A DNA stretch of 64,000 nt from Takakia lepidozioides. Taxonomy: Eukaryota > Plantae > Bryophyta. The position numbers and the translations under genes were made by a program. Positions 1-64,000 of this stretch are shown in pieces (the stretch's first letter is position 1; the number at the start of each line of letters is the position of its first letter). Location: contig CM060731.1 in assembly GCA_030704615.1 (NCBI GenBank), positions 76,818,001 through 76,882,000 on the forward strand, written 5' to 3'. The notes under the pieces were generated by a model. It saw only the letters and a list, made by a program, of their open reading frames with translations, searched no databases and had not been told where the DNA came from.

Positions 1-127
1 TATATGATGCATCTTGTAGATCCCTCATATATTGTGTTGATAACTCAGTCAGGAACTCATGGACTACAAATTCACAGAATAATTTTATAGTGCAGGAGGT
101 TTGATGATGTATGGGGACTGAATGCAG

Positions 128-1152
128 AACCGGAAGTATTGCATGCATTTCTGGCCCACATAACAGATGCGCTTGTTGTCTACATCTGCCACCAGATTGA
201 CTCAGGTGCTCAGGTATTGTAGCTATCCAGCTCTTTCTGTCCTACACCCTTGTAGTGAGAGGAGCTCTGACAAGCCTTCGGCAGGATGGACGTTTATCGA
301 AACAAGAAGTACTCCATTGAAGTCGCTGTGGTGGTCGAGAAGCACATGAACTTAAGGTGACACTTACATTTTGTGCAGATTATCCAGCTATTTGACTCAT
401 GGGCGCACCATCTATCACCCAAACAATTTTCTGAGTTCAGTTGGCCCTATGCGGAACAATTGATAAGCAAAATCAAAGTAGCACGCCCCTCTATTCCATT
501 GATATTTCATGCAAATGGAGGGACAGGCAAACTACACATAATTGCCCAGCGTCTTCATCAGGACGTTGTGGTGGGCCTGGATTGGGCCACAGAGATGCAC
601 CGAGCTAGGTCGTTGTTGGGAGACAATTCAGTTCTCCAGGTATGTTTCCACTGTTATCAAGTCTTTGTTCTCCACAATGTTTCTCTCCCTTGTCATATCT
701 TCCAAGTGGTCTTTACATAGCTTTGGTATGCTGAGATTATCACATGGTCTGGGCAGGGTTCTATTACGCAGGAATTTTCTAGGTTTGTCACATCCATTAT
801 AGGAGGGAACCAACACATCTGTCTTTGTGTGTGAGACTCTCTGTGGGTACAAATACTGACTAGAAAATTGATCCACCTGTTGCAAGGGCAGGGCAATGTT
901 GATCCAATGGTCCTGTTTGGCCCCGAGCACACAATTCGGCAAGCTGTGGACCAGTGCTTGGCAGAAGCTGGTGGAAAGCGGCATATTTTGAACGTGGGCC
1001 ATGGTGTTATTCAAGGGACCCCGGAAGAGGCTGTGAAATTTTTCTGTCAGTTGGCTAGAGAGAGCACAAATACACAGAATAGCAATGATGCAACAAGCTC
1101 TATTTTTGACAGAGTAGGGTCCCCCAACGTTGCTGAGATTCTACATGTTTAA
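128..1152 (+). CDS. HEME: Uroporphyrinogen decarboxylase, last three exons (~128-213, 379-639, 892-1152); 5' part lies outside the window
   Basis: Spliced translation gives PEVLHAFL..HQIDSGAQ|IIQLFDSWA..PLIFHANGG..VGLDW..VLQ|GNVDPMVLFG..HILNVGHGVIQGTPEE, which are UROD motifs; GT-AG introns at 214-378 and 640-891. Confidence 0.92.
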
Positions 1153-1725
1153 AGTTCACTTTTAGCTTGTCACATGTGATTGAAAATCCCCCTCATCTGG
1201 TGTGTCTTCTGAGTGCCCAAATGGTCTCATGAAACATGTGGTCGATTGAATTCTTATTCTGAGTTTGTGATAACCTCACATTGACTTTCTTTGTTAGAGT
1301 GAATTTAACACTCTGCTCTGCTGTTCATCACAGCATCAATTTGATGGGAGTGTTTACTCCAGAGTGACTTGAGCACTGTAGTATGAAGAGGTTCAGTGGC
1401 AGCCTTACGATGCATTTCAAGAGGCTTCTTGTGTGCAATACCCACTATCACGCATGAAAATGCTGCCCTCCTCTCCTCAGTATTATGCCCACCAAACGTG
1501 CACATGGGTTCCCTCTCTCCCAGCTTGGCTGACATACTCTTCAAAGGTAGCCATGCTTTTGCTTGAGCTTCACATACAGGCACATCCTCTTGAGCCAAGA
1601 TGATTCAAGTCTAGCAGACATGAGTGCCCCTTGGACAGGGAGGGTTTGAAACAGGATGGCTTGCAAGACACTCCCCAAAACTCGTGCGTGTTGAAACTAT
1701 GGTTGTTTGCATGTTTCAACCATCA

Positions 1726-4308
1726 TCACCAATAATCTCCACAAGAACACACTCCATTCCTGAAATGATGAAAGCGATTAGCATCCCTTGCAACAATCTC
1801 GCGTCCAACAATCTTTGAGATGAACTTGGTGGCAGTGTGGCAATCCCCACATATACGAAGGTTCTTGACTATACGGATAGGTGTCCCAGGGAGCGTGGTG
1901 ATGAGCCCAAAAGCAATGGCCAGCTTTTCACTGTGGTGGCAGAGAGCCTGTCCCTTTCGTGGCTGATCCACATCATGTATTACAAAGCGAGTGTCAGTTA
2001 CATATCCTGCCTCCTTCATTTGCCTGGTTAATGTCTCCAACTCATTGTAGATCTCCTCTGTTTGTGGGTGTGATCTATCTTTGAAAGAAAAACTATGTAT
2101 TTTGTTATTTACCTCCACCCAGCTGCACCCTGGCTCCTTTTTCACACTTCTGTTGCCCATCACTTTCCTCACTTTTGCTACAGCATCCCACCTGCCAGCA
2201 GCAGCATATATGTTTGAAAGCAGCACATACACCCCAGTATTTTCTGGTTCCACTGTAAGGATACATTCTGCGGCACGTTCTGCTAGCTCCACATTGCCGT
2301 GAATTCTGCAGGCACCAAGCAAGGCCCCCCAAACAGACATGCCTGGTTTGGATGTCTGTTTGAAAATGAAGTCTTCTGCCTCACCCAAGAATCCGGCACG
2401 GCCCAGAATGTCAACCATACAACTAAAGTGCTTCTCGACTGGTGTGAGGCCGTGATCTCGACTCATGGAATCAAAGTAATGAGTACCTTCATGGACTAGG
2501 CCCATATGGCTACATGCTGTGAGAACACCAACGAATGTGACCTCGTTTGGTTTCACCCCTTCCTGTTGCATCTGTTCAAAGAGATGGAGAGCCTCCTTCC
2601 CAAGCCCGTGCTGGGCATATCCTACAATCATTGCAGTCCATGAGATCACATCTCGCTCGGCAATTTTGTCAAACTCTTGCTGTGCATCCAACAAACTTCC
2701 ACACTTGGCATACATGTCCACAAGGGCATTCCCCACACACACATCTGCTGCAAATCCAGATCTGATAATGTGGGCATGCACCCCCTTTCCTTCTTCCAGC
2801 GCTGCCAGGCTGGCGCATGCATTGAGGATGCTGACGAAAGTGATCTGGTCAGGCTTCATGCCTTCTTTTTGCATTCGCCGAAAGAGTGCCAAAGCCTCCT
2901 CACCATGACCTTGCTGAGTAGATCCTGTGATCATTGCAGTCCATGTGACCACATCTCGTCTCGGCCTATTCTCAAATACTTGGCGAGCATCCACCATACT
3001 CCCGCATTTGCAATACATGGTGACAAGAGCATTTCCCACTCTGACATCCGACTCAAATCCACCTTTAATGATGCTTTCATGGAGCCACTTGCCCTGTTCC
3101 AGAGCTGTTGGACTGGCACATGCGCTGAGGATGCTCATGAAGGTGACCTTGTCTGGCTTTATGCCTTCTCTTTGCATTTTCTCGAAGAGTTTCAAAGCCT
3201 CTTCACCATGACCATGCTGAGCGGATCCTATGATCATCGCATTCCATGAGATGACGTCTCGCTGAGGCATTTTATCAAACACTCGGCGTGCATCCTCCAC
3301 CCTCCCATACTTGCAATACATGGTGAGAAGGGTGGTTCCCACACGGACATCTACGTCCATCCCATCGTTGATGATGGTCGCATGGATCTGCTTGCCCTGT
3401 TCCAAGGTAACTGGGCTTGCACATGCATTGAGCAGGGTTATGAAGGTGATTTCGTTTGGCTTCACGCCTTCTTGTTGCATTTGCTGAAATAGTTGAAGAG
3501 CCTCTGCACTATGACCAAAATGAGCAGATCCTCCGATCATTGCAGTCCAGGAGATCACGTTCCGTTCAGGCATTCTGAAGAACACTCGGCGCGCTTCCAC
3601 CAAATCACCGCACTTAAGATACATATTGACAAGGGCAGTCCCCACTCGGACATCTGACTCAAATCGAGCTTTGATGATGCCAGCATGGAGCTGCTTCCCC
3701 TGCTCCAGAGCTGCTGGGCTGGCACACGCGCTGAGGATGTTCATGAAGGTGATCTCAGTTGGCTCCACATCATTCGTTTGCATTTGCTGGAAGAGTTCAA
3801 ATGCCTCTGCAACGTACCCTTGCTGAGCATATCCTGAAATCATCGCATTCCAAGAGATCACATCTCGGTTACGCATTTGGTCAAATACTTGGCGCGCATC
3901 CAGCACACTCCCACACTTCACATACATGCTAACAAGGGCGTTCCCTAGGAAGATGTCTGGTTCGAATTGACTTTGCGTGAGGTGGGCATGGACCCCCTTG
4001 CCATCTGCCAGGGCCTTCATCTTAGCACACGCCCGCAGGACGGAAGCACAGGTCTCCGAATATGCTGCAAAGCCTCGTTGTTCCATCAGACCCAAAATGT
4101 CCGCTGCCTCCTTCAATCGTCCCTTCTCGCCATCCCCACTGGTATCGATATTCCCTCGCTCTGCTCTTGTTTTTCGCCTTTGTCCTCTGCTTACGGCATT
4201 GGTGGCCATGGACATGCCGAAACTAACACCGTTTCCTTGACAGTGATTCAGATTTCTGCGGCAGGAGACGTAATACTCGATAAACTTAAAAACTTCCCCC
4301 ATTCCCAT
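1726..4308 (-). CDS. PLS-class PPR protein with E and DYW (PG-type) domains, organellar C-to-U RNA editing factor; start is either the ORF ATG or MSMATN at ~4215
   Basis: 860-aa intronless ORF with P-L-S repeats, PG box PGCSWVEV, HSEKLA, CGDCH and terminal CSCGDYW. Confidence 0.96.
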   Translation of the reverse strand: MGMGEVFKFIEYYVSCRRNLNHCQGNGVSFGMSMATNAVSRGQRRKTRAERGNIDTSGDGEKGRLKEAADILGLMEQRGFAAYSETCASVLRACAKMKALADGKGVHAHLTQSQFEPDIFLGNALVSMYVKCGSVLDARQVFDQMRNRDVISWNAMISGYAQQGYVAEAFELFQQMQTNDVEPTEITFMNILSACASPAALEQGKQLHAGIIKARFESDVRVGTALVNMYLKCGDLVEARRVFFRMPERNVISWTAMIGGSAHFGHSAEALQLFQQMQQEGVKPNEITFITLLNACASPVTLEQGKQIHATIINDGMDVDVRVGTTLLTMYCKYGRVEDARRVFDKMPQRDVISWNAMIIGSAQHGHGEEALKLFEKMQREGIKPDKVTFMSILSACASPTALEQGKWLHESIIKGGFESDVRVGNALVTMYCKCGSMVDARQVFENRPRRDVVTWTAMITGSTQQGHGEEALALFRRMQKEGMKPDQITFVSILNACASLAALEEGKGVHAHIIRSGFAADVCVGNALVDMYAKCGSLLDAQQEFDKIAERDVISWTAMIVGYAQHGLGKEALHLFEQMQQEGVKPNEVTFVGVLTACSHMGLVHEGTHYFDSMSRDHGLTPVEKHFSCMVDILGRAGFLGEAEDFIFKQTSKPGMSVWGALLGACRIHGNVELAERAAECILTVEPENTGVYVLLSNIYAAAGRWDAVAKVRKVMGNRSVKKEPGCSWVEVNNKIHSFSFKDRSHPQTEEIYNELETLTRQMKEAGYVTDTRFVIHDVDQPRKGQALCHHSEKLAIAFGLITTLPGTPIRIVKNLRICGDCHTATKFISKIVGREIVARDANRFHHFRNGVCSCGDYW

Positions 4309-4574
4309 TGCAACTAACCTTCAACTATCACATCTTGAACAAGGAAAGCGGCTGCCTGTAAAGGAGTTAACGAAATAGTGTGAGCTTGCCGCTGCCCTTG
4401 GACAAAATATACCTTGCACAGTGTGTGGCTCAAAGAACTCACATGGCAAGGAAAGCCCATAGTGCACCTCCATCTCTCATTCGCCTTTGCTCTCAAAACC
4501 CATTTACACTCTGTCCTTCTGCAGACCTGCACTTCAATTTGGAACCAGACAAGGGGCGAGTAGCCATGTGCAAT

Positions 4575-4800
4575 TGAGGGTGCTGCATCGAGGTGGACAG
4601 CCAGCTTCATACATTTGTTGTAGAGGACGAATTCTCAAATTAAGGAAATCCATGCTGAGCTGACGAGATTGTCCAGGGCAGACGAGGAAGGTTGGGTATG
4701 TGCCTGACCAGCGCTTTGTATTGCATGATGTGGGGGAGACGAAGGAGCTCTGCCACCATAGTGAGAAGCTTTTGGACTCATCAGCAGGCCCCCTGGGTAT
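4575..4800 (+). pseudogene. Degenerate E+/DYW-domain relic (further copies at ~16990-17220 and ~34795-34935)
   Basis: Translates with breaks as CCIEVDSQLHTFVVED..QIKEIHAELTRLS..GYVPDQRFVLHDV..LCHHSEK..FGLISRPPG, collinear with the DYW domain of 45596-48121. Confidence 0.85.
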
Positions 4801-5011
4801 CTCAGCCCTGACAACCACTATGTACCCCTTCCTTGTTGAATGATGCGTGCCAGTGTGCGGTGATTACTCAGGCTTTTCTCTTCCTGCTTGAAATTTTATG
4901 CTGTCCGTTGCTCATCTACTACGACCACCTTTTCTTACGATTTTTTTGTACCTGGACCCTGCGGATTTAAGATATAAGATATACACGCCCAAAACGACGA
5001 CCTGGAGCCTA

Positions 5012-5200
5012 GACGCACTAAGAGATCTGGTGGCATTCAGGTACTTCAAACTGCAAGAAAGCTGTCTGTTTTCTCATTTGCTTGGATGGCATGATTGTTC
5101 ATGCCATTCGTGTTCAGGATGTCTTTTGTGTCGACCTCAGTATTGACAGACGAAAGGAAGAGGCGAAATTGTAGTGCTGAAGGTAACATCCAAACACTTT
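5012..5200 (+). pseudogene. Chorismate synthase relic (exon ends); also at ~17437-17630
   Basis: RTKRSGGIQ followed by a GT donor at 5041, then GEIVVLKVTSK; resembles chorismate synthase RTNRSGGIQ|GGISNGEII..VAFKP. Confidence 0.6.
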
Positions 5201-5526
5201 TGTAAGCCTTTTCATGGAAAGCATGCACCTCCGCCATGGGGATGTCTACTCCAATGCCTTGAGTGCATGACTAGTTGTTTGTGTTGGCCAGGTTCAGAAG
5301 CACTTGAACAGATGCTGCTTCAAGAATTTGAGTTACACATCTTCTTTGCCGCAGTGAAGCCGTAACTTAAGCATGATCGCACACACATGATAGACCAAAA
5401 AAGTAGCAAGTAAAAAGTGGACGGCAGAACAAGGGAGATAGCAATGGTACTACATATAGTATCTCCATGGTTCCTCTTAGTTATGCAGGCTTTGGCCAGA
5501 GTCTTTCTCTCTCTCTCTCTTTCTCT

Positions 5527-5746
5527 CCGTTTATTCCGTGGAACTCTCACTGAGGTCTTCCACTATGAGGATCAGAAATGCTTGGCAGCTTGCCTCCATG
5601 AGGCCTTTATCCTTAGACAATCACTCGAATAGTTCTTATTCTTGGCTTTGGTTTTGTTTCCTCTCATGTTTTCTTCCATTTTGTCCCATAAGCTCTATGA
5701 GCTTCCCGCGGATATTATAAAGCACCATTTCATTTCATTTCATTTC
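5527..5746 (+). mobile_element. 5'-truncated 3' end of the RTEX-like LINE (family 1) with (CATTT)n tail, inserted at a (CT)n microsatellite
   Basis: Matches 12673-12890; absent from the paralogous site at ~17940. Confidence 0.9.
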
Positions 5747-6187
5747 TGAAGAGCTAATAAGACAATGTCCTCAAAGGATCCCAACTTGGGAACAAAACAT
5801 ATACATGACATCAGGGAGGATGGTATCAAGTGTTGGACAACATGACTAAACAAGATGTAGTTTCATAGAATGATGCTAGTATATGCTGTGATTCTAGTAT
5901 ATGTTGGGCACCAGTTAGGAGGCTTTCAAAAGCTATGAGCCAAATAAGGGAAAACCATCTTCCTCACATCATACTCGAATCTTGCGCCATCACAACTTTT
6001 GAAACCTAATCTGGCAACCAATATTGAGATTGTCAGGGCTCCACACTTTCAAATAGTAGGTGGCCCAACACAGTTTTCTCGTGCCCATCTGCACCTCTAG
6101 TCCTTGTACAAGGGGTGATGGTTGAGATAGAGAGGGGGCTCCTATCACTCTCTCTTAACCTGTTCTAAAAATGAAGAAAAAACTTGT

Positions 6188-7287
6188 CTAGAGACCTCCG
6201 CTAACTACCCTGATGCCAACAGTACGTGCATTAGGTGGAAGGACATGATTGTGCTGGAATGTCCATGTGCCTTGCTTCTTGTCATACATCACAACTACTT
6301 GTGGATTTGTAGAATGTGCTACGCTGCACAAAAATATGAGATTCTCATGGCTCACCCATTTCAACTGTTGGGTGAACAAGCCCAAGAAGCTAGTTCTTGC
6401 AATCTCCAGCCACTCTGCAGTCGTTGACGAAACTTTGAACTCCCACACATGGATAGTTAAGCTAGAGAAGCGAGGAAGAGCCCCAACAAGCAAAAGGCGC
6501 CCGCCACTCTCTACAAGGAATGGGTGACCATCAATGTAACCACGTCCACTACAATCAGGCATCGGTATAGCAACTTTAGTCCACACACCGCTGCAAATGT
6601 CCCAAGCCATCAAAATGTAGTTATGCAATTGTCCATAAAATAAAACAAAGAGAGTAGGGCCACATATCACACTATCTGCACAGTACCAAACAGTACCCAG
6701 TTCTGTGGGCATCTTTCCAGTCTCAGTCCAACACTCGCAAACTAAGTCGAAGATGTGTGTTCTCCAAAGTCCCCTATCGCCGCAATACTCGCATGATATG
6801 ACAATGACCTTGTAGGTGTTGGTGCATCTATCCACAATCATATTTACTCTTTGAATGTCGAAAAGCGTTGGATTGTGAGGCAGGGCTGGCGCTTGTCTAG
6901 AACTGTTGGAGAGAGGATTGTACACAATCCATGATGGTAAGGCACTAAAGCCCTCGTCCATCATGCAAATAAGCCTCCATCTGCAGCACGAACTCTGTAC
7001 CGTGAACGGAACTTGGGAAATTTGAGACCAATCTTGTGCCACGGTCGAGTTGTGGGGGTATACAACATGTAAACATCATGTTGGCTTGAGCATGTGTCAA
7101 AAGACAAGAGATAGGAGTCTTGGTGAAGAGGGAGCTGCCGACAGAGTTGTTGGAAACCAGCAGTAGATGGGATGGAATTCCACAACTTGCAAACCGACTT
7201 ACATCTCACAAGACTTCGATATGGCGACCAGGCCAACACTACCATCACTAACTCGAAAGGGAGCATGCTCCAAATCTCCTCCTCCAT
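6188..7287 (-). pseudogene. F-box gene, copy A, with a 1-bp frameshift at ~6967 (TTTT>TTT)
   Basis: Two overlapping ORFs together match the intact paralog 50367-51494; F-box motif WSMLPFELVMVVLAW..LVRCKSVCKLW. A homopolymer sequencing error cannot be excluded. Confidence 0.85.
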
Positions 7288-8217
7288 ATTGGCCAGGTGG
7301 TTTGGGCGACAAAACGACAAAACCTCCCCAACTGTGTTCTTCTTCGGATCCTCACCTTAACGGAGCTTGGGGGAAACAAAAGCTTGAGCCTCTGAGAGTC
7401 AACTTATACCCATTAGCCCGACTATTGTTGGTATCAGTTTTTTGCTATCAAAAGCCTCGCTCTTGCTTTTGCTATTCTGGTCCTTGAACCTTCTTTGCTA
7501 ACCATCCACTTCCTTTTTATTATTTGCAGCCGTGCATTGTATTTTGACTTCTTCGGTGTGTGCGGACGTATAGCTGGCTTGACTGGGTACCCGTTTCCAA
7601 CTGTATGTCTCAATGAGAGTGAGATGAGTGAGTTGCAATCCTTCAGCTCCCTCCCTTCCTTGGCACGGAAGCTGCAAATGCTTAAGCTGGAGTAGACGGC
7701 GCGACGTTGAAGCTCCAGCAGGCGGGCCCACTACCCAACCCTCTATTCCTATCTATGCTTGTAAGTGGGCCCACAATCCATCACCTCCCTCCCTTCTTTA
7801 ACTCTTGAAGCTGCTAAAGAGCATGCGGGCCTACAATCTCCAGCTTGATCCTCTAAACTACATGCGGCCCTACAATCCCCCAACTCCGTCAATCCTGAGA
7901 GCTGGGGCCGGCCTACCTCTTCCTCCCTCCACGCTTGACAGCACACTCCCACACTTCACATACATGTTAACAAGGGCGTTCCCTAGGAAGATGTCTGATT
8001 CGAATTGACTTTGCGTGCGGTGGGCATGGACCCCCTTGCCATCTGCCAGGACCTTCATCCTAGCACACGACCGCAGGAGGGAAGCACATGTCTCCGAATA
8101 AGCTGCAAAGCTTCGTTGCTCCATCAGACCCAAATGTCCGCTGCCTCCTTCAGTCGTCCCTTCTCGCACGTCGAGCTCACATCCCCATTAGTATCGATGT
8201 TCCATCGCTCTCTCTCC

Positions 8218-11200
8218 CTTCTCTCTCGTTTCTCTCGCGCGCGCGCGACAGCACGTCGGCGCTCGCGCGTCGGCGCTACGCTCACGGGCGTTGGCGCGCT
8301 AGCGCCATCTCCACCACACCATGACGTCCAAACGCCAAAGGACGGCTGCCGACGAGGTAGACTACCCGTCTCTCTCACGTCGACCTGATTCCCCTCTGCT
8401 TCTTCTTCTTGCCCCTGTCTCTCATCAAGCCTCTCCTTTGCGTCAGTACTCCACAAGGAGTGCTGATGTTCAAACGCTTCGGGACCAAATCTCCATCTTA
8501 CAAACGAAATGCATATCGGAGGAAACTCTGCAGCAAGTGCTCGCTGCCCGTGACAATGACTCGGAGGAGCGGTTGGCTTCCCTAGACAAAGACTAGGAGA
8601 CGCGGATGGCTTCCCTTAACAAAAATTAGGAAAAGTGCATGGATTCCTTGGACAAAGATTGGCAGAAGCGCATGACAGACAGATACACAAACTTGGAGAA
8701 CAATATGCGAGTTCATGACAGCGTTTTGCGGGCCTCTCTTGAGGAGTGCACTAGTAAACTTCAAGGTCTGGCGAAACATCTCAATGACAAATCCACACAT
8801 ACGCGTCTTTCAAAACTTGAAGGCGAAGTGAAGACCTTCACAGAGAAGAGCCTCCCAGATCCCCTCACAGCAAGCATCCACCTACAGGTGGAATCCCTTA
8901 GCAAAGAGTTGGAAACACACAGAACTGCGACGTCTACAATGGCTCGGGAGCTCCAAGCTCACAAGGCAGAGGCCTCCTCCTTGGCTAATATAGTTAAGGG
9001 GAGCACATCCAACAACAGTCCTCACTCTCTGGAGGAGACAGTCTCGGCTACCTTGCAAGAGGAACAACAATGGGCTTTCAAAGCCCTTAACATCAGGGTC
9101 ACTAGGAAGCTAGGGGGCCTTGCTGAAGGGGACCCTCTTGACGCTGCCACCAGCCTTATTCAGCAAAACCTTGCTCTCCCACGGGGCACGAGTGGCTCTG
9201 AAAGGGCTTGGCGTGCAGGATCTTCAAAGCACAAAGTCCTCTTCATTAGATTCAAGGACAAGGATGCTCGGGATAGAGTCCTCAGGCATAGGCCTCAATT
9301 GAGAGGTCAGGGTATGTACCTCAACGATGACTTGACCCCTTTGCAATACAACGCCATGCGGGCGCAACTCTTGCAGGTTAAGCAAGCTCGAGCTCAAGGG
9401 CACTATGTCGTGTACCGAGATGGGAGGGTAATTGTCCGGGAGCACGAACGTCGCCCCTCTAGCTCTAAATAGGGGTTGGGGCACCATGAGACCAAAGCAC
9501 GCTCACATCTACACATTGGCTCATGGAACTGTAATGGCTCGTTGTGGAGCCACCCTCAAGGGCTTCTAGATATTCTTTCCAAGTGTGATGTTCTTTTTCT
9601 TTTGGAAACTCATGCGTATGAAGGAAATGACCCCCTTTTATTCTCGGATATAGCTTTCAGTTAGTGATTCGTCCACGTACAGGTCTCAAAGGATCTGGAG
9701 GTGTGGCTTGTTACTTTGCTGACTGGCTTCTCCCACTTATCTCCTTCCCATACAAAGACCCACTGGCAAGGTACATTTGGTGTCACATCAAAGGCTACAA
9801 CATCCTGCTGGCGGGATGTTATTTTGCTCCGGCCGCATCTCCGCACAGCGGCCTACATATTCGAACAGATTCATCATATGTTCCATTGGAAGACGATATG
9901 GCCCGTCTCCGTACCCCATAAACGGACATTTTCTTGGTTGGAGATTTCAACGCCCGTACAGGATCACTACAGGCCCCCACCTTCGACCACACAGATCCTC
10001 TACACATCCAACGCTCGCATACGGAATTGGAGAGGCAAAGTGCAGATTCCTCTTGCGAAATCACAATTTACGGTCACCATCTACTCAAGTTTTGTGAAAC
10101 TAAGGGGCTGTCCATTTACAATGGAACAACCAACTTCAAATCCTCCAGCCAGTTCACTTGCCACATGTACAAGGGCCAAAGCGTGGTTGACTATCTCTTG
10201 GGGAGCCCCAACAAGTCTGATAGAATAAGCTCATTTTACATCACAAGGTACCCGGATTCTGATCACTCTTGCCTTTCCTTTGCATTTCCTTCCATCTCCC
10301 TCCCCATGAGGATCCCCTCTGCGTCTCTTCCCTTACACCCACGTATCCACTTTAATACCCATTTCTCTCACTTACACGACGCCGAGTATGAAACATACCT
10401 AGCGTCAACCCTCCCTTCCATTCTACATCTATCATCTCCTAACGACAAGGCTACACATCTTACTCAAGCCCTTTGGGACTCAGCCCTGCGATCCTTTCCC
10501 GTCACCCTTCCATCTACCTCCTCACCCTTCTCCACTCGTCGTTACGCATCATTTTATGATGAGGAATGCAAGACTGCTAGACGTCGCATCAAATTTTTAC
10601 TACTTGATACCAATTCTTCTCCAGAGTCCACTAATCTTGCTCTTAAGCACTATAAGTCCCTCATTAGATCCAAAAAGCAAGCCTACACTATCAAGTTGCA
10701 ATCTTCTTTCCTTGCTAAAATCAGATTTTCTCCTCGATCTCTTTGGTCCCTCCTTAAACCTCATAGAGATCCCCCCCCAATCACTGACATTCATGTCTGG
10801 CATGAGTATGCACAGTCTTTGTACCATTCCCCAACCCAAACTCCTTCTCCTATAACTTCTAAACCCCTTCACTTCTCTCTCTTTACTACAGCCAATGTCA
10901 GTAAGGCAATCAAGAAGCTGCAAAATGGCAGAGCGGTGGACATTTCAGGACTTCAGAGTGAATTCATCAAGCGTGGTGCAACGGGGCTTTCCAACAGAGT
11001 GGACAAAGAGCATCATCCACCCACTTTTTAAGAGTGGTGACAGGCTCGCACCGACAAACTATCGTACTATCATGGTGTCCTCATTATTTGCTAAACTGTT
11101 TGGGGCAGTAGTGGCCATGGAACTGGATGATTGGGCTGAGTACTCTCGCATTCGTGCTGAGGGACAGGCTGGTTTCCGTCGAAACCGATCCACTATTGAC

Positions 11201-12890
11201 CACATCTTCACTCTTCAGGTTATGGTGGAAAGTGCACGCTATGACAAAAGAATGGTCTATGTTTGCTTCGTGGACTTTCACAAAGCCTTTGATTCAGTTC
11301 CTCGGGACCTTCTCTTCCAACGGCTCCATAGAGTGGAAGTCCCTCCAGACATCCTTTGTGCCATCTCTTCTATGTATGAGATTGTCACTGGCATGGTCAA
11401 TGTCGCTGGTGAATTCTCAGCCGAGATCCACAGCAACATTGGAGTCAAACAGGGCTGCCCCCTTTCACCTACCCTATTCGGGATCTACATTGACACCTTG
11501 GAGAATTACATATCAAAAAACCATGGGGTTGGGGTCCCATTGGATGGGGGACCAACCCAATCAGATCTCCTCTATGTTGATGATGTTGCCCTTTTGGCAC
11601 AATCCCAGGTCTTTCTGCAACGCCATCTCAAAATTTTGGAACAGTTCTGCAAAGACTATGGGATGCAGGTCAATCTTAGCAAGACCAAGATCATGGTCTT
11701 CAATGGCCAGGCTGATCGTAGATTTCAACCAGCAGGAAATTGAGATTGTGAAATCATACTGGTACCTAGGTCTGGTTATCCACTTCCCCAAGTTTCACTT
11801 TGTAGCCACTGCCTTGGACAAGTTGACTAAAGGTAAGGCGGCCTCCGTCCGCCTTCAGGCCAAATGCAAGCAAATACATCTACGGCATCCCCTGACCAAA
11901 AAGTGGCTGTTTGACACCGTCGTCAGCCCTGCTACCATCTATGGTTGTGAGTTCTGGGCACCTGGTGTCCCTGTCTCTTGGTGGGAAAAGAATTTGGAAC
12001 CATTACAGTCATCTTTTCTCCAAGCAATGCTTGGCGCCAGGAGCAGAACTCCATCTCAGATCCTAGGTGCAGAGTTCGCATGTATACCGTTGCAATCCGA
12101 GGCCCTCTTCAGGCTTACAATCTTTCTCCATAGATTGCAGGCCCTTCCACCCAAAGGGCCAGTGGCAAGGGCCCTCACAATATCTATGAGGCTCAAAGCT
12201 GCAGGTTTCAGGAACTCCTGGTATGCTCGAGTGGACAGTTTATTTCAACGTAACGGACTTTCTACTGCTTTCCTATTACCAATGAACCCAGATGAGGTGG
12301 ACATCACATCCAGACATGACCGCAACATACTCATTCGGAGAGAGCTTATGGAATTACATGTCAAGAGAATTTGGATGCTACCCAATCTCACGACAAAGCT
12401 CCACTTCTATCGAGAGACATTCTTGGTGCTCCGCGATGATAGAATCTTGAGACCAAATTGCCTTTCAGCACCCTTATCTCCTTCCCTCTTGAGGGCATTG
12501 GGGTGGTTCAGGGTGAGTTCCCACAACCTACGGATAGAGACTAGCAGATGGGAAAACCTGCAACGGGAGGACCGCCTATGTCCAGCTTGCATAGGGCGCA
12601 GCAAGGAAATTGAAACTGAAGAACACTTCTTCTTCTACTGCCCTCTATACTACGAGATCCGTGGGAGATTCCACTGTTTATTCAGTGGAACCCAAACTCT
12701 CACCGGTGTCTTTCACTATGAGGATCAAAAATGCGTGGCAGCCTACCTACACGAGGCCTTCACCCTTAGACAATCGCTAGAACATTAATTATGGTTTCTG
12801 GATTTGTTCCTCTCATGTTTTCTTCCATTTTGTCCCATAAGCTCTCCGAGCTTTCCGCGGACGTTATAAAGCACCATTTCATTTCATTTC
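8218..12890 (+). mobile_element. Near full-length non-LTR retrotransposon, RTEX/RTE-like LINE (family 1), degenerate
   Basis: CpG-rich 5' UTR; ORF1 8321-9472 (coiled coil plus RRM-like IRFKD..YLNDDLT); ORF2 ~9476-12788 with APE (SWNCNG, VGDFNAR, SVVDY, SDH), RT (FVDFHKAFDSV, GVKQGCPLSP, YVDD) and C-terminal FRVSSHNL..CPAC..EEHFFFYC; (CATTT)3 tail; stops and frameshifts. Confidence 0.93.
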
Positions 12891-13152
12891 TCTTGTTTTT
12901 CGGCTCTGCCCTCAACTGCATGCGGTATCCCGCGCCTCAGCTACTGCGGTAACCGGTGGCCTCTCGCCGGTTTTCGGACATAACAGGCTGTTTTAAGGAT
13001 CGAAATGACTGGCCATATCCAGTCGTTGGAACGACCTTCCAGTCATTTTGTGGTACTTGCTACTAGCACGAGTTACGACGACGTTATTACTTTACTGTCA
13101 TTTGCAGAGATTGTTCTTCGCACTCTTTGTTACCGCGATTGAGGTCACAGCT

Positions 13153-15980
13153 ATGGTGCGGCGACGCGCTAAGCGTCAAACTGGTTGTGAAGCGCCCACG
13201 TTTGATCTCATTGTTGAGCCGACTCCGCCATCAAAAGAACAACGGACAATCGTTTTTTCAAAGAAGAAGCGGAGTAAGAGTCGTGTGTAATGCGTCGGTG
13301 AACCATCACGACCTGTGCAATCATCAAATGTCGATGCAGATGCAAATTGTGTACCAAAACCAGATTCTGTTGCGCTTGAACCAGATTCTGTGTTGATCGA
13401 TTCATCCTGGATTGCACATGATCCGGAGGTTCTTTTAGTGCCTGATCCATCTGTTGTTGCTGGAAAATTGGCAGATCCAGTAGACTTTATCAATGCAGAT
13501 GGCAACGTACCTGTACCTCTACCTAGGACTGATGTTCCTAGTTCTATTGGTCTCGCGGATTCTTCAAGTTCTGGGTAGTTCTGAGGATAGGGATCCTAAA
13601 GTTGAAGAGTTCATTCTAATTGATCCAAGTACTATTCCTGGGTATTTTGAAATACCTGAAGCGGCTGGAGTTGGAGATCTCTTCACCGATAGTCGTCCTC
13701 AGATCGATGACGATAACACTGAGCAAGATGTCAATGCAGAGCCACGTGAGCCTATCCCTAGTGTAAATTTTCTTCCTATTACTGAAGAAGATTACAACAG
13801 GATTGTGAACGATCTTAAGCGTCCTAGCGCTAAGAATGAGTCATGGGCCGTGAATAAGTTCAATGTGAGGAGAGCTTTCATGAAACTGGATTGCTCTGTC
13901 AAGATTGAAGACTTGCCTCTTCAAGAATTTGGAAAACTTCTTTCTCGGTTTTTCCTGATGTTGTGTAAGGGCAGTTCTGTTCGCTATCCAACTGCGAGTA
14001 TAATGACTATGTACCATTCTTTTAACCGTCTTCTCAAGTCTGCTCGTGAACATCGGATAATTCGAACAGGTGTTGTTGAGCCAGTTTTGTATGAGAAAAC
14101 ATCCTTATTTTGTGGCAACAAACAAGGCACTGATGGAGGCTATGAAGTTGTCCCGCAATGCTGGTGCTAACAAAGGAAGGCGGAAAGTAGACGGGATAAC
14201 TTGGGATGAAGAGCAAATGATTTTGTCGCATGAGCTGCACCAACTTAGTTACCACTGCTATGCCAGATGCGATTTGCTTACTATTGTTTTGTCGTCTTTC
14301 TGATTCGGGCAATATGAAGCTTTACAAGTTGCTTATTAATGACTTCACAATTGGAACTGACGAGGAAGGCCGAGCTTATCTGAAGTAAGATGAATTTATT
14401 TGTTGGTTTTTTTGTCAATGCTATTGTTGTTCTTCATAGCGGTATCTAATTACTTCGTCTTTTTGGCAGGTATGATGAGCGACTGTCCAAGAAATGTCGT
14501 GTCACTGAAAAGATTTTAAGATGAGCATTTCCGCCCTGCTGTTATCTTTCACGATGCAGATCTTCTACATACTTGGCATAGTATGATGTCTCATATGCCT
14601 GAGGGCTGTCAGGACGGCCATCTTTTCCTGTCAATTAAGCACAATACACGTGATGACGTCTGGTACAAGAAAGTTAACTGCGGAGAAGGATTTATGCGTA
14701 ACTGGATGCGGAATATGACAAAGAACTGTGAAATCAAAGTCGACATCACAAATCGCTCGGGAAGGGTTACCAATATTACTCGTATGGCAGCTGCCAATGT
14801 GCCTCCAGCAATCATGTCATTGCTTACTGGCCATCACAATACGAAGCCACTTGAGCGATATGACAGAACCAGAGAACTGAAGGCTAGGGCTGCGCAGGCT
14901 GTTCTTCGTGCTCCATACAATGAGAGTATAGGGGTACCTTGATGAACAGTTCAACTCGACACTTGGTAGCTGGCATTCCAAAGAGAATGGGAGTAAATTT
15001 CCTCTGGCAGATGTCACAAACCGCGTGTAAGGAGTTATTGCAGAGTGTTCGAACTTGAATCAGGCTGAGAATTCTAATTCTGGAATTGCTGTATCTAGTG
15101 ACACTGTCGGTTTCGTTCATTTCCATCATTCTCATCCTGTGAATCATGAGTTACCTATCAAAGGTCAGGTGCGTTCTGATTTCCCTAGTATGGCATCTCA
15201 TGTACAGCCTCAAAATAATGTGGTCTTACCTATCAGAGGTCAGGCTCGTCTTGAATTCCCTATGGCATCTCATGTACAGCCTCAAAATAATGTTAGACCA
15301 TATTTTCAACCACAGCCAGCTACTAAGTGTCGTCCTCTTGCTTCGTATCATCCAATTCGCCCCCACCTATTTTGCATGGGGGGGCTCTGAATTCTAATGT
15401 TCAGCTACGATCTAGTGGATATCACCATCCTTGGGCTCCGACGCACAGAAGTTTAGGGTCAGGGCATAGGTTGCCTGAGCGAGTTGAGAAGGGCAACCAA
15501 GCATCTCCATGCTTACATCTGGATAGTCGTACTTGGAAAACAGAAGCCAACGAGAAGGTGATTTTGTTTCAAAATGATATTGAGGCTTCTGAAAGCTTTG
15601 ATTGGAATTCAACTGATGATGATACCAGTTACACTCCGGTTATTGAGGCTAGTTCTATCCAATCTGGTCTTGGCATTGGTGGAAAGCCTAATATGGTGGA
15701 GCCAATTTTGAGTACTGCAGTTGTTCATGATGGGGATTCTATCTCGGTGATTCCAGCTGTGAATTCATTAGTTCCAATTGCAACGCAGTGTTCTTCTACC
15801 CTAGTACCAGTCGTTACAGCATCAGCTCCAATTGTTATATCCCGTCCGGCATCAGATCCATGTTCCATGATTCCAGGAGCTAGTTATGGACCAAATTTTC
15901 ATGTACCAACTGCATTTGCTACTTTCCATTTCCATTTTAGCAATGCAGGTCAGACGAGGCAATATTTTCGTGATAATTAG
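13153..15980 (+). pseudogene. Degenerate tyrosine recombinase gene (DUF3504/Crypton type; core ~13770-14930; intron 14385-14469)
   Basis: Reconstructed across frameshifts: LLSRFFLMLCK..RYPTASI..F.ATNKAL..ITWDEE..QMRFAYYCFVVFLIRG..LYKL..DF.IGTDEEGRAYLK|YDERLSKK..LFL..VWYKKVNCG..ITNRSGRVT.ITRM..LTGHHN..LERY. Confidence 0.85.
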
Positions 15981-16194
15981 ATTAAAGATTCTATAGTGAT
16001 TTTGTACATGCTATGGATTACAGTGTAAGATTACAATTGATTCCTCTGGAATTTGACCAGGGATATATACTAATGACATATGTTAATTGACATAAAATAC
16101 ATTTTTAGAGGTTGGTGTGCCAAGCTTGTGACACCTCTTCCCAATTTTCAAATGAATATGTAATGTTTCAATCTTCAGAATTCATTCCTACGGA

Positions 16195-16503
16195 TTTTAC
16201 GCTTCATCCAAGTGTAGCAAGGTTACCGATTTTACATCCGGAGATAGAGGGGTTATCGCTTTGTACCAACCAATCGAAGCATATAATATCAACAGATCTT
16301 AATTATGTTGTTTTACGCTTCATCCAAGTGTAGCAAGGTTACCGATTTTACATCCGGAGGTAGAGGGGTTATCGCTTTGTACCAACCTACAATATCAACA
16401 GATCTTAATTATGTTGTTTTACGCTTCATCCAAGTGTAGCAAGGTTACCGATTTTACGTCCGGAGATAGAGGGGTTATCGATTTGTACCAACCAATCAAA
16501 GCC
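16195..16503. repeat. Subterminal tandem repeat of the recombinase element (116-bp and 106-bp units, ~2.7 copies)
   Basis: ttttacgcttcatccaagtgtagcaaggttaccg starts at 16195, 16311 and 16417. Confidence 0.95.
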
Positions 16504-18084
16504 CGTTTTTCTACCTTGTCAGTAATGTGGTCACGGATTACCCTATGTATCCAGTGTGCTCTGATCCAATGGAAGAGAGCCACGTCATCGAGATGCTTCA
16601 AACAGCCAGTTATGGCATTGGTGGCCATGGACATGCCGAAATGAAACTAACACCGTTTTCTGCGGCAGGAGACATAATACTCGATGGACTTAAAAACTTC
16701 CGCGATTCTCATTGGAACTAACCTTCAACTATCACATCTTGAACAAGGAGAGCGGCAGGCTGTAAAGGAGTTATCGAAATAGTGTGAGCTTCCAGCTGCC
16801 CTTGGACAAAATATACCTTGCACAGTGTGTGGCTCAAAGAACTCATATGGCAAGGAAAGCAATTCCCATAGTGCACCTCCATCTCTCTCATTCGCCTTTG
16901 TTCTCAAAACCCATTTACACTCTGTCCTTCTGCAGACCTGCACTTCAATTTGGAACCAGACAAGGGGCGAGTAGCCATGTGCAATTGAGGGTGCTGCATC
17001 GAGGTGGACAGCCAGCTTCATACATTTGTTGTAGAGGATGAATTGCATCCTCAAATTAAGGAAATCCATGCTGAGTCGACGAGATTGTCCAGGCAGACGA
17101 GGAAGGTTGGGTATGTGCCTGACCAGCGCTTTGTCTTGCTCGATGTGGAGGAGACGAAGGAGGTTTCTCTGCCACCATAGTGAGAAGCATTTGGACTCAT
17201 CAGCAGGCCACCTGGGTATCTCAGCCCTGACAACCCAGCCATTATGTACCCCTTCATTGTTGAATGATGCGTGCCAGTGTGCGGTGACTAGTCAGGCTTT
17301 TCTCTTCATGCTTGAAAACCTATGCTCTCAGTTGCTCATCTACTACGACCACCTATTCTTATGATGTTTTTGTATCTGGACCCTACAAATTTCAGATATA
17401 AGATATACCCGCCCAAATCGATGACCTGGAGCCTAGACGCACTAAGATCTGGTAGCATTCAGGTATTTCAAACTGCAAAGCAAGCTGTCTGTCTTCTGTG
17501 TCGACCTAAGGGCCTGCGGTCTGCCACAAGACTAAAAAAAGCAAGATTGCAAGAGCTAGGGCAACCCGGACAATGGTGGAGATACGAAAGGAAGAGGCCA
17601 AAGTGTAGTGCTGAAGTAACATCCAAACACTTTTGTAAGCCTTTTCATGGAAAGCATGCACCTCCGCCATGGGGGTGTCTACTCCAATGCCTTGAGTGCA
17701 TGATTAGTTGTTTGTGTTGGCCAGGCTTGAATAGATGTTGCTTCAAGAATTTGAGTTACACATCTTCTTTGCCGCAGTGAAGGCCTAAGCATGATCACAC
17801 ACACATGATAGACCAAAAATGTAGCAAGTAAAAAGTGGACGGCAGAACAAGGGAGATAGCAATGGTACTACATATAATATCTCTATGGTTTCCCTTAGTT
17901 ATGCCGGCTTTGGCTGGAGTCTTTCTCTCTCTCTCTCTCTCCATGCTTCACGTGAAGAGCTAATAAGACAATGTCCTCAAAGGATCCCAACTTGGGAACA
18001 AAACATATCCATGACATCAGGGAGGATGGTATCAAGTGTTGGACAGTATGACTAAACAAGATGTAGTTTCATAGAATGATGCTA

Positions 18085-19025
18085 GGGTAAGTTGACCTAT
18101 GACTGAACAGGCGTCTATGACCGAACACCCCATTAACGCTTCTGTTAGTACCTATGACCATGCAGTGCTGGTCCCAAGACTCTCCATTTTTGTCACTTGG
18201 CAAACATGGTTGTGGCTTGAGGTGAAGAAGATCAAGGTAGTTTGCCTTGGTATCTCATAGAAGTCATGGATGCTTGAGGAGAGCAAGCATGAAGCTCAAG
18301 AAAGCCCAAACCCTAGCTTGGAATGCACAAACCCTAGCATGAGATGCACATGAAACCCTAGGTTCATGGGAACAGTCACCAAAGTGTGGGAATGGTCACT
18401 ATAGGCTGGGAACATAATGACATATAAAGACAATATAGGGCTTTTGGAGGATTTTCAAGGGCCTTTTGGAGGATTGTTTGGGGGATCTTTGGGGTCTTTT
18501 GAGGAGTTTTTGGAAGACACTATGAGGAGCTTTTGTAAGGCGTTTTGAAGAGCTCTTGAAGAGGTAAGATGACTGTTTGGAGGACTATTTGCGGTCCTTG
18601 AAGGCCAAGTTTTGGCAAGTTTTTGGAGCCTTTGGAAGGCTATGTGGAGGACCATTTGGGGTCTTTGAAGGCCAATATTTGGCAAGTTTTTAGAGCCTTT
18701 GGAAGGCTATTTGGAGGGCTGTTTGGGGTCCTTGGAGGCCGATATTTGACGAGCATGAGGAGTCTTTGGCGACTTGTTGAAGGAATATTTGGGGTCCTTG
18801 AGGGCCAAGATTTGACAAGCTCTTGGGGCCTTGGTGTACTGTTTGGAGTGTCGTTGTGCAAGCTTTGGGAGCCTTAGTGATGGGGCTACTTTTGCACCCG
18901 GCCTCTTGATCTTTCGACTTCAGATATTGGGACTTGTATGATTGAAGATCAAACGATAATCTTATTGGGTGGATACTTGTCAGCTATTCGGTGTTAGAGG
19001 GACCTAATCACCAGCTAGGGGGGCG
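18085..19025. mobile_element. Unclassified insertion relic with a DNA-transposon-like left end and a degenerate minisatellite (~18437-18880)
   Basis: Breaks collinearity with copy A at gatgcta|gggtaag; repeated ctatgac(t/c)gaaca near the end; repeated tttggagg/ggtccttg motifs; no matching right end found. Confidence 0.45.
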
Positions 19026-20163
19026 ATTGTGGCATAGCTCTAGGATTGTATGCTTAGGATGTGTGATGGACAACGATGTATGTTGTGGCACGATGCTTAG
19101 GTGCACGACAGCTGTCATGGTTTTAGTCAACTGTCAAGGACGGGAACATGACTGAACACAAACAAGAGATCAGACTAGAGTTACAAGACTAGACAAGAGG
19201 TCAAGGTCGGCGTGGCCGTATGCACGATGAGTAAATAAGAATCAAGACGATCTTTATAACAATGAACAAGAGTACAAGATATTGGAACACGACTTGAATA
19301 CTTGAATGCTGGAAACTGGACTGGAGTACCAGATATTGGAAACTGGGCTAGAGTACTGGGAGCTGGACTGAGTACTGGGAACTGGAAACAAGAGTAGCTT
19401 GAACTGGTGTTTGGCGAGACTGAAGAGTGTCTAGTCTCGCCTCCTATATATACTGACTACTAAGAAGCTTCCCTAAGAAGCTTCCCCTATGGAGGTTGCT
19501 TGCTGGAGAAGTTTCCACGATTAAACAAAGGTTTCTTGATGAAGAAGCTTCCTTAAACAAATGAGGTATCTTGATGGAGAAGTTTCCTCCAAAGGAAGCT
19601 TCTTGAGCAGTTTCCCAAGTTACTCTTGGTAATTTGGTAAACTCCCGGTAACTTGGTAAGTAATGGTAAATCATGGTAGATCATGATAAATTACGGTAAG
19701 TCATGGTAACTTCTGATAACATGGTAACTTGATAACTTCTGGTATTTACTCCTGATAAATTCCTCTGGGCTACGTCCGTGACATCATCCGGTAAGTAATG
19801 GTAAATCATGGTAGATCATGATAAATTACGGTAAGTCATGGTAACTTCTGATAACATGGTAACTTGATAACTTCTGGTATTTACTCCTGGTAAATTCCTC
19901 TGGGCTATGTCCGTGACATCACCCCCTCCTCTAACGCCAAGTTCCTCGAGGAGTGGTAAAATCTTGGACTTGCTTAGAGTTGGAGAAAATCCAAAATCCG
20001 GCGAATGATACTTGCCAAGTATTCGGCTCTTCGTTCTTGACTCAAATGATTTATAGGTCCCTGCAACCATTGATAATATCCAACACATTCAACTGGGACC
20101 ACGCAGTAATTTGAGCATTCTGATTTTTTAAGTTGTCTTCAAATATGATTTCGTTGTCTTCTG

Positions 20164-23100
20164 TGTCGCGGCCCTTTGCCTTGAGGGCAGGGGGTCGGGA
20201 CACATGAGGGGCTGCCCCTGTGGTGGGGGCAGCGGCAGCGATAGGTATGGGGGGCTGAAGCACCCTTGAGTGCCCAAGGCACTCAAGGAGGCGGAGGCGC
20301 TCACTAGGTGGAGCCCCGCACACCGGGTTGCGGTGGGGGTGGCTCCACAAGGGGTGGTGGTAGCTTAGCGGGACTTAGTGGGGGTGGCATAGGACTCACC
20401 ATGGGGGCGGAGACCTCGTGGTGGGAGGCGTGGGGAGTCTTGGGACTCATCACGGTCCATAGGGATCGTGGTGAGTGGGCCAAGACTCACCGCGACTCAT
20501 CACCGGGAGTCGAGGGTTTTCGTGGTGGTTCGCCATAAAATGGCATGGTTGGTTGTGAAACCCCCGCGGACAGCTACAGAAGTATATATAACGGGAGTAG
20601 TGACCCCGAGAACGGTGCAAGCCTGTTGGTGACCAAAAACTAGTGAGTAAGCGAGCGAGCCGGAAAGCGACCAAAGAGTGGGGAGCTGTTCCAGACTGCC
20701 ATCTACTAAAGGGAATTCCACTAGGCCCAAATAGGTGGAGGGTTTAGTGGGAGAGGGAAGGGGGACCGTTATGTCCCGGTGAGCAGCCGAAGCTCCAAGT
20801 TGGCCCGGCGGCCAGGTTGGGAGTCAGGCGCGCGCATCAAAGCGAGTAACTATGACTTGAAGGGGAGCTTACCGAAGTGAGGTGCACGACACTTGGTATC
20901 AGAGCTTAGAGTTCAGTACGTGATCGTCCTTGGGATTGGCCTCATCATGGGGTCGGGCAAGCCAAAGCGAAAGCGGAACGGCCCAAAAGATGATGATCCT
21001 GGTGAGCCCGATGGGGGCGACGTGTCACCGAAGCGGCCGTTTGAGGAAGCGACGCAGGTTTCTGAGAACGAGGCCGCTCAAGAGCGGTAGGAATCCGAGG
21101 AGTTGGAGCCCGAGGAATCCCTGAGAGCTCCGACAGACCAACAGATGCCTCCCATGCCGGCAGCTTTTTGGAAAGGGTTGTTGGCGCAGTTTGGCGGGAC
21201 GTTGAAATACGTGTTGAAGGCGGCTAATGCCACTTCCGCTAAGGCAAAGTTTAAGGTGAAGCCTAAGGAACCCGGCACCTTCGAGGGCGTCCAAAATCAG
21301 AAGGCACTCAACACCTGGCTCTTGGAGCTAGAGCAGTACTTCCGGGCGGCCAAGTTGAGTGACGAGGATCGGGTGGAAGTGGCTCCCACCTATTTGAGGG
21401 GCTATGCTCAACAATGGTGGCAGAAACGCCTTCACGACCGAGGTCCAAGCCCGGAAACCTTGAACTGGAGTGGGTTCAAGGAATTGATGAAGAGACAGTT
21501 TGTGCCCCTCAATGCGTCCTGGCTTGCCCGGGACAAGATGAGGAATTTGAAGCAAATAGACGACATTCGGGGATATGTCCAGGCTTTCAATGTGCTTTTG
21601 CTCGAAGTCGCGGACATGGCAGAACCGGAAATGGTCTTCAACTTTGTGGCGGGACTGGCCCCATGGGCCAGGCGGAAGTTGGAGGAGAAGCCACCTAAGA
21701 CTTTGAACGAGGCAATTGAGAGGGCTGAATGTTTCTCAGATGTCCCTAGGGGTGAAAGACAAGGTCGTACGGAGTTGAACCACAAGAAGACTCGGCGGGA
21801 AGGTGACTCCTTCCGACCGGAAAAGAAGTGGGATAGGCCACGCGGCGACAATGGCACGTGGAAATCAAAGGGAGGGCCTTCACACATCAAGGCGGCACCC
21901 GGTGCTTCGAAAGGAAAAGTGGGTGGAGCGGCCTATGGCGGACAGAAGGCGATCTTTGATGGAGTGTGTTTCAATTGCGGAGAGCCCGGGCACATGGCCA
22001 AGAAGTGCACGAAACCCCGACAATTGAACATGACTCGGGCAACCACGGAGTTGTCGGAAGATACCATCAGTCGCTTGGTAGAAGCGGTGGTCGCCAGAAC
22101 TTGCAAGGTAGGCAAATATTCTTGTGAGTTGTATCAGGAAACTGGCGCATTGCGTAAAGGGAGTCACTTATTGTTCGTGGATGGGATAATATCCGGAACT
22201 AACGTGTCATTGTTGGTGGACACAGGAGCGTCGCACTCCTTCATGACACCGGCAACGGCACAAAAGCTGGGACTCCCGACAACTGACGTAGGGGCCTCTA
22301 TTGAGGTGCGTTCTGCCAAAGGAGAACCGCAATTGGCGACGAGGTTGGCGTTCGATGTTCCTCTTCAACTGGGGAGTTGGGAGGGACGTGAAAACTTCAC
22401 TGTCTGCGAGATCGATGGAGTGGATCTCATTTTGGGGATGACCTTTTTGAGCAGATCCGGAGTGGTCATAGATGGCCGCAAGAGGGTAGTCACGTTGCCA
22501 TGTTGGAATGGTGGCGAGGTCTTACGAGTTTCGGAAACGCCCAAACTCCTGGGAGGGCGAATAAACCTTATGTCAGCAAGGGAGTGGGCCGTGGAGGAGG
22601 CACACGAGCCCCAATTTTTGCTCTACATTAGAGAAGTGAAGGGAGAAGGCGATGGAGAGCCGAGCCCAGATTGGATCAAGGGGATTTTGGAGAAATACCA
22701 TGATGTGATGCCGGAGGATTTGCCAAGCGGCTTGCCACCGCGAAGAGGAGTTGACCACAAGATTGAGGTGATACCGGGATCGGAACCGCCTGCCAAGGCG
22801 CCCTACCGGTTGAGCCACAGAGAGTTGGTCGAGCTGAAGACTCAGCTCAAGGATCTAATGTGAAAGGGGTACATCCGGCCGAGTAAGTCACCTTACGGAG
22901 CCCCGGTGCTATTTGCAGACAAGAAGGATGGGACGCTGCGGATGTGTGTCGATTACAGGGCTTTGAATAAGGTGACTATAAAAAACCGGTACCCTTTGCC
23001 AAGGATCGACGACCTCTTCGATCGATTGGCAGGAGCGAAGTATTTCAGCCGGATCGACTTGCGCTCCGGCTATCATCAAATTCGGGTGGCGGAAGGAGAT

Positions 23101-26100
23101 GAGGAGAAGACCGCGTGCAGGACAAGGTATGGTTCATATGAGTTCTTGGTGATGCCTTTTGGGCTCACCAATGCACCAGCGACATTTAGCACGCTGATGA
23201 ACAGCCTTTCCCAGGAGTGGTTGGATGACTTTGTGATCGTGTACATCGACGACATCTTGGTGTATTCGAAAACAAAGAGAGCACCTGGAGCACCTCAAAG
23301 GGTGTTTCAGAAATTGCGGGAAGGGAAGCTGTATGCCAAAGCTTCAAAGTGCGAATTCGGGGTCACAAAAGTGGAGTTCCTGGGGCATGTGATTACACAG
23401 GATGGGATCAGAATGGATGACAGGAAGGTGAGGGCAATTTTGGACTGGGAGCCTCCGACTTCGGTCCCGGGAGTGCGATCCTTCCTAGGACTCGCCTCCT
23501 ATTACCGGAAGTATGTGAGAAATTTCGCCAAAATCACGGGGCCGCTGTCAGACCTTCTGTGTAAATCTAAAGTTTGGGCATGGAACACCTTTTGTGGCCA
23601 AGCTTTTGCTGAATTGAAGCAGCGGATGGCGGAAGCTCCAGTCTTGAAAATCCCGGAGTTCGATCGTCCGTTCGAGATACATACAGATGCGTCGGACTTC
23701 GCGATTGGGGGTGTACTGATGCAAGATGGACGTCCAGTGGCTTACGAAAGTAAAAAACTGAATGAAGTGGAGCGACGGTGGCCGACGCACGAGAAAGAGA
23801 TGAAGGCGGTGGTGCACTATCTTGAGCTTTGGCGCCACTATGTTGGTTCCAACCCAGTGAAGGTGTTCACGGACAATGTCACGGTGAAGTATTTTGCCAC
23901 GCAGCCCAAGTTGTCCCCAAAACAACTTAGGTGGCAAGATATTTGGCGGTGTTCGACGTGGATATCCAGTACAAACCGGGACGAGACAACGTGGTGGCCG
24001 ATGCTTTAAGTAGAAAGCAGCAGCTCTTGTTGGTGTACAAGGGCGAGACGACACTCCAAAGGAAGATCCGGAAGGCTTGCCGGAAGGATGAGCTGGCGAA
24101 GTCCGTGATGCAGGACTTGAGGATGGGGGTTAAATCGCAGTTCCACTTGCAAAATGGACTGCTCCGGTATAAGCAAAAGCGTCTCTACGTGCCGAAGGGA
24201 GGGATCAGAGATAGCCTCTTGAGAGAATGCCATGATAGCCCGCTTGCGGGCCACGGCAGAGCCAAGCGCACTGCGACACTCTTAAAGAAAGAGTATTTCT
24301 GGCCCAAACTGAAGGAGGAGGCAGAGGAGTATGTCAAGACATGCACCACATGCCAACAAAACCGGAGCGAGTACAAAAAGCAAGCGGGGCTGTTACAACC
24401 CTTGCCGATTCCAGAGGGGACTTGGGAAAGCGTCTCGATGGATTTCATGACTGCTATGCCGCTGTCAAAAGAATTCGATGCAATCATGGTGGTGGTGGAT
24501 AGGTTCAGTAAAATGGGTCATTTCATTCCCACCAAGGAGACGGCAACGGTGCAGGAAACAGGGCGACTTTACTTCGCCCACGTCTTAAAAATCATGGAGT
24601 CCCGAAGGATATTGTCTCGGACCGCGATCCAAAGTTTACGAGTAAATTTTGGAGGGCACTTTGGAAGAAGATGGGGATGAGGCTGAAGATGAGCACCGCC
24701 TTCCGACCTACGACCGACGGCCAAACAGAAAGAGTGAATTCCGAAGTGAAGCAAATCTTGCGGAATTACGTGTCGGCAGACCAAACAGACTGGGTGGAAC
24801 ACTTAGACGCGGCAGAGTTCTGTTATAATAACACAGAACACTCCGCAACGGGAGTTTCCCCTTTCGTATTGATCTATGGAAAAGCACCTCTGGTGCCGAC
24901 AAGTTGGGCCGCCCATGACGTTGAGGAACCGGCAGTAGCGGCGGTACTGGAAGAACGCGAGCGTTTGTTGAAGCTCGCAAAGTACAACATTGCCAAAGCT
25001 AGGAAACGGTATGAAAGGCAGGCGAATCGGAAGCGGAGGGAAGTGAAGTTTGAGGCAGGCACAGAGGTCTGGTTGAACATCAAGAATTTCCGACTACCTC
25101 CGGAAATGAGTCCGAAGTTCGTACCTCCGTATGCGGGACCCTTTCGCATTCGGAAGGTTATGAATGAGGATGTGTATGAATTGGAGCTGCCGGCAAACAG
25201 CAAGGTGCACCCAGTATTCCATGTCTCCCTTTTGAAGCCTTACTTCAAAGATGAAGCGTGTCCGAATCGGCATCAAGTGTTGCGTCCGCCACCTATGCTG
25301 TTGGATCATGAAAATGAACCTGAGTACGAGGTGGAGGCAATATTTAAGTCGAGGAGGTTCATGAACCGAGAAACGGAGTATCTCGTCAAATGGAAAGGCT
25401 ATCATCATGTGGAGGCATCTTGGGTGCGTGCCTCAGAAATGGGAAACGCATCCGAGGCGGTTGCAGCTTTCGAAGGGCGACCTCAAAAGCGGAAGAAGCG
25501 TTGATGGGGACATCAACCTTGGAGCGTGGGGAGGAAATGCATGCTTAGCCGGCTTAGCTAGCTTAGGAATCCGATTGCAAAAACTTGTATTGTACAAAAC
25601 GTGCTATAAGTGAAATGGCTTCCAAATGTTGTGCGTCCTATTTTGTTTGGAATGGTGATGCATGGTATGGTTGGCTAGTGTGTAGAATGCATGCTAGCTT
25701 ATAAAAGTGGGAGAGGTAAATTGGGTTAATCGTGTGTTTGCGTAGTGCCGAAATCGGGTGACCCCCATCCAAGGGGCAAAGAAACTTGCGCCTTCTTTGG
25801 GAGTTCACGTGCTAGTGCGCACCTGGCGCGTGCACGTACTATAACTGCGCTACCGAGGGGGTTGCCTTGTAGTGCGGGCTAACGCGGAAGCTACGTGCTT
25901 CCGTTCACGTACTATAATCGTGTAGCCTCGGGACGAAGTCGTAGTGCGGCTTCGGCGTGTTCCCGTACCTCAGGCCAGCATTCCAAGGCGACCCAATTGT
26001 AGTGATTGGGGCGCACAGTTGGTTCAAGGTTATCTTCCTAGTCAAAGAGGGTTCCAGTGAACCCTTGCTCAAGGTGATGCCAAAAGCGGCATCATGAGCG

Positions 26101-27133
26101 GTCGCAAGCAATGTTGTTGCAGTAAGGCGATTCGATCCTCGGGGAGGATCGTTCTTGGCCTTGAAGTAGGCCAAGAAGAGTGCACTGGGAGGAGCTGGAG
26201 AGGCTCCACCCTTGGCCGGGACTTGGAGGAAGTCGGCCGAACTAGCTAGTGGAGAGTAGAGTCAAGTGTGGGGTTTGGTTCTTTGCCATGGGACGCCATG
26301 GTACGGAAACAAACTCCTTGATGTGGGACGCCACAACTTGGATGTTCGTTTCTACAAAATGGACAAGTCGATGAGGACATCGACTCCCTGTTGGTAGGGG
26401 TGTGTGTCGCGGCCCTTTGCCTTGAGGGCAGGGGGTCGGGACACATGAGGGGCTGCCCCTGTGGTGGGGGCAGCGGCAGCGATAGGTATGGGGGGCTGAA
26501 GCACCCTTGAGTGCCCAAGGCACTCAAGGAGGCGGAGGCGCTCACTAGGTGGAGCCCCGCATACCGGGTTGCAGTGGGGGTGGCTCCACAAGGGGTGGTG
26601 GTAGCTTAGCGGGACTTAGTGGGGGTGGCATAGGACTCACCATGGGGGCGGAGACCTCGTGGTGGGAGTCGTGGGGAGTCTTGGGACTCATCACGGTCCA
26701 TAGGGGCCGTGGTGAGTGGGCCAAGACTCACCGCGACTCATCACCGGGAGTCGAGGGTTTTCGTGGTGGTTCGCCATAAAATGGCATGGCTGGTTGTGAA
26801 ACCCCCGCGGACAGCTACAAAAGTATATATAAGGGGAGTAGTGACCCCGAGAACGGTGCAAGCCCGTTGGTGACCAAAAACTAGTGAGTAAGCGAGCGAG
26901 CCGGAAAGCGACCAAAGAGTGGGGAGCTGTTCCGGACTGCCATCTACCAAAAGGGAATTCCACTAGCCCCAAATAGGTGGAGGGTTTAGTGGGAGAGGGA
27001 AGGGGGACCGTTATGTCCCGGTGAGCAGCCGAAGCTCCAAGTTGGCCCAGCGGCCAGGTTGGAAGTTAGGCGCGCGCATCAAAGCGAGTAACTATGACTT
27101 GAAGGGGAGCTTACCGAAGTGAGGTGCGCGACA
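20164..27133 (+). mobile_element. Nested Ty3/gypsy chromovirus, Galadriel-like; LTRs 20164-20891 and 26405-27133
   Basis: TGTCGCG..CG(C/A)CGACA ends; TSD TTCTG/TTATG; PBS TGGTATCAGAGC (tRNA-iMet) at 20894-20905; purine-rich tract before 26405; LTRs differ by about 16 substitutions and 1 indel by eye. Confidence 0.95.
20947..25504 (+). pseudogene. gag-pol of the nested chromovirus (one stop and several frameshifts)
   Basis: CCHC knuckle CFNCGEPGHMAKKC, protease LVDTGAS, RT YIDD, RNase H TDASD, integrase HHCC and core, chromodomain EYEVEAI..YLVKWKGY. Confidence 0.95.
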
Positions 27134-30100
27134 TTATGGGTCCGAAGCCTCAACCTCCAACAGAATTATCAGACTTCGAATAGGCTCCACTTGCCGTCGT
27201 ACGGGGTTCAGACGAGGAAGTACGCGTCGCATTGGTGGCCCATCGTCTCGAAAACGTCGGCGTCTCGAGACCTGTGACTCCATGCTGCTAATACAAGATG
27301 CAAGAGTGCTGGAAGTATAGCTATATATACTGATATGTGGTGCTCCTCCCTCCTTAGTGTGTATCAGGTACATTGAATGTTGATTCTTCACCTTGAAGCT
27401 AATTTGACTGACATCATCGTTGTGACGTCTTAGTGACGTGTAGCTCTGGATATCGTTGATGAAACTCTTGGACATTGTCAGATGCATTGACGAGGTTGGA
27501 TGAAGGTTCATACGTTCGTTCGCTGCTGTCGTAGCATTTCCAATGTATAAAATACTCAAGACGTTTATAATTGATGCGAGAGTCTAGGACTTCGTCGACT
27601 TCATACTCAATTTCCTGATTGACTTTGATTGGTGGAGGTGGTACGGACTCTCCCTCGAATATTCGATGAATGATACAACTCCAATAATGAAATATGAAAG
27701 ATTGGATGGATGCGCATACTTCGTAGGAGTTCAAGCCGAAAACTGACCGGATTTATTTGTCGAATAATTTTGAATGGTCTCAGGCGTTGATAATCCAACT
27801 TCCTTGATGGTCGCGAGGTTTGTATGTCCCGTCGAAGAAGCCACACACGATCTCCGACCTTGAACTGGGGTTGGAGTTGACGACGTTGATCTGCATACTC
27901 CTTGTATTGTTTTTGAGCTTCTGCGAGGTGGAATGTAAGCTCCTTGTGAATCGTAGCAAGGTTTTTTGAACAGTCTTCATGTGGAAAATGTTTGCTCGAG
28001 GATGATGACCATAATTGGAGAAAAATGGAGTTTGTTTGGTCGAAGAATGTATAGTGTTGTTGCAGGCAAACTGAGCCAATGACAAAAGGTCCGTGCAATT
28101 ATCTTAGTGATTATTTATCGTACAACGAAGATACTACTCCAAAATTTGGTTTACACGTTCGGTTTGACCATCAGTCTGTGGATGATTAGCTGTAGAGAGG
28201 TTGATCTTAATATCCAATATGTGAAATAATCCCCTCCAAAAATTTGATATGAACTGTGGTCCTCGATCAGATACGATGTCCTTCAGGAGTCCATGAATGC
28301 GGTATATATTATTTGAGGAAGAGTCTTGCAGTTTCCTCGCCGGTAACCGTCTTATTACATGGAATGAAATGTGTCATCTTCGTAAAACGATCTACAATAA
28401 CAAGAATTGAATCGGTGGTCTTGGAGATTGGAAGGTCTAATAAAGTCCATAGACACGGACGACTATAGACCCTTGGGAATGGGTAATGGTTGAAGAAGGT
28501 CGTAGGTCGATGTCGTGGTCCCTTCGCTCTAGCACACGTGTCGCAAGATTTTATAAATTCTTTCACGAGTTTCCACATCTACGGCCACCAAGAGTCCCTG
28601 GATATCAATTCAATTGTTTTGTTGAAGCCGAAATGTCCTGCGGCCGAAAGATCATGACATGTTTGAAGAATTCGAAGTCGTGTAGGTCCTGGAGGTACAT
28701 AAAGAAGTCCCTTGAAATAAAGTAAGTCATCTTTGAACTCGAAGTCATTTGTAACATGTGGGTTGTCTCGAGATCGATCTAGTTGACTTCGTCGTGTCGT
28801 AGTAAATTGGTCGTTCTTCAGTGCTTCCTGAATCTCCTTTATAATCTCTGCATCGTCATAGGTGGACATGGATAACATATTCAATTGGAGATTTGCTGGT
28901 TTCAAGATGATGGATTTCTGTTGGTCAAAAGCTGCATCCACTTCCTTTGGCGCAAGATACAATCGTCAAGAAAGAGCATTTGGCTTTCCTTGAAGACGTC
29001 CCCGACGATAGGTAATAACAAAATCAAAACATTGCTAGTGACATACTCCATCTTGTTTGACATCGATTCAAAACACGAGCACTCATAAAATACTCGAGGT
29101 TTTTGTGATCGGTATAGACAGTGACCTGATGTTGAGCTCCTTCCAATAGATGACGTCATTCCTCAAAAACATCGATAATCGTTAAAAGTTCTTTGTCATG
29201 GATTTCAAAATTGATCTCCGCAGTGGAAAATTTGCGAGAACGAAAACCAACAGGATGAAGTCGGCCATCTGTACTCTATTGAGAGAGTACCGCGCCAAGT
29301 GCAAAGTCCGATGCATCTGCTTCCAAAAAGAATGGTTTAGATGGGTCTGCATGTACCAGTATTGGAGCCGTTGTAAATGCCTACTTCAGCATTTCAAATG
29401 CTTGGTTAGTCTTCTCGTCCCATACAAATTTGTCCTTCTCTGTGAGTCGTGTCATTAGTGCAGCAATTTTGGATTAGTCCTGGATGAAGATTCTATAGAA
29501 ATTTGCAAATCCTAGAAAACATTGTACATCTCGGACCGAAGTTGGGTTAACCCACTCGATGATGGTTTGTATTTTCCTGATCCATAAAGACTCCTTTGTT
29601 GGAAATAATGTAGCCCAAAAATTTGACTTCAGATTGGTGGAAAAGACAGTTTTCCAACTTGACATATAATTTTTTTTTCCTCAATTTATCAAGGACAAGG
29701 CGTACGTGACGACCATTTTCTTTTTCATTCTGTAAAAATATCAAAATGTCGTCCAAATAGATGACTACAAAGTCATCTAAAAATTCTCGAAAGATGTCAT
29801 TCATTATGTGTTGAAAATTTGCTGGAGCATTTGTAAGACCGAAGGACATAACACTGTATTCGAAATATCCATACCTTGTGCGAAAAGCAGTTTTCCATTC
29901 GTCTCTTTCTTTTATTCGTACAAGGTTGTAAGCTCATCTCAAGTCGATATTTGTGAAAAAATTTGCTCGTCCAAGTTGTTCGAGGAGTCCGGAAATCAGC
30001 GGTAGTGGATAACGATTATTTACAGTGACTTTGTTGAGCCCACGATAGTCCACACACATGCGTAACGATCCGTTCTTCTTTTTCATAAATAAAATAAGTG

Positions 30101-32853
30101 CTCCCGCGGGTGATTTCGAATGTTGAATGAAATTTTTTGACAAATTTTCATCAATGTATTCGTGTAAAGCAGCCAGCTCCGTCTGAGATAAATTGTAGAT
30201 CGGGCTCAATGGTGGTTGAGCTTCTTCTTGCAACTCAATTGCACAATCATAAGGTCGATGTTCTGGCAACATGTCTGCATTTTTCTTCTCGAAGACGTCC
30301 TTAAAATCTTGATATTGAGTGGGTAATGTCGAAATACCTTGGTTTGTTGTGGTTTTGATCGGAGTCGCATAAAGTGCAAATGTCACGTCTTTCTTCGTAA
30401 CTCTCATGAAGGTTCTAGCTCCAAGAAACAGGGGTTGAATACCCTTTGGTACTTTTGCATTTTTGTCTTGCCGAAATTTTTCGTGATCGCCAATCGATGT
30501 CAGGATTATGAAGGACAAGCCAGGGAAGTCCAAGGATCACAAGATTCGTTGGAGATTGGATTACATTGAAAACAATCTGTGATGCTTGATTTTTAAGCTT
30601 CACTTCAAAGGGTCGAGTTTCATGGTCAACATTTCCTGATGCTAACGGTCGTCCATTGATAACTTCAACAGGGGCCGAGAATTTATTTCTTACGAGTGAT
30701 AAATTGTGTTGCTTCGCAAAGTCTTTGTCAATAAAATACGCTGAAGCGCCCGAGTCCAAAAGTGCTTCTACGGAGATATCTCAATTTTGCATCCTGATCT
30801 TTACTGAAACTGTGAAACAAGATACAGGGTCTGGAGGTAGAAATAGACATTTTTTTTATGAGGAATTTAGGGTGTCCAGCCACATGGTCCCTACTGTGAC
30901 TGGACATCTTTGTTTTTCGACCTTCTCGTATCGAACACTTGAGTGGTGCCCCGAACTTTGAATCTTCTCTTGTTGGGGCAGTTTAATGCCATGTGATCAT
31001 CTTCTCCACAATCCATTCAAGCGTCGTCTTTGTTTTTCTTGTGGCGTCAATGGCTTGAATTGGACAGTATCAATCTGCATATGTACTACGGCACCAAATA
31101 CAACGATCCATCAGATATCGCAGCGGCATGGTGCATCGTCGACCATCCAGATCGCTTCTCTTGACGTCTTTCGAACAAACGATTATCGCATGCAATGACT
31201 TGGGTGATGAATTCGCTCAGTGTACTCATGTTTGGCATAATCAGCAACAAATCATTAACATCATCTTTTAAGCCACATCGAAACTGACTAATGATGCTCT
31301 TCTCATTCTAGTCAAGGTCGCACGCAAGTTGTCGAAATCCGGCAGCATAAACGGAAGTTGGACATGCTCCTTGTCGAAGATTTCGTATCTTTGTCTCTAC
31401 AACTCTCTTTTTATCATTCTCTCCAAACATTGCAGTGAACTCGGACATGAACGCTTCAAAATTGTATAGTAAATGTGAATTTTTCTCTAATAGCAAACCA
31501 AAATAGGGCAGTGCCTGATAGAAGGGTGCCCACGAATCCCACTTGAATACCTTTATCATAGTAGCGTTGTGGATGTAGTCGTAGGAATAATCGCACTTAT
31601 TAGACAAAACCGAGAAATCTTGATCTCGTCCCATTAAATTTCTCGGGCATGCTGACCTTTGGTTCCCTTGTAATCTGTTGAAGATTTGGAGGAACCGTTG
31701 CAGTAGGATTTGTTGTAGTAGAGACTCGTAAGGTTGAAGATCCATTGGTCGACTCCTTCAACTCTGAAATTTGTTGTTGCAAATTATTGAGAGCATTGCC
31801 AAGGTCTTGAGACTGATCAGCTTGTAGTTGGGCAGTAGAGGTATGAAGTTCTTGCATCTGGAACTGAAGACTCTGCAATGTGGCGACCATTTCCGCAAAT
31901 GTGTCTTCCATCTTAACTAACTAAGGAACAAACTTTAGTCTCGCCAAACTCTCAAGGACGGGAACATGACTGAACACAAACAAGAGATCAAACTAGAGGT
32001 ACAAGACTAGACAAGAAGCCAAGGTCGGTGTGGCCGTATGCACGATGAGTAAATAAGAATCAAGATGATCTTTATAACAATGAACAAGAGTACAAGATAT
32101 TGGAACACGACTTGAATACTTGAATGCTGGAAACTGGACTGGAGTACCAGATATTGGAAACTGGGCTAGAGTACTGGGAGCTGGACTGAGTACTGGGAAT
32201 TGGAAACAAGAGTAGCTGAACTGGTGTTTGGCGAGACTGAAGAGTGTCCAGTCTCGCCTCCTATATATACTGACTACTGAGAAGCTTCCCTAAGAAGCTT
32301 CCCCTATGGAGGTTGCTTGCTGGAGAAGTTTCCACGATTAAACAAAGGTTTCTTGATGAAGAAGTTTCCTTAAACAAATGAGGTATCTGAGCAGTTTCCC
32401 AAGTTACTCTTGATAATTTGGTAAACTCCCGGTAACTTGATAAGTGATGGTAAATCATGGTAGATCATGGTAAATCACGGTAAGTCGTGGTAACTTCCGG
32501 TAACTTGATAACTTCTGGTATTTATTCCTGGTAAGTTCCGCTGGGCTATGTCCGTGACATCAACTAGGACATTTTAGATACTTATATTTATATTTTTGAG
32601 CCTCCACGAGCCTCTCTCACCTCCATAGCTCTAGGTATGGAGATGGAGTGTGTTGAGGGCTTTGTAGGGTGGATTCCCTTAGCAAGGGTGCCCTTGGCTT
32701 GACTTAGTTTATTTGATTGAGTGGATTCATGAGTGGAGGGTTTCCATTGTGTTCACTTTCATTATCATTGTGGCATAGCTTTTTAGGATTGTATGCTTAG
32801 GATGTGTGATGGACAACGATGTATGTTGTGGCACGATGCTTAGGTGCACGACA

Positions 32854-33287
32854 ACTCTTTGAATGTCGAAAAGTGTTGGATTGTGAGGCGGGGCTGGCGC
32901 TTGTCTAGAACTGTTCCCTAAAGGATTGTACACAATCTATGATGGTAGGGCACTAAAGCCCTCGTCCATCATGCAAAATAAGCTTCCATCTGCAGTACGA
33001 ACTCTGTACCGTGAAGAAATTTGAGACCGATCTTGTGTAACAGTCGAGTTGTGGGGGTATACAACATGTAAACATCATCTTGGCTTGAGCATGTGTCAAA
33101 AGACAAGAGATAGGAGTCTTGGTGAAGAGGGAGCTGCTGACAGAGTTGTTGGAAACCAGCAGTAGATGGGAGGGAATTCCACAACTTGCAAACCGACTTA
33201 CATCTCACAAGACTTCGATATGGCAACCACGCCAACACTACCATCACTAACTCGAAAAGGAGCATGCTCCCAATCTCCTCCTCCATA
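32854..33287 (-). pseudogene. F-box gene, copy B, 5' part only
   Basis: Matches 6847-7287; the 3' half (~5880-6846 of copy A) is missing where the TE stack sits. Confidence 0.88.
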
Positions 33288-33909
33288 TTGGCCCGGTGGT
33301 TTGGGCAACAAAACCTCCCCAATTGTGTTCTTGGGATCCTCGGAGCTTGGGGGAAACAAAAACTTGAGCCTCTGAGAATTAATACCGCTATTGTTGGTAT
33401 CATTCTTTTCCTATCAAAAGCCTCGCTCTTGCTTTTGTTATTTTGGTACTTGAACCTTCTTTGTTAACCATCCACTTCGCTTTTACTATTTGCAGCCGTG
33501 CTTTGTATTTTGACTTCTTGGGTGTGTGCGGACGTATAGCTAGCTTGACTGGGGTATCAACTGTATGTCTTTAGAGGGTCACAGTGAGAGTGAGATGAGG
33601 GAGTTGCAATCCTTCAGCTCCCTCCCTTCCTTGGCACGGAAGCTGCAAATGCTTAAGCTGGAGCAGACGGCGGGACGTTGAAGCTCCAGCAAGCGGGCCC
33701 ACTACCCAACCCTCTATTCCTCTCTATGCTTGCAAGCGGGCCCACAATCCATCACCTCCCTCCCTTCTTTAACTCTTGAAGCTGCTAAAGAGCATGCGGG
33801 CCTACAATCTCCAGTTCGATCCTCTAAACTGCATGCGGCCCTACAATCCCCCAACTCCCTCAATCCTGAGAGCTGGGGCCGGCTTTCCTCTTCCTCCCTC
33901 CACGCTTGA

Positions 33910-35545
33910 CAACACACTCCCACACTTCACATACATGCTAACAAGGGCGTCCCCTAGGAAGATGGTTGGTTAGAATTGACTTTGCGTGCGTTGGGCATGG
34001 ACCCTCTTGCCATCTGCCAGGGCCTTCATTAGCACACGACCGCATTTGCCGCGGATACAATGCAGAGCTTCCATGTTATTGCCATGGTAGTCATTTATGG
34101 ACCCCAACTGGCAACATTTAGGAAGCAGATGCAAATTGCAATCCAAAGTGGAGGCTTGACCAACGTGGCATTCAATCCGAGGGATTCAAGATCCTTGACC
34201 GCGAAATTAAGAGACGGTACCTGCACAGTGGATCCCATTATATTTGCTCTTGTAGCAGTGTAAATCCTGAAGAGAGCCCACACAGAACTTCCTGTCAAAA
34301 CCAGCATGGACATATTCACACTGAGGGCATTTGCAAACACAGGATCGAAGGTAATGTAACTTACCACATATTGGATCCTGTGTTGGGAAGTGCCCTTGTG
34401 TGTGAATCATGTTGTGATGGCCCACTTTTTACCTGCTCCCATTCTTCCTCAGATCATTCACTGTGCCGCGGAACGCAACGTAGAGAGCTGTTGGGCATGC
34501 CATAGAAATACCGTTAGACATACGCTTTCGGCGAATAAAATATTACTTCATTTCGGCCTTGACTCCAAGTGTAAAGCGGGCCTTAACAACCTCCCCGATT
34601 CTCATTGCAACTAACCTTCAACTACTACATCTTGAACAAGGAGAGCGGCTGTAAAGGAGTTATCGAAATAGTGTGAGCTTGCAGCTGCCCTTGGACAAAA
34701 TATACCTTGCACACAAAACCCATTTACACTTTGTCCTTCTGCAGACCTGCACTTCAATTTGGAACCAGACAAGGGGGTAGCCATGTGCAATTGAGGGTGG
34801 TGCATCGAGGTGGACAGCCAGCTTCATAGAGGATGAATTGCATCCTCAAATTAAGGAAATCCATGCTTAGCTGACGAGATTGTCCAGGCAGACGAGGAAG
34901 GTTGGGTATGTGCCTAACCAGCGCTTTGTATTGGTATCTCAGCCCTGACAACCCAGCCACTATGTACCCCTTCCTTGTTGAATGATGCGTGCTAGTGTGC
35001 GGTGACTAATTAGGCTTTTTCTCTTCCTGCTTGAAATTCTATGCTCTCAGTTGCTCATCTACTACGACCACCTATTCTTGTGATTTATTTGTACCTGGAC
35101 TTTACGGATTTCAGATATAAGATATGCCCGCCTAACGCTGTTGATGGAAAGGCATGCCCAAGAAACATTTCACTCTGACAATACTCCAACACAAGGTGGT
35201 ATCGGATGACACGGAACAATCGGGCCAGCGACACCCTCAACCAATTCTTGGAGATGCAAACCTACCAACGCCCGCCAGCCCATCCGGCCTTAGCCAACAG
35301 GAGGGCCATACTTGTGTTTCCTGTGGCGTATCGCATTGGACATTAGGAGGAGACTGAGTTCATCTGTCTTCTCCCTACCAACACTATTCCATCCTTATAT
35401 TAACGGGTCATCTTCTACCTCCAAACCCCAAGGACGACAACTCTAAAAGAGTGTACTATTTTTCCTCCCATGGTTGTCTCGGTGAGGGCGCACAGTTCCT
35501 TCAACCAAAACCGGCGAGGGTGGGTTCAAAACGGCGACCTGGAGC
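33910..35545. repeat. Partial third cassette copy (PPR fragment 33910-34045, DYW relic) with foreign inserts at ~34046-34580 and ~35137-35525
   Basis: Matches 7939-8073, 4285-4990 and 4993-5011. Confidence 0.82.
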
Positions 35546-36101
35546 CTAGTTGGACGGCCAACCACTCTCTAATCAACCCCTCCCATGTTATCACATCAGA
35601 GTCTAGAATATGCATATTTAGTTCAGATTCATAGTCTGTGCAACTAGATAATAGATAATAGACCACTACTGTCATTCTCATCCTCACAGTAGCATCTGCT
35701 CTTGCAATGGCAGATTCAGAGCAAGGTTGTGCGGTGCCCGGATTCTGAGTATGCAGAGAAGATGATCGTGGCCATAGATGCACTACGAGTCAAATGAGAC
35801 TCATTAGAGGGGTGGTGACTTGCATTGCCAGAAAGTGCCTCAAGTAGGTCTCTTTACAACTTCCACCTCAGAACACCTGCTGATTTTCCATGTCTCCTTA
35901 TACAATGCTTTGCGTCAGGATATGATGCCTGGTTCATATGCCAGTTTGTGTTGCCTATTGCATTGAAGCTTCAACTGGGTTCACGTCAAAAACAGGTTTG
36001 TACAGGATGGAGGGTGATGGTTGGAGGCTTGTTGGTTGTATTTGGCACACATTGCTAGATTACTTGGGGAGTGGACATTGCCAATCTGCTGCTAACACTA
36101 C

Positions 36102-37860
36102 TTAAGGAGTGGAGGGAAGTCCAGCTCCTAGGGGGATGCATAGTACATTATATCCGAGTGCCCACACATAGTTCCACCGAATTTGACGGAAGGTCTTTCG
36201 TGAAAGATCAATGGCAGTGATGACATCCTCCAAGTTACTCCTCATGAGAACAATGTCAGCTGCTTCAATTGCAATGTCAGTCCCTCCACCTATGGCCATG
36301 CCTACATCTGCTGCCACCAGGGCTGGTGAAACATTGATGCCATCACCAACCATTGCTACAGTTGACCCATCCATCTGCACATTTGAAATTGAAGGCAAGA
36401 TGAAAGCTGGATTTTTGAAAACTCAGCCATGATGTCAGCTTGCACACAGCAGGCAAAGATAATTAAAACAGCAAGGGTACTTTAAAAATTACTCAGTGTT
36501 TGACGAATGCTCCTCACCAACATTGCATAGATGATATTAGATTAGCGTAATTAATTTTGAAATCTCCATATCTGAGAACCCAATGACTGATGCATTCATA
36601 ACTTGACTCACAAAAGAGAAATCAATCTACCTTCCCCTCTTGCGTTTGAGTGTAACTGTCAACCTGCTCACCTTTGTCTCTCGAAATGCAATGGTGAATC
36701 AAAGCAACCAAGTATGTACTAACCACATTGAGGAAACCCAGTTATGTCTACTGATGAGGACAGCTAACCTGCAACTCTTTTACAATGTCGGCTTTGCCAC
36801 TGGGTTGTGTTTCCGCATGGATAGTTTCAATGCCCACTTCTCTTGCAATGGCGTTGGCAGTCCCCCAGTTATCTCCTGTCACCATGATGCTTCTTATGCC
36901 CATGGACCTTAATACAGAGATTACAGCAGCTGCTTCAGGTTTTACAGGATCAGCAATAGCAATTGCTCCAATCAGTTCCTTGCCAATTGCAACCAAGACG
37001 CCTGTTCTTGCGAGAGCTCAGTTTCTTGCAAGATATCACAGGCATCTACTGAGATCGCAATGCCAGACTCTGTCATAAGTGTTCGGTTACCAACTAGCAC
37101 CTCTTTCCCCCCAACCACGCTGCGCACACCTTGTCCAGGAACTGCCTGAAAGTCATGGGGTCCCTGCAGCCCGCTTTCTTTGGATCCTTGGTCACTGTGC
37201 ATACTCTTTGCATACTCCATGACTGCTTTGGCCAAAGGATGCTCACTGTTGGCCTGCATCAATCCAAAGACCCTCAGTTACATTCAGCACCCTCAATGAG
37301 GCAAACTTGTCATCAAGTGGGCTCTTAGATGCCCTGTCTAGTGTAGGAAAAATATATACTCTCTCTCTCTTCTGTACCTGCCCCTCCTACACTGATTCAG
37401 AACAGCTACAGGTTTCCAGGTTCTAGGCTTCAATGGTTAGAGTTCTCTTGCGACTGATTCCCAGCTTAGCGAAAACTGGCGGCACTCGAGACCAATCAGG
37501 GTTCAGTTTGAAGTTGACACCATGAAGAAACTACTTAATGAGCACATAAACGCTCTGTGGACACTTAGAGCGTCCGGATTAGGTTGAAGTTGACACCAAA
37601 TAAAAGTACTAAAGGTTAAGGCGCTTAACCCTGCTTAACTGCTCCATATTGAACTTGCACGTGTGATCTCAATTCTAAACACAGAGCCCAACGATTGCAC
37701 GGAAGTTTAGTCAGCTTGAAAAGGTTATGAACTAGACCTCAGCAGCGGCAACTGTCTCATAGAAGACTTGGAGAGCCATGTTCTTGAATAGCTTGGTGCC
37801 CACCACAATGGGCTTTCCAACAGTCAGAGTTCCTGTCTTGTCAAACACCATAGTTTTCAC
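36102..37860 (-). pseudogene. P1B-type Cu-ATPase (HMA5/RAN1-like) pseudogene, three 3' exons (37860-37738, 37253-36769, 36374-36102)
   Basis: DKTGTLT, SEHPLA, MVTGDN and GTDIAIEAAD motifs; frameshift at ~37015; GDGIND>GDGINV; truncated after YNVLCIPLGAG; 5' exons not found. Confidence 0.9.
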
Positions 37861-38033
37861 CTGCATGTTTGCAGTTCAGCGGGACAGAATGATCAGCTAT
37901 CAGCAAAGGGTTGTCTAAGCCTTTCGGTGAGCAGATGTCAGGCCTGTGGCATTAATAATGGAAGAGGGGAGGGATAACAAAGCAGAGGAGAGGGATGGAC
38001 AAAGGGAGCAAGAGAGTGGTGAAGGGGTGGTGG

Positions 38034-38137
38034 GTACTCATAAGACGTTTACCTTGTGGCCACTGACCCCACGCCCAGTTTGGGTGGAACATGAAATGAA
38101 ATGAAATGGTACTTTATAGACATGGAACATGGGAAGA
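38034..38137 (-). mobile_element. Short 3'-end relic of LINE family 2 carrying a ~30-bp family-1 tail insertion
   Basis: Similar to 52050-52120; tggaacatg duplicated at 38085-93 and 38123-31 around (GAAAT)n-ggtactttata. Confidence 0.7.
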
Positions 38138-40018
38138 GAAATGAAATGAAATGGTGCTTTATAACGTCCGCGGAAAGCTCGTAGAGCTTATGGGACAAAA
38201 TGGAAGAAAACATGAGAGAGGAACAAATCCAGAAACCACAATTAATGTTCTAGCGATTGTCTAAGGGTGAAGGCCTCGTGTAGGTAGGCTGCCAAGCATT
38301 TTTGATCCTCATAGTGAAAGACATCAGTGAGAGTTTGGGTTCCACTGAATAAACAGTGGAATCTCCCACGGATCTCGTAGTATAGAGGGCAGTAGAAGAA
38401 GAAGTGTTCTTCAGTTTCAATTTCCTTGCTGCGCCCTATGCAAGCTGGACATAGGCGGTCCTCCCGTTGCAGGTTTTACCATCTGCCAGTCTCTATCCGT
38501 AGGTTGTGGGAACCCACCCTGAACCGCCCCAATGCCCTCAAGAGGGAAGGAGATAAGGGTGCTGAAAGGTAATTTGGTCTCAAGATTCTATCATCGCGGA
38601 GCACCAAGAATGTCTCTCGATAGAAGTGGAGCTTTGTCATGAGATTGGGTAGCATCCAAGTTCTCTTGACATGTAATTCCATAAGCTCTCTCCGAATGAG
38701 TCTGTTGCGGTCATGTCTGGATGTGATGTCCACCTCATCTGGGTTCATTGGTAATAGGAAAGCAGTAGAAAGTCCGTTACGTTGAAATAAACTGTCCACT
38801 CGAGCATACCAGGAGTTCCTGAAACCTGCAGCTTTGAGCCTCATAGATGTTGTGAGGGCCCTAGCCACTAGCCCTTTGGGTGGAAGGGCCTGCAATCTAT
38901 GGAGAAAGATTGTAAGCCTGAAGAGGGCCTCGGATTGCAATGGTACACATGCGAACTCTGCACCTAGGATCTGAGATGGAGTTGTGCTCCTGGCGCCAAG
39001 CATTGCTTGGAGAAAAGATGACTGTAATGGTTCCAAATTCTTTCCCACCAGGAGACAGGGACACCAGGTGCCCAGAACTCACAACCATAGATGGTAGCAG
39101 GGCTGACGACGGTGTCAAACAGCCACTTTTTGGTCGGGGGATGCCGCAGATGTATTTGCTTGCATTTGGCCTGAAGGCGGACGGAGGCCGCCTTACCTTT
39201 AGTCAACCTGTCCAAGGCAGTGGCTGCAAAGTGAAACTTGGGGGAGTGGATAACCAGACCTAGGTACCGGTATGATTTCACAATCTCAATTTCCTGCTGG
39301 TTGAAGATGAATCTACGATCAGCCTGGCCATTGAAGACCATGATCTTGGTCTTGCTAAGATTGACCTGCATCCCATAGTCTTTGCAGAACTGTTCCAAAA
39401 TTTTGAGATGGTGTTGCAGAAAGACCGGGGATTGTGCCAAAAGGGCAACATCATCAGCATAGAGGAGATCTGATTGGGTTGGTCCCCCATCCAATGGGAC
39501 CCCAACCCCATGGTTTTTTGATATGTAATTCTCCAAGGCGTCAATGTAGATCCCGAACAGGGTAGGTGAAAGGGGGCAGCCCTGTTTGACTCCAATGTTG
39601 CTGTGGATCTCGGCTGAGAATTCACCAGCGACGTTGACCATGCCAGTGACAATCTCATACATAGAAGAGATGGCACAAAGGATGTCTGGAGGGACTTCCA
39701 CTCTATGGAGCCGTTGGAAGAGAAGGTCCCGAGGAACTGAATCAAAGGCTTTGTGAAAGTCCACGAAGCAAACATAGACCATTCTTTTGTCATAGCGTGC
39801 ACTTTCCACCATAACTTGAAGAGTGAAGATGTGGTCAATAGTGGATCGGTTTCGACGGAAACCAGCCTGTCCCTCAGCACGAATGCGAGAGTGCTCAGCC
39901 CAATCATCCAGTTCCATGGCCACTACTGCCCCAAACAGTTTAGCAAGTAATGAGGACACCATGATAGTACGATAGTTTGTCGGTGCGAGCCTGTCACCAC
40001 TCTTAAAAAGTGGGTGGC
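38138..40018 (-). mobile_element. 5'-truncated RTEX-like LINE (family 1), RT through tail
   Basis: Near-identical inverted copy of ~11018-12890; RT YADD; (CATTT)n tail. Confidence 0.95.
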
Positions 40019-41531
40019 GCGGCATTGAAGGGTAGTGCGGGGATGGAAGAAGCACTTGCTTGAGGCTCTCGCTTGGAGACCCAGGGGAGGAGGAGGGGTC
40101 CCTCTTTAAGATTGCCATGTCGATAATTCGTGACGCCATCTGAAAAAATTGAGTGCTTCAAACCAATAAGCAAAACCAGGTCGTAATTTCTGCTAAGCTC
40201 TCCACCCAACCATAGAAGCACACAGCAAGAACAATTGATCTGTGGCTTCACCCCCAAGCTTCTTATAATGTTCTAGCTAAAAGCAATCACTAAAGACTTG
40301 CCTTTTAGACCTACTTTTACTATATATGTTAGTAGTCCCATAATGGACTAGCTTTACTTTAAGACAAAAGCCTCTCTAAATAGAGAGCTACTTAATATCT
40401 CTAATTTTATCTACAAGTCAAGTTGTAGATTCGTTGAATATGGAGCTGTTTTCCAACACCCTCTCTCAGCGAGATAATCATGTAATCTCAACCTTCCAAT
40501 GTCTTTGGAGAAATAACACCAAGTACAAGGTGTGTTTTTTCCACTTGATGTGCTTAGGCTTTGGTGAGTGTTTTTTCCCTCCTCGCTGCCGTTCCAATTT
40601 CAACTTCAATTACTCACACTAGGTTGTATTGGTTCTTCCAAGAAAATTTGCCTCCCACGTTTCCCCCTCTCAATTCTTCCCTACACAAATCAAATCCACT
40701 CATTGTCACACTCACACTCCCTGAAAAAATCGGACTGAATTCTAAATTCTTCAATCCTCCAAAAACAAAACCCACCTGCACTCATCTCCTCCCTTTCAAA
40801 CCTGTCCACTCACCACCTCCTCTTCAACCTTTCCACCCCCTATCCTTCTCTTTTTCTGGAAACAAGGAACTCAAAAGGAAGCCCTAGAAATTGCATAATA
40901 AAAGGGAGAGTACACAACCTAACAAGGGCCGTAAAGGCGAGCGCATAGGGAACTACAGATGACCAGAAACAAGAGAGAAGGCCGAGCACCTAAATAAACA
41001 GAAAGAAAGACGAGGAGGGCCAAGAGGGCAAAACACAGAGGAAAAAAGAAGTAGAAAAACACAGAAAGGAGTTGGCAAGCTAATGGCCAATGCAGCTGAA
41101 AGGGGCCTTGATCCTAAGGTTTGTACACTTGCAATGGCGTCTTAGGCACCTTAGGATCTTCACTATCTAGAGATGAGTGCCCAATTGTTGTGGAGTGAGT
41201 CATTCCACTGGATGCACATATATATGTATGTATATATATTTATAGCAAACATTACTACGAATACAAGCTGAGAAGGGACATTCAAGAAGCTTAACACGAT
41301 CCTAGGAACATAGTCTCGAATCTTCCCGTGCATTGCACAAGCATGTGGACATCAGGAAGAACACAGAAACGAAATCTGTTAAACACCTGGCTTATTGCGC
41401 ATCAAAATTATAGGCACGTTGAATTCCCTGCAAAGACCACTTGAGTTGAAATACAGTAATTTAAAGGTAAGCTTCTTGTAGTGTAAGAGCAGCAGGTTGG
41501 TCTACGGTTTAAACCAGAGCGACAACTATAC

Positions 41532-41718
41532 CTCGGCCATGCTGCGGATCCCCTATCTGGAGCTCCTTCTCACACTTCCTTGCACGCTCAGAAATAGCTG
41601 CCCCGAGCGTCTCCCAAGAAAAAGTGAAGAACTGCAAGGTGTAAAGGTGTAAGCCTGCCAAGGAAGTGCCAAGGAAGTGGCAGCAGCTCCAGCCATCACT
41701 GCGGCAATAGAGGCCATG
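41532..41718 (-). pseudogene. Possible first exon encoding a plastid transit peptide, with an in-frame stop
   Basis: MASIAAVMAGAAATSLALPW..SVRRSSR*GIRSMAE followed by a GT donor; downstream exons not identified. Confidence 0.35.
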
Positions 41719-43209
41719 GTTGCAAAGGTCTGATCGAAGGAGCGGATCAACAAACCCCCAAGCCCGCAACAGCTTCGTGTACACAATAATCGGCGGTGCG
41801 TAGCGTGGAGAAGTGAGAGAAAGAATGCAGCGCATTCTCCTGATATTCGCCAAACCGCCCCCCTGTACCGTGCACTTTTCCATCTTTACTGCTCGGGGAA
41901 AGAAGCTTGCTTGTGGGCAAACCAACCACGTGTCGGAGGGAATTCCCTACTCTAAGGGAATTTCTCTGGGCATTTGTTGGGACTTCAGACCTCCTTTCTA
42001 GTCTTTCCTTTCCCATCTCCTTCGCATCAATGACTAAACAAGACTGGAATGTGATTCCATTGCTGCACGATCACATAGAAAGATCCCTTGAGATCCCTTG
42101 CACCATTCAAATGAGCATATGAACCAAAACCGGAAGTGGGCCATGGTGAACAGACCATTGCTCAAGAGCTCTCAACCCTATGCCTCATGAATGCTTTATG
42201 CTTCTGTGGAACAAAGTCCATGAGATCCGGACTCATGAGCATCATTACGTTCTCTTAAAACTGCTCAAAACAAGTGATGTATCTCGCAAACTTATTTGTT
42301 TCTTCAGTTGAAACGAGATTTCTCTAAAAGTCTCGAGCTCCTCAAATGGTACTATCTGAGGCCCAAATGGTAGTAAAAAGAGAGACATCTAAACACAAGA
42401 TTCTAGTGTTGTGCAAAGGCTCCATTTGTGGAAAGTGCCCGTGCTATTTGAAGGATCCAGCACATTGCGCCCACTATCTCCAATGCGTGGTCATTCAAAT
42501 GATTTCACATGAGTTGGAAGGTTGATCTTCTTGGGGAAAAGAAGTCTGAAATGAAGAAGTTCAGGTGGCACACCTGGTAGTAGCGAGGGAACTCTTCGTG
42601 CTGGTCCGGTGAGGAACAACGAACTTTTGACATCTTTGGTTGTGACTTCTAGCTTCGCATTGGCAGATTTGGGGATACTTCAGTAGAGTACTGCACGTGC
42701 AGCCTTACAATCACAATCTATCGCCCTTCAAAGTAAAAGGCGCATTCCATTGGGTACTTAAACAACTACAGGGTTGTTCCGAAACGGTGCCTTGCAAGGT
42801 GCTATCATCAGAGCTTTGGGTGACTTGTTGGGGGTCGCTGTAAGCAATTCAAAGAGCACCTGGGAAAAAGCTCCCCGATGGGCATCCAACAATTTCCAGA
42901 GAAGTTGGGTGGGAAAAAGCAGTTTTCTGGAAAGCATTCCGTAAGCTCCGTTCCCTAAGGCATTCGTCAGTCGCTAACACCTCGTAAGGCAAGTGTGTGG
43001 CGTCCCAGGAAACGAAAATCTCCTTACGGCTCTACTTACCTGCAACTCGTTTGCACCCCCGTCGAAGAACTCCATTGTAAGACATAGTTTTGCAATCTTC
43101 TTCAGCTGCTATGTACATTGCGTGGCAATCATATAATCCGGTGAAAATTGGAGTTCTATGGGCTACCAACACAGGAGCTACGTCCTGTGTTACTCGCAGT
43201 TCACTCAAA

Positions 43210-44190
43210 ATTGATGTTTGCCAGTGGTTGCACCGAGGCAACCCAGGCCCCACGGACCGCGTCACAGGGACCGGTGGGGATGGAACTTATGTGAACGACG
43301 GCAGGGGATGCGGCAATGGATTTTCTAGTGGGAAACAAAGAAATGTGTCGGCTGGATGGGGTAGGCTCCCCATAAGTACAACCAGGCAGTGAGAGGGTGT
43401 GCAGCGGAGCACCAACTGGTAGCCGTGCTTAGAGGTCACTGCTCGCATGGAGAAGATTGCAATTTTCTTCACACTCACACCACCGCCCCGATGTGGAGAT
43501 GATGACCCAGCTTGATGGCCATGAAAAGGTACCATTTGTAGCTTGCTTGTGCCTCTTGTGAAGTTTCGCTTCGTTCCACCTTCTCTTTTGTCATTGTAGC
43601 AGCAGGTTCGAATATCGGTGTATTGGTTTGCTATCTGTGGCTCTTTGCTCTCACCTCTCTTTGGGCTCTGACTAAAGGGATATTCATGTCAATGGATTCC
43701 GTGGGGTTTGGCAGGCGGTTAGAGCAATAGCATTGCCAGCAGGATCTTCCCAGCTTTATGAGTGGACAAGATGAAACAATCCGGGTGTGAGACTGCACTG
43801 CAGACATGGTAAGCACTACATATTCACTTTCCTCCTGTGTATGTTGCCCTTGTCTAACCAACGAAGATAGGGTTTTGGGGCTCCATTTCTGGCTACTAAT
43901 TCATAAATCCACTGGGGCTGGGTACCGTGCAGATGGGATGAGATGTGGGTGCTTTGCCAAGTGCACCAGGATGGGGGTTTACCAGCCTCATCAATAGAAG
44001 GTAAATTCTCAGTCCACATTTACTATGGACTCCCCAGTGATGTCCTATGAGCTTGTCCTTAAATGTTTGCTGCAATGGGCAGATGACACAGAGATTTTGC
44101 TGTTTTGCCAGTTTATCCGAGCTGGTTTCGAATTTCCCTACCAACAGCGAGGTACCTGGGTGGACAGACATGGAATATGCAGACGTCAAT
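43210..44190 (+). pseudogene. CCCH zinc finger plus WD40 (ZFWD-like) pseudogene
   Basis: LRGHCSHGEDCNFLH..MMTQLDGHEK|gt(43529); exon from 43715 AVRAIALPAGSSQLY/SGQDETIRV*DC|; then GTVQMG*DVGAL and TWNMQT; stops and frameshifts. Confidence 0.78.
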
Positions 44191-45595
44191 CTGCTGAATT
44201 TGAATCGACTTTTGGGTTGAGTGGGCATATTACAAAGAAATTTGCCTAGTATATAGGTCAGCTTGACTGATTTGACATATTCTTACTTGAGGAAATCCTG
44301 ACTTAGAAGTTAGTGGAACGACCTCCATTAGTTGTGTGGTGGTTGACATATTCGGCTGTGCCTTGGCAGGGTGCTTTGTGCAGATATTTGTGTATAGTAG
44401 TCTTGCTCAAGTTAAGCAGGATGATGTATCAGTTTAGGTTTACACAATGACACAATTGGGGAGATGCTAAAGTAAAGCTTGTTGAGTGAGACCACAATAT
44501 GTGCAAATGTTTCAGGGGAAAAGTTACCTGATGCCAAGTATGGTGGATCATGATCACTGGAAACTTGATTGGGGATCCTGGCCGCTCTTCTCATTTGGAA
44601 GACAAGCAGGCAAGAGCTGAAGGAGCAGTCACCTTACTGATGAAGTATGGCTACAAGCAAGGTACTCATTCAGGCTCTTTAAACACTTTGAAGCGTTGCA
44701 TAGCATGGCATTTAGAGAGTAGACACTAGACACTATGAAGAGTTAACATTGACTTGACTAGCTCTACCTTCCTTTTGGGAATGGGTGCTTACACCACCCC
44801 CTCCTCTGGAGCATGAGCTGAAATAGGTACCTGTTGCTAGCTGACTTGTATCCCTACTGTCTGCTGAAACTGCTGAAAGGACCTTCCCGACCTCTTCTCA
44901 GCTATAAAAGGGGGGTAACTGGGTCAACCAGTTACTAAATGTGTGGGTTGAAATTGTCAGCTACTCGCTGCGAGGGAAAAAATTTGTTAATTTTGACCCG
45001 CCTCCTCTAGTCCTACCTTCCTTCGCTTAACCTCCCTGCGAGGCGCGTTAGTTGTTGCTGAAAGAGACAGGGATTGAATGTGTGTGCAGATGAATCCCAG
45101 TGGACCACATTTCAGGCACAAGAGTAGCTACAAGAAACTTGTGTGGTTAGATGGTGAAATGGGGAAGCTGGAAGCGGCTATGCAAATGTCTGCCGTCAAC
45201 CCTGGCATATGGGGATGGTCGGGCCGCTTCCAGTATGGCATCTCTCCTCTTTAAGAGATGCAGATGTCATGGACTTCTGATGTTTCTGTTTCTGTTAGTG
45301 TTCTGCAAAGTACTCTCAAGATTACTTCTCCCTCAATAGAGATGTGGAGCATTTGTTGTGTCAGCAGGGTGCTGAAGGAAATGGTAGATTCATATTGGTC
45401 CTGCACCTGATGTCCAAGTTGGTGTATTTGTTGCAAACATGCAACTTTTGTGCTCTGATCTATAAGGTTAACCAGCACATAAAGTCTGCTTGTATGAGCC
45501 TGTCCTCATGAAGAAATTTCCTCCCGAAGTACTTAGGAAATACATTTTGTGAGTTTGTGTCAAGATTTGTAATAAAGAGATTTGAATCGTGCAGG

Positions 45596-48121
45596 ATGGC
45601 AGCCTTGAATCAAGCACAGTTGATTGAGTCAGCCAGCATGACCATGACCGCTGCTTTTGAAAGATGTCCAAGCAAGAAAATCAACAAAACATCTTCTGGC
45701 AATTGTGGGGATCTGTCAACACTATGTAGTGCAGGAAAAGTTAAAGAGGTGCTGCAGATTTTGAACGAAGGAAGGATTGTGGCGGATCACAATATATATG
45801 TCTGTCTCTTGCAGGCGTGTATCAAGATGAAAGGCCTTGCAGAGGGAAAGCGGGTGCACTATCTCATTATCCAAAGTGGATTCAAACCAAACAGCTTTAT
45901 ACTCAACACCCTTGTCAACATGTATGCCAAGTGCGGAAGTGTGGAGGATGCACGCCTAGTATTTGACAAAATGCCTGAAAAAGATATGTTTACATGGAAC
46001 ATAATGATTGCAGCATATGTCAAGCATGAGTGTGGTAGAGAAGCCCTTGAGATGTATGAGCAAATGATTCAAGAGGGGATGGTGCCTGACAGGGTAACAT
46101 TTACATGTGCTCTCAAGGCATGTGCCAGCCTTGCATCCCTGCAAATGGGCAAAAAGGTCCATGCCGATATCATGACAGCTGTACTTGTGCGAGATATCAT
46201 TCTTGAGACTGCCCTTGTTGACATGTATGCCAAATGTGGGAACATCAAAGATGCACGTCATGTGTTTGAAAGTATGGCTGAACGAGATGTCGTCTCGTGG
46301 AATGCCATGATTGCAGGATATGCTCAGCATGGGTGTTGTAGGGAGGCTTTCAACACCTATGAGCAAATGATACAGGAAGGCGTAACACCTAAAAGAGTCA
46401 CATTCATTTGCCTTCTCAAGGCGTGTACCAGCGGGGCAGCCCTGGAAAAGGGCATTGAGGTTCATGCTGACATCGTCAAAGCTCAAATTGGACCAGATAT
46501 CACTCTTGACAACACCCTTATTGACATGTATGCCAAGTGTGGGAGCATGAACTATGCATGTCAAGTTTTTAACAATATGGCTATGCGAGATGTGGTCTCA
46601 TGGAGTGCAATGATTGCAGGATATGTTCAGAATAGGTGTGGTTGGGAGAGTCTCCAGATCTATGCACAAATGATACAGGAAGGGGTGACGCCTAACCAGG
46701 TGACATATATTAGCATTCTTAATGCGTGTGCCAGCCTGGCAGACTTGGAAAAAGGCAGGGAGGTCCATGCTGATGTCATCAAAGCTGGAATCATGCCAGA
46801 TGTTATTCTGGGGACTGCACTTATCGACATGTATGCCAAATGTGGTAGCATGAATGAAGCGTGGCAAATGTTCAACAAGATGGCTAAGCGAGATGTGGTC
46901 TCGTGGAATGCCATGATCGCGGGATATGCTCAGCATGGGTGTGGGAGGGAGGCTTTTGACACCTATGAGCAAATGATAGGGGAAGGAGTGACACCAGATA
47001 AGGTCACATTCACCTTCGCTCTAAAGGCCTGTGGCATCCTGGCAGTTCTGGAAAAGGGCATGGAGGTTCACGATGACATCATGAAAAGTGGAATTGCACA
47101 AGATATCATCGTGGAGAATACCCTCATCGATATGTATGCGAAGTGTGGGAGCATGAAGGATGCAAGTGAAGTTTTTGATGATATGGCTAAGCAAGATGTT
47201 GTCTCATGGAGTGGGATGATTGCAGGGTATGGTCAACACGGGTGTGGTATGGAAGCCCTGCAACTGTTTGAACGAATGCAACAGAATGGATTGAAGCCAG
47301 ACGGCATTTCCTTTATATGTGTTCTCTCTGCATGTAGACATGCAGGCCTAGTGGATGAAGGTCTTTATTACTTCAATTCCATGCATCATGATCATGGCAT
47401 CAGTCCAACAATGAAACATTTTGGCTGCATGGTGGACCTTCTTGGTTGTGCAGGGCAGTTGTATGAGGCAGAGGTCTTGATCAACCAAATGCCAATGGAA
47501 CCGAGTAGTTCATTGTGGCAGGCCTTGCTTAGTGCCTGTAAAATTCACAGCAAGGTGTTGGTAGCAGAACGTGTGGCAGAACGCCTTCTAAGGTTGGATC
47601 CACATGATGCTGGAACTTATGTGCTACTATCAAACATCTATGCTATGGTTGGCCGCTGGGATGATACAGCAAAGGTGAGAAAATTGATGCAGGTCAGAGG
47701 TATCCAAAAGGTGCCAGGTTGCAGCTGCATTGAGATAGACAATGTTGTGCATTCGTTCATTGTAGACGATGACTCACATCCACAAATCAAGGAAATACAT
47801 GCTGAGTTGAAGAGATTGTCTGGGAAGATGAAGGAGGCTGGGTATACGCCTGACACACGCTTTGTATTGCATGATGTGGAGGAGGAGATGAAGAAATTTT
47901 CTCTTTGCCACCACAGTGAGAAACTGGCTATTGCTTTTGGACTCATTAGTACCCCGCCTGGAACACTTCTCCGCATCATCAAGAACCTTCGGGTTTGTGG
48001 TGACTGCCACACAGCCACCAAGTTTATCTCGAAGATTGTTGATCGAGCAATTGTTGTCCGGGATGGGAACCGCTTTCACCACTTTCAAGCTGGGGTTTGT
48101 TCTTGTGGTGATTACTGGTGA
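45596..48121 (+). CDS. PLS-class PPR protein with E and DYW (PG-type) domains, organellar C-to-U editing factor
   Basis: Intronless ORF from ATG 45596; P-L-S repeats, PGCSCIE, HSEKLA, CGDCH, terminal CGDYW. Confidence 0.96.
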   Translation: MAALNQAQLIESASMTMTAAFERCPSKKINKTSSGNCGDLSTLCSAGKVKEVLQILNEGRIVADHNIYVCLLQACIKMKGLAEGKRVHYLIIQSGFKPNSFILNTLVNMYAKCGSVEDARLVFDKMPEKDMFTWNIMIAAYVKHECGREALEMYEQMIQEGMVPDRVTFTCALKACASLASLQMGKKVHADIMTAVLVRDIILETALVDMYAKCGNIKDARHVFESMAERDVVSWNAMIAGYAQHGCCREAFNTYEQMIQEGVTPKRVTFICLLKACTSGAALEKGIEVHADIVKAQIGPDITLDNTLIDMYAKCGSMNYACQVFNNMAMRDVVSWSAMIAGYVQNRCGWESLQIYAQMIQEGVTPNQVTYISILNACASLADLEKGREVHADVIKAGIMPDVILGTALIDMYAKCGSMNEAWQMFNKMAKRDVVSWNAMIAGYAQHGCGREAFDTYEQMIGEGVTPDKVTFTFALKACGILAVLEKGMEVHDDIMKSGIAQDIIVENTLIDMYAKCGSMKDASEVFDDMAKQDVVSWSGMIAGYGQHGCGMEALQLFERMQQNGLKPDGISFICVLSACRHAGLVDEGLYYFNSMHHDHGISPTMKHFGCMVDLLGCAGQLYEAEVLINQMPMEPSSSLWQALLSACKIHSKVLVAERVAERLLRLDPHDAGTYVLLSNIYAMVGRWDDTAKVRKLMQVRGIQKVPGCSCIEIDNVVHSFIVDDDSHPQIKEIHAELKRLSGKMKEAGYTPDTRFVLHDVEEEMKKFSLCHHSEKLAIAFGLISTPPGTLLRIIKNLRVCGDCHTATKFISKIVDRAIVVRDGNRFHHFQAGVCSCGDYW

Positions 48122-48752
48122 AATGAGCAATTTAGTTGAAGTAAGGTACCTCTGTAAGTGTAATCCTTTTGAGCTCGGGCAACTGAAACCAAAAACTCTC
48201 AAAACCAGAAACTCTGTAGTTTGGGCACCTTATTAATTTGCGTAAGACAGCCTACTTAATGCACTAATCTGTCAACCAAGGGAAGATAGAGTTGATCTAT
48301 TCCCATTGAGATTAACACACATCATGGTATTATATTATGGTCCACATCATTTGCAACTCAGTCAAAGGTGCTATGAACAGTATGGATGCAGTGTTAGGTC
48401 TGTCATGTCACTCTTACCCTTGTCGCGTGTGAATAGTGTGCAGCTCACTAGCTTAAACTGTCAACTATGAATTGTCATAGTTGGAAACTATGTATTTGAT
48501 TCTGCAGTTGTGCTGTTCAGGAAATGCTGCATAATCCCAATCCAGAAGATTCTAATCCCTCCTTGTAGACTGCAAGTCCCCAATGAGAGGACAAAAAGAG
48601 AAGAAGGGCATGAGGACGGGATTAAACTGGGGAAGGAAGCTAGCAGTCCCCCCAAGAGTGCAGCACAGCCCACCACATGCCATACACAAACCCCAGGGCC
48701 ATGGACTTGTCTGTTTGACTAGTACTCCACTATTCCTAAACCACCTCGGCAA

Positions 48753-49378
48753 TATGGAGGAGATTTGCCTTTTAGTGATGGTAGTGTTGGCCTGGGTGCC
48801 ATATCGAAGCCTTGTCCGCTTTAAGTTGGTTTGTAAGTTCTGGAATTCCCTCCCATCTACTGCTTGTTTCCAACAACTCTCTCAGCAGCTCCCTCTTCAT
48901 GAAGAGCCCTATGTCTCGGCTTCATACAGATACTTCAGCCCAGATGTTTCGTATGCTCGACGGTGGCACAAGATTGGCCTCAAATTTCCCAAGGTCCATC
49001 ATCACTATACACAGCATGAGCTGCAGATGGAGGCTTATTTTGCATAATTGGCGCTGCATGGTAAGTCATCATCGATCGCCAGTTATGCAAAATAAGCCTC
49101 CATCTGCATAACTTATGGGACAATCTTGTCATCATCGATCGATCGGCTTATCATGGATTGTGTACAATCCTCTCTTGAACAGTTCCAGACAATTGCCCGC
49201 CCTGCCTCGCAGTGCAACACATTTGGACCTGCAAATAGTAAGTAGATTTGATTGTGGACAGATGCACCAAGACCTAGAAGGTCGTTGTGATATCAACGAC
49301 GACGACACGAGGAGTGGTTGGAGAAAACACATCTATGACTCAATTTGCGAGCCTTGGGCCGAGACTGGAAATATGTGA
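48753..49378 (+). pseudogene. Rearranged F-box pseudogene (fifth family member) with an internal inverted duplication
   Basis: MEEIC..YRSLVRFKLVCKFW..RRWHKIGLKFPK..SWIVYNPLLNSSRQLPAL, with deletions and frameshifts. Confidence 0.85.
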
Positions 49379-50366
49379 CGATGGTGGTCCCAGACATTAG
49401 GGATATGTCTCCGCCATGTCTCCAGCAGCTCGTGTGCCTCACTGGAGTCTCTTCGGCGAGTAAAGGTGCAATGTCTCGTTCAGTATCACTTGGGTGCCAT
49501 CACACAAGTCATTCGAGGCTAGTTAGATCATGTTCAATCATATTTGATCCTCTTCTCTTACTACTGTTTTAGTAGGTTTATGCATGTGAGGGCGTGTCAC
49601 CTTAATCTCAGCTACGAACATGCGTCTACAGTCATGGCCCTGTATAGCCCATGGCCTGTGTGGCGATGGCACGCTGCGCTAAAGCCCGTGCCTCATGAGC
49701 TTTCCAAGCAAGGAGAGCTGGAAGGAACGGTGTGGAGGCCGGGGCCAGTGAAAGTTGAGAGTAACCCCGTATCCGTTGCTCCAACATGCGTGGAGGGAGG
49801 AAGAGGAAGGCCGGCCCCAGCTTTCAGGATTGAGGGAGTTGGGGAACTGTAGGGCCGCATGCAGTTTAGAGGATCGAGCTGGAGATTGTAGGCCCACATG
49901 CTCTTTAGAAGCTTCAAGAGTTAAAGAAGGGAGGGAGGTGATGGATTGTGGGCCCGCTTGCAAGCATAGAGAGGAAGAGAGGTTTGGGTAGTGGGCCCGC
50001 CTGCTGGAGCTTCAACGTCCCGTCGTCTGCTCCAGCTTAAGCATTTGCAGCTTCCTTGCCGCTGAAGGATTGCAACTCCCTCATCACTCTATTGAGACAT
50101 ACAGTTGAAAACGGGTACCCAGTCAAGCTAGCTATACGTCCGCACTCACCGAAGAAATCAAAATACAAAGCACGGCAGCAAATAGTAAAAGGGAAGTGGA
50201 TGGGGTTCAAGTACCAAAATAGCAAAAGCAAGAGCGAGGCTTTTTGATAACAAAGACATGACAATAGTCGGGCTCATGGGTATTAATTCTCAGAGGCTCA
50301 AGCTTTTGGTTCCCGGAAGCTCCTTTAAGGTGAGGATCACAAGAACACAATTGGAGAGGTTTTGTC

Positions 50367-51494
50367 ATGGAGGAGGAGATTTGGAGCATGCTCCCTTTCG
50401 AGTTAGTGATGGTAGTGTTGGCCTGTTTGCCATATCCAAGTCTTGTCCGCTTTAAGTCGGTTTGCAAGTTGTGGAATTCCCTCCCATCTACTGCTGGTTT
50501 CCAACAACTCTGTCAGCAGCTCCCTCTTCACGAAGACTCCTATCTCTTGTCTTTTGACACATGCTCAAGCCAAAATGATGTTTGCATGTTGTATACCCCC
50601 GCGACTCGACGGTGGCACAAGATCGGTCTCAAATTTCCCAAGTTCCGTTCATGCTATAGAGTTCTTGCTGCAGATGGAGGCTTATTTTGCATAACGAACG
50701 GAGGCTTTGAGCCCTTACCATCGTGGATTGTGTACAATCCTCTGTTGAACAGTTCCAGACAATTGCCCGCCCTGCCTCACAGTCCAGCACTTTCCTTAGT
50801 GCAAAGAGTAAATATGATTGTGGATAGATGCACCAACACCTACAAGGTCCTTGTCATATCATGCGAGTATCACAGCGACAACGACAACAGACTTTGGAGA
50901 ACACACATCTATGACTCAGTTTGCGAGTGTTGGACCGAGACTGGAAAGATGCTCAAAGTACTTGGTATTGTTTGGTGCTGTGCAGATAGTGTGATATGTG
51001 GCCCTACTCTCTTTGCTTTATTTTATGGACCAATGCATGGCTACATTTTGATGGCTTACGACATTGGCAGCGGTGTGTGGACTGAAGTTGCAATACGGAT
51101 GCCTGATTGCAGTGGATGTGGTTACAGTGTAAAGTGTCCATTTCTTGTAGAGAGTGGCGGGCGCCTTTTGCTTGTTGGGGCTCTTGCTCCTGGTTGCTTC
51201 TCTATCTCAACTGTCCATGTGTGGGAGTTCAAAGTTTCTTCAGCAACTCCAGAGTGGCTGGAGATTGCAAGAAGTGGCTTGGTCACCAACCAGTTGTTCA
51301 CCCAACAGTTGAAATGGGTGAGCCATGAGAATCTCATATTCTTGTGCAGCGTAGCATATTCTACAAAGTCTACAAATCCACAAGTAATTGTGATGTATGA
51401 CATGAAGCAAGGCACATGGACATCCCATCACGAACATGTGTCTGTCGGCATCAGTGTGGTTAGTGGAGGTCTTAGTTTAGGTGCAAAAGTCTAG
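50367..51494 (+). CDS. F-box protein with a C-terminal beta-propeller/kelch-like interaction domain (375 aa)
   Basis: Uninterrupted ORF; N-terminal F-box; ADGGLFC, VYNPL, YKV, IYDS..W, YD..W and LVESGGRLLLV motifs typical of plant F-box proteins. Confidence 0.9.
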   Translation: MEEEIWSMLPFELVMVVLACLPYPSLVRFKSVCKLWNSLPSTAGFQQLCQQLPLHEDSYLLSFDTCSSQNDVCMLYTPATRRWHKIGLKFPKFRSCYRVLAADGGLFCITNGGFEPLPSWIVYNPLLNSSRQLPALPHSPALSLVQRVNMIVDRCTNTYKVLVISCEYHSDNDNRLWRTHIYDSVCECWTETGKMLKVLGIVWCCADSVICGPTLFALFYGPMHGYILMAYDIGSGVWTEVAIRMPDCSGCGYSVKCPFLVESGGRLLLVGALAPGCFSISTVHVWEFKVSSATPEWLEIARSGLVTNQLFTQQLKWVSHENLIFLCSVAYSTKSTNPQVIVMYDMKQGTWTSHHEHVSVGISVVSGGLSLGAKV

Positions 51495-51965
51495 ACAAGT
51501 TTTTCTTCATTTTCAGAACATGTTAATAGAGAGTGACAGGAGCCCCCTCTCTATCTCAACCATCACCCCTTGTACAAGGACTAGAGGTGCAGATGGGCAC
51601 GAGAAAACTGTATTGGGCCACCTACTATTTGAAAGTGTGGAGCCATGACGATCTCAATATTGGTTGTCAGATTAGGTTTTTAAGAGTTGTGGTGGCGCAA
51701 GGTTCGAGTATGATGTGAGGAAGTTGGTTTTCCCTTGTTTGGCTCATAGCTCTTGAAAGCCTGAAAGCCTCCTAACGGGTGCCCAACATATACTAGCATC
51801 ACAGCATATACTAGCATCATTCTATGAAACTACATCACGTTTAGTCCTGTTGTCCAACACTTGATACCATCCTCCCTGATGTCATGGATATGTTTTGTTC
51901 CCAAGTTGGGATCCTTTGAGGACAATGTCTTACTAGCTCCTCACTTGAAGCATGGAGAGAGAGAG

Positions 51966-52937
51966 ATTGTACTTATAAGATGTTGTTTGCCGTAGCCTTG
52001 TGGCCATTGACCCCGCGCCCAGTTTGAGCGGGAACAAAAGGGAGAGATTGTACTCATAAGACGTTGTTTGCCGTAGCCTTGTGGCCATTGACCCCGCGCC
52101 CAGTTTGAGCGGGAACAAAAGGGACAGAACCTACCTCTGTCAGGGGCTGACGTTGGTAGTAAGACTTACCTCCATATAAAGAATTAATCCGGGTTTTCCA
52201 GATATCCTCTAGAAATCCCTTCACACAAGCATCAATCTGCTGTGTGTGATTTGCCCAAAAACTAGGCCTCAGGAGGGCCTGGGCTTTTGGCTCAGCCTCG
52301 AGACTTTCAAAGTTGGTAAACAGGGGTACAGGCACAATTCCCTTAATAGATTTGAAGAGAGCGTCTCTTTGGTGAGAGAACCCCGGACAGTGTATCAGAA
52401 AATGAATACTGTCTTCAGATTGCCCACACAACGGGCAATTGCACTCTCCCTTTCCTCTCTGCTTCTGTTTGCTGTTCAAAGGTAGGCTTCCTGCCCTGAG
52501 TTTAAATTTCAGTCTAGTGCCGAGAGTGGGTAGACCCTTGAGGTCATCCAAGATGTCCTCCCCCATGTCACAGACTGGAAACAAGTTCAGGGAAGTTTTC
52601 TGCCTAACTTCATTTTCATCAGACAATCTCATGGCAACAGACATGGCTGAGGACACTACAGCCTCTAAGTCAGATTTATCCAGCAGGGTCAAGATTTGCG
52701 GATCCAGGTCCAGGTCCTTGAGGATCTCTTCTACTCTCTTCTGCCAGGACTTAGCCTGTTTGACAGGGCGGTCCTGTTTCCAAGATATAGAGTCGATTAA
52801 TTTAGGATATCTGGTGTTGGGCATATGTTGCAGCTGACCCCACCATCTGACCTTGAATTCATCTCGTCGGGAGCTTAAGGACGGAATGCCAAACTCACCC
52901 CGAACAGCCACATTGGCTGTTTTGGAGAACAAAAGGG
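51966..52937 (-). mobile_element. 5'-truncated LINE, family 2 (RTE/RTEX-like), with an 81-bp tandem duplication of its 3' end, inserted in (CT)n
   Basis: ORF KTANVAVRGEFG..KFKLRAGSL..CNCPLCGQSEDSIHFLIHCP; (GA)n on both flanks; absent at the paralogous site ~17940. Confidence 0.85.
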
Positions 52938-53304
52938 AGAGAGAGAGAGAGAGAGAGAGAGAAAGAAAGAAAGAGCCCGCATAACTAAGAGGAACCATGG
53001 AGATACTATATGTAGTACCATTGCTATCTCCCTTGTTCTGCCGTCCACTTCTTACTTGCTACATTTTGGTCCGATCATGTGTGATCATGCTTAGGGCCTC
53101 ACTGTGGCAAAGAAGATGTGTAATTCAAATTCTTGAAATACTAAGAAAAGCAAGATCGCAAGAGCCAGGGCAACCTGGACATTAACAATGGTGGAGGTAT
53201 GACAATGAGGTCGACACAGAAGACATCCTGAACACAAATGGCATGAACAATCATGCCATAAGCAAATGAGAAAACGACAGCTTTCTTTTGCAGTTTGAAG
53301 TACC

Positions 53305-53392
53305 TGAATGATCTGGTTAGTGCGTGCCCTCACATTGCCAGCTTCATCAATATAGAATTCATCGTTGTGTTCACTCCCCATCAGTAGTGAAC
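53305..53392 (-). pseudogene. Chorismate synthase exon relic
   Basis: AG acceptor, then GSLLMGSEHNDEFYIDEAGNVRARTN, matching the plant chorismate synthase GSEHNDEFY..G..RTRTNRSGG region. Confidence 0.75.
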
Positions 53393-55888
53393 CTAACCAC
53401 GTCAATCCATTACAGGTGCTTACGGATTGAGTACCAGAAGATTGCTGAATATAGCCTGCTCGAACTGGGTCAGGGATCCTGGATGTACTCTATTAAGCAT
53501 CTCCATGAATTTTTTTTATTGAACTACCAAACTCTCACCATTTGAACCAGACTAGAGGCAGAAGCCCATTGGTCAAGTGCAACAACTACTAAGAAAAGCT
53601 CTGTTCCCAGCCACACATAAACGGCTACCCACTTTGGTTGCCGGTGCAGCTATGGCTTTGTCATTATTATTCGTGGTGTGTTCATCTCTCTTGCTCAAGT
53701 ACTACAAACGGCCCCAGGCGCTTGATCTTCTGCATGCCCAAGTGCGGCAGTGATCCTTGTGCGTAGATGCAACCTTAACTTTGTGACATAGGTTTTTGGG
53801 TAACGAAAATGCTTCTGGAGTCAGTTGCCAATCGACCACCATTACATGATTCTAATCTAGTGCCTTGCAACAACACTGCTACAGTGTGACCAAGAGAGAG
53901 TATGAGAAGTCAGTGTAGGGTGCAACTTTAGTGGGGATGCAAGTGGAGACTGTCAGGTTGAGCCACACTCTTCTCTGCGAAGAACCGAACCCCCTTTTAG
54001 AGAACTTTGTAGAAGCTCTTATTCAGATCAACCTACGACTGTTAGGTTGTGATCCAATAGGATTTCAGATGCTGCCTGATCACAGCTCAGGGATAGATTG
54101 CCACCTGGCTTACAAAAGGCCTTACTTCCAATTTCAAAGAATTGGAAGGAAAGGAAAGCCCTCGGTTAGAAGCTTCAAAATAATAAAAGCGAAGTTACAA
54201 ATTCACTTCAGAATTGAAGGGAGCTGAGAACTGCCTGAGAAGAGTCTCATATTTATGTGTAATTGCTGGCATCATTATTGGTCACTGGGGCTTCACTCAT
54301 TATGAAGTAACTTTGCCATGCGGCAGTCTTCTGTGAAGCAGTTTGTAATTGATGGCCTTCATTGTTTTGGACTCCATTAGTCTAGCAGATTCTAGCAGGT
54401 GCTTGAACCCTTCTATTTCTCTTTCTTCCCGAAAGTTTAACAAACTTCATCTTCATCTTGCATGCTTCCTTCCCACAAACATTTCAGTGAGTGGCAGTGC
54501 AACATTTGTTGACCCAAAATTCTGATCCACCAAAGATAAATCAGTACAGTATGAGTTTCCATTCAGTCCTGCTCCATTCACCCTATTCATTGATCGAGTT
54601 TCCTTGGATGAGCTCTAATCTTCATATTGTCGGAGGGATATGTTAAGGGGAGGAAAGGATGCAACCATGCATTGTGGAAGGAGGGAGATGATCGCTGTCT
54701 GTTTGAAGCAGGATTGTTGAAGTGCTTTTCAGAGGAGTTTGCTTGGCAGCAGGATGGTTGAAGGAACGGATTAGAGCCTGGCAGTTCATTTGTTGCAACC
54801 TCTGTCTCGGATGTTGGAATCCATGAAAACCCCCCGGGTTTTGCAGCATGGGAGCATTCTTCCAGAGAAGTTCCTTCACCTGACTGTAGGGCTTATCAGT
54901 CGATTGACAAGTCCTAGCCCCTTGCCACGACACTATTTGCCACAATGGCGCACAAACTTTCCCAGAAGGGACGATGAGCACATCAGGTTTTCAATCTATG
55001 GTTTGCCTTACACCGGATCTTCATTCTGTGTCTCCTTGTCAAGAGTTCATCGTCATTGGATTAATGGGCAGTCGGCAAAGAGAGCGAGTCGGATATGTCC
55101 AAGTGCACACTACATTGCGGGAGCATTTCACTCCAAATTCCATTCGACGACGAGGCAGGGACGATACCATTGCGCGGTACCAGAGGGCAGTGCGCTTTTG
55201 CGCTATGAGCAACTTCTATCGGTCGATCAAAACGCGAGCGAGAATGTAAATGGCATCAGGGACGGTCCCAATCCAGTGGAGGCCGAATCGACTAATCAGT
55301 TCATAGTGGTCAATTTTTATCACTTTGTGGAGATTGAGGACCCCCACCAGGAGGTGGCCAGTCACACAGCATTCGTGGAGGTGGATCTCAGCTCATTCAT
55401 ATTGTCCGATTTATGGCCTGCATCTAGGAAGGCAAAAGGACAGCTTTCATGTGAGGGGTTAAAATTAGGTTTTGAATGTGTCCCCGCTGATTTCTGCTCT
55501 CAGGGAGATCTTCGGGACATTAACCCACCAAGGTATTAAATTTTAGCTCGAACTGTCCATGGAGCTCATTCAGCGAGCAATGATCCGGTTAGAGAATTTT
55601 GTGCTGTGTAAAGGGTGGCTAAAATTTCGTGATGGCTTCCAGCACTGCTACTGTAGTGCTCTTGCTTAACCCCGGTATGCAACACGGGGTTGTGTTTGCA
55701 CACTGACAGCCATTGTACAGAGCAACAGGGGGGGAGAGTGACAGAAAGACAGCACTGTACAGAAGAAGAAGAGAGGCTGGCAGGTTTAAAGTCAGCTTAG
55801 GGCTTTGATGCACCGAAATGCTTTGACATCTCATTCAGCACCTGTGGTGTATCCAGGATTAGTATGGGGATGGTTTGATAATCAAGTG

Positions 55889-56100
55889 TTAGCGGTTGGA
55901 AAACCACTCGGCGATGCTCCCGCACTTAACATACACCTGGACAAGGGTGTTGTGTAAAAAAGCGCTCGGCTTGAATTTGGATAATGTGAGCGTACACCGG
56001 CTTTCCAGCTTCCAGGCCTTGATGCACTTATGCAAGAGACACAGACATAAGTATCTGAATCTGCTGTAATGCAGCCTCCTTGGTTTAAAGTCTGTAGAGC
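55889..56100 (-). pseudogene. PPR gene fragment lying antisense within an STR8 intron
   Basis: CLLHKCIK..FKPSAFLHNTLVQVYVKCGSI resembles the first L/S repeats of 45596-48121. Confidence 0.6.
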
Positions 56101-57550
56101 TTCTTTCAGTCGCCCTGCCTAAGAGCATCCTCACATGCCCAGAAGTGCCAGAAGAGGCATTGTGGACTCCCTCTCTTGGTGCTCTTTGCATGGTCAAGGT
56201 GCCTGATTTTATCAACTGTGCTGCTGCCGCTGTCGCCGTTTCTGCTGCTTCCTTGACCATCTACCCATGCAGGTTTCTTGTAGCTATCGATCCGCGGGGA
56301 ATCATGGTAATCTTGTGCTTGAATTCCAGCCCTCTTGGATGAATCTGAACCCACACTCTATCCCTGCTCCTTCAGCTATCCCTGCCTCTGCACAAGTCAT
56401 GCATACATCCTTGCCTTTCCGCTAACAGCTAATAACGACAGCCTATATATGTTCTAGCAAACACCCCAACCCTAATTATCACACTAGTTCCAATGCTGAA
56501 TTGCGTCTGCTTCTCTCTGTAATCCAACAGGCATTCACCATTTTGCATCGATTGTCCCACCATTGACTGGGGTTGGAAAAATACTCAGTCCAAGGCTTCT
56601 CCTTGTCTCTGTTATCTTTTTTTGATACTTTCCTGTTGTCACATTGGCATTAACATGTCACACCACTCCAAACCACCAAGCTAGCTTGCAGAATTCAACA
56701 TGAAAAACTAGGGACGACTCTGATAAGAGAGAAAAACAGGCTGAAATGTGTTGAAGAGGAAAGCACATGGTTGAAAGAAAAGGTAGCTGCTTTCATGACA
56801 CAAGGTCAAGGACAATGTGGTGAGGGTTGTAGCCATGTATTTGTTACTTGGACTAATTGGCAGTGGTATTTGTTCCTGCTTAAGAAATGAACAGTGGCAT
56901 GGGGACAAGGTTTGTTGCAAAGGTTTTGACAAGGTTTATGTTGTTATTTCATGTTTTATTCTGGTTCATGGGGTGGAGCAGCTAAGTGGGCAACATGCAG
57001 ACGCAATGGCATATGCAGAATGGGTGAAAGAGGATGACCGATTTTCATCTGTGCTTGTACAAGTCTCTCCGTCTCCACAAGGCCATTCCTTCCCCAGACT
57101 AAAGCTCCGCTACAAGCCTTCTCTTGTCCAGGTGGGAACCATTTAAAGGCCCTTTCCGCAGGTTACTGAGGTGGAAGTCACAAAATTTGTCCAGTCTATG
57201 TGAACTTTGAGGCACTAGTACGTGTGTAGAGAAGGTTTCATGAGGGCTTTACCGTCCTTAGCCAATAATTTGGTAGCTCATTGTTCCAGAAAATCATGCT
57301 CTTGTGTAGTATGATCATGCCTGCATGGAGCTATACTACATTTTTCTCTCACAGTAGTTAATTGAAGTTCATAAGGTATTTCCCAGCATATGTTTTAAGA
57401 GAGTTGCTTTTGTGGCTCTTGAGGCAGAGGCTGTGGTGGATACTGGAGATGAGAGTGGTGATGCTGGTATACAAAGCTTGAAGAGAGTTCTGCTTTTGGA
57501 TGTACGAAATGGTACCTTTCTCTTGCTTTCGTTTTCTGTACACTTTCATC

Positions 57551-57838
57551 GGGTCAATGGCCCAAGGCTATGGCAAACAACGTCTTATGAGTACATTCTG
57601 TACACTTCCGTTTGTTATCTTCCTTTATGGTACATTCCTCAGAAAAACAGTATTTCAAACCTATTTTTGAGTTCCTCACTACTCTCTTTCCCTCTCCCTC
57701 TCTCTTGGCACAAGGTAAGTCCAACTACTGAAGTAAGCCCCTCACAAAGGTAGTGTCTGTTCCCTCCTGTTGTGCCCAAACTGGGTACGCGGTCTATGGC
57801 CACAAGGCTATGGCAAACAACACCTTAAGATTACATTC
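57551..57838 (+). mobile_element. Two short 3'-end relics of LINE family 2 (57551-57597, 57755-57838)
   Basis: ggtc(a/t)atggcc(a)caaggctatggcaaacaac..tta(t/a)ga(g/t)taca matches the 3' end of 51966-52937. Confidence 0.75.
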
Positions 57839-57856
57839 CTTTGGCACATGTAAAAT

Positions 57857-58225
57857 TCTTCTTTTCTTCTTTTTCTGTTTCTCTTTAATTCTCTTTGTTG
57901 TTTGTAGACTTGGTGGAAGGTTGACTCCTACCAAAGCAAGTGTAACTTATGTGTCACTTTGCACCAAAGGGCTACTGCCTTCCGTTTCGAAGGTGGATCC
58001 ACCTTTCGAAAGGCCGTAACTGGGGCAATGCAGTTGCTCCAAACCTTCCCCAAGAACTTGAAATGTCCCTAGGGACCCACACATTTGGTGGCCGGTTGAG
58101 CCAACGACCCCCCTTTTATAGCTGGGTTGGTTACAATGGGTGATATCCAACATACACCTATGTGGCTTTGAACCCACTACCGCTTGTAAGGCTGCCTTGT
58201 GCCCTAACCACTGGGCCATCTGTTG
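57857..58225 (-). mobile_element. Putative tRNA-derived SINE
   Basis: A box TGGCCCAGTGG (58218-58208) and B box GGTTCAAAGCC (58174-58164) 33 nt apart; A-rich tail ~57857-57905; core shared with 44897-44948. Confidence 0.6.
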
Positions 58226-60814
58226 GATAGACTAGGTGGAGTAAGAAAGCATCATGTTATTGCCTAGTATAATGCCATGGCAGCTCCATACTGGAGCATA
58301 CATAGTAATGGAAGGCTTTTGTGTCAAAGGGTCTATGGCTGCAAGGCTGCACCATTTGTATAACCCTATGGTGTTAACACATCAGTACTTCTACCTCGTT
58401 CAATACATTACCTTTCCTTTGTGCAGGATACGAATGGGATGTGGGACACTTCCATGGAGCTCAGCGACCAGAGGTTGACTGTTTCAGAAGCACTGAGTTT
58501 GGGCTGTCAGAGGAAAAGGTCAGTATTTGTTCACTCGGCAGTTTGCTTCAGCGCCATGTGGGCTGTTGTATGATGGATGTGCCGTGATGGTGGGACATGG
58601 CAGAATGAAACAGAGGACCCATTGGCAGGGGTTGATAAGGAGGCTGTTGATGTCATGATGTATTGCACCAGTGGCATTCGCTGTGATGTCTACTCTAGCA
58701 TGCTGAGGTACATTCTAACCTATTTATATCATTCTAATTTTTGTCATGCTCAGAGGTAACACTCTAAGCTTGTTTTTGTCAGGTCTATGATGAAATCGGT
58801 TCGTTTATTCACTTGCTACCTTTACTCACTGCTACGTTCATGGGCCCTCATCATTGGTTCTTGTTTGTGCAAAGCTTTGTCAAAACGAAATGCTGTTGCC
58901 GCTATCCCGCAGTAAGAAAACCCCTACCAGCAATTATGAAAATGCTGTATCCTTCCCAGAGGCAACAACGTCACACTTGTGTTGCAAGAGTAAACTAAAA
59001 GCAGGTCAACCTTCGCACAGCTTGACATTTCCCCTTTACCGAGCTTGTATTGAAGATAGTGAAAGTATTACAGTTTCTATCTTGTCCCAGCAAACCAGTA
59101 GGACTTGGCATCCCCATTAGGTGACCAAGCTAGGTGGAACACTGATGTAATTGTTTTTGGGCTTAACCTGCAGGCAGAAAGGGTTCAAAAACCTGTTCAC
59201 TTTGAAAGGGGGCATTTCCCACTATCTCAAAGAGGAGGGCGCATCCAAGTGGGTTGGAAATCTTTTTGTCTTTGACTCTCACCAAAATTGTCTCACCAAA
59301 ATTGTATCATGACGGAGAGGCTTCTCTGTCCCCAGCAATGTCTGAAGATGGCAATAATGCAGAAACAGAGACAGGAGGAGAGTTAGCCCTACTTGCTGAA
59401 CCAACATTTGCCAGGTGTCGATTGTGTGGAGATCAAGTCCCTGAAGCACGGCATCGCAATTGTGCCAATCTGGACTGCAATGAACTGTATTTGTAAGTTA
59501 TCCCGTCAGTTTCAGTTTTCTGCATGGAGACAGTAACTTTTGTTTCACTGGCTTTCCATGAGGGGGCCCTACTTCAAACGAGCCACTAATGTACGTCAGA
59601 TAACACTCCTTCGCCAGAAGAACCATGTAAATACAAATTCAGAACCTCGTGAAGGAATGACCGACCTAGTTAGATCATTCTGGGCAAGTCAGAGTAGGTA
59701 AGCAAACCACGGATTCTTGGTGTGGAGCCTGGGAGCGCAGGCCTTACTGGCAAGGATCGATTCCTTCTACAGTTGAGACTGCCTTCTTCCTTTCTGCACA
59801 GTTTTAGTTGATTTTTTCCGTTTTTGTTTATGTAGCCCTCATGGATTGAGTATGCAGGTCATGTCCTGAATGTATGAGCCAGCACAATGGGTGCTGCTGC
59901 AGTGAGTGTGCTGAGGCACCAAGGCTAAGGCCACTGCTGGAATCAAAGGAGCCATACAAGCGCTGGCACAACTACCGTCCCAACCCTACTCCACCTCCTC
60001 GTCCTCCAGGTTACATTGAGGGAGCGGCGGCGGCAGCGGTTATTGGAAGAGAGTGAAGAAGGTGGGGAGGTTGTGAGACCCCAGCAAATATATAGCTGAT
60101 CCGTCTCGCACGACGACAGCCTCCGCTAGATCATCACAGCTCACCTTCATGTCGTACCCTGTATCATTCTGGATAATGATGTCTGTCCCTTGAAGTGTGC
60201 CTACAAATCCCACAAGAATCAACATTACTTCAGCAATGGGTGACAAAGACCCCACCGAGCCATCTAGTTTCACACGCACTCAATGAAAAGCCTGCATGGA
60301 GGTCTTCTTCAGACTCGGGATCTTTTTTCTTGCAGCCAACTCTCGCAGGGGTCGAGGGGGGATAGAGCTTGTCTTGCGGCCATAGACTTGGCAGGAATAT
60401 GAATATCCTTCTCTTTGAATCCAAATCCTTTCTTATTGTCCATTCTGGTACTCGGAGCTAAGCACCTAACCCCAGCAGTCTCTTTGAAGTTTGTATCCCA
60501 ATGCCGAAACCAAGATACGATATGGAATTAGGTCTGCAGTTAGGAGGACTCTGAGCTACTAGGAATTGGGTTCGCTAAGTTCAGATTATGAAGGTTAGCT
60601 GGACAGTTGGCACATTGCCACCGACATAAGAATAAGAAGCAGAGGTGTATAGTAGTGGTTTCTCTCACCTTCCAGCATGCTTGTTCATTCAGAGGATTTG
60701 ATGTATTAAGTACTACCTTGGGCTACATCTAGTTCCAGTTTGAATTTCAGGGAGACAAACACCTTCCCGTGCAAGTAAACATTTGAATTTTTCAGACTCA
60801 ACTTTATAGATCTT

Positions 60815-62512
60815 TCAATGCATATAGCAGAGCTCTGACAAATGTTCGGAGTCAAGATGTCCCAGCCTGAAGGGGCACTTGATCTGTTCCCAGGAAACTT
60901 TGCCCGCATCGCAATCTAGCGTCCCTCGCCAGAGCGTTCGCAATCTGTAGTCGCCTTGCGATGCCAGTGTATACACATGGGGTGGCTTTCCTTGAATGTC
61001 CACTGCAATAAGGTCATGGATTTCGCAAATCGGTGTGCGGCACCCGTGTTCCAGATATGGAGGAAGCGCAGGTTCTTGGGAATTACAGTCCACCTGCATG
61101 CAGCCAGTACAAAATTCGTTCTGAGATATCTTTCAGCATCTGGGCAATGATCAACAGTTAGAGATCTGCCCATCTCTCATGTCCAGAAAGTTTTTTACCT
61201 CACCTGCAGCTTTCCATCGAACACAGTGGAGACTTGAGAAGACACATCGTACGTAATGAGAGTGCCGTCAACCATATCATACAGCAAGCGCCCAGATACC
61301 GCCGTGCAGCACTTACTAAAGTCAAATTCAGTGCTGCTCCAGCTTCCAGTGATCACATCATAAACTCTTGCTGAGTTCACATCAGGTTCAAATACAACTT
61401 CGGGATCCAGAATATCATAACCGTATGCATAAATCTGGTTCTCCAACGCTAGTATACCGTCGCAGAAGAACTGAAAGTCAAGCATTTCCGGCAGGCGCTG
61501 CCAATAATTCTCGCCTACATCGTAAACCTCAGCAGGGCAAGTGCCTCCCACCACATAAATCCTCCCACCAAGAGCAGCACATTTCAGGAAAGCCCTTGAG
61601 AAATGCATGCTCGCGCATTTCTCCCACCACCAGAGTCCCTGTCCCCACACCGGCAATTAAGTCTTGGAGACAGAAAGATTCTAGTTAGAAAGAAAATTCC
61701 TACGAAGAAGCTCTGATGCCCTCATTTGTCAGAGACGAGATCTTCTGTACTAATTCAGACTTCACGGATGTAAACGCTCCTAACAGACTGGTGCTGAAAT
61801 GCCAATCTAATCTTGTGTTGATATTTTGAGTTTGAAGCATTTTGACAGGATGAAATCTATGTACATGAAAGGAGATCACAGAACTCGATGACCCATTTTT
61901 CGGGATACTCAAAGCAGTCCGTGATGCTTATAGGGCTGTGAGCTTGCGGAGTTTGAGAATTAGGCGAAGGGAGCATCCTACCATCCCAAGGTTCAGCATA
62001 TGCATGTCGCTGCTCTCTTTCTCTTTGGTGCTGTCAGGTACACCCCCCATCACAAAGAGCTTTCCATCTATGCAGATGAAGCTGCAGCGAGAGGGAATCC
62101 CAGATGGGCAGGACGGAATTGGGGGCAACCGATGCCATGTACCACCTTTGGGGTCGTACATAGCAATTGTGTACGTTCTTAGAAGAAAAATGTCAGAAGA
62201 TTCATCATCAGAGTCCTCAGAAGAGAGGGGTGCGCTAGGCAATCTGTCAGCAAATTGTTCTTCTTGATTCAAAGATGCCTTGTCAAGCAACTCATGGACA
62301 AGTAAGAGACCGGCTGGATGGGCTACTTGAGGACTACAAGAGCTATGGAAGGGGGGATTTTGAAGAACTTCTCGCCAGCCCTTCGAGACTGCAAGCATAC
62401 GGGGTCGTGTGTACCACGGCAGCCTTCGTACCACGAAGTGTATAACAACGGCATCGGGGAGGCCTGGAAGAAGCTCTTGCTCTGCAACAAAAGCTTCTAT
62501 GTTGAATCCCAT
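60815..62512 (-). CDS. F-box/kelch-repeat protein, 3 exons (62512-61982, 61638-61204, 61093-60815), 414 aa
   Basis: LLPGLPD..RLPW..VSKGW F-box; kelch motifs YDP..W..LPP, GKLFVMGG, GRIYVVGG; two phase-0 GT-AG introns give an open frame. Confidence 0.88.
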
Positions 62513-64000
62513 CACTGGAGAATTTAACAAAGTGAGGGTGGCTAAGGTTTACAATATCTTGGTCGCCCTACCCGACATTGACAACCACACTTGGAAGTGA
62601 AGATAACATACGCATTCAGAACGGGGGTGGAGGCGATACGAGAACACTAAGAGAGGTGAGAGCGAGCCGGGGTGAAAAAACTAATTTGCCTACTTGGGTT
62701 GAGAGAAATTAAGTAAAGAACGCCTATGATTTTGAAGCACTGATCAGCACAAAAAACACAGATCCTTAGTGCAGTAGGGAGGTGGAAACGAGGAATTTAT
62801 CTCGGCAAAAGACAGGGAAATGAATGACAAGATGACATCTTGAAAGTGAGTGAAAATCCCCTCTAGTCTAGATCGTGTGGCACCCTTCTGGTTCTCTACA
62901 GGTGCTATTGGGACCTTTCAACTCTACGTAATTCTGTGCGTACAGGGACCTGTATCGTACTTGGTTTGTGGCACGAAGCTCGTTGGTTTTCTATGGGGAT
63001 GTGCATATACCTAGAGATAATGGCGAGAGGTTTTCGCAGATGTCCAGTGCATTTGGGGTTATCCCGTCCAGTACGTTCAGCGCAAAGTGAACGTCCCATA
63101 CACACCGTATCTGGAGTGGAAGTGAAGAGGTGCAACCTTTCGAGTGTGGCTGTGTTGCAGTATTTTGGGACGATTGGATGGCGAGCTTGAGATCAACCAA
63201 GAGTACATGACTGAAAGGAAGCTCAAATGTTAGAAATTGGTTATCCACATCGGTATTACAGTGAATCGTTAGCAACTGACTTCAGCAGCAACTTCGGCTT
63301 GACAAGCTGTAAACCTCTCTCGCTTCCGTGCCGCATAGAGACTCAATTGTAGACCTTGCTGGACACCATAAACAGCAGTTTTCACTTGCGATGCTGCAGC
63401 AGGCATCCATGTCAAGGTTTTATAGCTCTACATGCCTCGTCTCCAGAGAGACAGTCACGATCCTTTCGAAGGCAATACAGAAAGTTCGCATTACTTGAAG
63501 TTGCTAAGTTTAGAAATTCCCGCTTACAATTTTTATGAGGGAACCGGGCACCTGCAGCCATAAAGATTTCTTTTTGGTCCACTGGTCCAGGCTTGCAACG
63601 AGGATCACCGGAGTGACTCACTAGGAGCCAGAATGCGCCCAAGGGGTCTGTTCCTGTCTCTCTCTCTAGCGTCTGAGTGAGGACGATGAAACTTAGGCAT
63701 AAACTGGAATCAAACCCGACATTGAATACTGAAATGGCAGCCAAATCTGAAGATTGTTCTACCATCTACATCTACGCAAACAAACAAACAAACAAACAGA
63801 CCGACAGAGCAGGGACGATAAATGGCGACCAGGCTTAGACCTCGTATGATATGAACGGTCCGCTATGGAAAACGGCTGTGGATTGGTGTGTTGCTCTTCC
63901 TCACTTGATTCGTATGATCCGCGTATAATGGAAGATAGGAGGGCTGGGGATTGAGGTCTTTCAGATTAAAGAGCAAGGAACCCGCATATGCGAGTCTCTC

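Follow-up and report, generated by a model that had tools for sequence, protein, structure and literature searches.

A dead low-copy element with inverted termini and TA flanks in Takakia lepidozioides carries a predicted CryptonA/DUF3504-type tyrosine recombinase

Cryptons lack terminal inverted repeats (TIRs) and have 4-6-bp direct repeats at their ends (PMC3212892). Among described Cryptons, MarCry-1_FO of Fusarium oxysporum alone has TIRs and TA duplications; it owes them, with TIRs of 16 bp, to a mariner DDE transposase (PMC3212892). The CryptonA/DUF3504 elements of animals, including the fungal Glomhoppers (PMC3212892; PMC13465315), are DNA transposons of a few kb whose only coding content is a tyrosine recombinase (YR). 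A 2022 review of land-plant transposable elements (TEs) does not mention Cryptons and reports DIRS, the other group of YR-encoding TEs, so far only from green algae. The original prediction, which knew of no well-characterised land-plant example, agrees with the literature searched, in which no description of land-plant Cryptons was found.

The window analysed here is a stretch of 64,000 nt from the genome of Takakia lepidozioides. It harbors a 3628-bp insertion (12983-16610) with TA on both sides, located eight codons into a PPR pseudogene (Table 1). The left end of the element begins ACAGGCTGTTT and the right end, as its reverse complement, begins ACTGGCTGTTT. Pairing of the TIRs is imperfect, with 21/27 ungapped matches, or 26/32 with one gap. 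The binomial probability of 21/27 in a fixed register is ~6e-8, and the local score of 17 lies above all of 500 shuffles, which average 6.9 and reach at most 13 (z 7.2). The inner 10 nt of the left TIR (AAATGACTGG) occur inverted again at 13040-13049, a recurrence no greater than expected by chance. A repeat search of the window revealed no long direct terminal repeats in the element, and the similarity of its terminal 100 nt to the termini of relatives is not above that of shuffles. The tandem-repeat region is variable in other copies, as seen in assembled contigs with the joints 16118>16282 and 16337>16529. The 19-nt core of the TIR has 23 exact matches in JGI metagenome contigs, all of which were attributed to chance because none extends past the pattern or is accompanied by a partner or related gene.

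Table 1. Features of the element, the interrupted PPR pseudogene and the paralogous site (window positions)
Feature	Position	Strand	Remarks
Unoccupied homologous site in intact paralogous PPR-DYW gene	4190-4222	-	alignment with pseudogene
Remainder of PPR N-terminal remnant	12895-12980	-	ended by LINE 3' end at ~12894
Left flanking TA	12981-12982	.	read directly; with 16611-16612, putative 2-bp duplication or crossover dinucleotide
Left TIR, 31 nt	12983-13013	+	pairs with 16579-16610
Broken tyrosine-recombinase gene	13154-15980	+	pieces colinear with plant relatives over ~400 aa
Recombinase domains	core-binding-type N-terminal ~13745-14300; catalytic ~14255-14940; low-complexity C-terminal extension 14940-15980	+	N-terminus basic
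Intron, 85 nt, GTAAG...CAG, phase 2	14385-14469	+	between ...AYLK and YDERLSKK; read from sequence
Catalytic motifs	14751-14861	+	NRSGR 14751-65, TGH 14826-34, Y 14859-61; aligned with plant and animal relatives
Three tandem repeats, ~106 nt each, 3' non-coding part	16166-16493	+	repeat search of window
Right TIR, 32 nt	16579-16610	-	paralogue homology resumes directly past its end
Right flanking TA	16611-16612	.	paralogue has a single TA here (TTACGG, 4190-4195)
First codons of interrupted PPR pseudogene	16613-16634	-	ATG at 16634-16632; 28/28 identical to paralogue 4195-4222

Removal of the element together with one TA yields ...GGACATATGGC..., which places the insertion point at the TA within CATATG and gives the minus-strand translation MSMATNAICPKTGERPPVTAVAEARDTACS*GQSRKTR. 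The paralogue of the pseudogene is an intact 860-aa PPR-E-DYW ORF (1726-4308, minus strand) in the same window; it lacks the element and reads MSMATNAVSRGQRRKTR... at ~4190-4220. At the right boundary, homology to the paralogue begins at the TA (TTACGGCATT vs TTATGGCATT). On the left side, 12895-12916 align with the paralogue, and 12917-12982 form a 66-nt in-frame stretch that the paralogue is missing. Because this indel lies directly beside the site, the left boundary is placed only by the TIR with its flanking TA and by the reading frame. The 3628-bp insertion, its termini and the in-frame PPR N-terminus, including the internal stop, were all reproduced as first described; the accompanying claim that the ends are fixed to the base is corroborated by the paralogue at the right boundary only. 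The right junction has the pentamer TTATG and the paralogous site TTACG, and both resemble the boundary pentamers of relatives (see below); the left junction does not fit, and the resemblance was not taken as evidence. The LINE tail that borders the PPR remnant (12384-12894) is present in very high copy.

Either the element reached this PPR copy after the duplication, or the other copy lost it. The earlier statement that it moved after duplication of the local cassette fits its absence from the paralogue, but loss from the other copy fits as well. In assembled contigs the interior of the element has a depth of ~3x single-copy, and there are roughly two to three other genomic copies. The other contigs are diverged (~92% identity), and deletion derivatives keep the right end. 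By contig depth, which does not give the exact ends of the copies, other copies and deletion derivatives also carry the termini. The depth reveals no large excess of end-only copies; the termini are not markedly commoner than the interior, indicating that there is no MITE family with these ends at >=80% identity. Among the joints listed for the assembled contigs, none is an end-to-end circle joint. The multiple copies and the intact paralogue without the insertion suggest that the element was mobile.

The only gene of the element is a broken, intron-containing tyrosine recombinase, and this copy is dead: stops and at least five frameshifts have accumulated in the gene since its insertion. The gene is interrupted by an in-frame TAA (13288-90), by a stop after 14939, and by frameshifts near 13567-76, 14082, ~14250, 14308 and 14517-20. 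Its catalytic residues are in tyrosine-recombinase order but scattered over shifted frames: in addition to the motifs in Table 1, there is an R codon at 14306-08 and a K in SKK past the intron, with the R-S-G-R at 14754-65 and the H at 14832. These are the positions originally read for R (14306), SKK, NRSGR, TGH and Y. In tblastx comparison with a related locus, L001, the segments break at the codon that holds the intron, where the gap in L001 is 222 nt. Neither the 5' nor the 3' protein extension is conserved among relatives. A Pfam scan of every ORF of at least ~60 aa on both strands of the element found no DDE transposase, reverse transcriptase or other family, and together with the repeat search this upholds the statement that the element has no DDE transposase, RT or LTR.

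All searches were run with uninterrupted ORF pieces. A 140-aa piece (14520-14939) gave 314 phmmer matches at E<1e-3, of which the best are 52-54% identical; the named relatives are proteins of the fern Adiantum, the moss Ceratodon and the liverwort Riccia. A further homologue search with this piece, by a method whose length window and word index are ill-suited to fragments of pseudogenes, returned no match. The same piece matches cnidarian and mollusc DUF3504 proteins (E 1e-6 to 1e-5), and 10/10 of the more distant matches tested carry DUF3504. The window's own pieces match neither PF00589 nor DUF3504 in Pfam. PF00589 is found at E<0.01 in 11/24 relatives (best 6e-8), and one of these proteins, P0003, scores 29.0 bits vs a cutoff of 27.1. 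DUF3504 (PF12012) is found at E<0.01 in 3/24, none of those tested reaching the gathering threshold; the best plant relative scores 25.2 bits vs 29.7 (E 2e-5, model positions 3-160/162). In profile comparison, hhalign aligned the plant profile with an animal DUF3504+integrase profile at 99.94% (E 2.3e-37, 282 columns). In ESM-Atlas, the nearest clusters consist of mollusc and cnidarian DUF3504/QRICH1 proteins. Plant sequences cluster apart from the animal DUF3504 proteins, with weak support (77/82).

The fold was tested on a relative, P0015, which is colinear with the window pieces; the window copy is too broken for folding. An AF2 model of P0015 residues 170-545 (pLDDT 87, pTM 0.73) was used in Foldseek, and the top 28 matches were Cre complexes (E down to 8e-8, TM 0.56-0.68, ~350 columns, both domains), with Tn1549 Int, IntI and Xer ranking next. 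In PDB sequence searches, neither a window piece nor the family profile retrieved a recombinase; only the fold comparison succeeded. The Cre-like assignment follows from the model of P0015 and the colinear alignment of the window pieces. Together, the profile alignment, the DUF3504-bearing distant matches and the predicted fold support the original placement in the Crypton/DUF3504 lineage, and alignment and modelling assign the recombinase, which is predicted to be Cre-like, to a branch of CryptonA/DUF3504 in land plants.

The relatives have the catalytic set R-G-G-x-E, S-K-N, N-K-S-x-R, G-H and Y, in which N, R and H are invariant and K and Y nearly so. The order of motifs is common to CryptonA/DUF3504 elements: a WA..F N-terminal helix, R-G-x-x-E, S/T-K, T-N-x-S-x-R, T-G-H and Y. 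The plant branch differs in its land-plant hosts and in the residue at the H of H-x-x-R. All aligned plant-type relatives have T-N-K-[STC]-x-R, with K replacing the first H, whereas the animal proteins have T-N-H-x-x-R. The window copy has R where every aligned plant-type relative has K (K-x-x-R).

Two related plant families have definable ends, P0156 (loci L003-L011) and P0001 (L001/L042). Their elements are 3.6-4.8 kb with only a YR as coding content, and the catalytic part is 31-54% identical to the window recombinase. The intron position of the window gene recurs in P0001; P0156 is intronless. The ends of both families are sharp and asymmetric (TTATG...TTACG), with no TIR (z 0-1.6) and no TA. 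Short direct end repeats as in Cryptons are also present in these families and not in the window element, which differs from Cryptons without TIRs (PMC3212892) in having 31/32-nt TIRs, with only TA common to its ends. In both families the joined ends recur internally, as an inverted copy beside the left end (element positions 84-157 and 68-140; scores 86 and 59 vs a shuffle maximum of ~30). This DIRS-like layout, an internal copy across the end-to-end junction, is absent from the window element (best score 21 vs a shuffle maximum of 27). The P0152 loci (L012-L018) are one locus in many samples, as are those of P0007 (L043-L051), and no ends were defined for either. TIR and TA are peculiar to the window family and not a property of the clade, since the two related families with definable ends have neither. 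P0156 and P0001 occur in several genomic insertion contexts, and no DDE match is on record for the called genes of these relatives. With no second enzyme recognisable and several contexts occupied, these families suggest that the recombinase is enough for mobility in the clade.

We lean toward viewing the window element as a dead low-copy DNA transposon that was moved by its own CryptonA/DUF3504 recombinase acting at the TIR+TA ends. Intact family copies would supply the recombinase, and the element would be excised as a circle. In the circle, the abutting TIRs would form a lox-like site of ~12-bp inverted arms (CTTCAAACAGCC / GGCTGTTTTAAG) around the 8-bp spacer AGTTAACA, whose asymmetry would be owed to one TIR mismatch at position 3. 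The circle would then recombine with a TA-centred target. In the relatives, the internal copy of the joined ends would be a second, inverted site; in the window element the palindromic junction would take that part. Like lox, the putative joined-end site is laid out as inverted arms around an asymmetric 8-bp spacer, and Cre-loxP and the Tn1549 integrase, which uses a circular intermediate, are the best structural matches of the relative's predicted model. There is no sequence match to the solved structures, and the target and the inferred spacer share only TA.

Several observations stand against movement by the element's own recombinase. The switch between element and host falls exactly at the 2-bp TA on both sides, the outcome of DDE cut-and-paste. 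Known YRs exchange strands 6-8 bp apart, and the whole spacer would be expected to be copied at both junctions; here it is not. A 2-bp crossover is, to our knowledge, not what known YRs do. The window copy has R at the conserved K of K-x-x-R, the left boundary lacks independent support, the related families have no TIR or TA, and the sole described TIR+TA Crypton is mariner-moved. Neither another copy itself nor a true empty allele or a circle junction was observed. A more specific proposal, advanced tentatively, is that the subfamily swapped asymmetric ends and an internal copy for TIRs, with a single lox-like circle site, and that it integrates at TA by tyrosine recombination alone, mimicking Tc1/mariner ends with a K-x-x-R active site. 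Such an active site is topoisomerase-IB-like, as opposed to H-x-x-R.

It is also possible, if somewhat unlikely, that the TIRs and TA belong to a Tc1/mariner-type (IS630-like) element, that the Crypton gene is cargo or nested, and that a DDE transposase acted in trans. TIRs with an exact TA on each side are a Tc1/mariner signature, a 2-bp crossover is atypical for known YRs, and the related YR families lack such ends. The precedent is MarCry-1_FO, which likewise has a Crypton-type recombinase gene between TIRs with TA flanks, the TIRs and TA duplications coming from its mariner transposase (PMC3212892). However, MarCry-1_FO combines a mariner DDE with a CryptonF recombinase, whereas the window element has a CryptonA-like recombinase and no DDE remnant in any ORF. 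Nor is there room for one, as 170 nt lie between the left TIR and the start of the gene, with only 630 nt of repeats after it. No Tc1/mariner transposase was found among ten long ORFs scanned in the window, the comparison of terminal and interior depth argues against a MITE family, and neither nested Crypton-type boundaries nor an internal junction copy lie inside the TIRs.

It is improbable that the left boundary is misplaced, with the insertion starting at ~12917 and including the 66 nt, the left TIR being subterminal, and the TA and CATATG a coincidence. Both the element and 12917-12982 are missing from the paralogue, and relatives have an inverted right-end copy 70-150 nt inside the left end. 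Yet the 66 nt, a multiple of three, keep the PPR frame and are unique within the window. They form no hairpin and have no self-complementarity, nor do they contain the inverted left-end copy that the relatives' layout needs; the TIRs adjoin TA symmetrically at both ends. Least plausible by far is an immobile host gene, now decayed, that descends from a domesticated recombinase and is flanked by a chance inverted repeat, given a PPR frame that is interrupted here and intact in the paralogue, TIRs far beyond chance, termini common to several diverged copies by contig depth, and relatives whose catalytic residues are of the active type.

Finally, the results show that non-seed land plants have a Crypton-type clade that is coherent and multi-copy, now annotated only as hypothetical proteins, with a branch in mosses, liverworts and ferns that is not described in the literature searched. 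If a DDE element moves the window family, this would be a second, independent Mariner-Crypton association. If instead the recombinase uses TIR+TA, a YR element would here be defining its ends in a new way, and TE annotators would be warned that TIR+TA need not imply a DDE transposase.

The element is a decayed Crypton-type transposon that carries a tyrosine recombinase (YR) gene and interrupts a PPR pseudogene. The original prediction described a 3628-bp insertion in a PPR frame, bounded by TIRs and TA, and the sequence, the TIR statistics and the restored reading frame bear this out. The left end matches the reverse-complemented right end at 21 of 27 ungapped positions (P ~6e-8, fixed register), or at 26 of 32 with one gap; in local alignment the pair scores 17, while 500 shuffles average 6.9 and reach 13 at most. 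When the element and one TA are deleted in silico, the restored site reads GGACATATGGC, and its minus-strand translation is a PPR N-terminus with one internal stop.

Uninterrupted pieces of the broken recombinase gene served as queries in the protein searches. The Pfam search of these pieces gave no match. A search of 1.84 billion representatives with the uninterrupted 140-codon stretch at 14520-14939 matched 314 proteins below E 1e-3; the closest have 52-54% identity. The pieces are colinear with full-length relatives over ~400 aligned residues, which span the N-terminal domain (SWAVNKF..., YPTASIM...), the R-G box, S-K-K, N-R-S-G-R, T-G-H and Y, the YR residues lying where they had been proposed. 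Judged from its sequence, this copy is dead; it has an in-frame TAA at 13288 and frameshifts near 13567-76, 14082, ~14250, 14308 and 14517, as well as R in place of the K shared by all aligned plant-type relatives.

The profile matches proposed as a check on the recombinase were obtained with some of the relatives and not with the pieces in the window. Phage_integrase is matched by 11 of 24 relatives (best E 6e-8), with P0003 exceeding the Pfam threshold, and DUF3504 by three, each below threshold. The AlphaFold model of the relative P0015 (pLDDT 87) matches Cre-loxP structures in both domains (E 8e-8, TM 0.56-0.68); next come Tn1549 integrase, integron integrase and Xer proteins, and QRICH1 ranks lower still. 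Among the proteins matched by the window's own piece, the weaker ones belong to cnidarians and molluscs, and each of the ten tested carries DUF3504 (nine above threshold); most also carry Phage_integrase and four a QRICH1 domain. The profile of the plant group aligns with that of DUF3504-bearing animal proteins at a probability of 99.9% (E 2e-37, 282 columns), and ESM-Atlas neighbours are consistent with animal relatives of the DUF3504/QRICH1 type.

The plant group differs from the animal DUF3504 group in having N-K-S-x-R where the latter has N-H-S-x-R. Lysine replaces the histidine of the H-x-x-R box in the aligned plant-type relatives (alignments A2 and A4) and is nearly invariant in A2; the window copy has R at this position (N-R-S-G-R). 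Lysine in this box is type IB topoisomerase-like (vaccinia K220-x-x-R223), unlike classical integrases. The named members of the plant group, all annotated as hypothetical, are proteins of Adiantum capillus-veneris (fern), Ceratodon purpureus (moss) and Riccia sorocarpa (liverwort). A tree built on the catalytic part unites 17 plant-type rows with weak support (77/82). The window copy shares a subclade with P0001, P0002, P0003, P0005, P0007 and P0013 (support 92/88), and the position of the Riccia row, a long branch, is uncertain. One annotated Adiantum capillus-veneris protein of 790 aa (P0062, KAI5068402.1) carries PPR repeats at residues 109-165 and the C-terminal part of a recombinase at 534-658. 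Probably the predicted gene reads across a Crypton-type element inserted within or next to a PPR gene, a situation parallel to that in the window.

DNA runs of the source organism cover the interior of the element at ~3x the depth of single-copy contigs and include contigs ~92% identical to it; its termini are not much commoner than its interior. Therefore, the family is small, old and without a MITE swarm. Relative to this copy, contigs of other copies are 10 nt shorter at 13567 and 2 nt longer after 14082. Both differences would leave the frames unbroken there, so that copies in a better state are probably present elsewhere in the genome. One genomic copy lacks 15788-16528 and retains the last 80 nt. 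The joint 16337>16529 of the tandem-repeat region also occurs in run X6, which is guessed to be RNA; nothing else hints at transcription. Each ~106-nt tandem unit near the right end holds TTATGTTGTTTTACG, reminiscent of the boundary pentamers of related plant families, which may be chance. TIR-core matches in JGI metagenomes were chance matches only.

Two related plant YR families, represented by proteins P0156 and P0001, have ends of another kind. P0156 copies occur in at least three flanking contexts in contigs, with common ends ~3.65 kb apart and an intronless recombinase gene; the two P0001 copies, 92% identical and within one assembly, have 4.7-4.8 kb in common. In both families the left end is TTATG (TGACG in one copy) and the right end TTACG. 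The left T/right C asymmetry of these pentamers is constant across independent insertions. Neither family has TIRs (z 0-1.6). Instead, an inverted copy of the right end joined to the left, spanning the junction, lies 70-160 nt from the left end, scoring 86 and 59 in the two families versus shuffle maxima of ~30. This copy resembles the internal complementary region of DIRS elements, here within a DNA transposon. In contrast, the window element has TIRs and TA, contains no internal inverted copy of its joined ends, and has nothing in common with the relatives' ends.

On balance, if only just, it seems probable that the ends of the window element were acted on by the family's own recombinase. 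In a circular form of the element, the abutting TIRs would provide ~12-bp inverted arms around an 8-bp spacer, AGTTAACA, which a single mismatch at TIR position 3 would make asymmetric, in a lox-like layout. Such a palindromic joined-end site could take the place of the two sites of the relatives, the junction and its internal inverted copy. However, element and host switch exactly at TA on both junctions, and this weakens the case for the recombinase because strand exchanges of known YRs are 6-8 bp apart. It is possible, though rather doubtful, that a Tc1/mariner-type transposase encoded elsewhere moves the element, as in MarCry-1_FO, where the TIRs and TA duplications have been ascribed to the mariner transposase of that element (PMC3212892). 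Yet the element has neither a DDE remnant nor space for one, DDE is absent among the ten long window ORFs scanned, and there is no MITE-like surplus of ends.

The ends had been described as fixed to the base, which stands for the right boundary. The right flank (16611-17410) aligns with 4192-4984 at 89.6% identity, and there the PPR frame opens the intact 860-aa PPR-E-DYW ORF of a paralogue (1726-4308, minus strand). This paralogue carries a single TA at the homologous site (TTACGGCATT vs TTATGGCATT), which corroborates the boundary. Support for the left boundary consists of the TIR, the TA and the reading frame, and the 66 nt adjoining it (12917-12982) are absent from the paralogue. A misplaced left boundary is nevertheless improbable: these 66 nt preserve the frame, have no second occurrence in the window and showed no hairpin or end-like features, and are read as an ordinary indel between paralogues. 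A non-mobile origin of the element is scarcely credible. At ~12894 the remainder of the interrupted PPR copy is truncated by a LINE of very high abundance, whose 3' end there is marked by hundreds of loose contig ends at 12890-12894.

Features of the window and of related plant elements
Feature	Position	Details
Element	12983-16610	3628 bp; TA at 12981-82 and 16611-12
Intron	14385-14469	85 nt, GTAAG...CAG; coincides exactly with tblastx segment break vs locus L001
Tandem repeats	16166-16493	three units of ~106 nt, before right TIR; unit number varies among copies
Intact PPR-E-DYW ORFs	1726-4308 (-); 45557-48121 (+)	860 aa; 854 aa
Other ORFs	21103-25504; 8639-12788; 38964-40139; 6188-7042, 50367-51494	Ty3/gypsy gag-protease-RT-RNaseH, LINE with RVT_1, two F-box/Kelch-type
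LINE 3' tail	12384-12894	summed contig depth 2-5 x 10^5 vs ~30 single-copy
Second LINE tail	38134-38646 (-)	97% to 12384-12894 tail
P0156 family copies	L006:1064-4711; L008:865-4511; L003 up to 3550
P0001 family copies	L001:3441-8111; L042:5481-10302
Internal inverted junction copy	L006:1147-1220; L001:3508-3580, also L042	two YR-only elements of other plants

In the literature searched, the reported hosts of Cryptons are fungi, animals, oomycetes and diatoms. Cryptons have been described as lacking TIRs (PMC3212892). No characterised land-plant, fern or bryophyte Crypton/DUF3504 family was found in this literature, and a review of land-plant TEs makes no mention of Cryptons. This copy contributes the TIR and TA end type and an intact paralogue without the insertion, alongside independent confirmation of the junction-copy layout in families of two other species.
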